Shown here piece after piece: positions 1-64,000 of a stretch of DNA of 64,000 nt. Origin of the DNA: Candidatus Aenigmatarchaeota archaeon (GTDB lineage: Archaea > Aenigmatarchaeota > Aenigmatarchaeia > CG10238-14 > SCSR01). Where the stretch lies: positions 94,850-158,849 of the forward strand of contig JAWBWS010000002.1 in the NCBI GenBank assembly GCA_038999725.1, given 5' to 3'. The notes below the pieces were generated by a model. It had not been told where the DNA came from. It ran no database searches and saw only the letters and a list, made by a program, of their open reading frames with translations. Positions within the stretch are counted from its first letter, which is position 1, and each line of letters begins with the position of its first letter. Made by a program: the position numbers and the translations under genes.

Positions 1-2
1 GA

Positions 3-743
3 TTTGATGATTTTGTATACCAAACATTAAGAGGTAGAAAACTGTTAAAACAAAAATTACTTGCACTAAAAAATCTAAAAAAAGAGAAAATGTTGGTTTA
101 TCTTCTCTGCGCGGTTGCTAGAGGACTGAATGAGTTTCAAGTGAAACTTATAGTAGAATTTGCAAAGCGAAATAGCGATTTTATAAGGGGTGTTCGATTT
201 AGTCCCTTATATCCCAAGGAAGGTGAGAATGAAAGAGCTACTCCATCTGATGTGATTAAAACTATAAAGTTCTATTTTCCAATGGTAAGTGAAGAAGATT
301 TTATAGAGAGCAGAAGATTTTTCTACAATCTATATAGAACTACAAGAAAACTGTCTAAAAAATTGGGAAAAAATTTCTCCTACCTCCTTCAAGAAAGTAT
401 GTATATTTACCTGAAGGTAAAAAACAACAAAATTGAGCCTGTGTTTTCTTCCACTTATCTTAAAAAAGTGAATAGAGTGTTAGAATCTTTTATTATGGAA
501 AAAAGTAAAATCAGGTCGTTCTTTATTTTACTTAAAATTTTACCTTACCTCTTAAGCAAAGATTTATTGAGGTTAAGCATGGTTAGCCTTAAGAATTTGT
601 TTGTTATGCCTAGAGCATCAATCTTTACCCCAAAGGATATTTTCATTCTTAAAGTTGGTGATCTCATATTCACAAAACTTGAAGATACAAGAAGGAAATT
701 TTTTGGTGAAGGTGCCTTGCTTTTCTTAGAACCTTACCAATAG
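3..743 (+). CDS. Radical SAM protein, C-terminal part (5'-truncated by window), resembling the MJ0619/tetraether-synthase-like family core
   Basis: Frame open from nt 3: FDDFVYQTLRGRKLLKQKLLALKNL...AVARGLNEFQV...IRGVRFSP; the CxxxCxxC motif would lie upstream of the window. Confidence 0.55.
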   Translation, partial: FDDFVYQTLRGRKLLKQKLLALKNLKKEKMLVYLLCAVARGLNEFQVKLIVEFAKRNSDFIRGVRFSPLYPKEGENERATPSDVIKTIKFYFPMVSEEDFIESRRFFYNLYRTTRKLSKKLGKNFSYLLQESMYIYLKVKNNKIEPVFSSTYLKKVNRVLESFIMEKSKIRSFFILLKILPYLLSKDLLRLSMVSLKNLFVMPRASIFTPKDIFILKVGDLIFTKLEDTRRKFFGEGALLFLEPYQ

Positions 744-772
744 ATTAATTTAATCTAGTCAATGGGTTAATT

Positions 773-2113
773 ATGAAGATTTGCTTAATAGACCCTGGTT
801 TTACCTTTTACCCTTATCAGTCTCTTGGAATACTCTACATAGGATCTTTTCTTGAAGAAAATGGAAAAGAAGTGTGTTTTCTTAATTTCTCGGGCCAAAA
901 GATTGATGAAGAAAAAATTAGAAAAATTCTCACAGATATAAAACCAGATATACTCGGGATTACCTGTGCATTTGGACAAATAAAGAGAACTCTTCTGATA
1001 AGCAAGGTTGCAAAAGAGTTAGGTGCTAAGGTAGTTTGCGGGGGACTTGCTCCAACTGCGCTTCCTATGTCGTTTATTGAAAATGATTGCATAGATTATG
1101 TTGTGGTGGGAGAGGGTGAACATACTATGCTTGAGTTATGTGAAGCAATAGAAAATAAAAAACCTTTAAAGAAAGTTAAGGGACTTGTGTTTAAAGAGAA
1201 TGGGAAAAAAATATGGACAGGAAAAAGAGAAGAAGCCGATTTGAATAAACTTCCCCCACCAGCATGGTATATGGTGAATGAAAAACTTATTAAACGCCTT
1301 GAATATGTATATGTAGTTGGAAGTAGAGGTTGTAACTATAGATGTTCTCATTGTTTTAATAGATGTTTTGGTTCAAACAGGCTGAGGACGAGGAATCCTA
1401 AGAGTATTGTTGATGAAATTGAATATTTGTACCGAAAATATGGTATAAAAAATTTCAAATTTGGGGACAATGATTTTACCCTTGATGAGAAGTGGGGCAG
1501 AGAAATATGTAGAGAAATTATAAAAAGAAAGATAAAAATAAAGTGGACTTGCTTTTCTCACATTCGAGACTTAAGTCTAGATCTTTTACGCTTAATGAGA
1601 AGGGCTGGTTGTATTCAAATATGTTTTGGTGTAGAGTCTGGATCTGAAAAGGTCTTAAAAATTCTTAACAGGAGCTTAAACCTAGAGGTAGCAAAAAAAT
1701 GTATGGGAAACTGTAAGAGAACTGGAATATTGGTCTTGACTTCCTTTATATTTGGGATACCTGGTGATGAAGTCAAAGAACTAAAAAAGACTGTAGAAGT
1801 AATAAAGGAATTGAAACCAGATATTTGTAGTGTATTCTGGTACACGCCTATACCAGGCACCCCACTTTTTGAAATTGCGAAAAAATGTGGATTGAAGGAG
1901 AGAAGATTGGGAGATTGGGATAACCTAAATTTGTTCACCAACTTTAGGCTCGTGAAAGATAAAAAATACAATCTTCTGGCTACGAAAATTAAAAGAAATT
2001 TGAAAATATGTTTTTTACTCAAAGCTAAATTTATTTTCCTACCAAAAATTTTTGGTATTAGAAGAGCCTTTAGAATAATTATGCGAGAGATTTTCAATAA
2101 AATTTTTAGATGA
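773..2113 (+). CDS. B12-binding domain radical SAM protein
   Basis: N-terminal cobalamin-binding fold (LGILYIGSFL, VVVGEGE); SRGCNYRCSHC motif; FGVESGS. Confidence 0.9.
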   Translation: MKICLIDPGFTFYPYQSLGILYIGSFLEENGKEVCFLNFSGQKIDEEKIRKILTDIKPDILGITCAFGQIKRTLLISKVAKELGAKVVCGGLAPTALPMSFIENDCIDYVVVGEGEHTMLELCEAIENKKPLKKVKGLVFKENGKKIWTGKREEADLNKLPPPAWYMVNEKLIKRLEYVYVVGSRGCNYRCSHCFNRCFGSNRLRTRNPKSIVDEIEYLYRKYGIKNFKFGDNDFTLDEKWGREICREIIKRKIKIKWTCFSHIRDLSLDLLRLMRRAGCIQICFGVESGSEKVLKILNRSLNLEVAKKCMGNCKRTGILVLTSFIFGIPGDEVKELKKTVEVIKELKPDICSVFWYTPIPGTPLFEIAKKCGLKERRLGDWDNLNLFTNFRLVKDKKYNLLATKIKRNLKICFLLKAKFIFLPKIFGIRRAFRIIMREIFNKIFR

Positions 2114-2120
2114 ATTGTTG

Positions 2121-2957
2121 TTATTTCCTTGCAACTATCGTTGCCTTACCAAATAAGAATTTTGCGATGAATATATTTGGGAGCATGTTTAATAACTTGT
2201 AGTAAAGAAGATTTAGTAAGGTGGGTGTGACTACTCTTGTATCTTTACAAAAAGTAATTTGAATTTCTCTAAAGTTGTTTCTTTTCAATTCTCTTTTCCA
2301 TCTTCTGACACTATATACCCTAGAGGTTAACACCATTGGACCTCTACCCATTCGTTTTCTAATGCGCCAATATAATCTTCCACAAACAGAGCTACTTACG
2401 GGCTCTTGAAAACAAAACAAGTAGCCTCCTTTCTTCAAACACCTTGATACTTCTCTTATCGCTTTAGAGATATCTGTATGATGGATTGAAGAACTATCAA
2501 CAATTACATCAAAAAAATTGTCAGTGAAGGGTAAATTTTCGATGTCGGCTTGAATAATAAAATCTGGCTTTTTACCCAAAACTGGAGCAACTTTTACCCC
2601 TCTTTCTAAAATATTTCTTGCTTTATCAACTGCAACAACAAACTTGGCTTTAGTTCTATCTTTAATCATCGCACTAATCCCACATACATCTGCACCAATC
2701 TCTAAAACTCTGCCTTTAAACAAATCTTTATGCTTTGATAAAAATTGTAAGAATAAGCGATATCTTCTTCCTCTGTCCCCAAGAACAAGAGGAAGTTCAA
2801 TTCTTTCCCATGATTTTGCTACAGTATTTTTAGAAAGCAGGGACAAAACTCCCTTAATTTTTTTGAATTTCCTCTTACATTTCTTACATATAAATTCCTT
2901 TCCTGTGTAGTGTAAATGAAGTTTACAATCTGGACAGAGAATCCATTTTTTAACCAT
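2121..2957 (-). CDS. Class I SAM-dependent methyltransferase with N-terminal Trm112-like Zn knuckle
   Basis: CPDC...CKKC; VLEIGAD; ADIENLPFTDNFFDVI; RCLKKGG. Confidence 0.85.
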   Translation of the reverse strand: MVKKWILCPDCKLHLHYTGKEFICKKCKRKFKKIKGVLSLLSKNTVAKSWERIELPLVLGDRGRRYRLFLQFLSKHKDLFKGRVLEIGADVCGISAMIKDRTKAKFVVAVDKARNILERGVKVAPVLGKKPDFIIQADIENLPFTDNFFDVIVDSSSIHHTDISKAIREVSRCLKKGGYLFCFQEPVSSSVCGRLYWRIRKRMGRGPMVLTSRVYSVRRWKRELKRNNFREIQITFCKDTRVVTPTLLNLLYYKLLNMLPNIFIAKFLFGKATIVARK

Positions 2958-2964
2958 AATAATA

Positions 2965-3861
2965 TTAAGCCAAGTTGAAAATTAATAGCCATACTAAATA
3001 GCATATCCCTTCCTGCATTCCATAAATTTCATTTCGAATTTTTTCGAAATTTGTTCTCCTTATATTGATGTTTCTAATTTTAACAATCCTTAATAAAGAG
3101 AAAAATATAGTCAAAAGAAGGAATGAGTGAGAAAAAAAGTCAGTAAACAAAAAATAAACACTAATGAGGGCTAAAAACACTTGTATTGCCTGGAAAAGTT
3201 TCAAGGAATTCTTAATACCATAAATGTTGGGGAAGGATTGTATTTTACCTTTTTTATCTTTTTTTCGATGGGCTATTTGGTGAAGAATTTCGGAAGATAA
3301 AATATAGGCAAAAAATATGATGAGGAATAATAAAGCTTGTGTAGTTAGTGTATTGGAAAATAAAAAATAAACTGTTAAAAATGGTAAGGTGGAAATAGCA
3401 ACTGGATTGATTAGGAAGGAAGGGAACCAATGTCTTTTCAATCTTGTTGGGGGACAAGAATAAGAGTCAAAGAATAAGACAAACAAAAAACTAAAAATTA
3501 GGACTGAAGTTGGTAAAAAAAGTGTAAACACTAAAGCTGGAAGGAGGGGGAGAATTGTTAAAATTAAATATTTTACCTCTGACTCACCTTTTTTGATTTG
3601 GTTGGAAATGTAATTGTTTTCATTCATCAATTTAAAATCGAAAAAATCATTTATAGAAAAAGCGTGAGCAAACAAAAGAGATTCATGAGCTAAAACACTT
3701 AGAAGCATACTTATGTTATTTTCATTATTCAACAAAAAAGCAAGTAAAGGTATACCCAAGTTTTTTATCCAACTTTTCACTCTGTATACCTTCAAAACTT
3801 TTGAAAAAACATTTTCTTTTGACCTAACACTCATTTTATCTATTATAGAAATTTGTTTCAT
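2965..3861 (-). CDS. UbiA-family prenyltransferase-like membrane protein
   Basis: Multi-TM; NDFFD first Asp-rich motif; YSCPPTRLK; degenerate second motif HQIAHRKKD. Confidence 0.75.
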   Translation of the reverse strand: MKQISIIDKMSVRSKENVFSKVLKVYRVKSWIKNLGIPLLAFLLNNENNISMLLSVLAHESLLFAHAFSINDFFDFKLMNENNYISNQIKKGESEVKYLILTILPLLPALVFTLFLPTSVLIFSFLFVLFFDSYSCPPTRLKRHWFPSFLINPVAISTLPFLTVYFLFSNTLTTQALLFLIIFFAYILSSEILHQIAHRKKDKKGKIQSFPNIYGIKNSLKLFQAIQVFLALISVYFLFTDFFSHSFLLLTIFFSLLRIVKIRNINIRRTNFEKIRNEIYGMQEGICYLVWLLIFNLA

Positions 3862-3867
3862 AATACT

Positions 3868-4455
3868 TCAAGACAAACTAATGCCCCAAATTGTTTTATT
3901 ATCAAAATGGACGATACCCACAATCTCATAACTTTTATTCTCTTCTAGTATTACATTAACATAAGATTGAGGTATAATCACTTTAAAATCTGTGAAATTC
4001 AATGACCAAAATTTATCTTCAGTTTCTTTATATCCAATTAGTTTTTGTTCTCTTATTCTAATAACTCTGTGTGGAAAATCTATTCTCTGTACCTCAACAG
4101 GTTGGATGGGAAAGTTATTAGACAACAGTTTCACATTTGAAACATTAATCACTGGTAATTTGTCGTCAAATTTCCAATATTTGCCCCTGAGACTTACCCT
4201 ATCACCTAAAGAAAGGTGGGGAAAATTGTCTTTAAAGTTAGAACCGTTTATTATTCTGATTGCCCACGAACCATCTTCTAAAAAAATGTATTTTCCTATT
4301 TTTACTATCGTACCCTCAATTTCTACTTCTCTTGTTTCATTTGATGAAATTAACATAGAAATCTTAATTCTTTTCTGAAAAGGCTTGAATTGGAAATATA
4401 AGAGGAGGAGCATTAAGATGACAACAATACTTGCGATTACTATCTTCTTCATCAA
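3868..4455 (-). CDS. Membrane-anchored hypothetical protein, probable OB folds
   Basis: N-terminal TM; VEIEGTIV...LEDGSWAIRI...LGDRVSLRG pattern. Confidence 0.55.
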   Translation of the reverse strand: MMKKIVIASIVVILMLLLLYFQFKPFQKRIKISMLISSNETREVEIEGTIVKIGKYIFLEDGSWAIRIINGSNFKDNFPHLSLGDRVSLRGKYWKFDDKLPVINVSNVKLLSNNFPIQPVEVQRIDFPHRVIRIREQKLIGYKETEDKFWSLNFTDFKVIIPQSYVNVILEENKSYEIVGIVHFDNKTIWGISLS

Positions 4456-4495
4456 ATTTTATTTAAAAAATGCATCTATAAATCCTTTCATAACC

Positions 4496-5785
4496 TTAAA
4501 ACAAAGTGGCTGTAGCACCTGCGTGCCAAGAAACTCTGGGTCGAATATTTACAGTGAAAATTTTTTCTAAATTATCATCTAGTACAATTGCAGCTCCAGG
4601 CCATCTTGGTAGACGGTTTATGAACTTTTCAATTTCTTCAGCTATATAAGTTTGCATCACAGCATGCAAAGCTTGTATATCTTCCCTACTTGTCAATCTG
4701 AAAGAAATTACGATGTCACACTGGCTCAAAACATCTGGATGAACTTTATTTGGTTGTTGTGTTATGATGAAAAGGCCTATGCCTGGTTCTCTTCCTTCTT
4801 TTGCCAATCTCTTGATAGCATCGCTCGATACTGCCTCACGATCGCAAGGAATGAAATTGTGGGCTTCTTCTAAAACGAGCCAAGTTATGGGAAAAGTTAT
4901 CTCAGGTCTCCCTCCTTCTATTTTAATTCTCTCCTCCTCTTTTCTTGCAAGCACACGAGAAAAGTAAATTTTTCTAGCAAGTAAAGCAACAAGCAAACTT
5001 CTCAATTCAAAAGAGGGCATCCTTGATAAATCAATTATTGTTACCTTACCAGCTTCAACCAAATCTTCTAATTTAACTCCTTCCTTAGCTATTAGTCCCC
5101 AGCCTGCGACAACTTCAAGTAAGCTTAGTAAAGCATTCTTAATTTCAAGCCTTGTCTCTTTATCCTTTCTTATTTCTTCTATTAGCTCTTCAAAACCAAA
5201 GTTCTGAGCTGAAGCTAAGAGCTTGTTGAAGTTTCTTTCCAAAGCTATTGAAATTTCTTCTGTTCTCTTCAAACCAAAAGCTAAAATTAAATCTTCTGCT
5301 GAAAATTCCCTCATAGGGATTAAGATTGTCCCATCAATAGGAATTCCTGCTTTTTCATACTCTTCTTTTTGCTTCTTTGGAACAAAAACTCTAACAAAAT
5401 CTTTAAAACCTTTGGGCTCAAGTTGCCATTCTTTAAGCAGGGAAGCTTGCTGCTCATTTGGAAATTTCATACTCCAGTATATTCCCATTGGATCAACAAC
5501 AACAAAAGCAAGCTTTTGTTTGAATTCTTCTTCAAGTTGACAAAACTCTTCAAGGAGGACTGCTGCTGAATAACTCTTTCCACTTCCCCTCTTTCCAGAA
5601 CACAAAACCACATGAGGCTTAAGCAAGTCAATCAAAACTTTTGTTGTAAGGTGGATATCTTCACCTGTTCCTACTATATGCTTACCAATATAGCCTGTAG
5701 CTTTCAAACCGAATTTTTTATACTCTTCCCTTGTCCTTCCAACAACAGTTTCTGTGACTATTGGAAAAGCTTCTTCTGTAACCAT
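4496..5785 (-). CDS. HerA/DUF87-like P-loop ATPase (lacks N-terminal HAS barrel)
   Basis: GKRGSGKS; VVDPMG; LEEAHNF; KEGREPG; ITQQP. Confidence 0.85.
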   Translation of the reverse strand: MVTEEAFPIVTETVVGRTREEYKKFGLKATGYIGKHIVGTGEDIHLTTKVLIDLLKPHVVLCSGKRGSGKSYSAAVLLEEFCQLEEEFKQKLAFVVVDPMGIYWSMKFPNEQQASLLKEWQLEPKGFKDFVRVFVPKKQKEEYEKAGIPIDGTILIPMREFSAEDLILAFGLKRTEEISIALERNFNKLLASAQNFGFEELIEEIRKDKETRLEIKNALLSLLEVVAGWGLIAKEGVKLEDLVEAGKVTIIDLSRMPSFELRSLLVALLARKIYFSRVLARKEEERIKIEGGRPEITFPITWLVLEEAHNFIPCDREAVSSDAIKRLAKEGREPGIGLFIITQQPNKVHPDVLSQCDIVISFRLTSREDIQALHAVMQTYIAEEIEKFINRLPRWPGAAIVLDDNLEKIFTVNIRPRVSWHAGATATLF

Positions 5786-5820
5786 ATTTAAAAATTAGAT
5801 TCTACTCAAAATAATATTGG

Positions 5821-5921
5821 GGGAGAGTGGTCTAGCTTGGTCTAAGACTCCAGCTTCACTCGCTGGAATGGGGACTTGGCCAATTTGCTGGCAATCCCGG
5901 GTTCAAATCCCGGCTCTCCCA
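5821..5921 (+). tRNA. tRNA-Pro(GGG) with two introns (5856-5868 at 32/33; 5874-5885 at 37/38)
   Basis: Acceptor GGGAGAG/CTCTCCC, T arm CCGGG-TTCAAAT-CCCGG, anticodon stem CCAGC/GCTGG; removing both introns gives loop TT-GGG-GT; central helices CCAG/CTGG and TTGG/CCAA. Confidence 0.85.
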
Positions 5922-5990
5922 TTTGTCAAATGAGTGAAGTTATTTTGAAGGAAAAGTTCAAATATAAATAAAAAAATTAATTTTTGAAGA

Positions 5991-6077
5991 GGGGTTGTAG
6001 TATAGCTTGGTCTAGTACTCCGGCTTTGGGTCTTTGAAAAAAAGCCGGAAGCCTGGGTTCAAATCCCAGCAACCCCA
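5991..6077 (+). tRNA. tRNA-Pro(TGG) with 12-nt intron at 37/38 (6031-6042)
   Basis: Acceptor GGGGTTG/CAACCCC; anticodon stem CCGGC/GCCGG; loop TT-TGG-G|TCTTTGAAAAAA|A. Confidence 0.92.
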
Positions 6078-6335
6078 TCTCAATCCCCCATAATAGTCTT
6101 ACTGTTAAAGATATTCTAAAAGAAGAGTAAGACCCTAATCTGTTTATATAACTTACATTCTTCGAAATACTGGGAGGAATGTAAGATACTTTAATAATTA
6201 CTGCTATAACTAGAATAATAACAAATGGAATAACAAATAATATTACAAATGCCCTTCCCATGCTTACTTCATGAAGCTTGGAAATACCCTTCAATGAAAG
6301 GTAAAAAGAATATATACCGAAAATAATTCCTTTTT
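6078..6335 (-). pseudogene. Fragment of a Yip1-like membrane protein gene running into tRNA-Pro
   Basis: Translates GIIFGIYSFYLSLKGISKLHEVSMGRAFVILFVIP (Yip1-like C-terminal helices); no proper N-terminus; frame reads into the antisense of the tRNA. Confidence 0.5.
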
Positions 6336-6369
6336 AGACTATTTATCATTTGTTTTTTAATTTTGAATT

Positions 6370-6678
6370 ATGAGGTTGGGGAGAAAGAAGCCAGAATGGC
6401 AACGCAAAATAGCTAGAGAGAGAATTCAAATCCTTTTCAATCTTGCAGAAAAAGAATTGAAAGAACATCCTGAAAGAAGCAGAAGGTATGTTGAATTGGC
6501 AAGAAAAATAGGATTAAGATACAACATAAGGTTTCCTAGAGAGCTTAAGAGAAAATTCTGTAAGAATTGCAACATTTTACTCAAGCCTGGTGTAACTTGT
6601 ACTGTGAGAATTCAAAACAAAATGATAAGTATAAAATGCAAAAATTGTAATAAAATTTATAGAAGAAGAGTGAAATGA
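6370..6678 (+). CDS. rnp4: RNase P protein component 4 (Rpp21)
   Basis: IARERIQILF; RRYVELARKI; FCKNC...CKNC zinc ribbon. Confidence 0.95.
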   Translation: MRLGRKKPEWQRKIARERIQILFNLAEKELKEHPERSRRYVELARKIGLRYNIRFPRELKRKFCKNCNILLKPGVTCTVRIQNKMISIKCKNCNKIYRRRVK

Positions 6679-6918
6679 ATGGGTATTTTGAACCGAGTGG
6701 TAATAGGTTTAATTACAGTTTTCATAGCGACTTTTATGCTTTTCTATATTTTTGACAACATGAACAAATTGGCTGAAAGATGTAAGGCAGAAGTACAAAA
6801 ATCCTTTGTTTGTCAACAATTTTCAGGTTTTACTTTATCCATGCTTGTAATTCTTTTGATTATCGGCGGCTTCATTTTTATAATCTTAACAGTATCTTAC
6901 ATCTTGCTCTCTTCCTAG
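6679..6918 (+). CDS. Small two-TM hypothetical protein
   Basis: Two hydrophobic helices; abuts rnp4 stop. Confidence 0.6.
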   Translation: MGILNRVVIGLITVFIATFMLFYIFDNMNKLAERCKAEVQKSFVCQQFSGFTLSMLVILLIIGGFIFIILTVSYILLSS

Positions 6919-6967
6919 CAAAGCTATTAAAATAAAAAAATAAATTTTTATGGAGTAAGGTAGTAGT

Positions 6968-7402
6968 ATGGTAACAGCTAGGGAAATTGAACCGGCAAAG
7001 CTTGTTGAAAGGTTGAAAGAAGAACTTAAGAAAATAGAAGAAATTAAGCCTCCAGAGTGGGCAAAATTTGTGAAGTCGGGGGTTCATAAGCAAAGACCTC
7101 CCGAGCAACTTGATTTTTGGTATATAAGAGCTGCCTCAATTTTAAGAAGGATTTATTTAGATGGTCCCGTAGGAGTTGAAAGGCTTAGAAGCTATTATGG
7201 TGGAAGGAGGAAGAGGGGCTATTTCCCACAACACTTCAGAAAAGCTTCTGGAAGCATAGTGAGGAAAATTTTACAGCAACTTGAAAAAGCTGGTTTGGTA
7301 GAAAAAACTGCCAAAGGAAGGAAAATAACCTCCAGAGGTCAAAAGATTTTGGATAGAATTGCTTATGAAATAAAATCTCAATCAAGTGAAAAAAATGGAT
7401 GA
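6968..7402 (+). CDS. rps19e: 30S ribosomal protein S19e
   Basis: [18 protein letters not shown]; [13 protein letters not shown]; [14 protein letters not shown]. Confidence 0.97.
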
Positions 7403-7652
7403 GATTAACCCAGAAGATTTGAAAAAAATGGATGAGATGAAAAAAATAATTTTGAAGAGAATTTTATCGAAAGAAGCCATGGAGAGAATAGCAAGGGTAA
7501 AGCTTGTTAAACCAGAGCTTATTAATGAGCTTGAACTCTACTTGATTCAACTTTATCAAGCTGGAAAGATAAAAGAAGAAATATCAGAAGATCAGATAAG
7601 GATGATATTGGAAAAACTTGCTGGAAGAAGAAAATTTAGGATAATAAAGTGA
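7395..7652 (+). CDS. PDCD5-like dsDNA-binding protein
   Basis: [19 protein letters not shown]; conserved position after S19e. Confidence 0.9.
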
Positions 7653-7656
7653 TGTC

Positions 7657-7884
7657 ATGCCAGACATTACAGCAAGATTTGGTAGCAGGTATGGAAAAGG
7701 TGTGAAGAAGAAGGTTGCTGAGATAGAGAGAATCCAAAAACAAAAACACCTTTGTCCTAATTGTGAAACACTTGCTGTAAAAAGACTTGCTTCCGGGATT
7801 TGGGTATGTAAGAAGTGTGGTACAAAGTTTGCTGGCGCGGCCTATGTTCCAAGGGCTGAAATGATTAAGAAAGAGGTGAAGTGA
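7657..7884 (+). CDS. rpl37ae: 50S ribosomal protein L37Ae
   Basis: RFGSRYG; CPNC; GIWVCKKCGTKFAGAAY. Confidence 0.95.
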   Translation: MPDITARFGSRYGKGVKKKVAEIERIQKQKHLCPNCETLAVKRLASGIWVCKKCGTKFAGAAYVPRAEMIKKEVK

Positions 7885-8012
7885 TGTACAAATGTATGAA
7901 CTGTAAAAAAATAGTTCCAAAATTGGAAGAAAAAATTAGGTGTCCTTATTGTGGTTATAGAATTTTCGTGAAATTGAGACCAGAAGTGATTAAAAGAGTG
8001 AGAGCAAGATAG
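7884..8012 (+). CDS. rpoP: RNA polymerase subunit P (Rpo12), not in ORF track
   Basis: MYKCMNCKK...IRCPYCGYRIFVKLRP, 42 aa; follows L37Ae. Confidence 0.93.
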   Translation: MYKCMNCKKIVPKLEEKIRCPYCGYRIFVKLRPEVIKRVRAR

Positions 8013-8058
8013 TAAAAGGTTTAAGTTTAAGAGAAATCTATTTAGTTAGGGTGAATGT

Positions 8059-8391
8059 ATGGCCAAAGAGATTTCACCAGAGGAAGAATTTCAAATCTAT
8101 CAGCAACAACTACAAACTCTTTTAATCCAAAAGGAGAGTTTGAAGCTGAAAATCAGTGAAATAGAAAGTGCTTTGGAAGAACTTGAGAAAAGCGAGCAAA
8201 AACAAGCTTACAAGATTGTTGGGAATGTAATGGTGAGCAAGAATGTGGAAGAACTTAAGAAAGAATTGATGGAAAAAAAGGAAGAGGCAGAACTAAGAAT
8301 AAAAAGTTTGGAAAAGACTGAAGAAAGGGTAATGAATAAGTTGAAAGATTTGCAAACTTTGGTTAAGGGTGAGGAAGATGAAGGGGCTTGA
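8059..8391 (+). CDS. pfdB: Prefoldin beta subunit
   Basis: Coiled coils flanking YKIVGNVMV hairpin. Confidence 0.92.
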   Translation: MAKEISPEEEFQIYQQQLQTLLIQKESLKLKISEIESALEELEKSEQKQAYKIVGNVMVSKNVEELKKELMEKKEEAELRIKSLEKTEERVMNKLKDLQTLVKGEEDEGA

Positions 8392-8638
8392 ACAAGTTTT
8401 TTCATTCCTTGATCTTGTGATAAACGATAGGACTGTACCAAAGAATATAAGAAAGGTTGCAGAAGATGTTAAATCTATTTTGAACGATGAGGGACAGCCT
8501 GCAGACTTAAGATTAAGCACAGCAATACACATGCTTGATGAAATCATTAATGATCCTAACATGCCGATGTATGCAAGAACAAAAATATGGAATGCTGTAA
8601 GCCTGCTTGAAGAAAAAAGAAGAGAACTTGCTACCTAG
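8378..8638 (+). CDS. UPF0147 family protein
   Basis: DRTVPKNIRK; DPNMPMYARTKIWNAVSLLE. Confidence 0.9.
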   Translation: MKGLEQVFSFLDLVINDRTVPKNIRKVAEDVKSILNDEGQPADLRLSTAIHMLDEIINDPNMPMYARTKIWNAVSLLEEKRRELAT

Positions 8639-8676
8639 CTATTTAAATTTAAAATACAAAATTATAAAGGAGTCAA

Positions 8677-9027
8677 ATGATTGTAGAAAAAATAAAGAAA
8701 CTGAAAGGAAAAGTGGGTAAAAAAGAAGAAGAAGAGTTTGTTGAGGTTGAGACTGGTTTTGAAGAGGAAAGCAAAATAAATGTTAAGATTGATACCTTGA
8801 AAAATTATGCTGATGTTGATAGGGTGCTGCAATTCTTAAGAGAGGGTAATATACTTATCCTTAGAATAAAAGATTTGAGGACTAAAGATATAAATGAGCT
8901 CAAAAAGAGTGTTGAGAAGCTCAAGAAGACTGTGAGTGCGATGGATGGAGATTTGGTAGGGGTTGAAGAAGATTTTCTTGTAGTAACACCAAAATTTGCA
9001 AAAATTTATCGTGGCAAGGCTAGTTAG
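8677..9027 (+). CDS. sepF: Cell division protein SepF
   Basis: LREGNILILRI; KTVSAMDGDLVGVEEDFLVVTP. Confidence 0.85.
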   Translation: MIVEKIKKLKGKVGKKEEEEFVEVETGFEEESKINVKIDTLKNYADVDRVLQFLREGNILILRIKDLRTKDINELKKSVEKLKKTVSAMDGDLVGVEEDFLVVTPKFAKIYRGKAS

Positions 9028-10535
9028 GAAGTTTTCTTCAAATCATCAAATTTAATCTTATTTGTAATTAAATCAAAAATAACACCAAGGAGATCTGAGA
9101 TTTTAACTCTTATTTGTGAACAATCGTCTCGATTTCTTATTGTTACTGTAGAATCTTTCAAAGTATCGTAATCGATTGTGATGCACAAAGGAACCCCAAT
9201 TTCATCGCTTCTAGCATATCTTTTCCCTATGCTCCCAGAGTCATCATAAAACACATCAAAACACTTCTTCAACATCTTGTAAACTTCCTTTGCTTTTTCT
9301 GGCAGCCCATCCTTGTTAACCAGGGGAAATACACCAGCTGTATAAGGAGCTATTTTTGGTGGAAAAGCGAACCATGGCCATCCTCTTTCTTTTCCTTCTC
9401 TGAAACAATATAGAAGGATAGCATAAATCGTCCTTTCTATTCCAAAGGAAGGCTCAACAACATGTGGAATTATTTTTTCCTTACCATCAACTACCTCAAA
9501 ATTTTCACCAGAGTGTTTCATGTGAGAAAGCAAATCATGATCTGCTCTGTAGGCATTCCCAACAACCTCTTTCCAGCCAAAATCGAATTTTATCTCCAAA
9601 TCAAAATTTCCTTTTGAATAGTGTGGGGTTTCTTCTGGAAGCATGTGCCTAAACCTTAAAGCCTCTTTTGGAATACCTAAGCTTTGATACCAAAGGGCCT
9701 CCTTTACCAGGAAGTATGCCATCACTTCATTTGGAAGAATCCCCCTTTTCACAGCTTCTCTTGCTTTAATCTCAATTTCTTCTGGATTTTTTTCTTTCTG
9801 GGCTTCCCTTGTTAAAATCCTTATTTCTACCTCTAGGAGATTTTTGTCAGGCACCTCTGGTTTGTTTGGGTTGAAGAAATATTCTATCTCCATTTGATTG
9901 AACTCTCTCAGGCGCATAATCCATTGTCTAGGTGAAATTTCATTTCTGTATGATCTGCCAACTTGGGCAATACCAAAAGGTAGTGTAGCCCTTGTTGAAG
10001 CAAGCAAGTTCTTAAAGTTTATAAAAATTCCTTGTGCTGTTTCTGGTCTTAAATAGGCAATGTTGCCGGAAGCGGGGCCAAGTTGTGTGGAAAACATTAA
10101 ATTGAAAATCTTAACCTCAGAAAGCTCGTCCCCACACCTCTGACATTTCACCTTTTTTTCTTTAATAATTTTCGTTAAATCTTCGGGCTTGAGCCCTTCA
10201 ACAAACTTGCCAACACTCTCTTGAATCAAGTCATCTGCTCGATAGAATGAGCCACATTTCTTACATTGAGTCATGGGATCAATAAAGTTTTTAAGGTGGC
10301 CGGAAGCTTCCCAAACTTTTTCATGCATTATCAAAGAAGTTTCAATTTCAAAAATTTTCTCCTCTTCTTTAACAAAAAATTCTCTCCAGGAATTCTCAAT
10401 TTTTCTCTTTAGAAGTACTCCTATGTTGCCAAAATCAAAGAAACCAGCGAGACCACCATAAATTTCTGAGCTGGGAAAAATAATCCCCCTTCTTTTTGAA
10501 ATTTGGATTATTTTTCCTATTTCCATAAAAATCAT
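9024..10535 (-). CDS. glyS: Glycine--tRNA ligase
   Basis: EIYGGLAGFFDFG; YLRPETAQGIF; RNEISPR; EPSFGIER. Confidence 0.96.
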   Translation of the reverse strand: MIFMEIGKIIQISKRRGIIFPSSEIYGGLAGFFDFGNIGVLLKRKIENSWREFFVKEEEKIFEIETSLIMHEKVWEASGHLKNFIDPMTQCKKCGSFYRADDLIQESVGKFVEGLKPEDLTKIIKEKKVKCQRCGDELSEVKIFNLMFSTQLGPASGNIAYLRPETAQGIFINFKNLLASTRATLPFGIAQVGRSYRNEISPRQWIMRLREFNQMEIEYFFNPNKPEVPDKNLLEVEIRILTREAQKEKNPEEIEIKAREAVKRGILPNEVMAYFLVKEALWYQSLGIPKEALRFRHMLPEETPHYSKGNFDLEIKFDFGWKEVVGNAYRADHDLLSHMKHSGENFEVVDGKEKIIPHVVEPSFGIERTIYAILLYCFREGKERGWPWFAFPPKIAPYTAGVFPLVNKDGLPEKAKEVYKMLKKCFDVFYDDSGSIGKRYARSDEIGVPLCITIDYDTLKDSTVTIRNRDDCSQIRVKISDLLGVIFDLITNKIKFDDLKKTS

Positions 10536-10547
10536 TTCTAATTGAAA

Positions 10548-11570
10548 TTATTTAAACCATCCCCTCAGGCTCGATTGAGTTCCAGAAGAAAAGCTCTTTT
10601 GTAGTATCTCTATCACCTTTTCAACCCTCTCTTGGGAGAAGTCGTGCTCATCCACCATAAATTTAATTATCCTCTCTTTATCCGGCTTCTTAAATTCAAT
10701 TTTATAATCTTCTGCTACTATTGGTTCTAAAAAGAAGTTGTATATATCTTCCGGGTCGGCCTCCCCAACCCATTCTAAATTTTCCAAAACTTTTTTCAAA
10801 CTCTTGTGCTCTTTTACCAATTTCAAAGCTGTTTTTGGACCAACCTTTTCTATTCCTGGGTTGTAATCGGTCCCAACAAGCATACCAATTATGATGAGTT
10901 GCTCTCTTGTTATACCTAAGTTTGAGAGAACTTGCTGAAGTTCTATAATTTCTGGCTTCACCTCTATGTAAGCTTCTTTTCTTGGTAATTTTCTTTTCCC
11001 TGTTATAGAAAGATTTCTCACTAAACGTGGGGAACCAAAAAGAAGAGAGTCCATGTCTTGAGAACCTGTTGCAAATACTTCATTTTTTTTACAAAGATGG
11101 GCACAAGTAGCTTCACCTTCGCTTGGTGCTTGAATCCAAGGTATTCCCATAGCATCCAAAAGTTCTTTTGAATCTTTTATCATTTCATCGGTAAGCTCAA
11201 CCGCAGCTTGAGCATATGTTATCGCCTTTTCCCCTTTTTTCAATGCCTCCTCCCATTTCTCTTTTGCTTTTTCTCTTACCGCTTTCCTTTCTTCCACAGT
11301 CCTCTTCTTGAATTTTGGTGGTTCACCATCGAAAACAAAAATTGGTTTTACCCCTGCTTCGATTAAGTTTGAAGTCCTGTAAAACAAACCAGACAAATGA
11401 GAGGTTATTCTACCTTTGCTATCTCTCAGGGGTTCTCCTGTCATTTTGTCCCTTATTATACTCAAAAAGGAAAAAAGTGTGTTGAAAGCATCAATCGCTA
11501 TTTTTTTGCCTGCCAATTCTGTAAGCTCAATTTCTTTCGCCTTTATAAGACCTTCCAACTTCACTCCCAA
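10548..11570 (-). CDS. fen: Flap endonuclease 1
   Basis: TTG start after GGAGG; ITSHLSGLFYRT; APSEGEA; GTDYN; C-terminal PIP box QSSLRGWF. Confidence 0.97.
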   Translation of the reverse strand: MGVKLEGLIKAKEIELTELAGKKIAIDAFNTLFSFLSIIRDKMTGEPLRDSKGRITSHLSGLFYRTSNLIEAGVKPIFVFDGEPPKFKKRTVEERKAVREKAKEKWEEALKKGEKAITYAQAAVELTDEMIKDSKELLDAMGIPWIQAPSEGEATCAHLCKKNEVFATGSQDMDSLLFGSPRLVRNLSITGKRKLPRKEAYIEVKPEIIELQQVLSNLGITREQLIIIGMLVGTDYNPGIEKVGPKTALKLVKEHKSLKKVLENLEWVGEADPEDIYNFFLEPIVAEDYKIEFKKPDKERIIKFMVDEHDFSQERVEKVIEILQKSFSSGTQSSLRGWFK

Positions 11571-11657
11571 TATTTAGGCCTCCTATTCAAGAAATTGTGA
11601 ATTGAATCTAAATTTGTGAGTAACTAAATGAAATTGAAAATTAAAAAAAGAAAAAAA

Positions 11658-11948
11658 TTACTTTTTCTTTCTTGTTTTTTTCTCCTCAGCTGCAAGCTCT
11701 CTCTCTATCTTCCACTCATCCCACTCTAGCCAGACTATGAAAATGCCGATTAAAACCACTAGCGGAGGGAGACCGCCATTCAGCAAGAGTACAAAGTCGT
11801 TCCATGCACCTGTTGCGCGAATTCCGAGGGGAGTTAGATATGGTGCTATCTTTGCACTCAAGCTACTAGCTGTTGGACCATAGAATATCCAATAGACGCC
11901 TGCAACTATGAGGAGCAATCCTATCACTATCTTGATAGCTGGATGCAA
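11658..11948 (-). CDS. Small membrane protein
   Basis: Two TM helices; SD GGTGA before TTG start. Confidence 0.7.
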   Translation of the reverse strand: MHPAIKIVIGLLLIVAGVYWIFYGPTASSLSAKIAPYLTPLGIRATGAWNDFVLLLNGGLPPLVVLIGIFIVWLEWDEWKIERELAAEEKKTRKKK

Positions 11949-11997
11949 ACCATCACCTTTTAAAAATTATAAAAAGTATAATATTTAAGCTTTATTT

Positions 11998-12513
11998 GTG
12001 AGTGGAATGAAGAGTGGGTATGCTTTTATAAAAGAGACGAGAAGAAAAGTAGAAGAGCTTGTTAAAAAAAGGCTCATTGAGTGGAGGAAACAAAAAACTG
12101 TAGAGAGAATAGAAAAACCGAGCAAACTTGATAGAGCAAGGGCTTTGGGATACAAAGCAAAACCTGGTTTTGTTGTGGTTAGAGTAAAAGTTAGGAAGGG
12201 TGGGAGAAGAAGACCGAGATATCATAGGGGGAGAAAACCCTCGAAAGCTGGAATGGTTCACTTTACCCCAAAACAATCCTTACAAGCAATAGCCGAGCAA
12301 AAGGCTGCGAGAAAATTCCCAAATCTTGAAGTCCTGAACAGTTATTTGGCTGGTGAGGATGGAACAACAAAATTTTTTGAAGTAATAATGGTTGATCCAA
12401 ATAATCCTCATATCCAAAGCGATCCTAATATAAACTGGATTTGCCAACCCCAACATAGAAGAAGAGTTTTTCGTGGCTTAACTGCCGCAGGAAAAAGAGC
12501 AAGAGCAAAATAA
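11998..12513 (+). CDS. rpl15e: 50S ribosomal protein L15e
   Basis: [23 protein letters not shown]; NLEVLNSY; FRGLTAAG. Confidence 0.97.
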
Positions 12514-12541
12514 TTTGATTTGAGAAAAATCTATAATAATT

Positions 12542-13258
12542 ATGAAGTTTTTTGACTTGCATGTTCACAGTGCTTTCAGTGGCGGTGAGTCGAGTTTGGA
12601 AGAATTGGCAAGAACTGCTAAGCTTTTGGGCTACAGTGGGATTTGTTTTGTATTTTATTATCAAGATGAAACTCAAAAAGATATTTTGGTCGCCGAAATT
12701 GAAAGGATAAAAAAAGAGGTTGGAATTGATATCTACTTGGGGTTCGAGGCAAGAGATGTGAAAGAGTTGAAATATTTGGCCAAGAAAAGGAGAAGCTTTG
12801 ACCTGCTACTGGCAAGGGGAGGAGAAATGGAAATGAATAGAGTTGCATGTGAAACCCCTGAAGTTGATATTTTGACTCACCCGGAATATCAGAGGAATGA
12901 TTCTGGTTTAGATCATATTAGTGTAAGATTTGCGGCAAAAAATGATGTTGCTATAGAAATAAACTTTAGGGAAATCTTACTTTCAAGCAGAGTGAGTAGA
13001 GCAAAAATTTTGGCAAATATAGCAAAGAATGTACAGCTTGCTAAAAAATACAAAGCTAAGATTATAATTTGCTCAGGAGCTGTGAGCCATTGGGAATTGA
13101 AAGATCCTTTTTGTTTAGCCTCTTTTGCAACCTTGTTGGGATTAGAATTAAAAGAGGGGAAAAGAGCCATATCTGAAACACCTAAAGAAATTATTGAAAA
13201 GATTAAAGAGAGGAAAGATGAAAATTGGATCATGCCTGGGGTAAGGAGGGTAGAGTAA
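12542..13258 (+). CDS. rnp3: RNase P protein component 3 (Rpp30)
   Basis: PHP-like DLHVH; VDILTHP; AAKNDVAIEINF; superoperon position. Confidence 0.9.
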   Translation: MKFFDLHVHSAFSGGESSLEELARTAKLLGYSGICFVFYYQDETQKDILVAEIERIKKEVGIDIYLGFEARDVKELKYLAKKRRSFDLLLARGGEMEMNRVACETPEVDILTHPEYQRNDSGLDHISVRFAAKNDVAIEINFREILLSSRVSRAKILANIAKNVQLAKKYKAKIIICSGAVSHWELKDPFCLASFATLLGLELKEGKRAISETPKEIIEKIKERKDENWIMPGVRRVE

Positions 13259-13259
13259 G

Positions 13260-13574
13260 ATGGGTTGTGTAATTTTTTTAACATGTCCAAAAGAAAGAAT
13301 TGCAGAAAAAGTTGCTAAGGATTTGCTTAAGAAGAAGTTGATAGCTTGCGCGAGCGTAATCCCAAAAATTAAAAGCTTTTATTGGTGGGAGGGAAAGATT
13401 GAAAGAAACTCGGAAGTTTTGGTCATGATGAAAACAGAAGAAAAACTTTTCCCTTTGATAGAGAAGGAAATTTTGAAAATTCATCCTTACAAAATTCCGG
13501 AAATTATTTGCTTTAGAATTGAAAAAGGGTTCGAAAAATATTTGAAATGGATAAAAGAAGTGGTGAGAAAATGA
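13260..13574 (+). CDS. cutA: Divalent-cation tolerance protein CutA
   Basis: LIACAS; SFYWWEGKIE; HPYKIPEI. Confidence 0.93.
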   Translation: MGCVIFLTCPKERIAEKVAKDLLKKKLIACASVIPKIKSFYWWEGKIERNSEVLVMMKTEEKLFPLIEKEILKIHPYKIPEIICFRIEKGFEKYLKWIKEVVRK

Positions 13575-13906
13575 GGAAACCGAAAACTTTGCTTCCTAGC
13601 TTAAGAGAAAGAGAAAGATATTTGAAATTTAAAGTCATTTCCGAGGGACCTATAAGCTATGTTGACTTAGAGAATTCAATTTGGAATTCTTTTTTAGATT
13701 TTTATGGAGAGCTTGGTGTTTCTAAATTCTCCCTCTGGATAATCAAAAATTTATGGGACGAAAGAGAGCAAACCGGTGTGATAAAATGTAATAATAAATC
13801 TGTAGAAGAAATTCTTGCTGGCCTAGGCTTAATTTCAAGGCTTGGTGATTTGAGGATTATCTTTAAAATTTTAAAGATTTCTGGAACAATCAAAGGATTA
13901 AAATGA
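13571..13906 (+). CDS. rnp2: RNase P protein component 2 (Pop5)
   Basis: LPSLRERERYLKF; SGTIK. Confidence 0.92.
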   Translation: MRKPKTLLPSLRERERYLKFKVISEGPISYVDLENSIWNSFLDFYGELGVSKFSLWIIKNLWDEREQTGVIKCNNKSVEEILAGLGLISRLGDLRIIFKILKISGTIKGLK

Positions 13907-13927
13907 TTTTTAATCTAGGGGTGATAG

Positions 13928-13940
13928 AAAAAGTTTTATA
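13928..13940 (+). promoter_or_regulatory. Putative BRE/TATA promoter of the psmA-SBDS-exosome operon
   Basis: AAAAAGTTTTATA upstream of the psmA SD GAGGTG. Confidence 0.45.
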
Positions 13941-13996
13941 GAGATTAAAAAGAATATAAATTTCTAGGATAAAGAATTAAGTATGAGGTGAAAAAA

Positions 13997-14729
13997 TTGC
14001 CTGAGATATTACCTGAATACATGGGCTATGACAGGACAAATGAGTAGAGTTTAAAACTCGCTCAGTCAATTTGCTGTCTTCAGCCCGGATGGAAGATTGT
14101 TTCAAGTAGAATACGCAAGAGAAGCTGTAAAAAAAGGAACCACCTGTCTTGGTATAGTTTTTAAGAATGGTATCTTATTTGCCACGGTCAAACCAAAAAC
14201 TCCTCTAATGGTTCCAGAATCCATAGAGAAGATCTTCCAAATAGATGATCATGCCGCTGCCGTTGCTGCTGGTCTATTGGCAGATGCAAGGGTGCTTGTG
14301 AATCAAGCAAGGGTGAGAGCTCAAATCCATAAGATAACCTATGAGGAGGCTATGGACATTTGGGGTCTTGCACGAACTGTTGCTGATAGAATGCAAATTT
14401 CAACGCTTTATGCAGGTTTGAGACCTTATGGTGTCTCTTTCTTGATTGGAGGAATTGATCCAACAGGAGTCCACTTGATAGAGGTAGACCCCTCTGGAAT
14501 GTTATATGAATGGTATGCTTATGCGATTGGAAGAGGCTCTGTACTTGCTAACAAGATTCTGAGGCAAAGGTGGAAACCAAATTTAAGTGAAGAAGATGCC
14601 CTAAAAATTGCCTTGGAGATTCTATCAAAAGTAGAAAAAGAGGGAGAAGCTGATATAGCCATGATAAAACTTGAGGAAAAGAAGTTCAAAAGGCTTTCGG
14701 AAGAGGAAATCAAAAAAATAAAATTTTAG
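13997..14729 (+). CDS. psmA: Proteasome alpha subunit, interrupted by a 31-nt intron: join(13997..14039,14071..14729)
   Basis: SD GAGGTG then TTG; exon 1 MPEILPEYMGYDRT hits TAG unless 14040-14070 is removed, which yields [29 protein letters not shown]. Confidence 0.93.
14040..14070 (+). other. Putative BHB-type mRNA intron (31 nt) in psmA
   Basis: ATGAGTAGAGTTTAAAACTCGCTCAGTCAAT; internal stem TGAGT/GCTCA plus GAGTT/AACTC; central helix GGAC/GTCA; 3-nt bulges AA|A and AT|T give exactly the frame-restoring junction. Confidence 0.85.
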
Positions 14730-14755
14730 TTGTTGATATTTATTAGGGTGTCTAT

Positions 14756-15466
14756 ATTACTGTAGGAGTAGATAAGGCTGTAATAGCTAGATTACAACGT
14801 TTTGGGCAAAGATTTGAAATACTTGTAGATCCTGATAAGGCTTTAGAAGTAAAGAAAGGGATGAAAGTAGGTATGGATGATTTGTTAGCATATCCTGCCG
14901 TGTACAGAGATTCAAGAAAAAGTGAAGTTGCTTCTGACCAAGAGCTTCAGAAAGTTTTTGGTACCACAGATGTAATGAAAATAGCTGAAAGGATTATAAA
15001 AGAGGGTGAGCTACAACTTACAACCGAGCAAAAAAGAAGGATGATAGAACAGAAGAAAATCCAGATAGCAAACATAATTTCAAGAAAGGGTGTAAATCCA
15101 CAAACGAACACTCCTCACCCACCTCAAAGGATAATCAAAGCTATGGAAGAAACAGGAATTAACATAGATCCTTTTCTCGATGCCGAGCTCCAAGTGGATA
15201 AAGTTTTAAAAAGTATAAAAGCGATATTGCCTATAAAGTTCCAGAAAGTTGTGTTGCAGATAAAAATACCTCCACAATTTTCTGGAAGCTCTTATAACAT
15301 ACTTAAGAGTGTGGGGAATGTTATTAGTGAAGAATGGAAGGGAGATGGTAGTTTAATGGTAAATGTAGAAATATTGGCGGGAGTTCAGGAAGAGCTTTTC
15401 CAGAAGCTATCTTCCTTAACCCATGGTAATTTTGAGTCAAAGATTTTGAAGAGGGAAGATATATGA
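14756..15466 (+). CDS. Ribosome maturation protein SBDS/SDO1 (probable ATT start)
   Basis: Conserved VDKAVIARL...RFEILVDPD lies upstream of the ORF-track start; NPQTNTPHPPQRI. Confidence 0.9.
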   Translation: MTVGVDKAVIARLQRFGQRFEILVDPDKALEVKKGMKVGMDDLLAYPAVYRDSRKSEVASDQELQKVFGTTDVMKIAERIIKEGELQLTTEQKRRMIEQKKIQIANIISRKGVNPQTNTPHPPQRIIKAMEETGINIDPFLDAELQVDKVLKSIKAILPIKFQKVVLQIKIPPQFSGSSYNILKSVGNVISEEWKGDGSLMVNVEILAGVQEELFQKLSSLTHGNFESKILKREDI

Positions 15467-16122
15467 GTGAAAAAAGAGAAATAATTTTGCCAGGTGAATT
15501 CATTTGTGAGAAAGCTGGAAGAAAAATTGGACATGGTGTTTATCTTGAAGGTGAAAAAGTTTTTTCTAAAATTCTTGGGATTCCAAATGTTGGTGAAAAT
15601 GAGGTTTTTGTTATACCATTGGCCGGACCCTACATTCCAAAAGTTGGAGATAGAGTAATAGGAAAAGTTTTGAGTGTAGAAATTTCTGGATGGATTGTTG
15701 ACATAAATTCACCTTATGTTGCTTTTTTACCTTTAGGTGAGGCTGTGGGAGAATTTGTTGACATCTCAAAAACAGATATAAGCAGATATTATGATGTTGA
15801 TGATGTCATATTTTGCATCGTTTCAAAAGTTACAAAAGATAAAACAATTCAAGTCTCGATGAAGAATATAGGAAGCAGGAAGCTTTATGGTGGAGTTTTA
15901 ATCAAGATAAACCCAAATAAAGTGCCAAGGATAATAGGCAGGGGTGGAAGCATGATAAATATAATAAAGAAGAAAACTCAGTGTGAGATTTACATCGGAA
16001 GAAATGGCTACATTTGGATAAGAGGAGAAAATAAAAGCAAAGCAATAGAAGCCATCTTCACCATAGAGAGGGAGTCTCACATAATAGGCCTAACTGAAAA
16101 AATTGAAAAAATGTTGGGTTGA
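15463..16122 (+). CDS. rrp4: Exosome RNA-binding protein Rrp4
   Basis: YIPKVGDRVIG S1 domain; KVPRIIGRGGSMI KH domain; GRNGYIWI. Confidence 0.95.
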   Translation: MSEKREIILPGEFICEKAGRKIGHGVYLEGEKVFSKILGIPNVGENEVFVIPLAGPYIPKVGDRVIGKVLSVEISGWIVDINSPYVAFLPLGEAVGEFVDISKTDISRYYDVDDVIFCIVSKVTKDKTIQVSMKNIGSRKLYGGVLIKINPNKVPRIIGRGGSMINIIKKKTQCEIYIGRNGYIWIRGENKSKAIEAIFTIERESHIIGLTEKIEKMLG

Positions 16123-16126
16123 TTTT

Positions 16127-16837
16127 ATGGCAAAGGGCGATGTTAAACTCATAGTTGATGGGAGAAGGCTTGATGGAAGATTACCAGAAGAGATGAGAAA
16201 GGTTGAGATGAAGGTAGGTGTGGTTAGCAGGGCTGATGGTTCTGCTATGGTCAGATTTGGTAATACTGCTGCAATTGCAGCAGTTTATGGTCCAAGGCCT
16301 GTTTATCCTAAATATCTTCAAGAAGTTAAAAGTGGTATATTGAGATGTAGATACAACATGGCACCGTTTTCTGTTTCTGAAAGAAAATCACCAGGTCCTG
16401 ATAGAAGAAGCATAGAACTTTCAAAAGTGATAAGGCTTGCTCTAGAGCCTGCAATCTTCTTGGAAGAATTTCCAAAAGCAGTTATAGATGTTTTTGTAGA
16501 AATTTTACAAGCAGATGGCTCGACAAGAGTTACTGGAATAAATGCGGCAAGCCTTGCTTTGGCTTCTGCTGGCATACCAATGAAAGATTTGGTTGCAGCA
16601 TGCTCTGTTGGAAAGATTGATAAAACTTTAATCCTAGACCTTTCTGGGATTGAGGACAATAATTCCGAGTGTGACATGGCTTTTGCCATGATGCCGAGCA
16701 AGGAAAAAATAACACTGCTACAAATGGATGGAATTTTAACAAAAGAAGAAATTAAGAGATTAATGGAAATTGCAAGAGAAGCTTGTGGGAAAATTTACGA
16801 GATGCAAAAAAATGCTATAAGGGAAAAATACAGGTGA
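16127..16837 (+). CDS. rrp41: Exosome exonuclease Rrp41
   Basis: RLDGR; ADGSA; AVYGPR; YNMAPFS; QADGSTR. Confidence 0.96.
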   Translation: MAKGDVKLIVDGRRLDGRLPEEMRKVEMKVGVVSRADGSAMVRFGNTAAIAAVYGPRPVYPKYLQEVKSGILRCRYNMAPFSVSERKSPGPDRRSIELSKVIRLALEPAIFLEEFPKAVIDVFVEILQADGSTRVTGINAASLALASAGIPMKDLVAACSVGKIDKTLILDLSGIEDNNSECDMAFAMMPSKEKITLLQMDGILTKEEIKRLMEIAREACGKIYEMQKNAIREKYR

Positions 16838-16842
16838 GAAAA

Positions 16843-17604
16843 ATGGATGGAGAGTATGCGCTTGAGCTTATAGAGAAGGGGAAAAGGATAGATGGTAGGA
16901 AGTTTGAGGAATTTAGAAAAATAGAAATCATGCCAAATGTTGTTAAAAATGCTGAAGGTTCTGCTTCTGTAAAATTTGGTGAAACAGAAGTTGTGGCTGG
17001 TGTGAAGCTTGATTTGGGTGAACCTTTTCCAGATACACCAGAAGAGGGTATATTGATTGTGAATGCTGAGTTCACCCCATTAGCCTCTCCTGATTTTGAA
17101 GCAGGACCACCAGGAGAAGATGCAATTGAGCTTGCAAGAATAGTGGACAGGGGAATAAGATCTTCGCATTGTATTAAGTTGGATGAGCTTTGTTTAGAGC
17201 CTGGAAAGAAGGTTTGGTGTGTTTTTGTTGATATCCACATTATTAACCATAAGGGTAATCTCCTTGATGCTTCTACTCTAGCAAGTCTTGTTGCATTGTT
17301 GAATACAAGGATACCAAAAGTTGAAGGCGAGAAAATATTGAGAGGGGAATATGAAAAACAACTACCTGTTCAATTCAAACCTATAAATGTTAGTGTTTGC
17401 AAAATTAAAGAAAATTTCTTGGTTGATCCGGTGCTGGAGGAAGAAGAAATAGTGGAGTCAAGATTAAGTGTTAGTGTAAGGGAAGATGATTTAATTTGTA
17501 CAATACAAAAGCAGGGAAATGGAGAATTGAATGCAAAGGATATAGAGAAGATGATAGAAATTGCAATGGAAAAAAGTAAGGAAATAAGGAAGTTGGTGGT
17601 GTGA
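16843..17604 (+). CDS. rrp42: Exosome protein Rrp42
   Basis: RIDGRKFEEFR; PFPDTPEEG; FEAGPPGEDAIELARIVDRGIR. Confidence 0.96.
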   Translation: MDGEYALELIEKGKRIDGRKFEEFRKIEIMPNVVKNAEGSASVKFGETEVVAGVKLDLGEPFPDTPEEGILIVNAEFTPLASPDFEAGPPGEDAIELARIVDRGIRSSHCIKLDELCLEPGKKVWCVFVDIHIINHKGNLLDASTLASLVALLNTRIPKVEGEKILRGEYEKQLPVQFKPINVSVCKIKENFLVDPVLEEEEIVESRLSVSVREDDLICTIQKQGNGELNAKDIEKMIEIAMEKSKEIRKLVV

Positions 17605-17771
17605 TGGCAATCAAACACATAACCAAAAAAATAAAGCTTGGAAAAATAAGGAAGGTGAAGAACGCGCCAAGGTGGGCAGATATAAGGAAATTTGGGTTGA
17701 AGAGAGCAAGGACGAGAAGGATTTCTGTTGATAAAGTTAAGAAGTGGAGGAGGACTAGGTTGAGGGTTTAG
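17604..17771 (+). CDS. rpl39e: 50S ribosomal protein L39e, not in ORF track
   Basis: MAIKHITKKIKLGK...APRWADIRK...KKWRRTRLRV, 55 aa; precedes L31e. Confidence 0.85.
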   Translation: MAIKHITKKIKLGKIRKVKNAPRWADIRKFGLKRARTRRISVDKVKKWRRTRLRV

Positions 17772-17772
17772 C

Positions 17773-18024
17773 ATGCCCGAAGAAAGGTTCTTGACCATAA
17801 ACTTGAGAAAAGAATTAAAAAAATCTAGAAGGGTGAAAAGAGCTAATAGGCTTGTAAAATTGATAAGAGAGAAAGTTGGGAAGATGTTCAAGGGGCTTGA
17901 AGTCAAAATAGATAAAAGTGTTAATGAAGAAATCTGGAAGCATGGGGCTAAAAAACCTCCCACAAGGCTAAGGCTAAAGGTAAAAAAAGAAGAAAAAAGT
18001 GTAAGGGTTGAATTGGGAAAGTGA
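17773..18024 (+). CDS. rpl31e: 50S ribosomal protein L31e
   Basis: ERFLTINLR; RANR; NEEIWKHGAKKPP. Confidence 0.93.
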   Translation: MPEERFLTINLRKELKKSRRVKRANRLVKLIREKVGKMFKGLEVKIDKSVNEEIWKHGAKKPPTRLRLKVKKEEKSVRVELGK

Positions 18025-18028
18025 TAAT

Positions 18029-18703
18029 TTGAAAATCTGGCAAACGAACTTTTTTGGGGACCATAACTTGGGGCTTTATGGTAAAGCCTCTGACGGCATT
18101 TGTATTCTTGGAACAATCCTTGAAGAAAAAAGAGAAAAAATTGAAGAAGTTTTAAAGGTGAAATCTGTTGCTTTAAGTTTATCTTCTACAGATTTCATTG
18201 GGATTTTTTGTGCTTTGAATGAGAATGGAATTGTTGTGCCGAAGATTTTAACAGATTTTGAGAAAAAGAAGCTTGTTGAACTCAAGAAGCTTTTTGGGAT
18301 GAATCTATTGATATTGAAATCGAAATTCACGGCAGTTGGAAATTTGATCTTGTGTAATGGAAAGGGGGCTGTTGTGAGCAAGTTTTTTAGCAAAAAGGAG
18401 AAGGAAGAAATAGAAGATTGCCTTGGTGTTGAGGCTATTTTTTCGAGCATAGCAGGGATTCAAACAGTTGGGTCTTGTGGAGTTGCGACAAATAAAGGAT
18501 GTTTGCTGCACAGGGATGCAGGTGAAGAAGAAATAAAAAAAGTGGAAGAAATTTTGAAGGTTAGAGTTGATATAGGAACTGCAAATTTTGGCTCACCCTT
18601 TGTTGGTGCCTGCATCTTAGCGAATAGTAAAGGGGGTTTGGTTGGTGAAAGCACGACAGGACCAGAAATGGTAAGAATTCAAGAAGCTTTAGATTTGTTG
18701 TAA
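18029..18703 (+). CDS. eif6: Translation initiation factor 6
   Basis: VGNLILCNGKGA; VGSCGVATNKG; GTANFGSPFVG; TTGPE; TTG start inferred. Confidence 0.95.
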   Translation: MKIWQTNFFGDHNLGLYGKASDGICILGTILEEKREKIEEVLKVKSVALSLSSTDFIGIFCALNENGIVVPKILTDFEKKKLVELKKLFGMNLLILKSKFTAVGNLILCNGKGAVVSKFFSKKEKEEIEDCLGVEAIFSSIAGIQTVGSCGVATNKGCLLHRDAGEEEIKKVEEILKVRVDIGTANFGSPFVGACILANSKGGLVGESTTGPEMVRIQEALDLL

Positions 18704-18764
18704 TTTCTTATCTCCAAAATTGCCCTATTCTTGAAGTTTATGCTCTTTTGATTGTCAAGTCAAA

Positions 18765-18929
18765 CTATTTTTTCCAAATTGTTAAACCACACTTTCCACA
18801 ATACCATCTGTCTTCATGTTCGGCCATAAAAGTTCCTTCTCCACACCTATCACAAACTCTTTTCCTCTTCTCAATTTTACCTTCTTTTAAGATAAAAAAA
18901 TCACTTTGCTTCACCGACTTGTGTTTCAC
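18765..18929 (-). CDS. rps27ae: 30S ribosomal protein S27ae, not in ORF track
   Basis: GTG after GGAGGTG; [25 protein letters not shown]. Confidence 0.93.
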
Positions 18930-19185
18930 TTTTCACCTCCTTTTTTCGCTCAACTTTTGGTGGTTCTTGATAAATTTTAATTTTTGCAAAAGATTCTGGC
19001 AGGCCTTTTTTCGTGAAGATGTAATTCACCACAACACAATCTTCAGGAGCAGAATATTTTACAGCTATCTCTTTTATCAAATCCTGTTTCTTTGGTGTTG
19101 GTGAGTTTGGATGCTTAATGTTCAACTTTATTTCTTTCCTTTTCAACAAAACATTTTCCTTTTCCTCAAGAATTTCAATCTCCAT
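18901..19185 (-). CDS. rps24e: 30S ribosomal protein S24e
   Basis: [10 protein letters not shown]; HPNSPTP; operon position. Confidence 0.92.
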
Positions 19186-19187
19186 GT

Positions 19188-19376
19188 TTATCCCACGTAC
19201 AAAGCGTACTTGTCGGGTTCGCTTATCTTCAAGGCTTTTGCTACTTCGCTATTTGGATCCAAAATTATAACCATGCCTTTCCAACTTGTGGAAAGATTTG
19301 TTGACTTACAGACAGGACAAATTTTTTCCATGGTAAAGCGCCTACAATTCCTACAAACTTGCATTCTCTTCGCCAT
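19188..19376 (-). CDS. spt4: Transcription elongation factor Spt4 (RpoE'')
   Basis: CRNC...CPVC; WKGMVIILDPNSEVAK; YAL. Confidence 0.95.
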   Translation of the reverse strand: MAKRMQVCRNCRRFTMEKICPVCKSTNLSTSWKGMVIILDPNSEVAKALKISEPDKYALYVG

Positions 19377-19377
19377 C

Positions 19378-19935
19378 TCACTCCCTAGCCTTCTTTGCTT
19401 TCTTCTTTTCTTCTTCTATCCAAACCAAAGAGCCTAGCAAAGGCTGCCTCATGGTTAAACCTATTTTATTTTCTTCTTTTCCAAAGCTGAGAGAAATTAT
19501 TCTTGCTCTCACCAAATCCCCCTCTTTCAAAGTTTTCTTACTCTCCTTACCAAGAAAAACCGAACTTTTATTATCAAAACTCACGAAATCGTCCATCAGT
19601 TGAGAGATGTGAACAAGACCATCCATTGGCCCTATTCTTACAAAAGCCCCAAATTCTGTGTTATCTATAACCTCACCATAAACAAGCTCATGAAGCTCTG
19701 GCTTGAATGTTAACAATTTAAAAACTGCTTTGTAAAAAATTCCTGGATCGCCTGGAATTATCTTTCCCTCACCCACACTTTCCACTTCTGTGCAAGCAAG
19801 GATAAAACCTATTCTTGGGTCTAGGGTGCACTCCAAGCTTTCTTGAATGCTTTGTTTAACCGCATCTTTAACTTTCATGTTGAATTTTGTTGGTGGTACT
19901 CTTATCTTATCTTCAACTTCAACTATTTTATACAT
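19378..19935 (-). CDS. rpoE1: RNA polymerase subunit E' (Rpo7)
   Basis: GEGKIIPGD; FGAFVRIGPMDGLVHISQL; KIGLTMRQP. Confidence 0.96.
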   Translation of the reverse strand: MYKIVEVEDKIRVPPTKFNMKVKDAVKQSIQESLECTLDPRIGFILACTEVESVGEGKIIPGDPGIFYKAVFKLLTFKPELHELVYGEVIDNTEFGAFVRIGPMDGLVHISQLMDDFVSFDNKSSVFLGKESKKTLKEGDLVRARIISLSFGKEENKIGLTMRQPLLGSLVWIEEEKKKAKKARE

Positions 19936-20303
19936 CAGCTCACTTCCACTTTTTTATTTCCTCTTAAATAAATTGTTTTTATTCCAGCCTCTCTTAGTTT
20001 TTTTCTTAACTTTGAATCATTAGTTGCAATTATTGTATTTTTGTCAGCAAGACTTAAAAAAGCTTTGTCAGGGTTTTCCTCTGTCTCCCAAACATTAATT
20101 TTTTTCAGCTCTATAAACTTAAGTGCTGCTCTTGCCAGTTTACCTTCCTCACCTTTGTTTCTTGCCAATTTTTTTAGTTCTAAGATGCTTGAAGAAAGGA
20201 TGAAAAGATTGTATTTGCAAAACAGCACCTCCGAAATTTTCTCAACCTCAACTTTAAACCTAATCAAATCCATCAAAAAATTCGTGTCAATAAAAACCTT
20301 CAT
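19935..20303 (-). CDS. PIN-domain protein (Fcf1/Utp24-like)
   Basis: IDTNFLM; ATNDSKLRKKL; conserved position before rpoE1. Confidence 0.9.
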   Translation of the reverse strand: MKVFIDTNFLMDLIRFKVEVEKISEVLFCKYNLFILSSSILELKKLARNKGEEGKLARAALKFIELKKINVWETEENPDKAFLSLADKNTIIATNDSKLRKKLREAGIKTIYLRGNKKVEVS

Positions 20304-20337
20304 AAGATTTATATGCCAAAAAAATTAAATAAAAAGT

Positions 20338-20727
20338 ATGGAGAAGAAGGGGGTTTCAACTGTAATAGCAACACTTTTGATGTTATTGATATCAATAGCT
20401 CTAGCAGGGGTTGCTTATAGCTACTTCTCAAGTCTTGTTGTAACGGGTACACAGGGGATAGAGCTGGTTGATAATTATTGCAATGGCACACATGCGTTTA
20501 TAGTAATAAAGAATATTGGTACTAACCCCATACCAGAGAATGAGATATATTGTACTCAAATTGCACCCTCTGGGGATAGTTGCACAATCTCAACCCCACC
20601 AATTAATCCAGGGGAGATTTATACTATCATTGACGCCTGTTCTGGACAGGGAAGCAGGAGTTGTAGATATAGGGTAGGTGCAAAAACTGGGGGAAAATAT
20701 ATAGAGGTTAATATATATTGCTACTAA
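20338..20727 (+). CDS. Archaeal type IV pilin-like protein
   Basis: Class III signal peptide MEKKG|VSTVIATLLMLLISIALAG; IKNIGT. Confidence 0.85.
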   Translation: MEKKGVSTVIATLLMLLISIALAGVAYSYFSSLVVTGTQGIELVDNYCNGTHAFIVIKNIGTNPIPENEIYCTQIAPSGDSCTISTPPINPGEIYTIIDACSGQGSRSCRYRVGAKTGGKYIEVNIYCY

Positions 20728-21953
20728 ACGAGAACACCATAACCAACCAAACACCATCTTCCACCAATTTGCCTAGAAACTACAATCTTGTTATTCTTTT
20801 CAACACAAATAGGGATTTTTAAATCAAGTCTTACTCTATTTTTCTTCACTTCAACCACACTTCCTATTGATCTAGCAGTACCTGCGTTTATCATCAAATT
20901 CTCATTTTGCTTGATTGGTGACATTTCTTCTAAATCTTTTGAGCCAACTACCCTTTCCAAAAGGGTTATTTCCATTTCCAAACTTTTTAAAACTTCTGGA
21001 AGCTTCCCAGGATGCCCAACCAAATTTCCCACAAGCAAATCAGATTTTGTCAAGAAAGGGTCAAGCTCGGTTAATGCACCAAGCAAGCCTCCTGGTCCAG
21101 CCTCTTCTAAATCCCTTTTTGCTTTTTGCAAGCCAACAACTTTTGTAACTAAAGGTTGATATTTTTCCTTGATTTTCACCCCAGGCCTTATCTCAATTTC
21201 GTCCTCAAGCTTAAGCTTACCTTGAACTATAGCTCCTCCCAAAACCCCTCCCACAAGCTTCTCGGGCTCAGTTCCGGGTTTATTTATATCAAAACTTCTT
21301 GCCACAAGCATCCTCAACTCCTTAGTTTCATCGCGCTTAGGGGTTGGAATAAACTTTTCTATAGCTTCTATAACAGCATCTATATTAATTTTGTAAGGGG
21401 AGGAAACAGGAATTATAGGGGAATTTTCCAATATCGTGTCTTTTAGAAAATCTTTTATCTGTTGGTAGTTGTTTAGAGCTTGTTCTTCAGAAACCAAGTC
21501 GATTTTTGTCTGAACAACTACAACATTCTTTATTCCTATTATCTCAAGAGCTTTCAAATGCTCCTTTGTTTGGGGTTGGGGACATTTTTCATTCGCAGCT
21601 ATAACCAAAATTGCCCCGTCCATAATACTTGCTCCTGTCAAAACTGTTGCCATCAAGGTTTCGTGGCCTGGAGCATCAATGAAGCTCACTGTTCTCTGAA
21701 GTTCTGTATCCGAGAAACAGAATGGACATTTGGAAGAAGTGGAGTAGCGCCCACAGTTTAAGCATTTATAGAAAGAAGTGTCAGCATAGCCCAGGCGTAT
21801 TGTTATACCGCGCTTTAGTTCTTCTGAGTGTGTTAAAGTTCTTTTGCCTGAAATTGCTTCAACCAAAGTGCTCTTGCCATGAGCAACATGGCCAACAAGG
21901 CCTATGTTTACCTCTGGAATAAGTTTAGGATTTACTTCCTTGAACTTTCTCAC
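20724..21953 (-). CDS. eif2g: Translation initiation factor 2 gamma subunit
   Basis: GHVAHGKS; RGITIRLGYAD; DAPGHE; PQPQTKEHL; ARSFDINKPG. Confidence 0.97.
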   Translation of the reverse strand: MRKFKEVNPKLIPEVNIGLVGHVAHGKSTLVEAISGKRTLTHSEELKRGITIRLGYADTSFYKCLNCGRYSTSSKCPFCFSDTELQRTVSFIDAPGHETLMATVLTGASIMDGAILVIAANEKCPQPQTKEHLKALEIIGIKNVVVVQTKIDLVSEEQALNNYQQIKDFLKDTILENSPIIPVSSPYKINIDAVIEAIEKFIPTPKRDETKELRMLVARSFDINKPGTEPEKLVGGVLGGAIVQGKLKLEDEIEIRPGVKIKEKYQPLVTKVVGLQKAKRDLEEAGPGGLLGALTELDPFLTKSDLLVGNLVGHPGKLPEVLKSLEMEITLLERVVGSKDLEEMSPIKQNENLMINAGTARSIGSVVEVKKNRVRLDLKIPICVEKNNKIVVSRQIGGRWCLVGYGVLV

Positions 21954-22362
21954 CCCCTTTCTCAGCCTTTTGTTTTATTGGTATAAGCTCTTCAATTGGC
22001 TTTTCTCCTTTCTTGGTAATTTTAACATTAATTTGTACTATATCAGCAGAAATTGTGTTGCCCCTTACTGTTTTTCTTCTTCTTTCTCCCTTCTTTCTTG
22101 GATGAAAACAAGGTGGACCTGAAAGTAAAACTCTCTTTTTCACGCTTCCTGGGATAGATGGATGCATTGGAAAGCCGTCTTTATCACTCCCTCCTGTTAT
22201 TTTCAGCAAATAGCCTGGTAAGCCTATCAAGTCCCCGTTAAACTCTTCCCCTATCTTCTTACCAATCAAACCAAAAACTTTGGATTGGTCTACTTCAAGC
22301 TGGTAGCTCTTCCTTGTTTCTGGGTCGCTTATTACAAACTTGAATGAAGCCATGAAAACCAC
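21925..22362 (-). CDS. rps6e: 30S ribosomal protein S6e
   Basis: FVISDP; KITGGSDKDGFPM; GERRRKTVRG. Confidence 0.96.
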   Translation of the reverse strand: MVFMASFKFVISDPETRKSYQLEVDQSKVFGLIGKKIGEEFNGDLIGLPGYLLKITGGSDKDGFPMHPSIPGSVKKRVLLSGPPCFHPRKKGERRRKTVRGNTISADIVQINVKITKKGEKPIEELIPIKQKAEKGGEKVQGSKS

Positions 22363-22434
22363 TTTTATTGATGTTGAAATTGTATATATTTATTTGTTAA
22401 ACTAATTTAGAAAATATTAAAGGGTTGGACTTGA

Positions 22435-23565
22435 ATGAAAAAAGAAAAATTTGTGGTAACACCATGGGAAGTTAGAGGAAAAATAGACTATGAGAGGCTC
22501 GTAAAACAATTTGGAATCACACCAATAGATAAAAAACTTTTGGAAAGAATTGAAAAACATACGAAGGAACTTCACCACTTCTTAAGAAGAAAGATATTTT
22601 TCGCCCACCGTGATGTTAATTGGATTTTGGATGAATATGAAAAAGGAAACGAGTTCTTCCTCTACACAGGTAGAGCTCCTTCTGGTCCTGTCCACATGGG
22701 TCACTTAGTACCTTGGTTTTTCACAAAATGGTTGCAAGATAAATTTGACGTTGAGCTTTGGTTTCAGTTTCCTGATGAAGAGAAGTTTTTGTTCCATGAA
22801 GAACTTACCCTTGAGGACACCAAAAAATATACTTATGAAAATATGCTTGATGTCATAGCTTTGGGGTTTGACCCAAAGAAAACTCATTTTCTTGTTGATA
22901 CTATTCATGCCAACTTGATGTACAAAGAAGCTTGTAAGGTTGCTAAGAAAATAACTTTCTCCACAGTTAGAGCCGTTTTTGGTTTCACAAATGAAACAAA
23001 TATTGGATCAATTTTCTATACAGCAATGCAAGCTGTTCCAGCTTTTCTTCCATCAATTTTAAAAGGGAAAAACATTCCTTGTTTGGTGCCTTTGGCTGTA
23101 GATCAAGACCCACATTTTAGGATAGCTAGAGATGTATTACCGAAACTTGGCTTTTACAAGCCTGCGATAATTCATTGCATCTTCTTACCAGGCTTGGAGG
23201 GAATGATGAAACAAGGGAAGATGTCATCTTCTGAAAAAAGAAGTGCTATTTTTACTATAGACCCTCCTGAAGTTGTCAGGGAAAAAATAATCAAATATGC
23301 TTTTTCCGGTGGACAGCCTACAGTAGAAGAACATAGAAAAAAAGGAGGAAATCCAGATATAGATGTTTCTTACCAATGGCTAACTTTCTTTGAAGAAGAT
23401 GACAAAAAGTTAGAAAGGATTAGAGAAGATTATAAAAGTGGGAAATTGCTTACAGGTGAGCTTAAAAATATTTTGATTGAAAAGTTAAACAATTTCTTGA
23501 AAGAACACCAAAAGAAGAGAGAAAAAGCAAGGGATCAAATAGAGAAATTCATTTTTAGGGAATAA
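22435..23565 (+). CDS. trpS: Tryptophan--tRNA ligase
   Basis: VTPWEV; YTGRAPSGPVHMGH; DQDPHFR; KMSSS. Confidence 0.97.
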   Translation: MKKEKFVVTPWEVRGKIDYERLVKQFGITPIDKKLLERIEKHTKELHHFLRRKIFFAHRDVNWILDEYEKGNEFFLYTGRAPSGPVHMGHLVPWFFTKWLQDKFDVELWFQFPDEEKFLFHEELTLEDTKKYTYENMLDVIALGFDPKKTHFLVDTIHANLMYKEACKVAKKITFSTVRAVFGFTNETNIGSIFYTAMQAVPAFLPSILKGKNIPCLVPLAVDQDPHFRIARDVLPKLGFYKPAIIHCIFLPGLEGMMKQGKMSSSEKRSAIFTIDPPEVVREKIIKYAFSGGQPTVEEHRKKGGNPDIDVSYQWLTFFEEDDKKLERIREDYKSGKLLTGELKNILIEKLNNFLKEHQKKREKARDQIEKFIFRE

Positions 23566-23566
23566 G

Positions 23567-24280
23567 ATGAAAGAATTTCCTTTTGTATCTGTGATAATAC
23601 CTACACTAGACGAGGAAAAATACATAGAAAGTTGCATAAAAGCTTTAAAAGCTCAAGACTATGGAGGGGAATATGAAATAATAGTTGCTGATGGTATGAG
23701 TAAAGATAAGACAAGAGAAATTGTAGAGAAGTATGCTGATAAAGTTCTTCTTGTGAAGAAAAAAGGTGTGGCAGCTGGTAGAAATGTGGGAGCGAGAAAA
23801 GCTAAAGGTGATATACTTCTCTTCATAGATGCTGATACTGTTGCACCCTTCAACCTCTTGAGGGAAATTGTGGGTGGATTTAAAAAAGGTGTTGTAGGTG
23901 TTACTTGCCCTGTTGCACCTTTAAGTGCTAGCACCTCCGAGTTTCTACTTTTTTGGTTTTATAATCAGTTTATGAAAGCTTCTCTCCGAACTAAAAAACC
24001 ACAAGTTGCTGGGGTATGCGTAGCTTATGAAAGGAAAGCTTTTGAAAAAGTTGGTGGGTTTGATGAAAGTATGATATTTTGTGAAGATTATGATCTTTCT
24101 GAAAGAATTTCAAAACTGGGAAAAATTGTTTGTGTGAATTCAACTTTTGTGATGACATCACCAAGGAGAATAAGGAAGTGGGGAAAGACTAAAGCTGTAA
24201 TAAAATATTTGAAACTTTATTTAACTTATTTATTGGTGAGAAAAATAAGCAATACCAATGAATATCCTCCTGTAAGATGA
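23567..24280 (+). CDS. Glycosyltransferase family 2
   Basis: VSVIIPTLDEE; DGMSKD; FIDAD; EDYDL. Confidence 0.93.
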   Translation: MKEFPFVSVIIPTLDEEKYIESCIKALKAQDYGGEYEIIVADGMSKDKTREIVEKYADKVLLVKKKGVAAGRNVGARKAKGDILLFIDADTVAPFNLLREIVGGFKKGVVGVTCPVAPLSASTSEFLLFWFYNQFMKASLRTKKPQVAGVCVAYERKAFEKVGGFDESMIFCEDYDLSERISKLGKIVCVNSTFVMTSPRRIRKWGKTKAVIKYLKLYLTYLLVRKISNTNEYPPVR

Positions 24281-24315
24281 AAGCTTATAAGTTTGTAGCT
24301 TCTATAGTTAAAATA

Positions 24316-24362
24316 ATGATGGCGATGCCGCTCCAATTTATTGGCTGAAGTTAAGTTTTTTT
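24316..24362 (+). ncRNA. Candidate small RNA (box C/D-like) or 10-codon micro-ORF
   Basis: GC-rich ATGATGG...CTGA about 25 nt downstream of TATA-like AAGCTTATAAG and followed by a T7 run. Confidence 0.3.
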
Positions 24363-24469
24363 ACAGCTTTTTCTAAATCAATTTTCAAAAATTTAAGTTC
24401 TAGAGAAAGTTTAAAGAAGAACCTCTTTGAGTATAAAAATAATATAAACAAAATCAAATAGGTGATTAA

Positions 24470-25735
24470 ATGCCAAGTTATAAACTGACAGAAGAAGGAA
24501 AAGAATATTTGGAAAAGGGTCTGCCAGAAAAAAATCTTGTTTTGCTCCTAGACAGCTTGCCAAGGAAAACTGCAACTATTGGTAAGCTTGTATTTAGAGT
24601 CAAAAATTTTCCAATAGCTTTGAAATGGGCTTTGGAAAAGGGTTGGGTGATGAAGAAAGGTGATGAAATAATTCTAATGAAGCCGGTGCCTGAAGAAATT
24701 CCAGAAGAAGAAGCTTTGAAGAGAATAAGCAAGGGTAAACCTGTGGATGAAGGAATCTTGAAAATTTTGATTGAAAGAAACCTTGTTGAAAAAATTACAG
24801 AAATTTACAAAGCTACAGAGGAGGCTCTTGCTAAAGCAGGGAATGTTATAGATGTTTTAACTCACGATCTTCTTGTCACAAAATTGTGGAAGGGTAGAAA
24901 GTTCAAGGCAGTTGATATTAATGTAAAGAAGAAGCTTGAAATAGAAAAAATTTCCCCTGGTAAAAGACAACCTTATCTTCAGTTTTTGAGTCAAATAAGG
25001 AAGAAGCTTGCTGAGATGGGCTTCATTGAAATGAAAGGCCCAACTATAGAAACACAATTCTGGAATTTTGATGCTTTGTATCAACCGCAAAACCATCCTG
25101 CGAGAGATTGGTGGAGTACTTATGTTATGAAATATCCAAAGTTTGGAAAACTGCCTAAGAAATTTGTTGAAGTTGTGGGGAAAACTCATGAAAAGGGGAT
25201 TGCAGGAAGTGTTGGTTGGGGTTATAAATGGGACCCACGAATTGCCATGCAACTTATGCCAAGGGCACATGGCACTTGTTTGTCTGCAAGAACTTTAGCC
25301 AGTAAACCAAAAATTCCGAGTAAATATTTTGCGATAGCAAGATGTTACAGGCCTGATGTGATTGATGCTTCACATGGAGTTGAATTTAATCAAGTTGAAG
25401 GGATTGTTTTGGGGGAAGACTTAAACTTTAAGAATTTGCTCGGTTTGCTAAAGCAGTTCGCCGAAGAGATAGCAGGGGTTAAGGAAGTTAAGTTCACATG
25501 TGCATACTTCCCATTCACTGAACCATCATGTGAACTTTTAATAAATCATCCAAAATTGGGTTGGATAGAAAGCGGTGGTGCTGGCATCTTCAGAGAAGAG
25601 GTAACAAGACCGTTAGGAATAAATGTTCCTGTGCTAGCTTGGGGATTGGGTGTAGATAGATTATTCATGGTAAAAGTTGGTATAAATGACATAAGGGAAT
25701 TGTTCACAAGGGACTTAAAATGGTTAAGAGGGTAA
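24470..25735 (+). CDS. pheS: Phenylalanine--tRNA ligase alpha subunit
   Basis: FWNFDALYQPQNHPARD; YRPDVIDASH; YFPFTEPS; AWGLGVDRL. Confidence 0.96.
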   Translation: MPSYKLTEEGKEYLEKGLPEKNLVLLLDSLPRKTATIGKLVFRVKNFPIALKWALEKGWVMKKGDEIILMKPVPEEIPEEEALKRISKGKPVDEGILKILIERNLVEKITEIYKATEEALAKAGNVIDVLTHDLLVTKLWKGRKFKAVDINVKKKLEIEKISPGKRQPYLQFLSQIRKKLAEMGFIEMKGPTIETQFWNFDALYQPQNHPARDWWSTYVMKYPKFGKLPKKFVEVVGKTHEKGIAGSVGWGYKWDPRIAMQLMPRAHGTCLSARTLASKPKIPSKYFAIARCYRPDVIDASHGVEFNQVEGIVLGEDLNFKNLLGLLKQFAEEIAGVKEVKFTCAYFPFTEPSCELLINHPKLGWIESGGAGIFREEVTRPLGINVPVLAWGLGVDRLFMVKVGINDIRELFTRDLKWLRG

Positions 25736-25781
25736 AAATTTCAAACCAAACTTTCAAACATTGGAATAAAGGGAGATTTGA

Positions 25782-27434
25782 ATGCCAACCATAGAAGCTT
25801 CTTATCAAGACTTGTGTGAGTTGATTGGAAAAAAAGTTGAAATAGAAGAGTTAAAAAAACTTGTGAATTTTGCAAAATGTGAAATCGTTGGAATTGAGGG
25901 TGATATCCTAAAAATTGAAGCAAAAGACACAAACAGGCCAGATCTTTGGAGTACAGAGGGAATAGCAAGAGAGATAAAAAACAGGATATTTAAACCAAGT
26001 TTCCCTGAATATAAGGTTGAAGAATCGGATGTTGTTGTATATGTTGATAAAAAAGTTTTGAGAGTTAGACCCTATACTGTTTGTGCTGTTGTGAAGAATT
26101 TGAAGATAAATCAAGCTTTTCTATCTCAAATGATCCAACTCCAGGAGAAGATTGGAGGAAGTTTGGGAAGAAATAGGAAAGAAGTTGCAATTGGTGTTTA
26201 TGATTATGATAAAATTAAGCCACCAATAAAGTTCACTACAGTAAAACCTGATGAAATTAAATTTATTCCACTTGACTTTAAAGAAGCTTTAACACCAAGA
26301 GAGATTCTAGAAAAACATCCAAAAGGTAAAGAATTTGGACATTTGCTTGCAGGAAAGAAAGAGTATCCAATTTTTATTGACGCAAGAAATGAAGTTTTGT
26401 CTTTACCACCAATAATAAACTCAGAGTACAGTGGGAAGGTTACCGAGAAAACGAGAAATATTTTCATTGAATGCAGTGGCTTCAACTTAAAGTTTTTGAT
26501 GCCTGCTTTAAATGTTATCGTAACAGCTATGGCTAGTAGGGGTGGGGAAATTTATTCTGTTAAAGTTGTTTATCCTGACAAAACTATAACAACACCAGAT
26601 TTAAAACCGAAGAAAACTTTTGTTGATGTAAACTATATTAGAAAAATTTCTGGCCTTAAGTTGAGTGCAGAAGAGATTTACAAGCTTCTCGAGAAAGCCG
26701 GTTTTAAAATACTGAGAAAAGGTAAAAAAATTGAATTGCTTTATCCTGCTTACCGAAATGATATAATGCATCAGAGAGATGTTGTTGAGGATGTGATAAT
26801 TTCTTATGGTTATGATAACATCGAACCAGAAGCTTTGAAAATAAAAACTAAAGGGAAAATCAGTGAAATTGAATTGAAAACAGAAAAAGTTGCTGAACTC
26901 ATGGTGAAGCTGGGCTTTCAAGAGATTTTATCTTACACTTTAACAAGCAAAGAAAACTTGTTCAAGAAGATGAATTTGAAAGAGGAAAAAGTTGCTGAAA
27001 TAGAAAACATAATTTCTGAAAATTGGTATGTTTTTCGCAATTGGCTCTTACCAAGTTTGATGGACTTCTTTTCCAACAATCAACATGTCAAATATCCACA
27101 AAAAATATTCGAAATTGGAGATGTTGTTTTAATTGACAAAAAAGAAGAAACAAAAACAAGAGATGTGAGGAGACTTGCTGCTGCTATTTCTGACTCTAAA
27201 GCTAGCTATGAAGATATTGCTTCTGTTCTTGACGCCTTCATGTCTTTGATTGGAGTGAAATATAAATTGGAAAAAGAAAAGCATCCAAGTTTTATTGAAG
27301 GAAGAACCGCAAAAATTTTAGTGAGAGGTAAAAAAGTTGGTATAATTGGGGAAATTCATCCTTCTGTCCTTGAGAATTGGAAGATGGAAATGCCTGTAGC
27401 TGCTTTTGAAATTGATTTGAATTTTGAGTTTTGA
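25782..27434 (+). CDS. pheT: Phenylalanine--tRNA ligase beta subunit
   Basis: NRPDLWSTEGIAR; PPIINS; YRNDIMHQRDVVED; GEIHP. Confidence 0.96.
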   Translation: MPTIEASYQDLCELIGKKVEIEELKKLVNFAKCEIVGIEGDILKIEAKDTNRPDLWSTEGIAREIKNRIFKPSFPEYKVEESDVVVYVDKKVLRVRPYTVCAVVKNLKINQAFLSQMIQLQEKIGGSLGRNRKEVAIGVYDYDKIKPPIKFTTVKPDEIKFIPLDFKEALTPREILEKHPKGKEFGHLLAGKKEYPIFIDARNEVLSLPPIINSEYSGKVTEKTRNIFIECSGFNLKFLMPALNVIVTAMASRGGEIYSVKVVYPDKTITTPDLKPKKTFVDVNYIRKISGLKLSAEEIYKLLEKAGFKILRKGKKIELLYPAYRNDIMHQRDVVEDVIISYGYDNIEPEALKIKTKGKISEIELKTEKVAELMVKLGFQEILSYTLTSKENLFKKMNLKEEKVAEIENIISENWYVFRNWLLPSLMDFFSNNQHVKYPQKIFEIGDVVLIDKKEETKTRDVRRLAAAISDSKASYEDIASVLDAFMSLIGVKYKLEKEKHPSFIEGRTAKILVRGKKVGIIGEIHPSVLENWKMEMPVAAFEIDLNFEF

Positions 27435-27476
27435 GTTTTTTTATTCCAACACAATAAAAACATCTTATGTTTTATT

Positions 27477-28250
27477 CTATCTCGTCATCCAATTCACAAG
27501 CCTTTCTATAATGGTGAAGTGGAATCTGGGCTTTTCCAAGAAAGGTCTTCCAGTCAACAGGCAAGCAAGCCTCTTGAACTCTATTGAAGCTGGTGAATGG
27601 GGTGAATAATTGACAACAGGCATTTTTGCAAAAATTGCTTTTGCCACATTGTTGTCTTCCGGAATTTGAACTAAGACCGGATAGCCTGTCATCTCCTCGA
27701 TCTCAGTTTTTGTAAGCTCGTAATCTTTTCTTCTAACCCTATTTACAACCACACCAATTATCTTCTTCTCCAATCTCTCAGCCAATCTTATGGTCTTCAG
27801 AGCATCGGCAACAGAAGGTAAGTTTGGGTTTGTGATCACAAGAACCTCCTCTGTCGCTTGCAAGGCTGAGGTTGACTCCCTTCCCAAACCTGCTGCTGAA
27901 TCCAAGAGGATGAAATTGATCTTTCCGGTCAAATTCAGAACAACCTCATAAAGCTTAGTGGGATCAATTCCGGTCAAATCATCAACACTCATGCTTGCTG
28001 GTATCACTTTAAACCCAAATGGATGGGGATAAATCGCATCTTTAAGCTTCGATTCTCCTTTCAAAACATCATGCAAAGTTATCGGAGCAAAGTGCATGCC
28101 CAAGTGTAAGCCCAAATTGGGTGTTGTCAGATTTGCATCAATCGCAACTACATCCTCTCCAAGCAAGCATAAGGCAGAAGCTAAGTTTGATGTTAGAGTA
28201 GTCTTTCCCACCCCACCCTTTCCTGATGTTATCAGTATTGTTCTTGTCAT
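27477..28250 (-). CDS. minD: MinD-family ATPase
   Basis: SGKGGVGKTT; IDANL; LDSAAGLG; IPEDNNV. Confidence 0.9.
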   Translation of the reverse strand: MTRTILITSGKGGVGKTTLTSNLASALCLLGEDVVAIDANLTTPNLGLHLGMHFAPITLHDVLKGESKLKDAIYPHPFGFKVIPASMSVDDLTGIDPTKLYEVVLNLTGKINFILLDSAAGLGRESTSALQATEEVLVITNPNLPSVADALKTIRLAERLEKKIIGVVVNRVRRKDYELTKTEIEEMTGYPVLVQIPEDNNVAKAIFAKMPVVNYSPHSPASIEFKRLACLLTGRPFLEKPRFHFTIIERLVNWMTR

Positions 28251-28353
28251 TCAATCAAACCTTATTTTATTTTTTATAGTTTAAAAGTTTATTGCTAAAG
28301 TTTTTGGCTTAAGAATTAAGACAAAAACTATGATGAAGATTATTTTTGTTTAA

Positions 28354-28587
28354 CTAAGGTTTTTCTTCTGGTTTATCAATGCTCTTGAAAATCATCTTGT
28401 CAAAGTTGAAAGGTTTTTTAATCTCTTGCTTCACCCTTTCAATCCAACCTTCTAGAATTATCACCGCTTCGCTAAGAGGAAATCTTTCTCCTTTTGTCTT
28501 CAGCTCAACCTGCATTTGCTTTGTCTTTTTATTTATCCTTCTCAAGATGTAAATTCCAAATCTTTGCTCTTCTATATCTTCCGGCAT
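28354..28587 (-). CDS. Hypothetical protein
   Basis: 77-aa ORF from MPEDIEEQ with plausible composition. Confidence 0.5.
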   Translation of the reverse strand: MPEDIEEQRFGIYILRRINKKTKQMQVELKTKGERFPLSEAVIILEGWIERVKQEIKKPFNFDKMIFKSIDKPEEKP

Positions 28588-28793
28588 ACTAATATCTAGT
28601 GATTGCAAACTCAAAAAGATTAAATTGGGAAACATTCAGGTAGTTATCGAAGGTTTGAGGAGATGAAATTTTTGAATTAGTAATTGAGAGAGCAACCTTT
28701 CCATTTCTTTCAATCCTTAATAATTCGGTTCTTACCGAACAAAATCTACTATCTATAGTATCGAATTGAGCAGTAGTGGAACGTCTTCGTTGC

Positions 28794-28821
28794 GACAAAC
28801 TTTCAACCTTGAAAGTTTGTC
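28794..28821. repeat. Perfect 13-bp inverted repeat
   Basis: GACAAACTTTCAA-CC-TTGAAAGTTTGTC. Confidence 0.8.
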
Positions 28822-28961
28822 AGAAAAAGAGTCTTCTCCATAAATTGGTACAAGGTGTCTCCTTGGTGATTATTTCTACAATAATTTCAATTATAGTCGC
28901 TCTTGTGCTACTCATCTCTTTCCTGTATTATTTCCCCACGCACCACCAATTCTTCTCACAG

Positions 28962-29348
28962 CTAACCTCTTTCGCAGCTAACCTCTTTAAAGGAACCAAT
29001 ATAACATCCGCTGAGTTCGGCAGAATATATGTGTCCTTCTATGTTTTTCTTTATATCACTAAGGTTAAGTTCATAACAAGAATTTTTTCTAACCCAACTC
29101 CAATTTTTTGAACAAACAGAGAATGAATAATTAAATTGCCGTGTTGATATATCAGTCAAAATCAGTTCCCCTCCATAATATCCTGAAGACTCAGAAAAAG
29201 AACCCCCCTTTACCTCAATTAATTGAGCTGTAATAACTTCTGGTTTTTCTGGTTTTACATAAGGATTAATAACAATTGCTAAAATTGTAATGGCAAGTAT
29301 AAATGTGAAATACAATTTTTTTGTATCTCCAAACGCCCCTTTACTCAT
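28962..29348 (-). CDS. Membrane-anchored hypothetical protein
   Basis: N-terminal TM and four Cys; stop lies inside a 16-nt-period direct repeat. Confidence 0.6.
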   Translation of the reverse strand: MSKGAFGDTKKLYFTFILAITILAIVINPYVKPEKPEVITAQLIEVKGGSFSESSGYYGGELILTDISTRQFNYSFSVCSKNWSWVRKNSCYELNLSDIKKNIEGHIYSAELSGCYIGSFKEVSCERG

Positions 29349-29563
29349 TTAAATTTAATTATAATTCCAAAATTTAAATATCCTAAGCTATTGGGAGTTT
29401 CATGAACACAAAATAAAGAAAAATATGGGATGTCATAATAACTTAGGTAAAGGTGTGAAACCTATAGAATTTTAAACCATAACCAAGCTTTTAAATCTTC
29501 ATAAGTTATTCGACATTCATTAAAAACATATGAACACTGGCTTGAGTTTTACAATCTTTTAAA

Positions 29564-29673
29564 TGCCCTCGGCGGGATTCGAACCCGCGACCTTCGCCTT
29601 TCTTTCATCTTTCAATCAAACCTTCTAGCATTGCTAGAAGGGCGCTGCTCTGTCCAAACTGAGCTACGAGGGC
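29564..29673 (-). tRNA. tRNA-Arg(TCT) with 35-nt intron at 37/38 (29600-29634)
   Basis: GCCCTCG/CGAGGGC acceptor; GGA D-loop; GCGCC-CT-TCT-A|intron|A-GGCGA; GCGGG-TTCGAAT-CCCGC. Confidence 0.9.
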
Positions 29674-29749
29674 TCAATACTTTTTCTTTTATTCTAAAAC
29701 AAATAAATTTTTACATAACTTAAACAAAATTGTTTAAGTAGGTGAGCGA

Positions 29750-31585
29750 ATGAGTGAAGTTCTATCACAAGCTAAAAAAGCTTTCCTGTTGGGGAATGAA
29801 GCCATAGCAAGAGGTGCTCTGGAAGCTGGTGTTGCTGTAGCTACAACTTATCCTGGAACTCCTGCTTCAGAAATTGGTGATACCTTTGCTGAAGTAGCTA
29901 AGCAAGCAGGAATTTATTTTGAGTACAGCACGAATGAAAAAGTTGCTGTTGAAGTTGCGGCTGGTGCTTCTCTTTCTGGCTTAAGATCAATAGTCTCTTT
30001 TAAAAGTTTTGGTATAAATGTTGCTTCTGACTCAATTTTCCCTTTAGCTTATACAGGAGTTAAAGCTGGTATGCTAATAGTTGTTGCAGATGACCCAAAC
30101 TGCTGGAGTTCTGCTCAATCAGAGCAAGATAGTAGACTTTTTGCAAGAATTGCCCATTTACCAATGTTAGAACCTTCTGACCCTCAAGAAGCAAAAGACT
30201 TAACAAAACTTGCTTTTGAAATTTCAGAGAAATTTGGAATTCCCGTGATTTTGAGAACAACTACAAGAGTTAGCCACATGAGAAGTTTAGTTAAGCTTGG
30301 AGAGATTAAAAAAGTTGGGAAAAAAGTTGGATTTGTTAAAGACATCGCTTTCAAAAACTATCCACCTCAAGTTATTAAAACTCATGCCAGCTTACATGAA
30401 AAACTTGAAAAAATTGAAAAATTCAACGAAAAGAGCAAGATAAATTTAATATTGAACAAAAATTTTAAAAGTAAAATTGGGGTAATAACTTCTGGGATTT
30501 CTTTCAATTACTTGATTGAAAGTTTGGAAGAACTTAACTTGAAAATTCCTGTTTTGAAAATAAGCATGACTTATCCCCTGCCTCAAAAGCTTGTAACAAA
30601 CTTCATCAAGAATTTGAAGGAAATTCTCGTTGTTGAAGAGCTCGAACCAATTCTTGAAGAAGAGGTTAAAAAAATAGCTAAAGAGGCAAACCCTAAACTC
30701 AAAGTTCATGGCAAAGACTTGCTTCCTTTTTCTGGTGAATTTAAACCAGAAATTGTGATTCAAGCTTTGGCCAAGCTTGCTAAGAAAAAAATTCCAAAAG
30801 AAATGGAAAGCAAATTTGAAATTGAAAAGATAGAAAAAAGATTTCCTCAGCTTTGTCCTGGCTGTCCTCATAGAGCAAGCTTTTGGGCAATCAAACAAGC
30901 TGTAGGCCCTGATAAAGTTTTTGCTGGGGATATAGGTTGCTACATGCTTGGAGTTTTTCCTCCAATAAGCCAACAAGATTTCTTTCTTTCAATGGGAGCT
31001 AGCATGAGTGTTTCTCAAGGAATAGAAAGAGCAACAAAACAAAAACCTGTTGTTTTTATTGGTGACTCAACTTTCTTCCATGCAGGAATTCCAGGTTTAA
31101 TAAACGCCATCCACAATAAAAGCAATTTGCTTGTTATTGTTTTAGACAATAGGACAACTGCAATGACAGGACATCAACCCCATCCTGGAGTTGCTTTGAC
31201 TGGAATGGGAGAAGAAACTAAAGCTTTGGCAATAGAGGGAATAGCTAAAGCTTGTGGTGTGGAGAATGTTAGAGTTGTGAATGCCTTCAATATTGATGAA
31301 TTCATTCAAGTTGCAAAAGAGTTTTATTCTTTGCAAGGGGTGAGTGTAATAGTTGCAAGGGGTGAGTGTAGATTGCAAACTGTAAGAAGTATGGCAAGGA
31401 GAGGAATAAAAATTCCAAAGTTTGAATTTAAAGATCAACCTGATGAAGAAAGCATAAGCAAACTTAAAGATTTTGGATGCCCTGCAATAAGAAAGGGAAA
31501 TGAAAAATTCTACATAGATCAAAATCTTTGTTGGGGTTGTGGTGTTTGTGCTCAAATATTTAGAGGAATTAAACCAAAGGTGTGA
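29750..31585 (+). CDS. iorA: Indolepyruvate:ferredoxin oxidoreductase alpha subunit
   Basis: LLGNEAIARGA; YPGTPASE; NEKVAVE; SAQSEQDSR; LCPGCPHR; GDIGCY; GDSTFFHAG; TAMTGHQP. Confidence 0.95.
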   Translation: MSEVLSQAKKAFLLGNEAIARGALEAGVAVATTYPGTPASEIGDTFAEVAKQAGIYFEYSTNEKVAVEVAAGASLSGLRSIVSFKSFGINVASDSIFPLAYTGVKAGMLIVVADDPNCWSSAQSEQDSRLFARIAHLPMLEPSDPQEAKDLTKLAFEISEKFGIPVILRTTTRVSHMRSLVKLGEIKKVGKKVGFVKDIAFKNYPPQVIKTHASLHEKLEKIEKFNEKSKINLILNKNFKSKIGVITSGISFNYLIESLEELNLKIPVLKISMTYPLPQKLVTNFIKNLKEILVVEELEPILEEEVKKIAKEANPKLKVHGKDLLPFSGEFKPEIVIQALAKLAKKKIPKEMESKFEIEKIEKRFPQLCPGCPHRASFWAIKQAVGPDKVFAGDIGCYMLGVFPPISQQDFFLSMGASMSVSQGIERATKQKPVVFIGDSTFFHAGIPGLINAIHNKSNLLVIVLDNRTTAMTGHQPHPGVALTGMGEETKALAIEGIAKACGVENVRVVNAFNIDEFIQVAKEFYSLQGVSVIVARGECRLQTVRSMARRGIKIPKFEFKDQPDEESISKLKDFGCPAIRKGNEKFYIDQNLCWGCGVCAQIFRGIKPKV

Positions 31586-31588
31586 AAG

Positions 31589-32161
31589 ATGAGGTTTAAT
31601 TTGGTTGTTGTTGGGTATGGTGGTCAGGGAGTTTTAAGCTTAGCTGAAATCATAAGCAGAGGGGCAATTGAAGAAGGTTATGAGGTAAGAGCTGTTGAAA
31701 TTCATGGTCTTTCCCAAAGAGGTGGAATGTTGCAATGTCATGTAAGGTTTGGTGAAAGAATTTTCTCACCACTTGTTAGAAAAGCTGGGGCAAATTTGAT
31801 CATAGCTTTAGATGTTTTAGAAGCTCTCAGAGCCTGTTATTATGCCAATAAGGAAACAATTGTGCTCACTGATACAAAACTTTTAACTCCAAGACCAATT
31901 CCTGAAAGACCTTTAAAGGCAAAAGATATTTTGAAGGAAATAAAGAAATTTGCAAAAGTTGAAGCTGTCGGTGCCAGTGAGATTGTTGAAAAATTGACAG
32001 GAGAAGCTACCATGAGTAATATTTTCATGTTGGGATATAGTATAAAGAAAAAGCTTTTACCAATAAAAAAGGAGAACGCTTGGAAAGCTGTCTCCCAAAG
32101 GATTAGACCACAATTCTTAGAAGCTAACAAGAAAATTTTTGAGGAAGCTTTCAAGCTGTAA
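31589..32161 (+). CDS. iorB: Indolepyruvate:ferredoxin oxidoreductase beta subunit
   Basis: GYGGQGV; EIHGLSQRGG; HVRFG. Confidence 0.94.
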   Translation: MRFNLVVVGYGGQGVLSLAEIISRGAIEEGYEVRAVEIHGLSQRGGMLQCHVRFGERIFSPLVRKAGANLIIALDVLEALRACYYANKETIVLTDTKLLTPRPIPERPLKAKDILKEIKKFAKVEAVGASEIVEKLTGEATMSNIFMLGYSIKKKLLPIKKENAWKAVSQRIRPQFLEANKKIFEEAFKL

Positions 32162-32193
32162 GATTTTTACTATGACAAAAGCAATTAAAAAAT

Positions 32194-34173
32194 ATGGTTT
32201 TTGGTTTTATGGATTCATGGGTTGTTAAAAAAGGCGAGCTCTATTGGCCTTCTGATAAGATGAAAAAACATGCATGGATCTCTGATAAGAGAATTTATGA
32301 AGATGCGTATAAAGATCCTGTAAAGTTTTGGGAAAGTTTAGCAGAGCAACTCTTTTGGTTCAAGAAATGGGAGAAAGCTTTTGTACATCAGCCACCCTAT
32401 TTTAAATGGTTTTGTGATGGAAAAATAAACATAACTTCTAATATTTTTGAAAAAAACCCGAACTGGGGAAAAATTAAAAATAAACCTGCTATAATTTGGG
32501 AACCAGAACCAATTGAAGAAAACCCAAGAATTCTCACCTACGGAGAGCTTTTCAAGCAAGTGAATAAAACAGCAAATGCTTTGAAGAAATTAGGGGTGAA
32601 AAAGGGAGATGTAGTTGGAATTTACTTACCAATGATTCCCGAAGCAATAGTTTCGATGTTGGCTTGCGCCAGGATTGGTGCCGTTCATACTGTAGTTTTT
32701 TCAGCATTTTCTCCTGAAGCTTTGAGAGTTAGGCTTCAAATGACAGAAGCAAGATTCCTGATAACTGCTGATGGATACTACAGAAGAGGAAAAATCATAA
32801 ATTTGAAAGAAAATGCTGATGAAGGTGTAAAAGAAACAAATGTGGAAAAGGTTGTAGTGGTTAAAAGAATTGGAAATCAAGTTGCTTGGAATCCTGAAAG
32901 AGATTTTTGGTGGCATGAACTTATAGAAAAAGAGAGTGAAGAGTGTGAAGCCGAGATTATGGACTCAGAAGACCTTTTATTCATATTGTATACTTCAGGC
33001 TCGACAGGTAAACCAAAAGGTTGTTGTCATGTTTGTGGCGGCTATACTGTTCAAGCTTATTGGACTGGAAAGTGGATTTTTGACTTCCATGAAAATGATT
33101 TACTTTGGTGCACTTCTGATTTAGGTTGGATTACAGGACACACATATGTATGCTACTCCCCTCTCCTAAATGGAATAACAACTTTGATTTTTGAAGGTTC
33201 TTTAGATTATCCCTCTCCTGAAAGATGGGCAGAAATAATTGAAAAATATAAAGTGACAATTTTTTATACTGCCCCAACTGCAATTAGAATGTTTGAGAAA
33301 ATGAACGGTAAAGTTGCTAAAAATTATAAGTTTAAATCTTTGAGACTCTTAGGCTCAGTTGGTGAGGTGATTGATGAGGGGGCTTGGAATTGGTACTTTG
33401 AGAATGTGGGTAAGAGAAAATGCATAATAGTTGACACATGGTGGCAGACAGAAACTGGAGGTATTCTCATAACTCCTTTACCTGGGATTGGGCCTTTCAA
33501 ACCAACTTTTACTGGTTTACCTTTCCCTGGAATTAGGGTTGATATCTTGGATGAAGAAGGCAAACCTTGTCAAGTAAACCAAGTGGGAAATCTTGTGATA
33601 TTGCCACCTTTTTCTCCTGGGATGTTTAGAGGAATTTATAGAGATCCTGAAAAATATGATGAAAGTTATTTCAGTAAATATGGTAAGGAAGTTTACCTGG
33701 CTGGGGATGGTGCTTTTAGGGATGAGAACAATTTGATTAGAATAACTGGTAGGATTGATGATGTGCTTAAAGTTGCTGGTCATAGGTTATCAAATGCTGA
33801 AATTGAAAACGCCATAAATTTACATGAGGCTGTGGTTGAATCGGCTGTTGTTGGTATGCCGGATGAAATAAAGGGGGAAGTGCCAATAGCTTTTGTTGTT
33901 TTGAAAGCTGGTTTTCGACCAAGTGAAAAACTTTCTTCTGAGCTGATTGAGCTTGTTGTAAAGAAGATTGGACCCATAGCGAAGCCTGCCAAAATAATTT
34001 ATGTTCAAGACTTGCCCAAGACGAGAAGCGGAAAAATAATGAGAAGGATAATGAAGAATTTGATAAAAAAAGAAGAAACTGGAGACATATCAACTTTAGC
34101 AAATCCTGAGAGCGTTGAAAAATTGAAGGAAATTATAAGTAGCATTTATTGCTCCAACACTAAAGCTTTTTAA
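32194..34173 (+). CDS. acs: Acetyl-CoA synthetase (AMP-forming)
   Basis: LYTSGSTGKPKG; DTWWQTETGG; GRIDDVLKVAGHRL; LPKTRSGKIMRR. Confidence 0.95.
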   Translation: MVFGFMDSWVVKKGELYWPSDKMKKHAWISDKRIYEDAYKDPVKFWESLAEQLFWFKKWEKAFVHQPPYFKWFCDGKINITSNIFEKNPNWGKIKNKPAIIWEPEPIEENPRILTYGELFKQVNKTANALKKLGVKKGDVVGIYLPMIPEAIVSMLACARIGAVHTVVFSAFSPEALRVRLQMTEARFLITADGYYRRGKIINLKENADEGVKETNVEKVVVVKRIGNQVAWNPERDFWWHELIEKESEECEAEIMDSEDLLFILYTSGSTGKPKGCCHVCGGYTVQAYWTGKWIFDFHENDLLWCTSDLGWITGHTYVCYSPLLNGITTLIFEGSLDYPSPERWAEIIEKYKVTIFYTAPTAIRMFEKMNGKVAKNYKFKSLRLLGSVGEVIDEGAWNWYFENVGKRKCIIVDTWWQTETGGILITPLPGIGPFKPTFTGLPFPGIRVDILDEEGKPCQVNQVGNLVILPPFSPGMFRGIYRDPEKYDESYFSKYGKEVYLAGDGAFRDENNLIRITGRIDDVLKVAGHRLSNAEIENAINLHEAVVESAVVGMPDEIKGEVPIAFVVLKAGFRPSEKLSSELIELVVKKIGPIAKPAKIIYVQDLPKTRSGKIMRRIMKNLIKKEETGDISTLANPESVEKLKEIISSIYCSNTKAF

Positions 34174-34206
34174 TCTTTTTTCTCCAAGAATAATTTAGTG
34201 AGTAGG

Positions 34207-34230
34207 ATGGGTGAGCGACTTCTCCTATAA
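34207..34230 (+). promoter_or_regulatory. Putative leuS leader peptide MGERLLL*
   Basis: ATG GGT GAG CGA CTT CTC CTA TAA, 42 nt upstream of the leuS ATG; TCTCCT complementary to the leuS SD AGGAGG. Confidence 0.7.
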
Positions 34231-34272
34231 GCTTAAACCCCATTTTTCCCTATTTTATTCAGGAGGCTAGGT

Positions 34273-36984
34273 ATGGTCATATCTATAGGAAATGTAAGAA
34301 AAATAGAGAAGAAGTGGCAAGCTGAGTGGGAGAGAGCTAAAGTTTTTGAGGCAAACGTCGATGAAAGTAGAAAGAAATTCTTTCTCACATTTCCTTATCC
34401 ATATGTGAATGGTACAGCCCACATAGGCCACAGTTTTTCATTTTTTAGAGTGGATTCATTTGCCAGATTTAAAAGAATGCAAGGTTTTAATGTTCTTTAT
34501 CCCCAAGGTTTTCATGCTACCGGTGAACCCATTCTTGGGACAATAGAAAGGTTAAAAGAGGGGGATGAAACTCAAAAAGAAACTTTCAAACTCTATGGTG
34601 CTAGTGATAAAGATATCCAAGCTTTCATCGAGAAGGGCCCGGTTTTTGTGGCAAAATACTGGATGAAAAAGTGGATTGAAATTCTTAAACTAGCTGGATG
34701 CTCTATAGATTGGAGGAGAACCTTTATCACTACAACCATAACTCCACAATATTCTAGGTTCATCGAATGGCAGTACAATACCTTAAGAGAGAAAGGTTAT
34801 GTGGTTCAGGGCACACACCCTGTAATCTGGTGCCCCAAATGTCAATCACCGACTGGTGATCATGATAGGCTTAAGGGTGAAGGTGAGAGTCCAATCGATT
34901 ATATCTTAATTAAATTCAAACTTGATTCTGGAGAAATTTTGCCTTGTGGTACTTTAAGACCAGAAACAACTTATGGTGTCACAAACCTTTGGATAAATCC
35001 TGAAGCAGAGTATGTTTGGGCTAAAGTTAATGGGGAAACTTGGCTATTGAGTAAAGAGGCTGTAGAAAAACTAAAAGACCAGCTTAAAAAAGTCGAAGTT
35101 TTAAGCAGTGTAAAAGGCTCGGAGCTTGTAGGAAAATATGTGGAGAATCCTGTAACAAAAGATAAAGTGATTGTTTTGCCTGCAAGCTTTGTTGATCCAG
35201 ATGCTGCTACTGGTATTGTAATGTCTGTTCCTTCTCATGCCCCTTACGATTGGATTGGCTTGCTCGATCTACAGAGAAATCCTGAGGAGGTAAAAAAATA
35301 TGGAATTGACCCAGAAATTGTGTTCAACATAAAACCAATCTCACTGATAAAAACGCCTGGACTTGAAGATCATCCTGCTATAGAGTTTTGTGAAAAGCTT
35401 GGGGTTGAAAACCAGAAAGATAGGGAAAAATTGGATGAAGCCACTTCTCAAGTTTACAAGAAAGAATTCCATCTCGGTGTATTGAAAGAAAATTGTGGAG
35501 AATATGCTGGTATGAAAGTGTCTGATTGTAAGGAGAAACTTTCAAGAGAATTTATAGAAAGAGGAATAGCTGATGTGATGTGGGAGTCTACTGGCTTAGT
35601 TATTTGCAGATGTGGAAATAAAAATCATGTTAAAATTTTGGAAAATCAGTGGTTCTTAAAATATTCTGATGAAGGTTGGAAGGAAAAAGTTAGACAGTGT
35701 ATAAAATCTATGAAGTTTTATCCAGAAGAGATAAGGAGCCAATTCCTCAACACTGTTGACTGGCTGAAAGATAAAGCTTGCACAAGAAGGACCGGTCTAG
35801 GTACTCCCTTACCCTGGGATAAAAGCTGGATAATCGAAACACTTTCTGATAGTGTGATTTACATGGCTTATTATACTATAGCTAAAGTGATAAATGAGAA
35901 GCAAGTGTCTGCTGAAAAACTTACAGATGAAGTTTTCGATTATATCTTTTTAAGTAAAGGAAATTTGGAAGATGTGAGCAAAAAATCTGGCCTAGAAAAA
36001 GAAGTTATTGAAGAAATGAAAAGGGAATTTGAGTATTTCTATCCTGTGGACTTCAGAGGTTCGGGAAAAGATCTTGTACAAAATCATTTGACCTTTTATC
36101 TTTTCCACCATGTTGCGATTTGGGAAGATTCTAAATATTGGCCAAAGGCAATTGGCGTGAATGGTTTTGTTAATGTGGAAGGAACAAAAATGAGTAAGTC
36201 CAAAGGCAATATAATACCTTTAAAAGATTTGGTGAATAAAATTGGGAGCGATTTAGTGAGAATAAATATAATCGCCTCTGCTGAAAACTTGGATGATGCT
36301 AACTGGAGAGATGAAACTGTTGCAACATATGCTTCAAAAATTAAATTCATTTCAAAACTTGTTAAAAACTTGAAAAAAGCCAAGAGAGAGGATGTGAAAA
36401 AAATTGATCTGTTGATGCAAAGTAAAATTCAGCAACATGTGAAAAAAACAACAGAAGCTTACGAAGAACTCAAATTCAGGACTGCTGTTCAAGCTGCTCT
36501 TTTTGAATTTACAAATGATTTGAAAGAATATATTGAAAGGTGTGGTGGGATTAAAAATTGTAATAAACAAATAATTTCAGAGGCTGTAAATATTTTAATA
36601 AAATTGCTCGCTCCTGTTTTGCCTCATATAGCTGAAGAATTGTGGAGTCTATTGGGAAATAGTGGTTTTGTCTGTGTTGCAAAATGGCCGGAATTTGATG
36701 AAAACAAGGTTGATAAAACTGTGGTTGAGCTGGAGCAAAACTTCAAAAAGTTAACGGAAGATATCTCTCAGGTTAAAAAACTTGCTGGTGAAAAAGAGAA
36801 AGCTTACTTTTATTTTGCCACTGAAAAAGAAATGGAATATTTTGAAGAACTTAAAAGATATTTGAAAAAGAAGTTTGGGTTTAAGAAAATTTTTGCTTTC
36901 AAGGCTTATGATGAAAGGAGATATGACCCACAAAATAAAGCTGCAAAAGCCAAATATGGTAAACCTGGGATTTACTTGGAATAA
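34273..36984 (+). CDS. leuS: Leucine--tRNA ligase
   Basis: PYPYVNGTAHIGH; TLRPET; SVPSHAPYD; GKDLVQNHL; KMSKS. Confidence 0.97.
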   Translation: MVISIGNVRKIEKKWQAEWERAKVFEANVDESRKKFFLTFPYPYVNGTAHIGHSFSFFRVDSFARFKRMQGFNVLYPQGFHATGEPILGTIERLKEGDETQKETFKLYGASDKDIQAFIEKGPVFVAKYWMKKWIEILKLAGCSIDWRRTFITTTITPQYSRFIEWQYNTLREKGYVVQGTHPVIWCPKCQSPTGDHDRLKGEGESPIDYILIKFKLDSGEILPCGTLRPETTYGVTNLWINPEAEYVWAKVNGETWLLSKEAVEKLKDQLKKVEVLSSVKGSELVGKYVENPVTKDKVIVLPASFVDPDAATGIVMSVPSHAPYDWIGLLDLQRNPEEVKKYGIDPEIVFNIKPISLIKTPGLEDHPAIEFCEKLGVENQKDREKLDEATSQVYKKEFHLGVLKENCGEYAGMKVSDCKEKLSREFIERGIADVMWESTGLVICRCGNKNHVKILENQWFLKYSDEGWKEKVRQCIKSMKFYPEEIRSQFLNTVDWLKDKACTRRTGLGTPLPWDKSWIIETLSDSVIYMAYYTIAKVINEKQVSAEKLTDEVFDYIFLSKGNLEDVSKKSGLEKEVIEEMKREFEYFYPVDFRGSGKDLVQNHLTFYLFHHVAIWEDSKYWPKAIGVNGFVNVEGTKMSKSKGNIIPLKDLVNKIGSDLVRINIIASAENLDDANWRDETVATYASKIKFISKLVKNLKKAKREDVKKIDLLMQSKIQQHVKKTTEAYEELKFRTAVQAALFEFTNDLKEYIERCGGIKNCNKQIISEAVNILIKLLAPVLPHIAEELWSLLGNSGFVCVAKWPEFDENKVDKTVVELEQNFKKLTEDISQVKKLAGEKEKAYFYFATEKEMEYFEELKRYLKKKFGFKKIFAFKAYDERRYDPQNKAAKAKYGKPGIYLE

Positions 36985-37776
36985 CTAGAATACAATTAAT
37001 GTTGACTCTATTACAGCGGCTATCACAAGCAAGATGAAAGCTGTAGCCATCATTTCAAAACTATCCCTCAGGATGAAACTGAGCTTTTCTGTTTTCCTTT
37101 TTGTAAAAGCAAGTGAAACAAGACCGCCAGAAATTCCCCCTATAAAATAGGCTAAAATTTCAAGGCTCCCATGAGGAAAGAAAGTCAAAATAGCTGAAGG
37201 AATTCCTCTGAAGCCGCCCAAGCTTTTTGCTGTCATTCCTATGGCAACAGAAAGTACGGAAGCGTTCCAAGCCAGGATAAAAATTGCCCCTGCACCAAAG
37301 AGGAATGAAAGGAGGAATGAAAGTGTAAGCACACCAGTATTGTTTATCAAGATGGTTGAGAAGGTACCACCGAATGTGGCTCTACCCCTCATCCGATTGA
37401 TTATATCGAGTTGATCTCTGAAAAGTTTTTCAGACCAATTCTCTGGTATCATCATAAAGAGGATCGTTTGAGTTAAAATCATGCCAACAAAAAACGCAAT
37501 GTAAACCATAATCACATTTCTGTGCCTCTGAAAAATGTTCATCTTCTTCAATTCTTCTGCTTTCTGTTCTAGCTTCGCTCCTTCATATCTCATGAAATCC
37601 AACATGAAGGGCATTATCCCGAAAGTTATAAAAAAATTGCTCATTAAACCTGGGGAATCGGGAAAAAGCAAGAAAGAGAGGAATAAACTTATTGTAGAAA
37701 TTATTCCACCAAGTATGAAAACCCAGAATGGTTGTTTTAGGGCAATCCTCACATTTACCAATCTTTCCAAGACCAT
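36985..37776 (-). CDS. SpoIIM/DUF95-family membrane protein
   Basis: ILINN; LAWNASV; PHGSLEI; IAAVIES. Confidence 0.88.
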   Translation of the reverse strand: MVLERLVNVRIALKQPFWVFILGGIISTISLFLSFLLFPDSPGLMSNFFITFGIMPFMLDFMRYEGAKLEQKAEELKKMNIFQRHRNVIMVYIAFFVGMILTQTILFMMIPENWSEKLFRDQLDIINRMRGRATFGGTFSTILINNTGVLTLSFLLSFLFGAGAIFILAWNASVLSVAIGMTAKSLGGFRGIPSAILTFFPHGSLEILAYFIGGISGGLVSLAFTKRKTEKLSFILRDSFEMMATAFILLVIAAVIESTLIVF

Positions 37777-37821
37777 TCTCTCTATAAAAAATTAATTTTT
37801 AAAAACATTAATCTCTTAAGT

Positions 37822-38271
37822 ATGAAAAAGTCTTCTTTAATCGGAATTATATTAATTTTGCTAATGCTAAGTTCCACTTTTATTTACTTCATTTCTTCTT
37901 TTCTTTTTCAACCAACACTGCCGGAAGGAAATATAGTTGATTATGAGCTAGACATTCAACAGAAGAATTTGGTCCTAAAGCAAGGCAGGGTTTTAATGGA
38001 ATTTTTTTATAACAAGAATTGTACTGAATGCGAAGAGAAAATTTCTTTTCTTGAGTCTTTTGCAAATGAGTATAAAGACAAAACTTTCTTAGAAAAGATT
38101 TCAGTAATCGAGGGTAAACCTAAACTTCACTTCATAGGATTTAACGTGAGCGAAAACAGGATTTACCTTCAAGAAAGGTTCTTAGAGGAGGAAAATATAA
38201 CAGAAGAGAATACTAAGAAGGTTTTATGTGAAATCATGCTTTATCCACCTGTAGAATGTGTTGGTGTTTAA
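37822..38271 (+). CDS. Membrane-anchored protein with thioredoxin-like CxxC
   Basis: N-terminal TM; FFYNKNCTEC. Confidence 0.6.
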   Translation: MKKSSLIGIILILLMLSSTFIYFISSFLFQPTLPEGNIVDYELDIQQKNLVLKQGRVLMEFFYNKNCTECEEKISFLESFANEYKDKTFLEKISVIEGKPKLHFIGFNVSENRIYLQERFLEEENITEENTKKVLCEIMLYPPVECVGV

Positions 38272-38304
38272 AATTGCTGAGAAAAATCGTAGAAGGCAAA
38301 TAAC

Positions 38305-38901
38305 ATGAAAATTATTGGTATAGATCTTGCTGGTAGTGAAAAACAAGCCACAGGGTTTTGTTTTATGAACGAAAATTTGAATTGCGAAACTCTCACCCTA
38401 CACTCAGATAGAGAAATAATTGAAGAAACACTCAAGAGAGATCCTGATATAATAAGTATAGATGCTCCTCTAAGTTTACCAAAAGATAGAAAAAGTCTTG
38501 AAGAAAGAAGAGGTTCACATTTGAGAGCATGTGATAGAGAGCTTTTGAAAATGAAGATAAAATTTTTTCCTCTAACTCTTGGACCTATGAGAAGTTTGAC
38601 GAAAAGGGGAATAAAATTGAAAAAATTTTTTGAGAGAAAGGGATATAAAGTGATAGAAAGTTTCCCAGGAGCAGCTCAAGACTTATTGGGTATAGGTAGA
38701 AAACAAAAAGGTTTGGAAAAATTGAGAAAGGGTTTGATGAAATTTGGAATTAAAGGAGATATAGAGAAAAAGAAAATAACAGATGATGAATTGGATGCTA
38801 TCACCTCAGCTTTAGTTGGGAAGTTGTTTCTGGAAAATAATTATATTGCTATAGGAGATCCGGAAGAAGGTTTAATCATTTTACCAAAAACAAAGAAATG
38901 A
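38305..38901 (+). CDS. DUF429 family (RNase H-like) protein
   Basis: IGIDLAG; IDAPLSLP; LRACDREL; IESFPG; DELDA. Confidence 0.9.
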   Translation: MKIIGIDLAGSEKQATGFCFMNENLNCETLTLHSDREIIEETLKRDPDIISIDAPLSLPKDRKSLEERRGSHLRACDRELLKMKIKFFPLTLGPMRSLTKRGIKLKKFFERKGYKVIESFPGAAQDLLGIGRKQKGLEKLRKGLMKFGIKGDIEKKKITDDELDAITSALVGKLFLENNYIAIGDPEEGLIILPKTKK

Positions 38902-38906
38902 GTGAT

Positions 38907-39065
38907 TCACAAGGCTTTTAATTTTTCTTCCATTTCTTTTATTTCTCTTTGAAATCTTTCAATAACTCTAGGTAAGTCTTTATCTTCTACTCTGAGAATT
39001 TTACTAGCCTCTCTTAATATCTTTTCTTTTTTCTTGAGCTTTTTCCACTCTTTCTTTGAAATCAT
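38907..39065 (-). CDS. 52-aa microprotein resembling the AlaRS C-terminal helical segment, not in ORF track
   Basis: MISKKEWKKLKKKEKILREASKILRVEDKDLPRVIERFQREIKEMEEKLKAL; SD-like GGGAG; overlaps the alaS 3' end in another frame. Confidence 0.7.
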   Translation of the reverse strand: MISKKEWKKLKKKEKILREASKILRVEDKDLPRVIERFQREIKEMEEKLKAL

Positions 39066-41382
39066 TTCTCTCCCTCTTCTTCAATTCTTTTCTCAATTTC
39101 TTCCATTTTTCAAAGAGTTCTCCAACAGCTTTAACAATTTCCTCTTCTTTTACATTCAATTTCTTTGCAACTTCATTTAATATCTTTTCTTTTTCTCTTA
39201 AGTATTCTAGAGCAACCTCTCCAGCTTTAATTTCAATTCTCACCAAACCATCAGCAATTCTCTTCGTCCTCAAAATTTTTATCAAACCAACTTCTCTTGT
39301 GTTATCGTTGTGTAGACCTCCACAAGCTTCAACATCAAACCCCTTTATCTCAACAATTCTCAATTTCTTCGAAGGTATATAGCCACCAGCATAAATTCCA
39401 AAACCATATTTCTTTTCAGCTTCTCCCCTCTCCATGATGAACTTCTTTATTGGCAAACCTTTTTGCACAATCATGTTGGCAAGATTTTCTATTTTTTCTT
39501 CTTCATCTTCACTTAGAGCTTCATAGTGCGTGATATCGATTCTTGCTTTTTCTTCTGTCTTTTCTGCACCATATTGATGAACATGTTGCCCTAAGATTTT
39601 CTTTACTGCTCCACTTATTATGTGAATTGCATCATGATGTTTTTTCAAAATTTCTCTCCTTCTCTTATCAACTTTACACTTGACAATTTGCCCCTCCCTC
39701 AAATCACAACTCTCAAGTTGATGAACTACCACAGAATTTGCCTTTATCACATCTACAACTCTATTTTCACCAATATAGCCAGTATCATGTTCTTGACCGC
39801 CAGAAGTTGGATAAAAAGCTGTTCTATCTAACACAACAAAGTTTCCAGAAACTTTCAAAACCTTTGCTTTAAAGTTTATTGTATCACCATAGTAAAGAAT
39901 TTTTGTTTTCGGTAAGTTGGAAATATCTAGAGCTATCTTTCTTTCTTCTTTTTTTTCAACCATGTGTCTTTCTGTAACTTTCTTATAAAAATCTGAAGAA
40001 ACTTCCATCCTAAGCTGTTCAGGGGTGATTCCTTCAGAATCATAAAGTTTTATCAATTCTTCTTCTGTTGGTCTTCTTTGAGCAAACATTTGAATGATTC
40101 TCTTTGCTCTCTCTTTTGTGTTTTTATATCTTTTTACCTCGATTTCTAAAATTTTCTCTATTTCTTCTTTTTTCTCTTCAAGTTCAGGGAACATTTTTTT
40201 CAAATAATCTATGTGCCAATTTGCAACATCCTCTATCTTTAAGTTCCATCCAAACTTATCGATGAAGCTCAAGGATCTTCTTAAAATAACTCTCAAATTA
40301 TAACCACCGGCAACATTGCTAGGTAAGCCACCATCTGCAATTGCAAAAACTAGAGCTCTTGCATGATCTGCTATTGCATATAGAGCATGTAAAGGTTCAA
40401 TTGTCTTTTGTAACTCCTCCACAGAAGTTTTAAGCGTGTTGGCAAGGAAAGATAAAACTGGTTTGAAGTCTGCGAACTCATCAATATCAATTCTTCCTGA
40501 AATTTTTGAGAATCGAACAAAAAATTTCTCATCATACTTTATTCCACAAGCCTTCTTCATTTTTTCCAAAACTGGACCGAAAACTGCATCATAGCAGGTG
40601 GGTGTGCCTTGAGTTATCCAAGTAAGTCTTTCCAATCCTGCGCCCATGTCGATTATCTTTTCCCTAGCTTCTTTATAGTTTTCAGGTGTTCCCAAGAATT
40701 CGGTAAAGACAGCATTGCCCAGTTCTATCCCCTGAACATGATATTCCAAGCTGCTTCCAAAAGCACCATAACCAAGCCAAGCATCTTCTATGAAATTTAT
40801 CTCTTCTGGCTTTATCCCAAAAACTTTTGTGAGAAGCTCGAAATCAAGCTCTATACATTTATCTTTCCAATAACCTTTTTTGCCATCGAAAAGGGAAGTT
40901 TGTTGGACCATCCCAAAACATGTAAAACTCTTCGAATTCAAGCCAACATTTGGTATATCATTGAAGCGTAAACAAGGTTGTAATAATATTGTGGGGTTTG
41001 CGGGAAATTCCCATTCAAGATTGTTATTTTCACCAATCCTGTAAAAGTTTACTATCCCTGCAATCGTGAAGTAAAGTGGATACCACCTACAAACTGTGGG
41101 ATAGCGCTCAAGTGCTATATGTCCACTATCAACAAAAAATTTCTGAATTCTTTTCCAAGTCTCAAAAATATCCCAACTTTTCTTGGTTGGAGGTTTACCT
41201 ATGAAGTCGTAAGTCCTACAACTAGAATCGTTGCAAGTTTCTTGCTTCTTGATTGACCAAAAATACTTACCACATTTACTACATTGCCTTCTCTCGAAGC
41301 CTAATTCATCGAAAATCTTAACCTTCCAAAAGCGGTTTGGATTTTTTTGAAATTCTTGAATCAATTCTTTCTTTGTTCTCAT
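39004..41382 (-). CDS. alaS: Alanine--tRNA ligase (no C-Ala/DHHA1 domain)
   Basis: QPCLRFND; ELGNAVF; DMGAGLER; IADHAR; FYPTSGGQ; editing motifs HHDAIH and CGGLH. Confidence 0.96.
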   Translation of the reverse strand: MRTKKELIQEFQKNPNRFWKVKIFDELGFERRQCSKCGKYFWSIKKQETCNDSSCRTYDFIGKPPTKKSWDIFETWKRIQKFFVDSGHIALERYPTVCRWYPLYFTIAGIVNFYRIGENNNLEWEFPANPTILLQPCLRFNDIPNVGLNSKSFTCFGMVQQTSLFDGKKGYWKDKCIELDFELLTKVFGIKPEEINFIEDAWLGYGAFGSSLEYHVQGIELGNAVFTEFLGTPENYKEAREKIIDMGAGLERLTWITQGTPTCYDAVFGPVLEKMKKACGIKYDEKFFVRFSKISGRIDIDEFADFKPVLSFLANTLKTSVEELQKTIEPLHALYAIADHARALVFAIADGGLPSNVAGGYNLRVILRRSLSFIDKFGWNLKIEDVANWHIDYLKKMFPELEEKKEEIEKILEIEVKRYKNTKERAKRIIQMFAQRRPTEEELIKLYDSEGITPEQLRMEVSSDFYKKVTERHMVEKKEERKIALDISNLPKTKILYYGDTINFKAKVLKVSGNFVVLDRTAFYPTSGGQEHDTGYIGENRVVDVIKANSVVVHQLESCDLREGQIVKCKVDKRRREILKKHHDAIHIISGAVKKILGQHVHQYGAEKTEEKARIDITHYEALSEDEEEKIENLANMIVQKGLPIKKFIMERGEAEKKYGFGIYAGGYIPSKKLRIVEIKGFDVEACGGLHNDNTREVGLIKILRTKRIADGLVRIEIKAGEVALEYLREKEKILNEVAKKLNVKEEEIVKAVGELFEKWKKLRKELKKRERNDFKERVEKAQEKRKDIKRG

Positions 41383-41420
41383 ATTTTTTCACTAACTCGT
41401 CAATAAAGACATTTTTGATT

Positions 41421-41807
41421 CTAGTTTAAATATGGTTCTTGCGCTCTTAACTCATTCACTAAAACTTCTATGAAGCTCTTACCCAATTTTCTCATTTCTT
41501 CTATTGTTTTTCTCATTCGCCGTAATCTCCTAGTTCTTACATATCCTCTCAAAATTTTCCTTTCATATTTTTCAACTTCAATTGGAAAATCTTCTTTCTC
41601 TATTTCATCAGGATTGTTTGACAACATCTCTATTATAATTCTTACATGGTTGATTTTATAGATATTTTTATCGGCATGATTTCTCATATCATCGGCACAA
41701 CTATTTACTGGTATCAAGTAGGGTTTTTTTAAACGATTTATGTAAACTTTGAGTTTTCTTGGATTGGTTTTCATATTGAATAAAAAAACATTAAAGTTTA
41801 AATTCAT
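41421..41807 (-). CDS. Hypothetical protein (start possibly at internal MKTNP)
   Basis: ORF between the TctA-like gene and alaS on the same strand. Confidence 0.5.
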   Translation of the reverse strand: MNLNFNVFLFNMKTNPRKLKVYINRLKKPYLIPVNSCADDMRNHADKNIYKINHVRIIIEMLSNNPDEIEKEDFPIEVEKYERKILRGYVRTRRLRRMRKTIEEMRKLGKSFIEVLVNELRAQEPYLN

Positions 41808-43045
41808 TTCTCAAACATCGAAAGAACCAAGGGATTTAAACCTGCAAAAAATAAAATGCTTGGAATTAAAAGCACGCCCATACAATAACTTCTTCTCACT
41901 TCAAAATTGGCACAAAGAAGGCCGATAGCAGTTGAAATTGAAAGGATGATAACACCTATAATTCCTGTCCAAATAAAAGTCAAAATAAAAATAAAGCTTA
42001 TAACCGAAAGTGTTAAAGTTTTGTAATCTAGCTTGATTAGAATTTTTGATATTTGTTTAGCAAGGTAAAGTGTGAGTAAAGCTGAAATCCCTGAAACAAA
42101 ACAAATTGTTCCGAGCAAAAGTAAGACATCAAAAAAGCTTAGCTCTGTTAAAATTTGTTGGATTGCAACACTTGAACCACTTCTTGGATTTGAAACAAGG
42201 TAAAGGGAGATGAGAGAGAAAACTTCGTTACCAACATTTATTCCCGAAAGGGTAATAAGGAAACTTCTTGCATCCCCTCTTCCAGTAAGATATTGCATCA
42301 TAACAGCGGCTTCTGAAATCCCGACTGCAGGTAAGAAGCCTACAATAATCCCGGCAATTGAGCCCAAGAAACTTGACTTTAGAATTTCTTTTGTTGAGAT
42401 TTTAAGAGAAAAATCTTCTTTTTGTTCAGGAATTTTTGAAGTTTCAGAAAAGCTTATTATCAAAGTGCTCAAACCAAACATTCCAGTCAAAACAGGAAAG
42501 AGAATATGTTGTGAAGGTAAAAGTTGGGAATTCAAAACAAGTAGGCCAAAAATTCCTGAAAGCAAAATTATGAAAGTTGAAAAAATCATCTTTTTTGGCT
42601 TTTTCTCAGAAAGAATCATGAAAGCTACAACAGCAATTAGGGCAAGGTGTATGTATGGTCTCGTGAGCTTGTAGAAAGATGCAAAGTAGGGTGAAAGAAA
42701 TGCTATGAGGAAAAGGCTGAAAATCAAAGAGCCTATGCCACCTATGACTGTAAGTTTAACTGCCTCATACCCCCTTCCTTCTAGAAGAAGTCTATGACCC
42801 GGTAAAACTGCTAAAGTAGTGCCCTCTTCAGGTGCACCGATGAAAATTGATGGAATAAAATTAAAGAATATCTCACTCATCGCTGCAGAAACAATAAGAA
42901 CTACCAAATGGTGAGGGGGTAAGTTAAAAAAAGTTGAAAGAGAGAAAAGCAGAGGTAATAAAGTGTTGATATGCATGCTCGGCATCAAACCTCCAAATAA
43001 ACCTATTAAAATTCCGAGGATTGAAACAAGAATAAAACTAAACAT
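41804..43045 (-). CDS. TctA/DUF112-family membrane protein
   Basis: GLMPSMHIN; FIPSIFIGAP; VLPGHRLLLEGRG; NPRSG. Confidence 0.9.
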   Translation of the reverse strand: MFSFILVSILGILIGLFGGLMPSMHINTLLPLLFSLSTFFNLPPHHLVVLIVSAAMSEIFFNFIPSIFIGAPEEGTTLAVLPGHRLLLEGRGYEAVKLTVIGGIGSLIFSLFLIAFLSPYFASFYKLTRPYIHLALIAVVAFMILSEKKPKKMIFSTFIILLSGIFGLLVLNSQLLPSQHILFPVLTGMFGLSTLIISFSETSKIPEQKEDFSLKISTKEILKSSFLGSIAGIIVGFLPAVGISEAAVMMQYLTGRGDARSFLITLSGINVGNEVFSLISLYLVSNPRSGSSVAIQQILTELSFFDVLLLLGTICFVSGISALLTLYLAKQISKILIKLDYKTLTLSVISFIFILTFIWTGIIGVIILSISTAIGLLCANFEVRRSYCMGVLLIPSILFFAGLNPLVLSMFEK

Positions 43046-43046
43046 A

Positions 43047-43454
43047 TCACTTCAAACTATCTAAGATTTGAATATCACTCGGCCTTCTGGGAACAATTTG
43101 AAGTTGACCTTTGTATTCACTTACAATCCCGGTAATTCTCACACTCCTACCCTTTCTTAAGTCGTATTGAGTTATACCATTGTTACTCAACTTGTTGGCT
43201 AAACTAGAAAAAATTGGAACTTCTATTTTTGCATCATCATCTACTAAAGTTAAGAAAATATGACCTGCCTCGTGCTTTCTAACATAAGAAATTTTGCCAG
43301 TTGTAGAGATCAGCTTACCAATTAATTTTGAATCTATTTTACTTATTCTTATCTCGGAGGGGGAAACTGCTGAAACTGAAAAATAGAGGAAAATTAAACC
43401 TGTTAATGAAACTAAGATACAAGTTATTATAAAAATTTTTTTCTTAATTTCCAT
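43047..43454 (-). CDS. Membrane-anchored OB-fold protein
   Basis: TM; GHIFLTLVDD; VRITGIVSEYKGQLQIVP. Confidence 0.85.
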   Translation of the reverse strand: MEIKKKIFIITCILVSLTGLIFLYFSVSAVSPSEIRISKIDSKLIGKLISTTGKISYVRKHEAGHIFLTLVDDDAKIEVPIFSSLANKLSNNGITQYDLRKGRSVRITGIVSEYKGQLQIVPRRPSDIQILDSLK

Positions 43455-43704
43455 GCTTAAGTTTGGGTAGAATATTATTCATATAGGTTTAGAACTACAA
43501 GGGTGAGTTAAATTACTTTTCAAAACCTTTCATGTTGAGGTAAACAATTGTGGCTAACAAACCACTGAAAGCTGTAGTTATTATTGAAAATTAGAACTTG
43601 ATATTAGAAGAAGTGCAAAATAAACCCGAAGGTTTTCTACTATAAATCCGGAATTTCTCCAAAAATTTTAAAGCTAAACCCATAAGTACACTAAAATAAA
43701 AAAC

Positions 43705-46584
43705 TTAGGCTCTATTGAAAGCTATGCTTATCTTTCTACCATCAAATTCAAGAGTATCTGAAAATTTTCCTTTAATGACACCTATTACAACAGATTTGGC
43801 CCCAACTTCCTTTGCTATTGTTCTTTTACTTTTTTCCAAGAGCTTGTTTGTTTTCTCGTCAGAACTTAAAGTTAGATTAACTCTTTCCTTAACAATAAAA
43901 CCAAATTTCTTTCTCATCTCTTGTATTTTTCTGACAAGCTCTCTCAAAAGAGCTTCGTCTAAAAGCTCTTCATCCAGTTTAGAAGGTATGAAAACTTCGC
44001 CTAGAGCAAAATTTGCTGTTGAAAATTCGCCCTTTGGTTTCTCTTTTACAACTTTTACATCTTTAGCGTTACAAATCTTGAGTATACATTCTTTCAAGTC
44101 TTTCACAGTATCCAAAACTCTCTTATCTTTTGATGTAATAATGAGTGAGGATATTGGCCACCTGAGCTTGAGATTGCACTTTTGTCTTGCTGCACTAGCT
44201 GCCTCAAAAATTTGTTTAGCAATTTTCATCTCTTCCTCCAGCTTTTTGTTTATCTTCTGTTTTCTAACCTTTGGCCAATTTTCCATATGTAGAGAAAGCT
44301 TACCATTCTTCAAGGGCTTGATAACTTCTTGATAAACTTGTTCTGATAAGAAAGGACAAATAGGCGCTAAAAGTTTGACTAAAACCTCTGTGACATTTAA
44401 ACAAGTGAAGAAGGCTGCTTTTTTGTCTTTTCCCTCATACAGAGGCCAAACTCTGTCTCTTATAAGCTTGATGTACCATCTTGAGAAATCGTTTAGGATG
44501 AAGTCCAAAATTTCATTTGCAGCTTTGTGAGCATTGTAATCTTGGAAATGTTTGGTACAACTCTCCACTAAAGAGTTCAATCTAGAGAGAATCCATTTAT
44601 CTTCTTGTTTCATAGCTTTAGGACTTCCAGGAGAAGTGACATATGTTTTGATAAAATTGAAAGTATTTCTGACTATCACAAAATCTTTTGCTATTTCTTC
44701 CATTTCTTGCCAACTGAAGTAGTAATCATTCCAAGGTTCACTTGAAAGATAGTAAAATCTAAGCAAATCTCTCCCATATTTTTCTATCACTTCTTCTGTG
44801 CTCACAATGTTCTGCAAGCTTTTAGACATCTTTTGACCATGAGCATCTAGAACTAATCCGTGCATCAAAACACTCTTGAAGGGAGCTTTGCCAAAAGTCA
44901 TCATGCTCGTTATCATCAAAGAATTCCACCAACCACGAAATTGGTCAGAACCTTCTAATATGAAGTCAGCAGGCCAAAGTTTCTTGAAAAGTTTTTTATT
45001 TTTTGGGTAGCCTAAAGAAGCCCAAGAAGCCACTCCAGAATCAAACCAAACATCAAGCACGTCTGGAATTCTTTTCATCTTACCTCCACACTCACATTCC
45101 AAAATTACTTCATCTATATATGGTTTGTGGAAGTCTCTTGGCATTTTTGGCAACTCTTCTCTTGAGCCTATAACCTTGATGTCTCCACATTTCTCACAAA
45201 TCCAAATTGGAAGAGGAATTCCCCAATACCTTTGCCTTGAAATCGGCCAATCTCCTAGGCTTTCAAGCCAATTTTGGAATCTTTGGCTTGCCCAATTTGG
45301 GTTCCATTTTATCTTCTTATTCTCTTCTATTAACTTTTCCCTTATTGCTGTGACTTTGAAAAACCATTGGGGCAGAGAAATTTGAAGTAATGGTGTGCTG
45401 CACCTCCAGCAGATTGGGTAATCGTGTTCTATCGTCTCTTCATGGAGCAGCAATCCTTTAGCTCTAAGGTCCTGTATTATAAGCTTGTCAGCATCCTTAA
45501 CAAACATCCCAGAATATTTACCACAAGTCTCATTAAAAGTTCCGTCGATTTTGACAGGAGAAACCATTGGTAGGCCGGTTTCCAATCCAACTTTGTAGTC
45601 TTCTTCACCGTGTCCAGGAGCTGTGTGAACTAAGCCCGTACCTTCTTCCAAACTCACGAATTGAGTTGAAAGAACCACTCTGTGAGCATTAGTTAAAACT
45701 TGTTGAAACTTGAACTCATCAAAAAATGGATGTTCATATTTCAGGTTTTCCAGATTTTTTCCCAATTTTATCTCTAAAATTTTGTAGTCTTTTATTCCAA
45801 CCTTTTTCATTACAACCTCCAAAAGTTGTTTAGCTAAAATCAAAACTTCATCCCCAACTTGAACAAAAGCATATTCTGCGTCAGGCTTTACCATTATACC
45901 TGTGTTCGCAGGTAAAGTCCAAGGTGTAGTTGTCCATACCACAAGGTATTCATTTGGCTTGTTCTTGAGTTTGAATTTTACATAAATTGAAGGATCTTTA
46001 AGTTTTGTGTATTCTATCTCATTATAAGCAACTACTGTCTCGCATTTTGGACAAACATGCACAGGATAATTCCCTTTGTATAAAAAGCCCTTCTCAAAAG
46101 CTTTCTTGAACGTGAACCAAGCTCCTTCTATGTACTCATTTGTTAAGGTTAAGTAAGGATTTTTCCAGTCCATCCAAACTCCCAAGTTTTCAAACTGCCT
46201 TGCCATCACATCAATGTATTTTGTTGCAAATTCTCTACATTTTTGTATGAATTTAGCAACACCAAACTTCTCTATATCTTTCTTACTCTTGAACCCAAGC
46301 TCTTTTTCCACTTTGTTTTCTATTGGTACACCATGAGTATCATAACCTGGCTGGTCCCAAACATTAAAGCCAAACATTCTGAAAAATCTGAGATAACAAT
46401 CTTTAAGAACTTTATTCATGGCAGTACCAACATGAATGCTTCCAGTAGCATATGGTGGACCATCTAAAAAATAAAATTTTCTAGCCTTTTTCCTTTGAGC
46501 CTTAACCTTCTCGTAAATTTTATTCTTCTTCCAGAATTGCATTATCTTTTCTTCTTGTTTTTTAAATGCAGTTTGTTGGAGCAT
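43705..46584 (-). CDS. ileS: Isoleucine--tRNA ligase
   Basis: DGPPYATGSIHVG; WTTTPWTLP; ISRQRYWG; EGSDQFRGW; KMSKS; ATG at 46584 preferred over the in-frame GTG at 46641. Confidence 0.97.
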   Translation of the reverse strand: MLQQTAFKKQEEKIMQFWKKNKIYEKVKAQRKKARKFYFLDGPPYATGSIHVGTAMNKVLKDCYLRFFRMFGFNVWDQPGYDTHGVPIENKVEKELGFKSKKDIEKFGVAKFIQKCREFATKYIDVMARQFENLGVWMDWKNPYLTLTNEYIEGAWFTFKKAFEKGFLYKGNYPVHVCPKCETVVAYNEIEYTKLKDPSIYVKFKLKNKPNEYLVVWTTTPWTLPANTGIMVKPDAEYAFVQVGDEVLILAKQLLEVVMKKVGIKDYKILEIKLGKNLENLKYEHPFFDEFKFQQVLTNAHRVVLSTQFVSLEEGTGLVHTAPGHGEEDYKVGLETGLPMVSPVKIDGTFNETCGKYSGMFVKDADKLIIQDLRAKGLLLHEETIEHDYPICWRCSTPLLQISLPQWFFKVTAIREKLIEENKKIKWNPNWASQRFQNWLESLGDWPISRQRYWGIPLPIWICEKCGDIKVIGSREELPKMPRDFHKPYIDEVILECECGGKMKRIPDVLDVWFDSGVASWASLGYPKNKKLFKKLWPADFILEGSDQFRGWWNSLMITSMMTFGKAPFKSVLMHGLVLDAHGQKMSKSLQNIVSTEEVIEKYGRDLLRFYYLSSEPWNDYYFSWQEMEEIAKDFVIVRNTFNFIKTYVTSPGSPKAMKQEDKWILSRLNSLVESCTKHFQDYNAHKAANEILDFILNDFSRWYIKLIRDRVWPLYEGKDKKAAFFTCLNVTEVLVKLLAPICPFLSEQVYQEVIKPLKNGKLSLHMENWPKVRKQKINKKLEEEMKIAKQIFEAASAARQKCNLKLRWPISSLIITSKDKRVLDTVKDLKECILKICNAKDVKVVKEKPKGEFSTANFALGEVFIPSKLDEELLDEALLRELVRKIQEMRKKFGFIVKERVNLTLSSDEKTNKLLEKSKRTIAKEVGAKSVVIGVIKGKFSDTLEFDGRKISIAFNRA

Positions 46585-46624
46585 AAATTCATTTTTAGAG
46601 TTTTGTTTAAATAAAAATTCAGAA

Positions 46625-46648
46625 TTAGATCCGAGTATCACCCTTCAT
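46625..46648 (-). promoter_or_regulatory. Putative ileS leader peptide MKGDTRI*
   Basis: GAGGAG-AAA-ATG AAG GGT GAT ACT CGG ATC TAA, just downstream of TATA-like AAAAGTTTAAGTA and 40 nt upstream of the ileS ATG. Confidence 0.55.
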
Positions 46649-46871
46649 TTTCTCCTCAGTTTTAATTTATGAGGCAAGATACTTAAACTTTTTCTCAATT
46701 ATGGTTGAATTTGTTCCTGAGGTTTGTGTCATCAACAATAGCAATGAGATTATAATTTAGGTTGATACAAAGCTACCAGTGGTAATAAGTAAAGAAGATT
46801 GCAAAGTTTTATTATTAGGCACTAACACATATACTATAGGCTTAAGGTGGGATATGGTTGGTGAAGGAAAG

Positions 46872-48209
46872 ATGAAGTTCCAATCTCCAAAGGGAACTAG
46901 AGATTTGGGACCAGAAGAAATGATTATTCGTGACTATGTGATTCAAACCATTAAAAGGGTTTTTGAATCATATGGCTTTGAAGCTCTAGAAACTCCTGCT
47001 TTAGAAGATTTAGATCTTCTAACAGCAAAAAGTGGTAAAGATATTGTCAAACAGATTTTCAGGATAGAAAGTGAAGGTAAAAAAAAGCTTGGTTTGAGAT
47101 TTGATTTAACGGTTCCTTTAGCAAGATTTCTTGTAAATAACCCCCAACTACCTAAACCATTCAAAAGATATGCTATTGCCCCTGTTTGGCGCTATGAAGA
47201 GCCACAGGCTGGAAGGTTAAGACAATTTTACCAAGCTGATGTTGATATTTGTGGCCCAAGTAGCATGGAAGCTGATGTGGAGTGTATAGCCTGTGCTATA
47301 GATTGCTTGAAAGCTTTGGGCCTTGAAAAATTGAAAGTTAGAATAAACAACAGGAAGCTCTTAGAAGCTTTTGTTGAAATAGTGAAAGAAAAAATTCCGG
47401 AGGAAGTAGAAATTGAGTTTGGTAATCTTGAGGTCTTCAGGATTTTAGATAAATTAAGTAAAATTGGTGTTAGTGGTGTAAAAGAGGAATTGAAGAAAAT
47501 TGGAATGCCGAAAAAACAAATAGATGAGTTGCTTGAAATTGCTTCAATAAGAGGAAAATATGAAGAGGTGTTGAAAAAAGGGGAAGCTTTGGTTAAAGAC
47601 AATCCTAAAGGAAGAGAAGGAATAGAAGAATTAAAACAAATTTTTGAGTTTTCAAAACTTTATGGAATAGCTGAATTGCTTATTCTTGACTTTGGCTTGG
47701 CAAGAGGGCTTGACTATTACACTGGCCCTATATTTGAAATTGAAATGGAGGGAGAAAAAATTGGGTCCTTAGCTGGTGGTGGAAGGTATGATAATTTAAT
47801 TGAACTTTATGGAGGAAAACCAACTCCTGCGACTGGAATTTCTCTTGGTGTAGAAAGGATAATAGAAATCATGAAGAGAAAGAAAATTGTTGAGCTCCCA
47901 AAAACAAGAATTAAAGTTTTTGTTGCAAATGTTAGTAAAGAAGTTAGGGCTGAGGTGATAAGAGTTGCTGGAATACTTAGAAATGAGGGAATTCCGACTC
48001 AAACAGATTTAATGAACAGAAGTTTAACAAAACAACTTGAGTATGCAGACTCTCTTGGGATACCTTTTGTTTTGATAGTGGGAATGAAAGAATTACAAAC
48101 AAAGAAATTCAAATTGAGAGACATGAGGAAAAAAATTGAGAAAGAACTTGAAATTGAAGAAATTGTAGAATTACTTAAAAATTATAATTCTGGCTTTGCT
48201 AATTTCTAA
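46872..48209 (+). CDS. hisS: Histidine--tRNA ligase
   Basis: PKGTRD; LRFDLTVPLAR; RQFYQAD; LARGLDYYTG; GGGRYD; alternative start at 46854. Confidence 0.97.
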   Translation: MKFQSPKGTRDLGPEEMIIRDYVIQTIKRVFESYGFEALETPALEDLDLLTAKSGKDIVKQIFRIESEGKKKLGLRFDLTVPLARFLVNNPQLPKPFKRYAIAPVWRYEEPQAGRLRQFYQADVDICGPSSMEADVECIACAIDCLKALGLEKLKVRINNRKLLEAFVEIVKEKIPEEVEIEFGNLEVFRILDKLSKIGVSGVKEELKKIGMPKKQIDELLEIASIRGKYEEVLKKGEALVKDNPKGREGIEELKQIFEFSKLYGIAELLILDFGLARGLDYYTGPIFEIEMEGEKIGSLAGGGRYDNLIELYGGKPTPATGISLGVERIIEIMKRKKIVELPKTRIKVFVANVSKEVRAEVIRVAGILRNEGIPTQTDLMNRSLTKQLEYADSLGIPFVLIVGMKELQTKKFKLRDMRKKIEKELEIEEIVELLKNYNSGFANF

Positions 48210-48307
48210 ACAAAGTTTTCTTCAAGTAACGATCCACATTCCCCACATACCAAGCCTTCTAGGCTATGGATAAGTTTTTCACTGCCACACTCTGGACATG
48301 CTTTCAT
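48206..48307 (-). CDS. Stand-alone TFIIB-type zinc-ribbon microprotein (33 aa), not in ORF track
   Basis: MKACPECGSEKLIHSLEGLVCGECGSLLEENFV. Confidence 0.7.
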   Translation of the reverse strand: MKACPECGSEKLIHSLEGLVCGECGSLLEENFV

Positions 48308-48471
48308 ACTATCTCTGATTAAAAGAGAACCAATCTGTCTTAAATGCTTTACTGTTCTATAAATGTTGTTTCAGAGTTGATAGTTTTGTTACAATTATGA
48401 AGTAAAAAAACAAAATGAAAATTTAAAAAAGTTGGAATAAACTTAAAATTGAGAAAACACAAGGTTAAATT

Positions 48472-50271
48472 ATGACATTGAAAATTGTACCAGATACAAG
48501 TGTGATAATTCATGGAAATTTGTCTCAGATGCTTGAAAGTGGAAAATTGAAAGATTGTGAGGTAGTCATACCTATAGCTGTTTTAGATGAATTGCAAGCA
48601 CAAGCGTCAAAAGGAAGAGATGTTGGCTTTATTGGTCTTGATGAATTGAAAAAAATAAGAAAATTGTGTGAAGAGAAGAAAATAAAAATAAAATTTGCTG
48701 GAGAAAGACCAACTCTGGAAGAAATCAAACTTGCTAAATCAGGAAGAATTGACGCCCTAATTAGGGATGTTGCAAAGGCCGAAGGTGGTAAACTATTGAC
48801 AGCAGATTACGTGCAAGCACTAGTTGCTGAAGCTGAAGGAATTCTTGTTGAATATATTGCACAAGAAATAAAAACAACTGGTTTGAAATTTGAGAAATTT
48901 TTCACTCCCGATACACTAAGTGTACATTTAAAAGAGGGTGTAGCTCCTCTTGCAAAGCGAGGAAAGCCAGGAAAGTTTGAACTTGTGAAAATTGGAGAAG
49001 AAAAACTTACAGTTGAAGAAATAGAAAGCATGATTAAGGAAATATTAGAAGCCGCTAGAGTAAGTGAAGAGGGGCGTGTGGAGATAGCAAGTTCGGGAGC
49101 AATGGTTCTGCAACTTGGTGAATATAGGATAGCAATAGCCAGGCCACCATTTTCCGATGGTCTTGAGTTAACTATAGTAAGGCCAATAGTCAAATTGAAA
49201 CTTGAAGATTACAAGCTTTCAGAAAAATTGATGAGAAGATTGAAAGAAAGGGCAGAGGGCATTTTAATTGCGGGTCCACCTGGCTCCGGTAAAACTACTT
49301 TTGCAAGTAGTATAGCTGAATTTTACATGGAACAAGGAAAGATAGTTAAGACCTTAGAGAGTCCAAAAGATCTACAAGTTGGACCAGAAATTACACAATA
49401 TGGTCCTCTGGAAGGAGATTTTGAGAAGACTGCCGACATCTTGCTCTTGGTGAGACCGGATTATTCTGTGTATGATGAGGTGAGAAAAACTAAAGATTTT
49501 GAGATATTTGCTGATATGCGTCTTGCTGGTGTTGGCATGATTGGTGTGGTACATGCAAGCGATGCTATAGATGCAATACAAAGATTTATAATGAGGACTG
49601 AGCTTGGAATGATTCCTCATATTATTGATACAGTTATCTTCATAAAAGATGGGGAAATCAAGAAAGTTTATGAGTTGAATTTAACGGTTCGTGTACCAAG
49701 TGGCATGACAGAAGCCGACTTAGCAAGACCTTTAGTTGAGATTAGGGATTTTGAAACCGGAAAGCTTGAATATGAAATCTACAGTTTTGGTGAAGAGAAT
49801 GTTGTTGTACCTGTAGCTGCGCAAGAGCATTCACCTTTGAAAAAATTAGCCATTGAGAGGGTAAAGCAAGAAATAGAAAAATTTGATCCAAAGGCTGAGG
49901 TTGAGCTTATTTCTGAAAATAAATGTGTGGTGAGAGTTAATAATAGTGTTATACCAAAATTAATTGGAAAAGATGGGACAACCATCTCAGCAATTGAGAA
50001 GAAACTTGGTTTACATATAGAAGTTGAACCAAAAATCCCTGCAATAGGGAGGGAAGTTGAGTTCGAAGTTAAAGAAACTGGTAATAGCATAGAGTTTAAT
50101 TTTGAAAGAAGATTTGTGGGGAAAGTCGCAAGCTTCTATATTGACGACAAGTTTCTTTTTTCTGCAACTGTTGGAAAAAAATCAAAAATTAAAGTGAGTA
50201 AGTCTTCTGATATAGGGAGAGAATTGTTAAAAGCTATCTTGAATAAAAGAAAAATTAAAGTTTTGATATAA
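48472..50271 (+). CDS. PINc/VapC-family ATPase with KH domain (PINA-like)
   Basis: VPDTS PIN domain; AGPPGSGKTTFA; ESPKDL; RPDYSVYDE; LIGKDG KH. Confidence 0.93.
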   Translation: MTLKIVPDTSVIIHGNLSQMLESGKLKDCEVVIPIAVLDELQAQASKGRDVGFIGLDELKKIRKLCEEKKIKIKFAGERPTLEEIKLAKSGRIDALIRDVAKAEGGKLLTADYVQALVAEAEGILVEYIAQEIKTTGLKFEKFFTPDTLSVHLKEGVAPLAKRGKPGKFELVKIGEEKLTVEEIESMIKEILEAARVSEEGRVEIASSGAMVLQLGEYRIAIARPPFSDGLELTIVRPIVKLKLEDYKLSEKLMRRLKERAEGILIAGPPGSGKTTFASSIAEFYMEQGKIVKTLESPKDLQVGPEITQYGPLEGDFEKTADILLLVRPDYSVYDEVRKTKDFEIFADMRLAGVGMIGVVHASDAIDAIQRFIMRTELGMIPHIIDTVIFIKDGEIKKVYELNLTVRVPSGMTEADLARPLVEIRDFETGKLEYEIYSFGEENVVVPVAAQEHSPLKKLAIERVKQEIEKFDPKAEVELISENKCVVRVNNSVIPKLIGKDGTTISAIEKKLGLHIEVEPKIPAIGREVEFEVKETGNSIEFNFERRFVGKVASFYIDDKFLFSATVGKKSKIKVSKSSDIGRELLKAILNKRKIKVLI

Positions 50272-50279
50272 TTGAGGCT

Positions 50280-51014
50280 TCAGATTTTAATCAATTTTGC
50301 GTAGGTGAGAAGTTTTGGACCCTTTCTTGTTAGCAGAACATCGTTTTCAATTCTACAACCACCTATTCCCTTGATGTAAACAGCCGGTTCTATTGTGAAC
50401 ACCATATTTTCTTGAAATCTTATTTCTTTCAACCTTTCCAATTTCTTTTTATTCTTTTTGCTTAACTTCCTCAGCTTCTCCTTTGGTATACCAATTGTAG
50501 GAAGCTCATGAATTTTCAACCCAACACCATGGCCAAGGGAGTGTTGCATTCTCAAGCCTTGCTTCCTCAAAAAATTGTCAACTTTTTCAAAAAGTTGGAA
50601 ACAGGGGAGACCAACTTTGATAGATTTCAAGGCTAGTTTATAAGCTTTCATCACGGCTTTAACCATTTTCTCCTCCCTCTTCCTAATTTTTCCTTTGATG
50701 AAAGGTATAGTAACATCTGTTTTGTAACCTTTGTAAGAAGCGCCAAAGTCAATATATCCCAAGCCAGAAATCATCCTGTTTGTTGCTTTAGGTTTAGGGT
50801 GAATCTTTGCAGCTCTTTTGCCACAAGCAACTATTGTTTGAAAAGCAAGTTTAGCTCCTTGAGAATAAATTTTTCTCCTAATGGCTTTGGCTATTTCTTT
50901 TTCCTTAACTTTTTCTTTTTTCAGTAAAGCCTCAATTAAAGGTAAACAAGAATTGGAAATTTCGGCAGACTTCTTAAGAAGCTTTATCTCTTCTTTCGTT
51001 TTAATCATGCCCAT
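50280..51014 (-). CDS. M24-family metallopeptidase, catalytic domain only
   Basis: IDFGA; TDVT; HSLGHGVG; TIEP; RIEND. Confidence 0.9.
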   Translation of the reverse strand: MGMIKTKEEIKLLKKSAEISNSCLPLIEALLKKEKVKEKEIAKAIRRKIYSQGAKLAFQTIVACGKRAAKIHPKPKATNRMISGLGYIDFGASYKGYKTDVTIPFIKGKIRKREEKMVKAVMKAYKLALKSIKVGLPCFQLFEKVDNFLRKQGLRMQHSLGHGVGLKIHELPTIGIPKEKLRKLSKKNKKKLERLKEIRFQENMVFTIEPAVYIKGIGGCRIENDVLLTRKGPKLLTYAKLIKI

Positions 51015-51017
51015 GAG

Positions 51018-52124
51018 CTACACTATCTTTCCGTTCTTCATCAAAAGCTTGCCATCGACATAAACTTCTCCATGCCTCATGTCCTTGAAGAAATCCCAAT
51101 GAATTGTAGAGTCATTTTTCCCGCCAAAATGTTTGTTATGACCTAATGCGAAATGGATTGTGCCTCTAATCTTTTCATCAACTATTGTCATTCCTCCAGT
51201 AGATTTTGCTCTCGGGTTCGTGCCGATTGCAAATTCCCCTATCTTGTCCTTATCACCAGAAGCATGTTTAAAAACATCTTCAAAATTCTCTTTCCCCTTC
51301 TCAATCTCGTAATCTACAACTCTTCCCTTTTCAAACTTAAACCAAACACCCTCAACTTGTTTCCCATAGTGCCACATGCAAGGTAAATCAAAATAAATTT
51401 CTCCATTAACAGAGTTTTCAACTGGTGGACAAAAAACTTCACCATCAGGTAGATTCACATAACCAATCTCTCCTTTTTTTGTTACAAGTCCACAAGCGTT
51501 TATGAATTTTCTTCCCTTAACAGAAAATTCTAAATCTGTTCTTTCTCCAATTACCCTGATGTTATTGGCATTTTTAAGTTTTTGAATTATTTTCTTGTTA
51601 TATTCATAAATTTTCTCATAGTCAGCTTTCATAGCATCCCAGAAGATTTTTTCCAATTTTTTAAAAGGTATTTCAAGTGCTTCCGCTATTTCTTCTGTTG
51701 GGAAGCCTATCAAAGCAGCTTTCATCTCCTTCTTTTTTTGCCTTCTTTCTTCTATCTCTTTTATTGGCTTTACAGTTTTTCTCCTTATCTCGATTTTATA
51801 TTGAGGAAGCTTCCTTGCAATAAAGGGGTTTGTATCATCTATCACAATTTTCGCATCAACAAGCCTAGAAAGAGCATCTGCAAGCTTTGGCCATTGTTTT
51901 AAATATTTGATTTTGATTACCTTGTAGATTTTAAAGTTCAACTCATCACTTCCATAAGTTATTGTTGGTTGTGCTCCAACTTTTGCCGCTTCTAGAGCTA
52001 AAGCTTCTGCAAATTTTAAGGATTTGGGACCGCAAGAAATTAAGGTTACTTCTTTTTCTTTTACAGCTAAGTTTATGTTTATCACACTTTTTGCAATCTT
52101 TTGCATTTCTTTTTCCGAAAGCAT
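51018..52124 (-). CDS. M29-family aminopeptidase
   Basis: NLPDGEVF; GEFAIGTN; DEKIRGTIHFALG; STIHWD; start moved to ATG 52124 to avoid overlap with the tRNA. Confidence 0.93.
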   Translation of the reverse strand: MLSEKEMQKIAKSVININLAVKEKEVTLISCGPKSLKFAEALALEAAKVGAQPTITYGSDELNFKIYKVIKIKYLKQWPKLADALSRLVDAKIVIDDTNPFIARKLPQYKIEIRRKTVKPIKEIEERRQKKKEMKAALIGFPTEEIAEALEIPFKKLEKIFWDAMKADYEKIYEYNKKIIQKLKNANNIRVIGERTDLEFSVKGRKFINACGLVTKKGEIGYVNLPDGEVFCPPVENSVNGEIYFDLPCMWHYGKQVEGVWFKFEKGRVVDYEIEKGKENFEDVFKHASGDKDKIGEFAIGTNPRAKSTGGMTIVDEKIRGTIHFALGHNKHFGGKNDSTIHWDFFKDMRHGEVYVDGKLLMKNGKIV

Positions 52125-52154
52125 AATATTAATTAAGAGTTGTATAAAATTTAA

Positions 52155-52264
52155 GCCCTCGTAGCTCAACTTGGATAGAGCAGCGGCTTAAGATTATCTG
52201 CCGAACCTAAGCCGTTAAGATTTTACTCTCGGCAAGGTTGGGGGTTCAAATCCCCTCGAGGGCA
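52155..52264 (+). tRNA. tRNA-Arg(CCT) with two non-canonical introns (52190-52205 at 33/34; 52217-52235 at 44/45)
   Basis: GCCCTCG/CGAGGGC acceptor; perfect central helices CGGC/GCCG and GCCG/CGGC; spliced arm GCGGC-TT-CCT-AA-GCCGT. Confidence 0.9.
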
Positions 52265-52545
52265 CTTAACTGATACTCTTGTAATACTATCTTCAGCTCA
52301 CGTTCTATGAAATCGAGAGTGTACTCTTTCTACTTTACATATCAACAATGGTATATTATCTTGCCAGACAGTAAACTACATCTATAAAGGTATTGCATAG
52401 CTAACTGTTTTTGGATATAATTTTAAATGTTTTCTATGACTACAACAAAACAATCTAGGAAAATCCAGTCAGATCTTAACTTTTGGGAAATGTGAAATTC
52501 TCTATTAAGATTTAGTATTTAAGTATTTTTCACTCTGCTTTCAAT

Positions 52546-53139
52546 TCATGACTTCAATGCTTCAGCTATCATTCTACCAAACTGGCTTGCTGCTTCTGGC
52601 CCTTTGGCTGTTATTATCTTCCCATCAACAGTAACAAGTTCTCCCGTGTAGTTTGCACCTTTTGCTTTCAAATTGCTTGCCTCACTTGGAAAAGAAGTTG
52701 CATGTTTTCCCTCCAGAATTCCCGCGTTAGCTAGAATGGAAGGAGCTATACAAATAGCTCCAATAACCTTTCCTTGCTCATAAGTCTCTCTTGCTATCCT
52801 TAAAGCTGTTGAATCATTAAAGTAAATTTCAGCTCCTGTTCCACCAACAAAAATTATTGCATCGTAATTTTTTACATCAACTTCACTCAAATCGAGGTCG
52901 ATGGTTACACTTGTACCAAGCATGCCATTTGCTATTTCAACATCTTTTGAAGCTATTTTAATTTGTGCCCCAGCCTTTTCCAGAATTTCTTTTGGCTTTA
53001 ACAATTCTTCATCCCTGAAATTAGTAGGCGCTACTATCATCAAAACCTTCTTTCCTTCCAAATTTGGCATTCTCCTCTCCACACAACCTGCAATTAAAAT
53101 TGCTGCCATGATGATAAAAAACCAAACAAGCTTCATCAA
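52546..53139 (-). CDS. DJ-1/PfpI family protein with possible lipoprotein-like signal peptide
   Basis: FRDEEL; FVGGTG; AICIAP; N-terminal hydrophobic stretch ending LIAGC. Confidence 0.9.
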   Translation of the reverse strand: MMKLVWFFIIMAAILIAGCVERRMPNLEGKKVLMIVAPTNFRDEELLKPKEILEKAGAQIKIASKDVEIANGMLGTSVTIDLDLSEVDVKNYDAIIFVGGTGAEIYFNDSTALRIARETYEQGKVIGAICIAPSILANAGILEGKHATSFPSEASNLKAKGANYTGELVTVDGKIITAKGPEAASQFGRMIAEALKS

Positions 53140-53211
53140 TTTAAAAAGGAAAAAGCTTGAATAAATCCTTTTTGGTCATGTTTTTTTATCTAAAAAATAG
53201 AAATATTTTTA

Positions 53212-56200
53212 ATGAGAAATATGAAAACTATACTATTTTTGATTTTTATCTTATTAATGTTAACTTTCTTTTCTCTTGTTTATGGTGTAAGTTTTGATAT
53301 TGTCCCAAACAAAACCAGTTGTAGGAGTGGAGCCAACAACTGGAAGTTCAATTTCACTATTAACAATACAAACTCAACAGCAAGTATAATTCAGCTTAAG
53401 ATAACTTTGCCAGATGAATTTGAATTTATTAGTGACAGTAGCTCCACCAACACAATATCAAATTTCAATTATGAGTCGGGAAATTTGAGCTGGAGTAATA
53501 GTACTGGTTTGATAGATGCAAACTCATCTGCTTGGTTTTCTTTTAACCTTAGTATACCTCTCATCTTTAGAACTGTAAACTTCACCTTTACCATATTAGA
53601 TAACTCTAGCATCACTAATATAACAAATGTTTCTGTTGCTGTTATACCAGAAACAGTGAGTTCAAGTAGAGAATTTGGCTTAATTCCAAAAATCGTCTAT
53701 CTCAATTGGACAAACAATTATCAAACCAACCTTTCTGTTTTATCAAACTCTTCTTTCAATATTTCTGTTATTTTTGCCAATGGAACCAGGGTATCGGAAA
53801 ACTATTCTCAAGAATATTCGAGAGTCTACATCCGTGTGAAAAACAACACAAATGAATTTGCCACTATAAATTTCTTACCTTCCTTTGGTAACACAAACTA
53901 CACTTTACTCGAATATTGTTATGAAACTGGAGGATGGGGGGCATGTAAACCTGGAAGATATTTTGGTATCTTTACAGTAAAAAACTCTTCAAATTCAAGT
54001 GAGAATGCAAGCTTGGAGGTAATAGTTGACCTTCCCGTAAACCTAAATCTACAAATGCCTGGCTATTTCAATGGTGAAATGCCTGCAAATGCAACTCAAT
54101 ACCATTCCTTCTATTTTAATACTTCAGATATGAATGCTACAAGTATAACCTTAAACTTGAATTTTAGTGTTGGGGATTTGGATGTTTTCTTGCTTACAAA
54201 TGAGCCACAACCAAAGCTTCTTACAAAATCCATAAACAAAGAGGGGCGGGAGAGTTTAACATACAATTTCATCAACAATATCGCAATGTTTGAAATAAGG
54301 ATTTATGGTAATTCATCCTCAAAGATTTCTTATAATGGGAGTGTGATCTTGCTAGCACTAAATTCAAGTGAGCATGAATTTGATTTTGGTGTTCAAAATG
54401 TTAGTGGAGCTCCCATAACCAAAATTTTTAACTTAACTAACGAAGGAAATATTCCAATTGAAATTGTAGAGGAAAAAAGTGAGATGTTCTATGTGAAAAG
54501 ATTTGAAGGAAATGGCCAGCAAAATTTCACTTTCTTCTTACCAGATTCTTCCATCATACCAACACTTAAGGTTAAACTCAATTGGAAGGGAGAAGGGGCT
54601 TACAATCTCACACTTTTCAACCCAGATGGTATTGAAGTTGGAAATTCTTCCAACAAATATAAAAATGCTGAGATGTGTAAAGTGGAGAAAGAAGAATTCA
54701 TAGAAGCAAGTAATTCAGAAAAAGTTGGTTTATGGAGGGTTGAAGTTAAAAATGTCACAACAGAAACTCCGGATTACACTCTCACAATTCAAGCCTTTGT
54801 TAATTCAACTAAATGGATAAAAACAAACTTCTCAGAGTATATAAATAAAACTTTCAATACTGTTGGGGAAGAAAATTCAACAAAAACCATAGAGCTTAAT
54901 TTTACAATCCCAGAAGAAGTTGTTAATGGAGTTTATGAAGGTTTTTTGAGTTACAAAGCCAGTAATGGTGGAAAAATAAAAATTCCAATCAAGGTCAATG
55001 TCACCACTCCAATGCTTGTGGTTGATAATACCTTAAGAAGAAAGGAAATTCTTATATTGGAAAATTATCGTACAAACTTAACTAAAACATTTTATATAAA
55101 CATAAGTAATTTTGGTGATCATAAATTAACCACAACATTCCTTAATTCTTCAAGATTAAGATGTGTTGATTGTTCTTACTTTGTAGACTTAAGTTTTAAT
55201 AAAACAGCAGAAATTCAACCTCACACTTCAAATTTGATTGAAGTTAATGTTACTTTAAACAGCTCAATACCGAAGAGTTTATATGAAGGTTGGATTTATA
55301 TTAATTCTACTCACCCGACAGATTCTAACTTAACAAGCCATCCTTACGCAAGCTTCAACATTTCCATAAAATTAAACCTCACAGACAGATGGAATGTCAC
55401 CATAGTAGATTTGATAAGTGGAGACTATGGAAACAATACTGTTAATGTTTCTTCAAAAGAAAGTTGGGTTAATGTAAGTTTTTTAATTCAGTATGTGAAT
55501 GGTACAAATGTAAAGGCTGACACAGTCTTCAGTCTCGACAATATAACAAATGTCTGGTTATTTGAACCAAATGCCTCCTATTTTGTTAGGAATCTTGTAT
55601 TTAAAAATATAACTCCACCAAAAGCAACTCTACCGACTACTGATATTTGGACTATTAACTTAACAATTCCAAAAAAAGTACCAGGTGGGAGATATTATAT
55701 TCACATAAACCTTACCTCAGAAAATCTCACCTCCAATCCATCAGATGTTTATAGGGGCGAAAGCCTTGATGACCCTATAAACAAGATGCTAATAGTTGAT
55801 GATATGGGATTGTTGATGAGCCTAATTGAATATCCATCGGAATTGACAAAGGGAAGTAGTGGAATAGTTAATGTGAGTATAAAGAATCTTGGACCGAAAG
55901 AAGCTAGTAACGCTCAAATTACGCTTGAAAAATGTAGCTCTATAGGTAATGTAGCTTTCTTGAACTCAAGTTGTATTAGAGTTGGAAGCCCCTCCGAGAA
56001 AGTTAATTTCACACTTTCAGCTTACAATTACACTGGATGCTATATTGCATGGGGAATAACAGCCAATACAACAGGGGCTTGTAGAGTAGGGATAAATGGA
56101 ACTTCTGGTCTTTGGTTTGGCAATTTGTCTTTTGATATAACGATTACATCACCTCCAGGAGAAATTACCACAACTACTACAATCCCGACTACAACTACAA

Positions 56201-56886
56201 CTACAACGAGTACTACTACAACTACAACGAGTACTACAATTCCTCTTCCGCCACAAACAAATTTCACCACAACAATTCCAAAAATAACACCAGATTCGCC
56301 TGCTGTTTTAAATGTCCATCAACCCAATATCCTAAAAATCAAAAGGATAACAATATTTGTGAAGAAAAATGTGAGTAATGTGATGGTAAATGTTAAAGAG
56401 GGAGTGAAATCAAGTGATATTCCCTTGCCGGTAAAAATACAGGACGGTCTTGTTTTCAAATATTTGGAAATTTCACATAATATAAGTGAAAATGATATAG
56501 CAAGTGTTAGCATAGATTTCCAAGTTGAAAAGTCTTGGATAATTGAAAATAACATAGACGCTTCAACCGTACATCTTTACAGGTTCTTCAACAATAGTTG
56601 GGAAAAGCTTCAAACAACAAAAATTAATGAAACTTCAGATACCTATGAATTCAGAGCTATTTCTCCTGGTCTTTCTCTTTTTGCCATAATTGGAAATTGG
56701 GCAACAAGCTCCATGACTTGGATTATCCTTTTAGCCCTCGGAATAATAGTTGCTGGAATATTAGCCTTCCTATTTTGGCCAACTGAAGAAAAACCTATCA
56801 TTAAGGAAAGGGAGGAGATTCAAAAACCCTGGGAAGAGTTGAGGAAAAAATGGGAAGAGTTGAAAAAGAAAAAAAGGTCTAGCTAA
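53212..56886 (+). CDS. Large secreted, membrane-anchored surface glycoprotein with PGF-pre-PGF-like domain
   Basis: Signal peptide; very many N-x-S/T sequons; Thr-rich linker; FQVEKSWI...SPGLSLFAI; C-terminal TM and basic tail. Confidence 0.85.
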   Translation: MRNMKTILFLIFILLMLTFFSLVYGVSFDIVPNKTSCRSGANNWKFNFTINNTNSTASIIQLKITLPDEFEFISDSSSTNTISNFNYESGNLSWSNSTGLIDANSSAWFSFNLSIPLIFRTVNFTFTILDNSSITNITNVSVAVIPETVSSSREFGLIPKIVYLNWTNNYQTNLSVLSNSSFNISVIFANGTRVSENYSQEYSRVYIRVKNNTNEFATINFLPSFGNTNYTLLEYCYETGGWGACKPGRYFGIFTVKNSSNSSENASLEVIVDLPVNLNLQMPGYFNGEMPANATQYHSFYFNTSDMNATSITLNLNFSVGDLDVFLLTNEPQPKLLTKSINKEGRESLTYNFINNIAMFEIRIYGNSSSKISYNGSVILLALNSSEHEFDFGVQNVSGAPITKIFNLTNEGNIPIEIVEEKSEMFYVKRFEGNGQQNFTFFLPDSSIIPTLKVKLNWKGEGAYNLTLFNPDGIEVGNSSNKYKNAEMCKVEKEEFIEASNSEKVGLWRVEVKNVTTETPDYTLTIQAFVNSTKWIKTNFSEYINKTFNTVGEENSTKTIELNFTIPEEVVNGVYEGFLSYKASNGGKIKIPIKVNVTTPMLVVDNTLRRKEILILENYRTNLTKTFYINISNFGDHKLTTTFLNSSRLRCVDCSYFVDLSFNKTAEIQPHTSNLIEVNVTLNSSIPKSLYEGWIYINSTHPTDSNLTSHPYASFNISIKLNLTDRWNVTIVDLISGDYGNNTVNVSSKESWVNVSFLIQYVNGTNVKADTVFSLDNITNVWLFEPNASYFVRNLVFKNITPPKATLPTTDIWTINLTIPKKVPGGRYYIHINLTSENLTSNPSDVYRGESLDDPINKMLIVDDMGLLMSLIEYPSELTKGSSGIVNVSIKNLGPKEASNAQITLEKCSSIGNVAFLNSSCIRVGSPSEKVNFTLSAYNYTGCYIAWGITANTTGACRVGINGTSGLWFGNLSFDITITSPPGEITTTTTIPTTTTTTTSTTTTTTSTTIPLPPQTNFTTTIPKITPDSPAVLNVHQPNILKIKRITIFVKKNVSNVMVNVKEGVKSSDIPLPVKIQDGLVFKYLEISHNISENDIASVSIDFQVEKSWIIENNIDASTVHLYRFFNNSWEKLQTTKINETSDTYEFRAISPGLSLFAIIGNWATSSMTWIILLALGIIVAGILAFLFWPTEEKPIIKEREEIQKPWEELRKKWEELKKKKRSS
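56167..56238 (+). repeat. Thr-codon (ACN) low-complexity repeat with a 21-nt tandem duplication
   Basis: ACTACAACTACAACGAGTACT occurs twice; encodes TTTTTIPTTTTTTTSTTTTTTSTT. Confidence 0.85.
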
Positions 56887-57047
56887 ATCTTCACGCCTTC
56901 CAAGATTTTTATCTGAGATTCTATTTTTGCAAGCTCTTCTTTCAATTTTTCTTTTGTCTCAAAATTTCTGGTTGAAGCTATCTTACTACTTATCTCTGCC
57001 CTCTTGGCCTTAAGCCTCTCTATCTCAATTTCCACATCGCCTATCAT
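56883..57047 (-). CDS. 54-aa coiled-coil hypothetical protein, not in ORF track
   Basis: MIGDVEIEIERLKAKRAEISSKIASTRNFETKEKLKEELAKIESQIKILEGVKI; fills the gap after the 57052-57477 gene. Confidence 0.65.
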   Translation of the reverse strand: MIGDVEIEIERLKAKRAEISSKIASTRNFETKEKLKEELAKIESQIKILEGVKI

Positions 57048-57051
57048 ACTG

Positions 57052-57477
57052 TTACCTTGAAGAAATTGTGAAAAGCTCGTAAACTTTTAGTGTTATTTTG
57101 CTCTTGAACTCTGGTTCAAGGGAAGCCAGCTGCTCAAAATTTTCTGCATCTAGAACTTTTCCCATAATTTCTTTTGTGCTTTCCACAATTTTTTCAACAG
57201 CTTTCGCATCTAGATTTACATACCTTGAAATCACAAGTGAGATTATTTTATCCATGTTGCTGAGAATTGCAGTTTTATGGCCTTCGAGGAAATTTTTCTC
57301 GAGAGAAGAAGAGTTTAGTTGTCTTTTTATCTCAATTATCCTACCCACAAACTTCAAATCTTTATACTTGAATATGGTGAAGTCACAGAAATTGTTTCTG
57401 AAGCGTTTTGCATCTAAAAGCTCTTGAGTTGCTATACACAAGCCTATCGGCATCAAATCGCTAATGGTTAAAACCAT
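57052..57477 (-). CDS. Hypothetical protein
   Basis: 141-aa ORF with ATG start, divergent from aIF5B. Confidence 0.7.
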   Translation of the reverse strand: MVLTISDLMPIGLCIATQELLDAKRFRNNFCDFTIFKYKDLKFVGRIIEIKRQLNSSSLEKNFLEGHKTAILSNMDKIISLVISRYVNLDAKAVEKIVESTKEIMGKVLDAENFEQLASLEPEFKSKITLKVYELFTISSR

Positions 57478-57525
57478 TATTATCTATTATTTAAATGTAT
57501 TTTAAAATTGATTAAGGTGAGGAAG

Positions 57526-59241
57526 ATGATAAGATCACCTATAGTAGTGACTGTTGGGCATATAGACCATGGAAAAACAACTCTGCTTGACAAAATCAGG
57601 GGCACTGCTGTTACCAAACTCGAGCCTGGTATGATGAGTCAGCATGTGGGAGCGAGCTTCATTCCAGTAGAAACAATAAAGAGAATATGTGGAAGTTTAA
57701 TTGAAAAATTGAAGATAGAAATAAAAATTCCGGGCTTGCTTCTGCTCGACACCCCAGGCCATGCTGCTTTTGTAACTTTGAGAAAAAGAGGGGGGGCCGT
57801 TGCTGATCTTGCCATCTTAGTTATTGATATAACAGAAGGATTCCAAGAACAAACAGATGAGAGCTTAGCTGTTTTGAAAGAGTTTAAAACTCCTTTTGTT
57901 GTTGCTGCCACAAAAATAGATAAAATCCCAGGTTGGTATCCCTATCCAAATTCTTGTTTTGTTGAAAGCTTTAAAATGCAAGCCGAAGATGTTAAAGATG
58001 ATGTTGAAAAAAATGTCTATAAGATAATTTCGCAATTGGCTGAAAGGGGGTTTAACTCGGAAAGATTTGATAGAGTGGAAAACTTCACCAAACAAGTTGC
58101 CATAGTACCTTGTTCTGGGATAACTGGTGAAGGTATACCTGAACTCTTGGTTGTTTTGGCTGGATTAGCGCAACAATTTTTGAAGAATAGGCTCAAGCTT
58201 TCTGAAGTTGGCAAAGGAACTGTGTTAGAAGTCAAGGAAACCGTAGGTTTTGGTACAACAATTGATGTGATATTGTATGATGGAAAAATTTCAAAAGGTG
58301 ACTATATTGTGATAGGTGGAAAAGAACCTACAATCACAAGAGTAAGGGCTTTGCTCAGGCCTAGACCATTACAAGAGCTTAGGGTTGAAAAACAGTTTGA
58401 AAGTGTGGAAGAGGTTGGTGCGGCAGCAGGAATTAAAATTGCTGCTCCTGGTTTAGAGAATGTAGTAGCAGGATCACCGATAATTGCTGTGAAGAATGAG
58501 AAGGAAATAGAAGAAGCAAAAAGATGTGTGCAGATGGAAGTTGAGGAGGTTCAATTTTTGAGACAAATTGATGGAGTTGTTATAAAAGCGGATACACTTG
58601 GAAGCTTAGAGGCCATGATTAGGCTTTTAGGTGAAGAGGGAATTCCGATAAGGAAGGCTGAAGTCGGACATGTGACAAAGCAAGATGTTATAGAAGCCGA
58701 GAATGTGAGAGAAAAGCTGAGAAGAGTTATACTGGCTTTTAATGTAGAAATCTTTGAAGAAGCAAAAAATTTGGCAAGAGATTTGAAGATAGAGATTTTC
58801 CAGAACAATATAATTTATAGACTCCTTGAAGATTACAAAGAATGGAGTTTTAAATCTAAAGAAAGGGAAATTGAAGAAAAGCTTGCTAAAGTTGTAAGAC
58901 CGTGTGAAATTGTTATATTAAAAGGCTGTGTGTTCAGGTCGAGCAATCCTGCAATTTTTGGGGTTGAAGTAAAAAGAGGTTTGCTTAAACCTGGGACTTT
59001 AATGAGAAAAGAAGATGGTAAAATTGTTGGAAAAATAAAAGAGATTCAAAGAGAGGGGCAAACCATACCCGAAGCCAAGAAAGGAGATAGAGTTGCTGTG
59101 AGTATGGAAGAACCTATTGTTGGAAGGCATATAAATGAAGGTGACATTCTGCTTTCAGTAATAAGTGAGGAAGATATGAGGATTTTGAAAGAAGTTTGGG
59201 AAAGGCTAAACGAAGATGAAAAGGAACTGTTAAATTTTTAA
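57526..59241 (+). CDS. infB: Translation initiation factor aIF5B (IF-2)
   Basis: RSPIVVTVGHIDHGKTTLLD; DTPGH; KADTLGSLEA; VFRSSNPAI. Confidence 0.97.
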   Translation: MIRSPIVVTVGHIDHGKTTLLDKIRGTAVTKLEPGMMSQHVGASFIPVETIKRICGSLIEKLKIEIKIPGLLLLDTPGHAAFVTLRKRGGAVADLAILVIDITEGFQEQTDESLAVLKEFKTPFVVAATKIDKIPGWYPYPNSCFVESFKMQAEDVKDDVEKNVYKIISQLAERGFNSERFDRVENFTKQVAIVPCSGITGEGIPELLVVLAGLAQQFLKNRLKLSEVGKGTVLEVKETVGFGTTIDVILYDGKISKGDYIVIGGKEPTITRVRALLRPRPLQELRVEKQFESVEEVGAAAGIKIAAPGLENVVAGSPIIAVKNEKEIEEAKRCVQMEVEEVQFLRQIDGVVIKADTLGSLEAMIRLLGEEGIPIRKAEVGHVTKQDVIEAENVREKLRRVILAFNVEIFEEAKNLARDLKIEIFQNNIIYRLLEDYKEWSFKSKEREIEEKLAKVVRPCEIVILKGCVFRSSNPAIFGVEVKRGLLKPGTLMRKEDGKIVGKIKEIQREGQTIPEAKKGDRVAVSMEEPIVGRHINEGDILLSVISEEDMRILKEVWERLNEDEKELLNF

Positions 59242-59278
59242 GTTCACTCGCTAATATAATACGTTAGGAGGCCAAACC

Positions 59279-60175
59279 TTGAATAAAGTTTTAATTACAA
59301 TTGCAATTTCGGTTATTTTGTTGGTTAGTACAGCAAAAGCAGAAGAATTACCAAGTCCCAGAATTCTTCCAGATCACCCCTTCTATCCAGTTAAAACTTT
59401 TCTTGAAAAAGTAAGACTTTGGCTGACTTTTGATTCTGAAGCTAAGGCAAGATTCCGTATTTTCCTTGCTGAACAGAGACTGGCAGAGCTTAACGCTATG
59501 ATAGCAAAAAACAAATGGCAATATGTGGAAAAATTGAAAGAAGAATATGAAAAAGAAGTGAATGAGACTGAAAAAGAAACAAATAAGACTTTTGGTTTAG
59601 GGAGAAATGCTACTACATTGCTTGAGCATATTTGTAATGAAACTTATAAACATATAACTGTCCTTGAAAGGATTTTGAGTAAAGTACCTGAAGCTGCGAG
59701 ACCTGGTTTAGAAAGAGCAATAGAGGCTTCAATAAGAGGACATGAAAAGTGTTTGGAGAGAATGGAAAAATTGTTGAATGCAACCAATTACATGTTAAGG
59801 GAGAGAGTATGCACAAGTGATAGTGAGTGCATAAACTTATCTATTTGGTGTCCTATGCAACTGAATTTTAAACTACATTGCTTTATTCCAGAAAATAAAA
59901 CAAAAGGAGTTTGTGTTTGTGGATTACCGTGGGAGAAAAAGAAAATAAATTGCACTGATGACTCTGAATGTTTTGAGTTGGTTTGCCCGATGATTATAGG
60001 CAATGATACACCAGTTTGCTTAAATGGTAGATGTACTTGTGGTGCAAAGTGGCAAATAAGGAATAGAAGTGAGTGGGAAAAAAGATTTAGAGAAGAATTC
60101 ACAAATATAACATGGGATATACAAGAGAAGATAAGGGAAAGAGTAGAAAGGGAAATAAGAAAAAGGGGAGGTTAG
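59279..60175 (+). CDS. Secreted DUF5667-like protein with Cys-rich C-terminal modules
   Basis: Signal peptide; ILPDHPFYPVKTFLE; AEQRLAE; two C-x-x-D-S-E-C modules. Confidence 0.75.
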   Translation: MNKVLITIAISVILLVSTAKAEELPSPRILPDHPFYPVKTFLEKVRLWLTFDSEAKARFRIFLAEQRLAELNAMIAKNKWQYVEKLKEEYEKEVNETEKETNKTFGLGRNATTLLEHICNETYKHITVLERILSKVPEAARPGLERAIEASIRGHEKCLERMEKLLNATNYMLRERVCTSDSECINLSIWCPMQLNFKLHCFIPENKTKGVCVCGLPWEKKKINCTDDSECFELVCPMIIGNDTPVCLNGRCTCGAKWQIRNRSEWEKRFREEFTNITWDIQEKIRERVEREIRKRGG

Positions 60176-60924
60176 ACTTTCAAATTTTTCAGTTTACCGA
60201 GAAAAGTGCCATCCAATAAGTAAATTTCAGATTTTTCCATATCAATTAATTTATTCAACAAATTAGATTCCTCACTTTCTAGAAGCTTGAGTAAACTCAT
60301 ATTTCCCAGTAGGGTGTTAAAAGTTGGTATTATTATGGCATGAAGTTTGCCCACTTTCTTTAGCTTGTACTTTTCCTTTATTTTATCCTTGAGTTTACCT
60401 TTTATCCACACTTGCTCTGAAGTTCTAAACCCAAGTTTATCTTTGAATTCTATTCCAGGATGAAGATGGGCCAAAAAAAGGTAATCACAACTTAAAAGCT
60501 TTTTTGAAGGCCAAGCGTGACCATGGAAGAAGCCATACTTACCAAGTTTAAACCCTCTACTTCCGTATACTTTTATACCCTTTGGCACAATTTGCTCCAA
60601 GTCTGTATCATGATTTCCTTTGACAAGAATAACTTTGAAATTATCTTTCAAATATTCTAAAAATTTTGGAAGTTCTTTTTCCTCTCTTATGCTCATTCCT
60701 GGAACTTTGTGTTTTATGTCCCCAAGGATAATCAGTTTCTTCGCTTTCGTCAACTCGTATAACTTTTTTATCTTCTCCTGAAATTTTTCCCTTTGTGGTG
60801 GAATAATGATTCCTTTTTTGAAAAGCTCGTGCTCCAAACCTAGATGAAGCTCGGCTATAACTAAAGTTTTTTTCTCTGGGATGAAAGCCGCTGGTTGATT
60901 GGTTATAAACTTTACTGCCTTCAT
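60172..60924 (-). CDS. Calcineurin-like metallophosphoesterase
   Basis: AELHLG; LGDIKH; GNHD; HGH; AHLHP; PTFN. Confidence 0.9.
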   Translation of the reverse strand: MKAVKFITNQPAAFIPEKKTLVIAELHLGLEHELFKKGIIIPPQREKFQEKIKKLYELTKAKKLIILGDIKHKVPGMSIREEKELPKFLEYLKDNFKVILVKGNHDTDLEQIVPKGIKVYGSRGFKLGKYGFFHGHAWPSKKLLSCDYLFLAHLHPGIEFKDKLGFRTSEQVWIKGKLKDKIKEKYKLKKVGKLHAIIIPTFNTLLGNMSLLKLLESEESNLLNKLIDMEKSEIYLLDGTFLGKLKNLKV

Positions 60925-61005
60925 ATTTTTATGTACATTTGAAAAAGATATACTACTTTTGGGAGAGGTGTTTCCTCACTTCATGAGTTCTAAGTTTTTA
61001 TATCC

Positions 61006-62532
61006 TTGAGTGATAATTTAAAATCTATGAAAGAAATTGGCACTGTGATTTCCACTCCAGAAGGACCGAGTAGTGGCAAATTCTCTTTTGTGATAAGTGA
61101 AGATAAGGAGAAAATGCCTGTTAGAAAAAATGAGTATGTTCAGCTTAGGACAGAGCAAGGATTACTAATAGCAAGAGTTGCTGAAATATTCAGGATGAAC
61201 AGATATTTCATGAGAGCAGAATCTGTGAAAGAATATGAGAAGAGTGGAAAGGATTTGAGCGAAATTTTCCCAACAAATAAATGGGAATTCCTCGTGGCTT
61301 TTGCAACTCCCCTGGGAATTTTTGACGGAGGTAAACAATTTAGAGTTTCTTTCCCACCTTCACCTGGAGAAAAAGTTTACAAGGTTGATGAAAAATTACT
61401 TTCAGAATTTTTGGGCTTAGATGAAAGTGGTTTGGTTGTAGGGAAAATGGATGCTCATAATTTGGAAGTTAAATTGAATTTGACTAAGCTCTTCCAAAAA
61501 CACTTAGCCATTCTTGCTATCAGTGGTGCTGGTAAGTCTTATCTTGCTTCAGTTCTTATAGAAGAAATCTTAGATAGGGAAGATAAGGTAAAGCCTGCAG
61601 TAATAGTTTTTGACCCCCATGGTGAATACATTGGCTTTTCGGAAGATGAAAAATATATAGCCAAAACAAAAGTTTATGGAAAGGATAAAATCTCCATAGC
61701 CACGAACAAAATTTCACCAAGCTTGATGAATGAGTTTATACCGCAAATGTCCTATGTTCAAAGAAGGGAACTTTCACCAATAATTAAAAAATTGCAAGAA
61801 GAAAAGAAAGTTTACGATTTTGATGAATTAGTTGAAGCTGTGGAAAAAAGTGAGATAAACCAAAAAACAAAATTAGCTTTGAACTCTTGGCTTTTTGATC
61901 TGGCTTCAACAGGTTTGTTTGGCAAAATAGATTCACCATCCTTAGATGAAGTTGCGAAGCTTGGTCAACTCACAATTTTTGACCTTTCTGATTTCGTTCA
62001 TCTGAAAGAAAGACAAATAGTCCTGACTTATTTTGCAAGGAAACTCTTTGATCTGAGAAGAGGAGGGAAAATTCCACCTTTTATTATTTTTGTGGAAGAA
62101 AGCCATCAGTTTTGCCCTGAGGGAGAAGAAGCTGCCAATGCCATTTCAAGAAATGTGATAGAGCAAATAGCAAGAGAGGGAAGAAAGTTTGGAGCTTGTT
62201 TAGTGCTGATAACCCAAAGACCGATAAGGCTTGCTACAACAGCATTAAGCCAGTGTAATACTCATATCATCATGAGAATAAACAACCCTTATGATATAAA
62301 ACATATAGGTGAAAGTTGTGAAGGTGTAACTAAGGATGTTTTGGATATGTTACCAGGATTAAAAGTTGGTGAAGCCTTAATCGTTGGTGAAGCTGTTAAT
62401 TATCCTTTGCTTGTGAAAGTTAGAGAAAGAAGGAGTAAGAAATCTGAAAAGGGAAGAAAATTGGAAGAAGAAATTTTAGCTTTTATTGAAAGCGAAGATA
62501 GAAAGATTGAAGATTTGGAAGCTTTCAAGTAA
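61006..62532 (+). CDS. herA: HerA-type bipolar helicase/ATPase
   Basis: N-terminal HAS-barrel-like region; HLAILAISGAGKS; DPHGEY; EESHQF; AREGRKFG; TQRP; adjacent to rad50. Confidence 0.85.
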   Translation: MSDNLKSMKEIGTVISTPEGPSSGKFSFVISEDKEKMPVRKNEYVQLRTEQGLLIARVAEIFRMNRYFMRAESVKEYEKSGKDLSEIFPTNKWEFLVAFATPLGIFDGGKQFRVSFPPSPGEKVYKVDEKLLSEFLGLDESGLVVGKMDAHNLEVKLNLTKLFQKHLAILAISGAGKSYLASVLIEEILDREDKVKPAVIVFDPHGEYIGFSEDEKYIAKTKVYGKDKISIATNKISPSLMNEFIPQMSYVQRRELSPIIKKLQEEKKVYDFDELVEAVEKSEINQKTKLALNSWLFDLASTGLFGKIDSPSLDEVAKLGQLTIFDLSDFVHLKERQIVLTYFARKLFDLRRGGKIPPFIIFVEESHQFCPEGEEAANAISRNVIEQIAREGRKFGACLVLITQRPIRLATTALSQCNTHIIMRINNPYDIKHIGESCEGVTKDVLDMLPGLKVGEALIVGEAVNYPLLVKVRERRSKKSEKGRKLEEEILAFIESEDRKIEDLEAFK

Positions 62533-62533
62533 T

Positions 62534-64000
62534 TTAATCAATCCTTATAACTTTGGTTGGTCCATCTTCATCTTTATTTCTCTCAAGCCTGTAGACTGAG
62601 CCTGTTGCAGCATCCTCAAGCTCTGGCTGATGAGTTATGAGAAAAGTTTGATCTATAAACTCATTTATCCTCTCCCTTAAAGTTATTGAAAGCTCCCTTA
62701 TGGCCCTTGCATCAAGATTTGCAGTTGGCTCATCTAGAACAAGGACTCTTAATTGGGGAGCTAGAGCTAAGGCTAGGGCAATTCTTAAAGCCAAACAAGC
62801 TATGCTTCTTTCCCCTCCAGAAACGTTCCCCTCAACATTCACCCAATTTCCATCTCTTCCTTGCAATTGCAATACATAATCACCTTCCTCTGCATTTAGT
62901 CTAATTGAAATGAAGTCGTGGTAAGGGTAAAGTGTATTCCAAAGTTTACTCATGGTTAAATTTACACCTTCAACAAAATTATTTCTAAGCTCAATCTGTG
63001 TTTCTTCTAGTGCTAGGTTGAAGATTTCCAAGTCCCTTGTGAGTCTATCAAGTTTTTGGATTTCTTTTTTCATTTTTTCTAGAGTTTTCACTTTTTCCTC
63101 TTGTTCTTTCCTCCTAGCTTCTTTTTCTTGAATCAAAGAATCATAAGAGCAAAGTTTTGTCCTAGTTTCGCTTTCCATGCTTATAATTGATTTAAGATTC
63201 TCTTCCATAGCATCCAAATCTTTTCCCTCAAGTTTGACCTCTTTTTCTTTAATTTTTTTCTTAACTTCTTCAATTTCCCTCTTCAATTCCTCACTTCTCT
63301 TCTTCCTCTCCTCCAAGTCTTGAAGTTGAATTAGCAAAATATCATACTTCCTCTTTTTCTCCTCGTTTTCTTTAATCTCACTTTCTATGTTATTGACTTC
63401 TTTCCTAACTAGCTCTAAATCTATCCTGGCTTTGTTCGCAAAATAGTTCAGTTGGGATAAATCTTTTTCAGAATCTTCTAGCTCTTTCTGTATATCTTGC
63501 AAGTCTTTAACTTGAATGTACATTTCTCCTATTTTTTTAGCTGCATCTTCAAGTTTTTTCAAATTCTCACTTGCATTTTGTTTGTTGATGAGCAAATCTG
63601 CTAGCCTATCTTGCAGTTTCTTCAACTGCTCTTCTTTCTGTTTAATCAGTAGGATTTTTCTTTCTTGTGTTAAAATTGAGTCACAAACTGGGCATCTATT
63701 TTCAGAAGAAGATAAGTGTTGAATAAAAGAATTCAGATCTTTTATTAAAGTGTTCGTTGCCGAAATATCGGAATTTATTTTTTCCAAATTCTCTCTACTT
63801 TTTTCAATTTGTTCCTCTATATTTTCTCCAGTTGTGCTCAGAAGATGATCAAGTTCCTTCTTAATTCCAGTTTTTTCTTCCAAGAGTGGTTTAAGCTTGT
63901 AGATTTTTTCTCCACTCAGGAATTTTATTTTGCTCTCTGCTTGAGAAATCTCAGAAAAAATTTTTTCATAATTCTCCTTTTTTTGCTTTAGCTCAAGTTC
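62534..64000 (-). CDS. rad50: Rad50/SMC-family ATPase, C-terminal half (5'-truncated by window)
   Basis: Zinc hook CPVC; coiled coil; SGGERS signature; LDEPT; ITH. Confidence 0.92.
   Translation of the reverse strand, partial: ELELKQKKENYEKIFSEISQAESKIKFLSGEKIYKLKPLLEEKTGIKKELDHLLSTTGENIEEQIEKSRENLEKINSDISATNTLIKDLNSFIQHLSSSENRCPVCDSILTQERKILLIKQKEEQLKKLQDRLADLLINKQNASENLKKLEDAAKKIGEMYIQVKDLQDIQKELEDSEKDLSQLNYFANKARIDLELVRKEVNNIESEIKENEEKKRKYDILLIQLQDLEERKKRSEELKREIEEVKKKIKEKEVKLEGKDLDAMEENLKSIISMESETRTKLCSYDSLIQEKEARRKEQEEKVKTLEKMKKEIQKLDRLTRDLEIFNLALEETQIELRNNFVEGVNLTMSKLWNTLYPYHDFISIRLNAEEGDYVLQLQGRDGNWVNVEGNVSGGERSIACLALRIALALALAPQLRVLVLDEPTANLDARAIRELSITLRERINEFIDQTFLITHQPELEDAATGSVYRLERNKDEDGPTKVIRID

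Follow-up and report, generated by a model that had tools for sequence, protein, structure and literature searches.

The window (the whole 64-kb stretch of DNA that was analysed) carries on its forward strand the proteasome alpha-subunit gene psmA, which extends from position 13997 to position 14729 and whose conserved N-terminal signature is split in two by a 31-nt insert. A Shine-Dalgarno-like motif, GAGGTG (13985–13990), was read from the sequence 6 nt 5′ of a TTG codon at 13997, and in relatives GGTGA-type motifs are found at equal spacing from the codon equivalent to this TTG. The first exon (13997–14039) comprises 14 codons, beginning with the TTG, and the first base of an Ile codon; the second (14071–14729) supplies the two remaining bases of that Ile codon and runs on through all further codons to the stop. 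When the frame of exon 1 is read on past the ACA codon at 14036–14038 it continues as AAT GAG TAG, with the stop at 14045–14047. The downstream PsmA frame, which runs from 14071/14073 to the stop at 14729, differs from that of exon 1, and a Pfam search of 14073–14726 gave matches to positions 7–23 of Proteasome_A_N and to positions 1–179 of Proteasome. Frame reading and Pfam thus confirmed the original prediction, according to which the PsmA N-terminus lies in two frames separated by 31 nt that contain an in-frame TAG.

The same prediction had placed the start of psmA at the ATG at 14021. This part had to be revised, since relatives encode the same N-terminal extension 5′ of this internal ATG, a comparison from which the TTG at 13997 is most likely the start codon. 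An unbroken reading frame encodes the exon 1 peptide in half of the examined relatives (25 of 50), and the third-position differences between relatives suggest that exon 1 is coding.

Two further observations concern the 5′ end of the gene. Several relatives (for example those at loci L006, L008 and L013) have ATT or ATA at the position of the TTG of this genome, and upstream of the conserved peptide their frame contains neither ATG nor GTG nor TTG, which suggests that their psmA genes use rare start codons or another start. In run X4 there is a loose end before 14019, where a contig belonging to another organism shows similarity to psmA that begins at the ATG; in that contig a perfect hairpin ending in TCAGAA precedes the ATG and looks like a further insert located just before it.

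The junction was searched for among deletions of 12–60 nt restoring the peptide that relatives encode without interruption. Exactly one single-deletion solution was obtained, the removal of 31 nt at 14040–14070 (forward strand), which restores the frame and the conserved Thr-Ile-Ala. The joining of ACA-A with TT-GCT that had been proposed was confirmed by this unique deletion, and the segment 14040–14070 is treated below as a candidate BHB micro-intron.

Predicted fold, authenticity and genomic context of the psmA insert

A BHB motif is defined as a 4-bp helix lying between two 3-nt bulges, at the exon–intron boundaries (PMC5829648). At the psmA insert the 5′ strand of the central helix, GGAC (14034–14037), lies in exon 1, and its partner, GTCA (14065–14068), lies at the 3′ end of the intron, three of the four pairs being formed and one position being a G.A mismatch. 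The 5′ bulge is AAA (14038–14040) and the 3′ bulge ATT (14069–14071), both 3 nt long. The inner stem-loop of the intron (14041–14064; TGAGT/GCTCA and GAGTT/AACTC, with the loop TAA and one bulged A), recognized from the fold and from covariation, starts directly after the 5′ bulge with five contiguous pairs and extends further, and the outer helix (14032–14033/14072–14073) consists of two contiguous pairs followed by a mismatch and then three more pairs. EndA cuts a BHB substrate after the second base of each bulge, and the cuts predicted by this rule, 14039/14040 and 14070/14071, are those of the peptide-restoring junction. Bulges with a central helix, flanking helices and a peptide-restoring cut were thus all found in the psmA insert, and the hairpin, the GGAC/GTCA helix with one mismatch and the two 3-nt bulges had been correctly described in the original prediction. 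A 71-nt stretch around the insert folds at −24.4 kcal/mol (z = −3.25), and none of 200 shuffled sequences folded as well; its minimum-energy fold has a slipped outer helix, in which GACAG pairs with CTGTC, instead of the BHB register.

The structure by itself proves nothing, as the bare motif turns up about as often as its mirror image. With thresholds of at least three central-helix pairs and at least five inner-helix pairs, the bare BHB motif was encountered 181,893 times genome-wide versus 181,085 times in the mirror-image control, a chance rate of about 0.0016 per tested position pair (1,459,538 positions × 77 lengths). What gives the motif significance is that it coincides with the only junction that restores the frame, both in this genome and in all relatives with an insert. 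As tools of discovery, a motif-only genome scan was rejected for its equal frequency in the mirror image, and an ORF-merging filter was rejected as well (23,885 real versus 23,738 control matches).

Contigs of the runs X1, X3 and X4, obtained in two hot-spring studies, bridge 13781–14598 with no indel, and no intron-less form of psmA was detected in these contigs over that interval. A look for RNA runs containing the sequence (window 13000–16000) gave none. The presence of the insert in three runs of two studies answers the concern, raised together with the original prediction, that the 31 nt might be an assembly artefact. The genome (G000) measures 730 kb in nine contigs and is 93% complete. 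It contains one alpha-subunit (psmA) and one beta-subunit (psmB) proteasome gene; the intact second copy of psmA that might have made splicing unnecessary was looked for and not found in this 93% complete genome, in which psmA is single-copy. Both enzymes expected to act on such an intron are encoded. One EndA gene was detected (match at G000:C1:86815–87093), encoding 188 aa (ORF at L003:1474–2040, minus strand) with both Pfam domains, PF02778 and PF01974, and the only RtcB gene, at G000:C2:9735–11039, is full length and stop-free.

psmA inserts across the order

The psmA gene was found in 113 of the 117 genomes of the order. The 5′ ends of 50 of these 113 genes were read, the sample being made up of 30 loci and of 20 genes picked for truncated or stop-containing matches; among the 63 genes outside the sample most matches begin at query residue 1–5. 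A few genomes with internal stops (G058, G059, G061, G106 and G109) were left out as well. No insert is present in 25 of the 50 genes, and the other 25 carry 42 inserts, a count that is conditional on the BHB model because the junction search demanded the conserved peptide. The inserts are 18–37 nt long, mostly 29–35 nt, with no more than three per gene; up to three occur in about 60 nt, and some sites are 1–2 nt apart. Eight insert sites were distinguished within about 20 codons, all in the codons of the conserved N-terminal signature. Named by the residue whose codon precedes or contains them, they are after E (two inserts), E + 1 nt (two), after EY (12), T + 1 nt, which is the site occupied in this genome (nine), T + 2 nt (four), A + 2 nt (two), V + 1 nt (nine) and Q + 2 nt (two).

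A peptide-restoring junction with BHB geometry was found for all 42 inserts, and in all 42 the peptide is restored by cuts placed behind the second base of each bulge. The four central-helix pairs are formed in 37, 42, 42 and 40 of the 42 inserts, and the first five pairs of the inner helix in 42, 41, 41, 39 and 38; when the 3′ partner was slid by 1–3 nt, the pairs fell to 2–33 of 42. The outer helix is weak (paired in 24, 32 and 15 of 42), the first base of the 3′ bulge is A in 39 of the 42 inserts, and in one insert (L025) the inner helix is interrupted after 1 bp. Alternative junctions giving the same peptide have 0–2 central-helix pairs, with a single exception that has three pairs and no inner helix.

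Within the genus of the window, psmA is insert-free in G005 and G006, and in this genome (G000) and in G001, G002, G004 and G007 it carries inserts at five different sites. Since congeners differ both in the presence and in the site of psmA inserts, the turnover of these elements is fast. In a control set of 80 archaeal loci the psmA signature was found in one frame in 74; the six exceptions were four insert-bearing relatives of the order and two sequence variants without an insert.

The alignment of psmA from relatives had been put forward as a check of the prediction, and eight relatives with an insert at the same psmA site as this genome were available for it (site-B alignment, A1, n = 9); their helices covary. 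Paired cells make up 84.0% of this alignment, versus 28.0–40.7% with the partner slid out of register, and in eight pairs both members have changed. The covariation score was 0.443, versus 0.066–0.165 for the slid registers, and was reached by none of 500 shuffles. Seven of the nine pairs of the inner stem-loop (helix 3) change on both sides. The central-helix pairs are formed in 5, 9, 9 and 9 of the nine genomes, the G.A mismatch being present in four of the nine inserts and the other five having four pairs of four; relatives have GTCC where this genome has GTCA. One central-helix pair varies as GC, AU or CG, a variation that is coupled to synonymous changes of an Arg codon.

Inserts in other genes

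To look for further inserts, blastn, tblastn and a junction-peptide census were applied to this genome and to about 552 kb of the congener G007; because the census detects only inserts that differ between the two genomes, the insert totals are lower bounds. Two genes of this genome, both located outside the window, gave inserts that are absent from G007. In the uppS-like gene (locus L165, outside the window) a 32-nt insert at G000:C1:95126–95157, minus strand, shows a perfect BHB junction, with a GTGC/GCAC central helix of four pairs in four and both bulges AAA, and the Pfam family Prenyltransf is matched at positions 1–25 and 24–219 by the two pieces of the gene. In the EF-2 gene, frame-by-frame reading revealed two compensating frame breaks, though tblastn had given one long HSP. 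The first corresponds to a 20-nt insert at G000:C1:225002–225021, minus strand, with a canonical BHB in the codons of a GTPase motif, and the second to a 13-nt insert at about G000:C1:225158–225170, minus strand, which has the 4-bp helix and both bulges and no inner helix.

The only rtcB gene of G007 contains two 19-nt inserts, and Pfam RtcB positions 1–26, 27–48 and 48–426 fall on its three pieces. Across the order, the rtcB matches of many genomes break up at these same places near the N-terminus. In the nine genomes whose rtcB was read (G004, G007, G011, G014, G022, G029, G055, G075 and G097; loci L045 and L168–L175), 13 inserts of 13–31 nt were found at no fewer than five sites (at least five) near the N-terminus, with BHB-type junctions; seven of seven residues around the junction are identical, and all but one insert, of 13 nt, pass the helix thresholds. 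In other genomes, open frames of 840–1472 aa are observed at the places of the rtcB inserts and perhaps represent inteins.

Two more inserts of G007 are absent from this genome, a 35-nt one at G007:C1:16690–16724 in what we take, from its peptide motifs, to be an RNase HII-like gene (rnhB), and a 31-nt one at G007:C3:79651–79681 in a presumed RpoP-like gene (rpoP), named on the same basis. Both have BHB geometry, and for both spliced peptides ten of ten junction residues match the uninterrupted genes of this genome. The expectation that the lineage might carry further micro-introns was thus borne out by uppS and EF-2 in this genome and by rtcB, rnhB and rpoP in relatives.

The comparison also gave results of other kinds. 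Within the window, the remaining indels that distinguish G000 from G007 (C2:120580, 122266 and 123155) lack a BHB junction, and insert candidates were discarded when they lay in low-complexity or antisense frames. Two inserts of G007 relative to this genome, of 37 and 32 nt (G007:C5:50228–50264 and 51590–51621), have BHB geometry and lie in no convincing protein frame; the region is probably an RNA gene. In this genome cbf5 looks uninterrupted, both TruB_N matches being contained in one open frame of 323 aa.

The window contains four Rfam tRNA matches of 87–110 nt, at 5821–5921, 5991–6077 and 52155–52264 on the forward strand and at 29564–29673 on the reverse strand. Run on the window with default settings, ARAGORN called no tRNA; with introns allowed it gave many doubtful calls. 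Since the matches are 87–110 nt long and are missed by default ARAGORN, the four tRNA genes very probably hold intervening sequences. Re-calling with ARAGORN after BHB splicing of these tRNAs was rejected as too permissive to be informative.

Interpretation and relation to known systems

The unique junction, the covariation, the single copy of psmA, the presence of EndA and RtcB and the agreement of contigs support in silico the reading originally proposed, and the segment 14040–14070 is very probably a BHB intron in the pre-mRNA of the only psmA gene of this genome. In the mechanism envisaged, the psmA transcript would fold so that GGAC of the exon pairs with the last four structured bases of the intron, GTCA, this helix being flanked by the two 3-nt bulges, the inner hairpin and a short outer helix. 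As the geometry and the gene content indicate, EndA would cleave after the second base of each bulge and RtcB would join the exons, producing the Ile codon A|TT and the frame for a PsmA of 233 residues. On an unspliced message translation would stop after 16 codons. Comparison between genomes places the psmA insert in a lineage-wide set of predicted BHB inserts of 13–37 nt in core protein genes of the order.

The removal of the inserts from RNA by another pair of nuclease and ligase, or by a small self-cleaving structure, is considered very unlikely. It could account for the 13-nt inserts without an inner helix (EF-2 and one in rtcB), which under the preferred reading would need a tolerant EndA. 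The geometry is nevertheless that of a canonical EndA substrate, in which bulges of 3 nt flank a helix of 4 bp and each is cut behind its second base, and genes for both EndA and RtcB are present; no other Rfam family was found around the psmA insert at gathering scores.

Translational bypassing, in which the ribosome would hop over the 31 nt with no RNA splicing, is known from phage T4 gene 60 and from the short mitochondrial "byp" elements, and requires matching take-off and landing codons. Like bypass elements, the psmA inserts are short, form hairpins and have a stop soon after the 5′ boundary. The take-off codon would here be ACA, yet there is no ACN at the 3′ boundary, and the codon preceding GCT in the downstream frame is TTT and not that of the conserved Ile. 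Moreover, 28 of the 42 psmA junctions lie inside a codon (phase 1 or 2), and bypassing has no need for a 4-bp helix flanked by two 3-nt bulges, an arrangement that is nonetheless conserved, with covariation, in all 42 inserts. This explanation is therefore regarded as extremely improbable.

There is hardly any likelihood that the gene is broken, by decay or by assembly error, or that translation begins at an internal codon such as the TTG at 14097 and yields a short PsmA, the upstream piece being a relic: small symbiont-like genomes do lose genes and the longest psmA open frame under table 11 does start at 14097 (210 aa), yet this is the only alpha-subunit gene, the insert is identical in the contigs of three runs from two studies, the conserved peptide of exon 1 is exact in 25 of 25 insert-bearing genomes, which is unexpected for a relic, every insert has a precise BHB junction, and initiation at 14097 would leave PsmA without any of the Proteasome_A_N signature.

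Returning to the BHB intron, splicing of archaeal mRNA at BHB motifs has been confirmed for no gene except cbf5, in Crenarchaeota (Desulfurococcales and Sulfolobales), according to PMC2738675, which also mentions unconfirmed BHB predictions in a rudivirus and in Sulfolobus; papers of 2018 and 2025 on the splicing enzyme cite only the cbf5 work. The naming of cbf5 as the documented archaeal mRNA intron in the original prediction agrees with the literature searched (PMC2738675). That literature, which included PMC3082918, PMC12397907, PMC5829648, PMC8784108, PMC3655853, PMC2738675 and the preprint 10.64898/2026.10.13.758758, yielded no mention of a BHB intron in psmA or in another protein gene of a DPANN archaeon; the search covered open-access main texts, and earlier mentions may exist.

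The inserts resemble the cbf5 intron in being short BHB inserts of a protein gene that break the frame and are gained and lost among relatives, and in being prone to misannotation or to reading as a frameshift (PMC2738675). They differ from it in that the gene is psmA and the lineage of DPANN type, the intron here not being in cbf5, in their density, as many as three introns being held by one gene and eight sites lying within about 20 codons, and in that several genes are hit, including the ligase gene itself. The BHB introns of archaeal tRNA and rRNA, which may be multiple and at non-canonical positions, have the same motif, and the same enzymes are presumed to act on them (PMC5829648). By contrast, the substrate of the introns described here would be an mRNA, whose reading frame is kept only if the cuts are exact and whose codons provide the 5′ strand of the central helix.

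In eukaryotes, HAC1/XBP1 splicing removes a small frame-changing intron, which is cut at stem-loops by Ire1, as a regulated stress switch. The likeness to the case described here lies in the cutting at stem-loops by a non-spliceosomal endonuclease and in the joining by RtcB, whose role is mentioned in PMC8718801; the differences are that the nuclease is Ire1 and not EndA and that a regulated stress switch is involved there. As for location, the inserts of the psmA type are found in the parts of core genes that code for the most conserved motifs, a feature shared with inteins. Inteins occupy conserved motifs of housekeeping proteins and are removed at the protein level and in frame, unlike the BHB inserts.

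A wider reading, for which we see some support though less than an even chance, is that the order, made up of Aenigmatarchaeota-like archaea, has proliferating and probably mobile BHB micro-introns of 13–37 nt, repeatedly gained and lost in the codons of the most conserved motifs of core genes (psmA, rtcB, EF-2, uppS, rnhB and rpoP), an intein-like niche. The kind of element, a BHB intron in archaeal pre-mRNA, is known; what is new are the genes, the DPANN-type lineage, the density, the clusters of sites 1–2 nt apart and the involvement of rtcB.

A reduced genome of symbiont size appears in this case to need the tRNA-splicing machinery for psmA, for EF-2 and for uppS, the gene of a lipid-carrier enzyme of the cell envelope, and mRNA splicing may be routine in this lineage. 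If RNA data confirm the reading, there would be one archaeal order, if not more, in which mRNA introns are common, and gene callers would systematically truncate or discard such genes, with a bias in the completeness and in the metabolic inference of DPANN genomes. The order would also offer a natural system for the study of intron gain, loss and one-base "sliding", because sites 1–2 nt apart hold different introns that pair with coding sequence. Under the wider reading, cells would need EndA and RtcB to express the proteasome, a translation factor and even the ligase that completes the splicing. The case of rtcB would amount to a self-referential loop, in which the cell must inherit the ligase protein in order to make the ligase, and would raise the question of how a ligase is maintained whose own message needs ligation.

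Follow-up and report, generated by a model that had tools for sequence, protein, structure and literature searches.

Genes and features of the leuS locus

The window, a 64,000-nt stretch of DNA, came from a hot-spring archaeon of the Aenigmatarchaeota (genome label G000). It carries leuS, whose orthologues were found in 40/40 relatives, and, upstream of the leuS leader, an acetyl-CoA synthetase gene (acs, by Pfam). The features of the locus were as follows.

34162..34174, plus strand: BRE/TATA-like promoter element (AAAGC, then a T/A-rich 8-mer), at the start of the conservation
34197..34206, plus strand: predicted transcript 5' end and 10-nt 5' UTR AGTGAGTAGG with a partial SD-like GTGAG, placed by promoter geometry
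34207..34230, plus strand: putative zero-frame sensor ORF MGERLLL*, 7 codons plus TAA, kept in 5/5 species
34210..34214, plus strand: SD-like GGTGA in codons 2-3, a possible stimulator of frameshifting that is complementary to the 16S 3' end ..GGATCACCTCCT
34219..34225, plus strand: candidate slip site, CTT (P site, 34219-34221), CTC (A-site Leu sensor codon, 34222-34224), then C, by the XYY and cognate-codon rule of the family
34220..34270, plus strand: +1 frame after the putative slip, FSYKLKPHFSLFYSGG, with the stop TAG (34268-34270) 2 nt before the leuS ATG
34243..34252, plus strand: pyrimidine tract able to pair with the leuS SD (local sequestering hairpin), from the RNAalifold consensus
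34261..34266, plus strand: leuS Shine-Dalgarno (SD) sequence AGGAGG, 6 nt 5' of the leuS ATG at 34273
34273..36984, plus strand: leuS, 903 aa, with the Pfam domains tRNA-synt_1 and Anticodon_1 and the LeuRS editing domain

The block around MGERLLL* was nearly invariant across five species of one Aenigmatarchaeota genus, and a 41-nt pattern of it (AGTGAG..GCTTAAA) was found with 0 mismatches at the 36 specified positions in 5/370 genomes of the phylum. Just 30/184 four-fold sites of leuS were invariant across the five genomes (synonymous sites are saturated), which argues that the leader block is under selection. BLAST matches of three genomes began at 34160-34162, exactly at the promoter element, and the leader stayed with leuS even where 2.9-4.1 kb had been inserted after acs. 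Among the 12 intergenic regions between positions 24000 and 44000 of the window, five short gene-proximal ones were without any conservation. The leader core was present as a single copy in the host genome. Exact scans of genome and metagenome contigs revealed, beyond the four known relatives, one contig identical to G002, and the contigs of runs X4-X7 contained no new variants of the leuS leader.

Promoter and predicted transcript start

The TATA-like element AAAGCTTTTTAA (34162-34173) overlaps the stop codon of acs. The promoter signal was assessed by positional counts, which showed that [AT]8 starts peak at -31 to -28 relative to the gene starts of the host genome. GCTT followed by four A/T at -34 to -30 from a leaderless start was found at 12 other genes of this genome, most of whose genes look leaderless. 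An SD regex test was uninformative, with 183/649 against 171/649 in the control. By the same geometry, the 5' end of the leuS transcript is predicted to lie near 34197. The module AGTGAG-NNNG-ATG occurred at 56 places in the 370 genomes, compared with 8 for the reversed control, and a TATA-like stretch was located about 30 nt upstream of its occurrences.

The small ORF and the +1 frame

A sequence-only reading of this DNA had described a small ORF, MGERLLL*, with a CGA codon followed by three different Leu codons, lying between a TATA-like element and an AGGAGG SD sequence, and had noted that a TCTCCT within it (34221-34226) is complementary to that SD. All of these elements were present, and examination of the leuS upstream regions of relatives showed that the Leu-codon ORF was conserved in 5/5 species. 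The codon order is CGA, CTT, CTC and CTA, and the ORF ends with TAA at 34228-34230. The peptide was MGERLLL in four species and MGERLLV in one, where codon 7 encodes Val; codons 2-6 did not vary at their synonymous positions. The leuS SD was also kept in 5/5 species, as AGGAGG or, in one, GGGAG, 6 nt from the ATG.

The duplex of GGTGA with the 16S 3' end was estimated at -8.3 to -10.2 kcal/mol. GGTGA lies 4 nt before codon 5, and the same 4-nt gap between GGTGA and a start codon was found in 24/50 cases in the host genome. In all five species the +1 frame was open and reached its stop either 5 nt upstream of the leuS ATG or in overlap with it (ATGA). The variable stretch of the leader had indels of 6 and 3 nt.

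A run of at least three identical residues was not in itself beyond chance, being found in 9/266 short upstream ORFs of the host genome, with LLL at 3 loci. Other ORFs with residue runs in G000 were non-cognate (FFF before a glycosyltransferase gene, III before the HisRS gene). The run CTT CTC CTA of the leuS leader is reduced to 2 codons in G007, and the leuS leaders of genus g34 encode ..VLQL* and ..VLKL*, with non-tandem Leu codons. Judged from these alignments, conservation does not extend to three Leu codons in tandem; what the leuS leaders have in common is GGTGR, a 4-nt gap, a slippery codon, a single Leu codon and a +1 frame that stays open until it ends at the leuS start.

Folding of the leader and RNA searches

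RNA structure was rejected as the main constraint on the leader. Folding from the predicted 5' end gave z values of -0.5 to +0.7 against shuffles, and -2.0 was reached only when upstream DNA was included. No significant covariation was detected in the leader stems across the five species, and at 65 C the folds were nearly melted (-0.4 to -4.3 kcal/mol). The pyrimidine tract at 34243-34252 paired with the leuS SD in 94% of cells; this pairing was not above shuffles and was weak at 65 C.

A search of the window with Rfam revealed 4 tRNAs only, and at E values up to 10 the region 34100-34330 gave chance-level matches. A classical transcription attenuator, with alternative hairpins and an intrinsic terminator, was rejected, since no fold exceeded shuffles, a 5-T run was present in 1/5 leaders and no Rfam leader family matched beyond chance level. 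Intrinsic termination after the small ORF was rejected because the T-runs were not conserved.

Mimicry of tRNA-Leu was likewise dismissed, since the four typical tRNA-Leu genes had no local similarity to the leader above shuffles; one doubtful ARAGORN tRNA call shares 11/12 bases with the leader (shuffle fraction 0.017). The AAGCTT palindromes were discarded as paired operators, with 1016 copies at equal density in coding and non-coding DNA. By-eye readings also led to the dropping of box C/D features and of a minus-strand 27-codon ORF across the block, the latter because the variable positions are non-synonymous in that frame.

A family of leaders across the phylum

Relatives of the leader were detected with a covariance model and patterns, and the downstream genes were named from NCBIfam or Pfam. 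Apart from the five leuS leaders of the host genus, the leaders with a named downstream gene were as follows.

leuS leaders in another genus: G142, G138
ThrRS-gene (thrS) leaders: G000 itself, G106, G026, G034, G096 (G096 named by an N-terminus nearly identical to that of G034, not by a family scan)
ProRS-gene (proS) leaders: G014, G141, G036 (NCBIfam), G093 (named by N-terminal likeness, not by a family scan)
HisRS-gene (hisS) leaders: G013, G060, G133
Leader of hisG plus hisS: G202
AsnRS-gene (asnS) leader: G106
ValRS-gene (valS) leader: G262
Leader of a Cys/Met PLP enzyme gene: G132

The matches in G077, G196, G113, G189 and G059 had no assignable downstream gene, and three matched places were left out. 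The family table comprised 24 rows in 16 lineages; the five leuS leaders of the host genus were counted as one lineage because kin are not independent. A cassette was common to the family, consisting of GGTGR, 4 nt, an XYY slippery codon and a sensor codon cognate to the gene that follows. GGTGR was found in 22/24 first cassettes; the asnS leader has GGTGT, and G133 has none at that spacing.

Codon 6 was cognate to the downstream gene in 23/24 rows; thrS was preceded by a Thr codon, proS by Pro, hisS and hisG by His, asnS by Asn and valS by Val. By lineage the rule held in 15/16, compared with 2.75 expected, and 0/1,000,000 shuffles reached this value. The sole exception among the rows has GTT CAC at codons 10-11. 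The codon before the sensor was XYY in 24/24 rows (CTT, GTT, TTT, ATT, CAA, GAA, CGG or CCC; background 0.339). By our own reasoning, re-pairing after a slip would be imperfect for CGG and CCC.

The zero-frame ORFs were 7-23 codons long in the 24 rows. In the unfused single-cassette rows, a +1-frame stop lay within -14 to +19 nt of the main start in 15/15, whereas the +2 frame had one in 2/15; by lineage the counts were 10/10 and 1/10. Seven of these 15 +1 frames overlapped the main start exactly, and one was open for 87 codons. The +1 frame was fused to the main protein in 5/24 rows.

A second +1 slip would be needed in 4/24 rows (hisS of G013; thrS of G026, G034 and G096). The +1 frames of G013 and G026 contain a second GGTGR-N4-XYY-cognate cassette without an ATG, and the +1 peptides of G034 and G096 (GQGECKT..) suggest one there too. 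The reading frame past the second cassette was the main frame. In the leuS leader itself, the cassette (34207-34225) is in frame with an ATG near the predicted 5' end, and past the XYY codon the +1 frame extends up to the start codon of leuS.

Proposed frameshift sensor of charged tRNA-Leu

On this evidence, the region 34162-34272 is probably, with some reservation, a dedicated promoter and a leuS leader of about 76 nt that acts as a +1 frameshift sensor of charged tRNA-Leu. The ribosome would start at the ATG at 34207, with the predicted 5' end about 10 nt upstream. With codon 5 (CTT) in the P site, GGTGA would lie behind it at the distance of an SD from a start codon, and CTC would occupy the A site. 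When Leu-tRNA is ample, the ribosome would continue and terminate at TAA 34228-34230, 42 nt before leuS. When Leu-tRNA is scarce, the A site would stay empty and the peptidyl-tRNA could slip one base forward, from CTT to TTC. The ribosome would then read a 16-codon +1 frame across the leuS SD to the stop TAG 2 nt before the leuS ATG. Such reading would open the SD region and allow translation to restart on leuS, and the proposed result is more LeuRS.

The +1 frame FSYKLKPHFSLFYSGG contains two Leu codons, so a Leu-starved ribosome could stall again. Open frames are also cheap here because the leader is T/C-rich; the +2 frame of G000 has no stop over 34 codons.

For the family as a whole, the balance tips slightly towards an archaeal gauge of tRNA charging of its own kind, present in DPANN. 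Its portable cassette (GGTGR, 4 nt, a slippery codon and an exchangeable sensor codon) would direct a +1 slip onto a synthetase start or into a protein (HisG, HisRS, the Cys/Met enzyme or an ArsR-type regulator), and tandem cassettes would form an AND gate. It would be the counterpart of bacterial T-boxes and attenuators.

Alternative explanations

Attenuation by stalling without a frameshift was the first alternative considered. A ribosome at the Leu codons would cover the pyrimidine run and thereby free the leuS SD, as the sequence-only reading had suggested in the form of an anti-SD pseudoknot. The part of that reading in which the leader ORF senses Leu-tRNA gains support from the cognate codons of the family (15/16 lineages), although the cognate-codon rule fits any ribosome-based sensor. 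The pseudoknot part was not supported. The proposed stems AGTAGG/CCTATT and ATGGG/CCCAT were paired in 55% and 68% of cells in the five species, and the third, TGAGC/GCTTA, is uninformative because it never varies. TCTCCT and AGGAGG could pair in 28/30 cells of the five species, with duplexes of -7.1 to -8.1 kcal/mol in 5/5, but the expected covariation was missing, as no pair changed on both sides; a G in G007 weakens the pairing without compensation.

Moreover, the SD complementarity was at chance level. A duplex to the SD as good as -7.8 kcal/mol was formed by 8.4% of random non-coding 15-mers, and one of the same strength was found at some site in 540/1248 random 60-nt non-coding stretches. 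The nearer pyrimidine tract pairs with the SD equally well or better, and the folds, being not above shuffles and nearly melted at 65 C, give no help. Ribosomes stalled on Cys-rich short ORFs do block RBS-sequestering structures in bacteria, as described in the available part of 10.1101/834739. Nevertheless, an anti-SD mechanism cannot be general in the family since the other sensor codons (ACA, CCA, CAC, AAC and GTA) are not pyrimidine tracts and do not resemble an anti-SD. Stalling also leaves the XYY codon, the fixed GGTGR spacing, the end of the +1 frame on the start codon and the in-frame fusions unexplained. The conserved cassette with its open +1 frame thus fits a frameshift better than unmasking of the SD by a stalled ribosome, and we consider stalling without a frameshift unlikely.

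By construction, ATGGGTGA places a GTG (at +4) in the +1 frame, and translation of that frame could simply begin there, with no need for a slip. Two overlapping ORFs would then exist, one from the ATG in frame 0 and one from the GTG four bases on; the +1 ORF would be a coupled leader ORF or the true N-terminus, and frame 0 would modulate it by occupancy. Every ATGGGTGA module has this GTG, the long ORF of the fused rows can be read from it, and the upstream AGTGAG could act as a weak SD. However, two starts would leave it unexplained why frame 0 has a cognate codon at a constant position and an XYY codon just ahead of it. In G013 and G026 the second cassette (GGTGR-N4-XYY-cognate) is without a nearby ATG and is followed by the reading frame of the main ORF. 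The ATG of genus g34 is 30 nt after the TATA start, a leaderless geometry that would put the GTG 10 nt into the transcript, and no SD precedes that GTG. Two overlapping ORFs are therefore quite improbable as the explanation.

Invariance of the synonymous positions of codons 2-6 points to constraint at the nucleotide level, which would also be expected of an RNA or DNA operator bound by a protein (for example, LeuRS on its own leader, or a transcription factor) or of a small structured RNA, with the ORF incidental. A direct repeat GTGAGCGA-N5-GTGAGCGA was found in three species, and the conservation equals that of RNA genes in neighbouring intergenic regions. Yet the core occurs once in the host genome, the four typical tRNA-Leu genes are dissimilar to it, Rfam gave no match, and LeuRS showed no clade-specific indel or fixed residue that would indicate co-evolution with the leader. 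An operator cannot account for the way codon 6 matches the downstream gene's amino acid in other genomes, and it is very unlikely.

Direct pairing of a specifier codon with the anticodon of uncharged tRNA, as in a T-box and without translation, would agree with a single codon that keeps a constant spacing to a conserved module and changes with the downstream synthetase; it is nonetheless hardly credible, because no T-box match was obtained with Rfam at gathering or E-value thresholds, the conserved part of about 40 nt lacks an element that reads the tRNA 3' end, every specifier shares its frame with an ATG and a following stop, even where the ATG has moved by exactly 6 nt, and the +1-frame geometry would have no role.

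Comparison of the proposed frameshift leader with known systems

Bacteria tie synthetase and amino-acid genes to tRNA charging by T-boxes and leader-peptide attenuators; to our knowledge, the corresponding coupling in archaea has been little described. E. coli pheST/pheM is a leader-peptide attenuator of a synthetase operon. The leuS leader resembles such attenuators in having a short ORF with cognate codons, presumably translated, in which ribosome speed would report aminoacyl-tRNA supply. It differs in that it has no terminator or antiterminator, one fixed sensor codon instead of a run, and a probable output through a second frame. T-box riboswitches of Gram-positive bacteria bind tRNA directly and are untranslated. 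The family is like them in regulon logic, with one module and an exchangeable specifier codon before synthetase and amino-acid genes, while nothing in the leuS leader matches the Stem I specifier loop or the pairing with the tRNA 3' end.

According to the available part of PMC1262725, the actinobacterial LEU element upstream of leuA also has a Leu-codon uORF, and its Leu run is able to base-pair with the SD of the following gene. The likeness drawn earlier between this element and the leuS leader is borne out for the Leu-codon run upstream; it fails for the gene and the domain of life (leuA in Actinobacteria, leuS in Aenigmatarchaeota). Of the conserved pseudoknot of the element, with its base stem between the Leu codon run and the SD, no clear sign was seen in the archaeal leader. 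The authors of that study doubted leader-peptide attenuation and favoured a protein, as far as the available text goes (PMC1262725). Leader-peptide control has been described for mycobacterial Cys short ORFs (10.1101/834739, available part).

The leader was also compared with bacterial prfB, the autoregulatory +1 programmed frameshift of release factor 2 (PMC5009743, available part, for this comparison throughout). In both, a short zero-frame ORF lies near the beginning of the message and terminates shortly past the shift site, and the shift codon is CTT with G:U re-pairing in the +1 frame (CUU_U in prfB, CTT then C in the leuS leader). Both have an SD-like sequence just 5' of the shift site, GGTGA being the candidate stimulator in leuS, and a slow A-site codon whose decoding would depend on the activity of the regulated product. 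In several relatives a functional product appears to lie in the +1 frame, as in prfB (HisG, HisRS, the Cys/Met enzyme and an HTH protein).

The A-site codon of prfB is the stop UGA read by the release factor, whereas in the leuS leader it is the sense codon CTC read by an aminoacyl-tRNA, and the link to the product would be indirect since LeuRS charges the tRNA that reads CTC. Unlike prfB, the +1 frame of leuS ends at the start codon of the enzyme and does not encode it, so the coupling is put forward here as an inference. The family further differs in being archaeal, in placing GGTGA at an initiation-like 4 nt, and in reusing one design with different codons, sometimes in tandem.

The hungry-codon +1 frameshift of yeast Ty1 (CUU_AGG_C) is similar in that CUU in the P site slips +1 when the aminoacyl-tRNA for the next codon is scarce (PMC5009743, available part). 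Ty1 sets a product ratio through a rare tRNA; in the leuS leader the hungry codon matches the gene under control and would therefore work as a sensor. The available text of a 2021 review of archaeal recoding (PMC8211752) lists a single cellular -1 frameshift. It names no +1 frameshift with a regulatory role, and a demonstration of an SD-like frameshift stimulator in archaea was not found in it. No published description of such a tRNA-charging frameshift leader was found in the literature.

If the frameshift reading is true, the leader would be a simple sensor definable by sequence and searchable in any archaeal genome, and the prfB circuit would have its first analogue that works with a sense codon. 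The leader would also predict the amino acid to which genes respond, including genes of unknown function after Trp, Cys, Lys and Ser sensors. The combination of CTT followed by T was found in the Cys leader of G132 and the Trp leader of G196.

The leuS locus and its leader

The leucyl-tRNA synthetase gene (leuS) was located on contig C2 of the 730-kb Candidatus Aenigmatarchaeota archaeon genome (G000), separated from the acetyl-CoA synthetase gene (acs) by 99 nt. The sequence-only reading had placed here a small ORF, MGERLLL*, with a TATA-like element before it and AGGAGG after it, and all three were found where it had put them. The features of the locus (window positions) were as follows.

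32194-34173, acs, by Pfam
34162-34173, TATA-like element preceding the small ORF
34207 (ATG) to 34228-34230 (TAA), small ORF MGERLLL*
34261-34266, leuS SD AGGAGG, after the small ORF
34273-36984, leuS, by Pfam

Most messages of the G000 genome look leaderless, because A/T 8-mers were most frequent at -31 to -28 relative to the start codon and SD signals were weak; GCTT plus A/T at -34 to -30 was present in 12 genes. A palindromic GCTTAAATATTTAAGC-like box was common to several leaderless promoters. Promoter geometry at 34165 would set the transcript 5' end near 34197, 10 nt 5' of the small ORF. On this prediction the leuS leader, about 76 nt long and with its SD conserved, would be unusual.

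Conservation of the leader within the genus

Taken alone, the leader was mostly not above chance level. Of 266 short upstream ORFs in G000, nine contained a run of three identical residues, and the leader folding energy was not better than that of shuffles. Comparison with relatives altered this picture and showed selection on the block. Its sequence was almost unchanged, from the TATA-like element through GCTTAAA, in five congeneric species (G000, G001, G002, G004, and G007). In the same genomes leuS synonymous sites were saturated, with a pairwise four-fold identity of 0.47-0.62 and 30 of 184 four-fold sites invariant across all five. A 41-nt block pattern with 0 mismatches was found as a single copy in 5 of the 370 phylum genomes (1 of 170 genera). 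The block remained beside leuS despite 2.9-4.1 kb inserted between acs and the block. It was absent from three further genomes of the genus, where leuS directly followed acs, and leuS looked mostly leaderless in other genera.

Among 12 intergenic regions (window 24000-44000), five short gene-proximal ones showed no detectable conservation. Two more 'intergenic' blocks, at 38902-39003 and 28356-28590, were conserved in sister genomes (86-94% and 81-86%); by eye, 38902-39003 resembles minus-strand coding sequence, possibly an uncalled small gene or C-terminal extension.

RNAalifold predicted two hairpins from the five leaders, one at the 5' end that encloses the small ORF and another that pairs a pyrimidine tract with the leuS SD. 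Of the consensus cells, 97% were paired, but since most columns are invariant this did not exceed shuffles, and the predicted folds at 65 C reached only -0.4 to -4.3 kcal/mol. The invariance of the block is thus not explained by predicted structure alone. The outer stems drawn in the sequence-only reading paired in 55% and 68% of cells, and its anti-SD pseudoknot was not the feature that is conserved. Of random non-coding 15-mers, 8.4% were as complementary to the SD as the Leu codons are.

Leader family and cognate codon across the phylum

The five leaders were used to build a covariance model. Run on 69 genomes of the family, it gave weaker matches before other genes and, in another genus, before leuS (G142 and G138, with the uORFs MEFGEQVLQL* and MKLGGQVLKL*). 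The 5' module pattern (AGTGAG, NNNG, ATG, GGTGA) gave 20 matches in the family, against 5 for the reversed control, and a slightly wider pattern gave 56 against 8 in the 370 genomes. Of the 23 matches that lay in no defined locus, 20 were inspected (all but G308:C29, G323:C97, and G323:C102). Among 49 distinct matches with ATG, 33 were ORFs of at most 30 codons and 16 were starts of ordinary longer ORFs. Downstream genes were named by NCBIfam and Pfam, and by N-terminal likeness for G096 thrS and G093 proS.

Downstream genes and sixth codons of the leader ORFs
Downstream gene; genomes; sixth codon
AsnRS; G106, G104; AAC
ThrRS; G106, G026, G034, G096, G000 (contig C1); ACA
ProRS; G014, G141, G036, G093 (behind a tRNA-binding protein gene); CCA
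HisRS; G013, G060; CAC
HisG plus HisRS; G202; CAT
ValRS; G262; GTA
Cys/Met PLP enzyme; G132; TGC
LeuRS; genus of G000; CTC

The leaders formed a family in which the sensor codon was cognate to the downstream gene in 15 of 16 lineages (amino acid by genus), against 2.75 expected, and none of 1,000,000 shuffles reached this count. The exception was G133 hisS, with Lys at codon 6, yet with GTT CAC at codons 10-11. In the leuS leaders of genus g34 (G142 and G138), the in-frame ATG was two codons further upstream, and CTC again stood third after GGTGRG.

Matches whose downstream gene had no assignable amino acid were left out of this count: G077 (Cys codon), G196 (Trp), G059 (Ser), and, all with Lys, G018 (ArsR-type HTH), G113 (unknown), and G189 (weak GNAT match). 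Matches resembling chance or ordinary small genes were also left out. The sensor-like leaders with Lys (AAG) or Ser codons (loci L127 in G018, L093 in G113, L145 in G189, and L109 in G059) preceded small ArsR-type HTH or unknown proteins or were joined to them through the +1 frame; these proteins may be regulators whose synthesis is confined to conditions in which one tRNA is uncharged. L146 (G196) had CTT then TGG, and L111 (G077) CTT then TGC; the proteins that follow (384 and 112 aa) matched no Pfam or NCBIfam family, and the leaders suggest a link to Trp or Cys.

A second sensor leader was present in G000 outside the window (C1:242141-242234, locus L155). Its uORF, MGECQTLS*, with the sixth codon ACA (Thr), lay 93 nt 5' of thrS (ThrRS, NF003068, 583 bits), and its +1 frame had 27 open codons and a TGA overlapping the thrS GTG. 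In L104 and L089 (G106 and G104; asnS) and in L121 (G013; hisS), an AbrB/MazE-like small ORF separated the synthetase gene from the sensor ORF. That of G106 was in the +1 frame of the sensor and ended on the asnS start.

Slippery codon, +1 frame, and tandem cassettes

Sequence features expected of a +1 slip, by one base forward at the codon before the sensor, were examined in 24 leaders. This codon had the form XYY (CTT, GTT, TTT, ATT, CAA, GAA, CGG, or CCC) in 24 of 24 rows, in which related genomes are not independent, and in 16 of 16 lineages; the background for G000 codons was 0.339. GGTGA, complementary to the 16S 3' end, stood 4 nt from XYY; in 24 of 50 G000 cases GGTGA had this same distance from a real start codon. 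In all 15 unfused rows with one cassette (GGTGR, 4 nt, XYY, sensor codon), the +1 frame stopped between -14 and +19 nt from the main start, compared with 2 of 15 for the +2 frame (by lineage, 10/10 vs 1/10). Seven of the 15 +1 frames overlapped the main start exactly, with up to 87 open codons. The +1 frame was the main-protein frame in five rows: HisRS (G060, G133), HisG (G202), the Cys/Met enzyme (G132), and an HTH protein (G018).

The +1 frame was short in the remaining four rows (G013 hisS; G026, G034, and G096 thrS). Second cassettes were read directly in the sequence of two of these.

L121 1440-1510, minus strand, G013: GGTGG, 4 nt, GTT, CAC
L114 1460-1510, minus strand, G026: GGTGA, 4 nt, AAA, ACA

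Both sat in the +1 frame, had the same anatomy and cognate codon as the first cassette, and had no ATG; the +1 peptides of the G034 and G096 leaders point to a second cassette there as well. A second +1 slip in these four would lead into the AbrB-like/HisRS reading frame, or into an ORF that ends on the thrS start codon. The main frame would be reachable only through this second slip, and tandem cassettes could act as an AND gate. A GTG at +4, which the module necessarily places in the +1 frame, could be an ordinary start of that frame; the second cassettes without ATG and the leaderless geometry in genus g34 make this reading less likely.

Proposed frameshift sensing at leuS

The leuS leader belongs to a family, spread across the phylum, whose members are likely sensors of tRNA charging that act by +1 frameshifting. 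GGTGA paired with the anti-SD would bring codon 5, here CTT (34219-34221), to the P-site position and the sensor codon, CTC (34222-34224), into the A site. The +1 frame (34220-34270) reads FSYKLKPHFSLFYSGG* and stops 2 nt 5' of the leuS ATG; in sister species its end either overlaps the ATG or lies 5 nt upstream. From GTG 34211 this second frame was open up to the leuS start in 5 of 5 species. Indels in the variable 3' half of the leader were of 6 and 3 nt, so the +1 frame was kept. After the slip the A site would hold TCN, a Ser codon in all five species, and its third base is one of the two variable positions of the small ORF. Translation of the small ORF, slipping, and restart on leuS would follow one another, and scarce Leu-tRNA would give more LeuRS. 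Against a frameshift sensor, the +1 frame contains two Leu codons, and the leader composition makes open frames cheap. Leu sensing, as the sequence-only reading proposed, stands in spirit through the cognate codon, and its SD pseudoknot is not supported.

The leuS leader does not belong with LEU elements, classical attenuators, or T-boxes. As excerpts of PMC5009743 describe them, prfB resembles the leaders in its short ORF, SD-like stimulator, CTT, and slow A-site codon, and Ty1 in hungry-codon slipping; in contrast to both, a sense codon is chosen in the Aenigmatarchaeota leaders to match the regulated gene. No description of such a sensor was found in literature on archaeal leader peptides, uORFs before synthetase genes, or hungry-codon frameshifting. 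Excerpts of a 2021 review of archaeal recoding (PMC8211752) name a single cellular -1 frameshift, along with cases in viruses and one suggested for Mg-chelatase.

Other features of the genome

AAGCTT occurred 1016 times in the 730 kb of G000, in coding and non-coding sequence alike, by estimate about four times the base-composition expectation. ARAGORN with default settings found no tRNA genes in the window; Rfam gave four of 87-110 nt, apparently with introns (5821-5921, 5991-6077, 29564-29673, and 52155-52264). The 16S rRNA gene probably holds one or more introns, because its match (G000:C4:64551-66904) spans 2354 nt against a model of 1478 positions.
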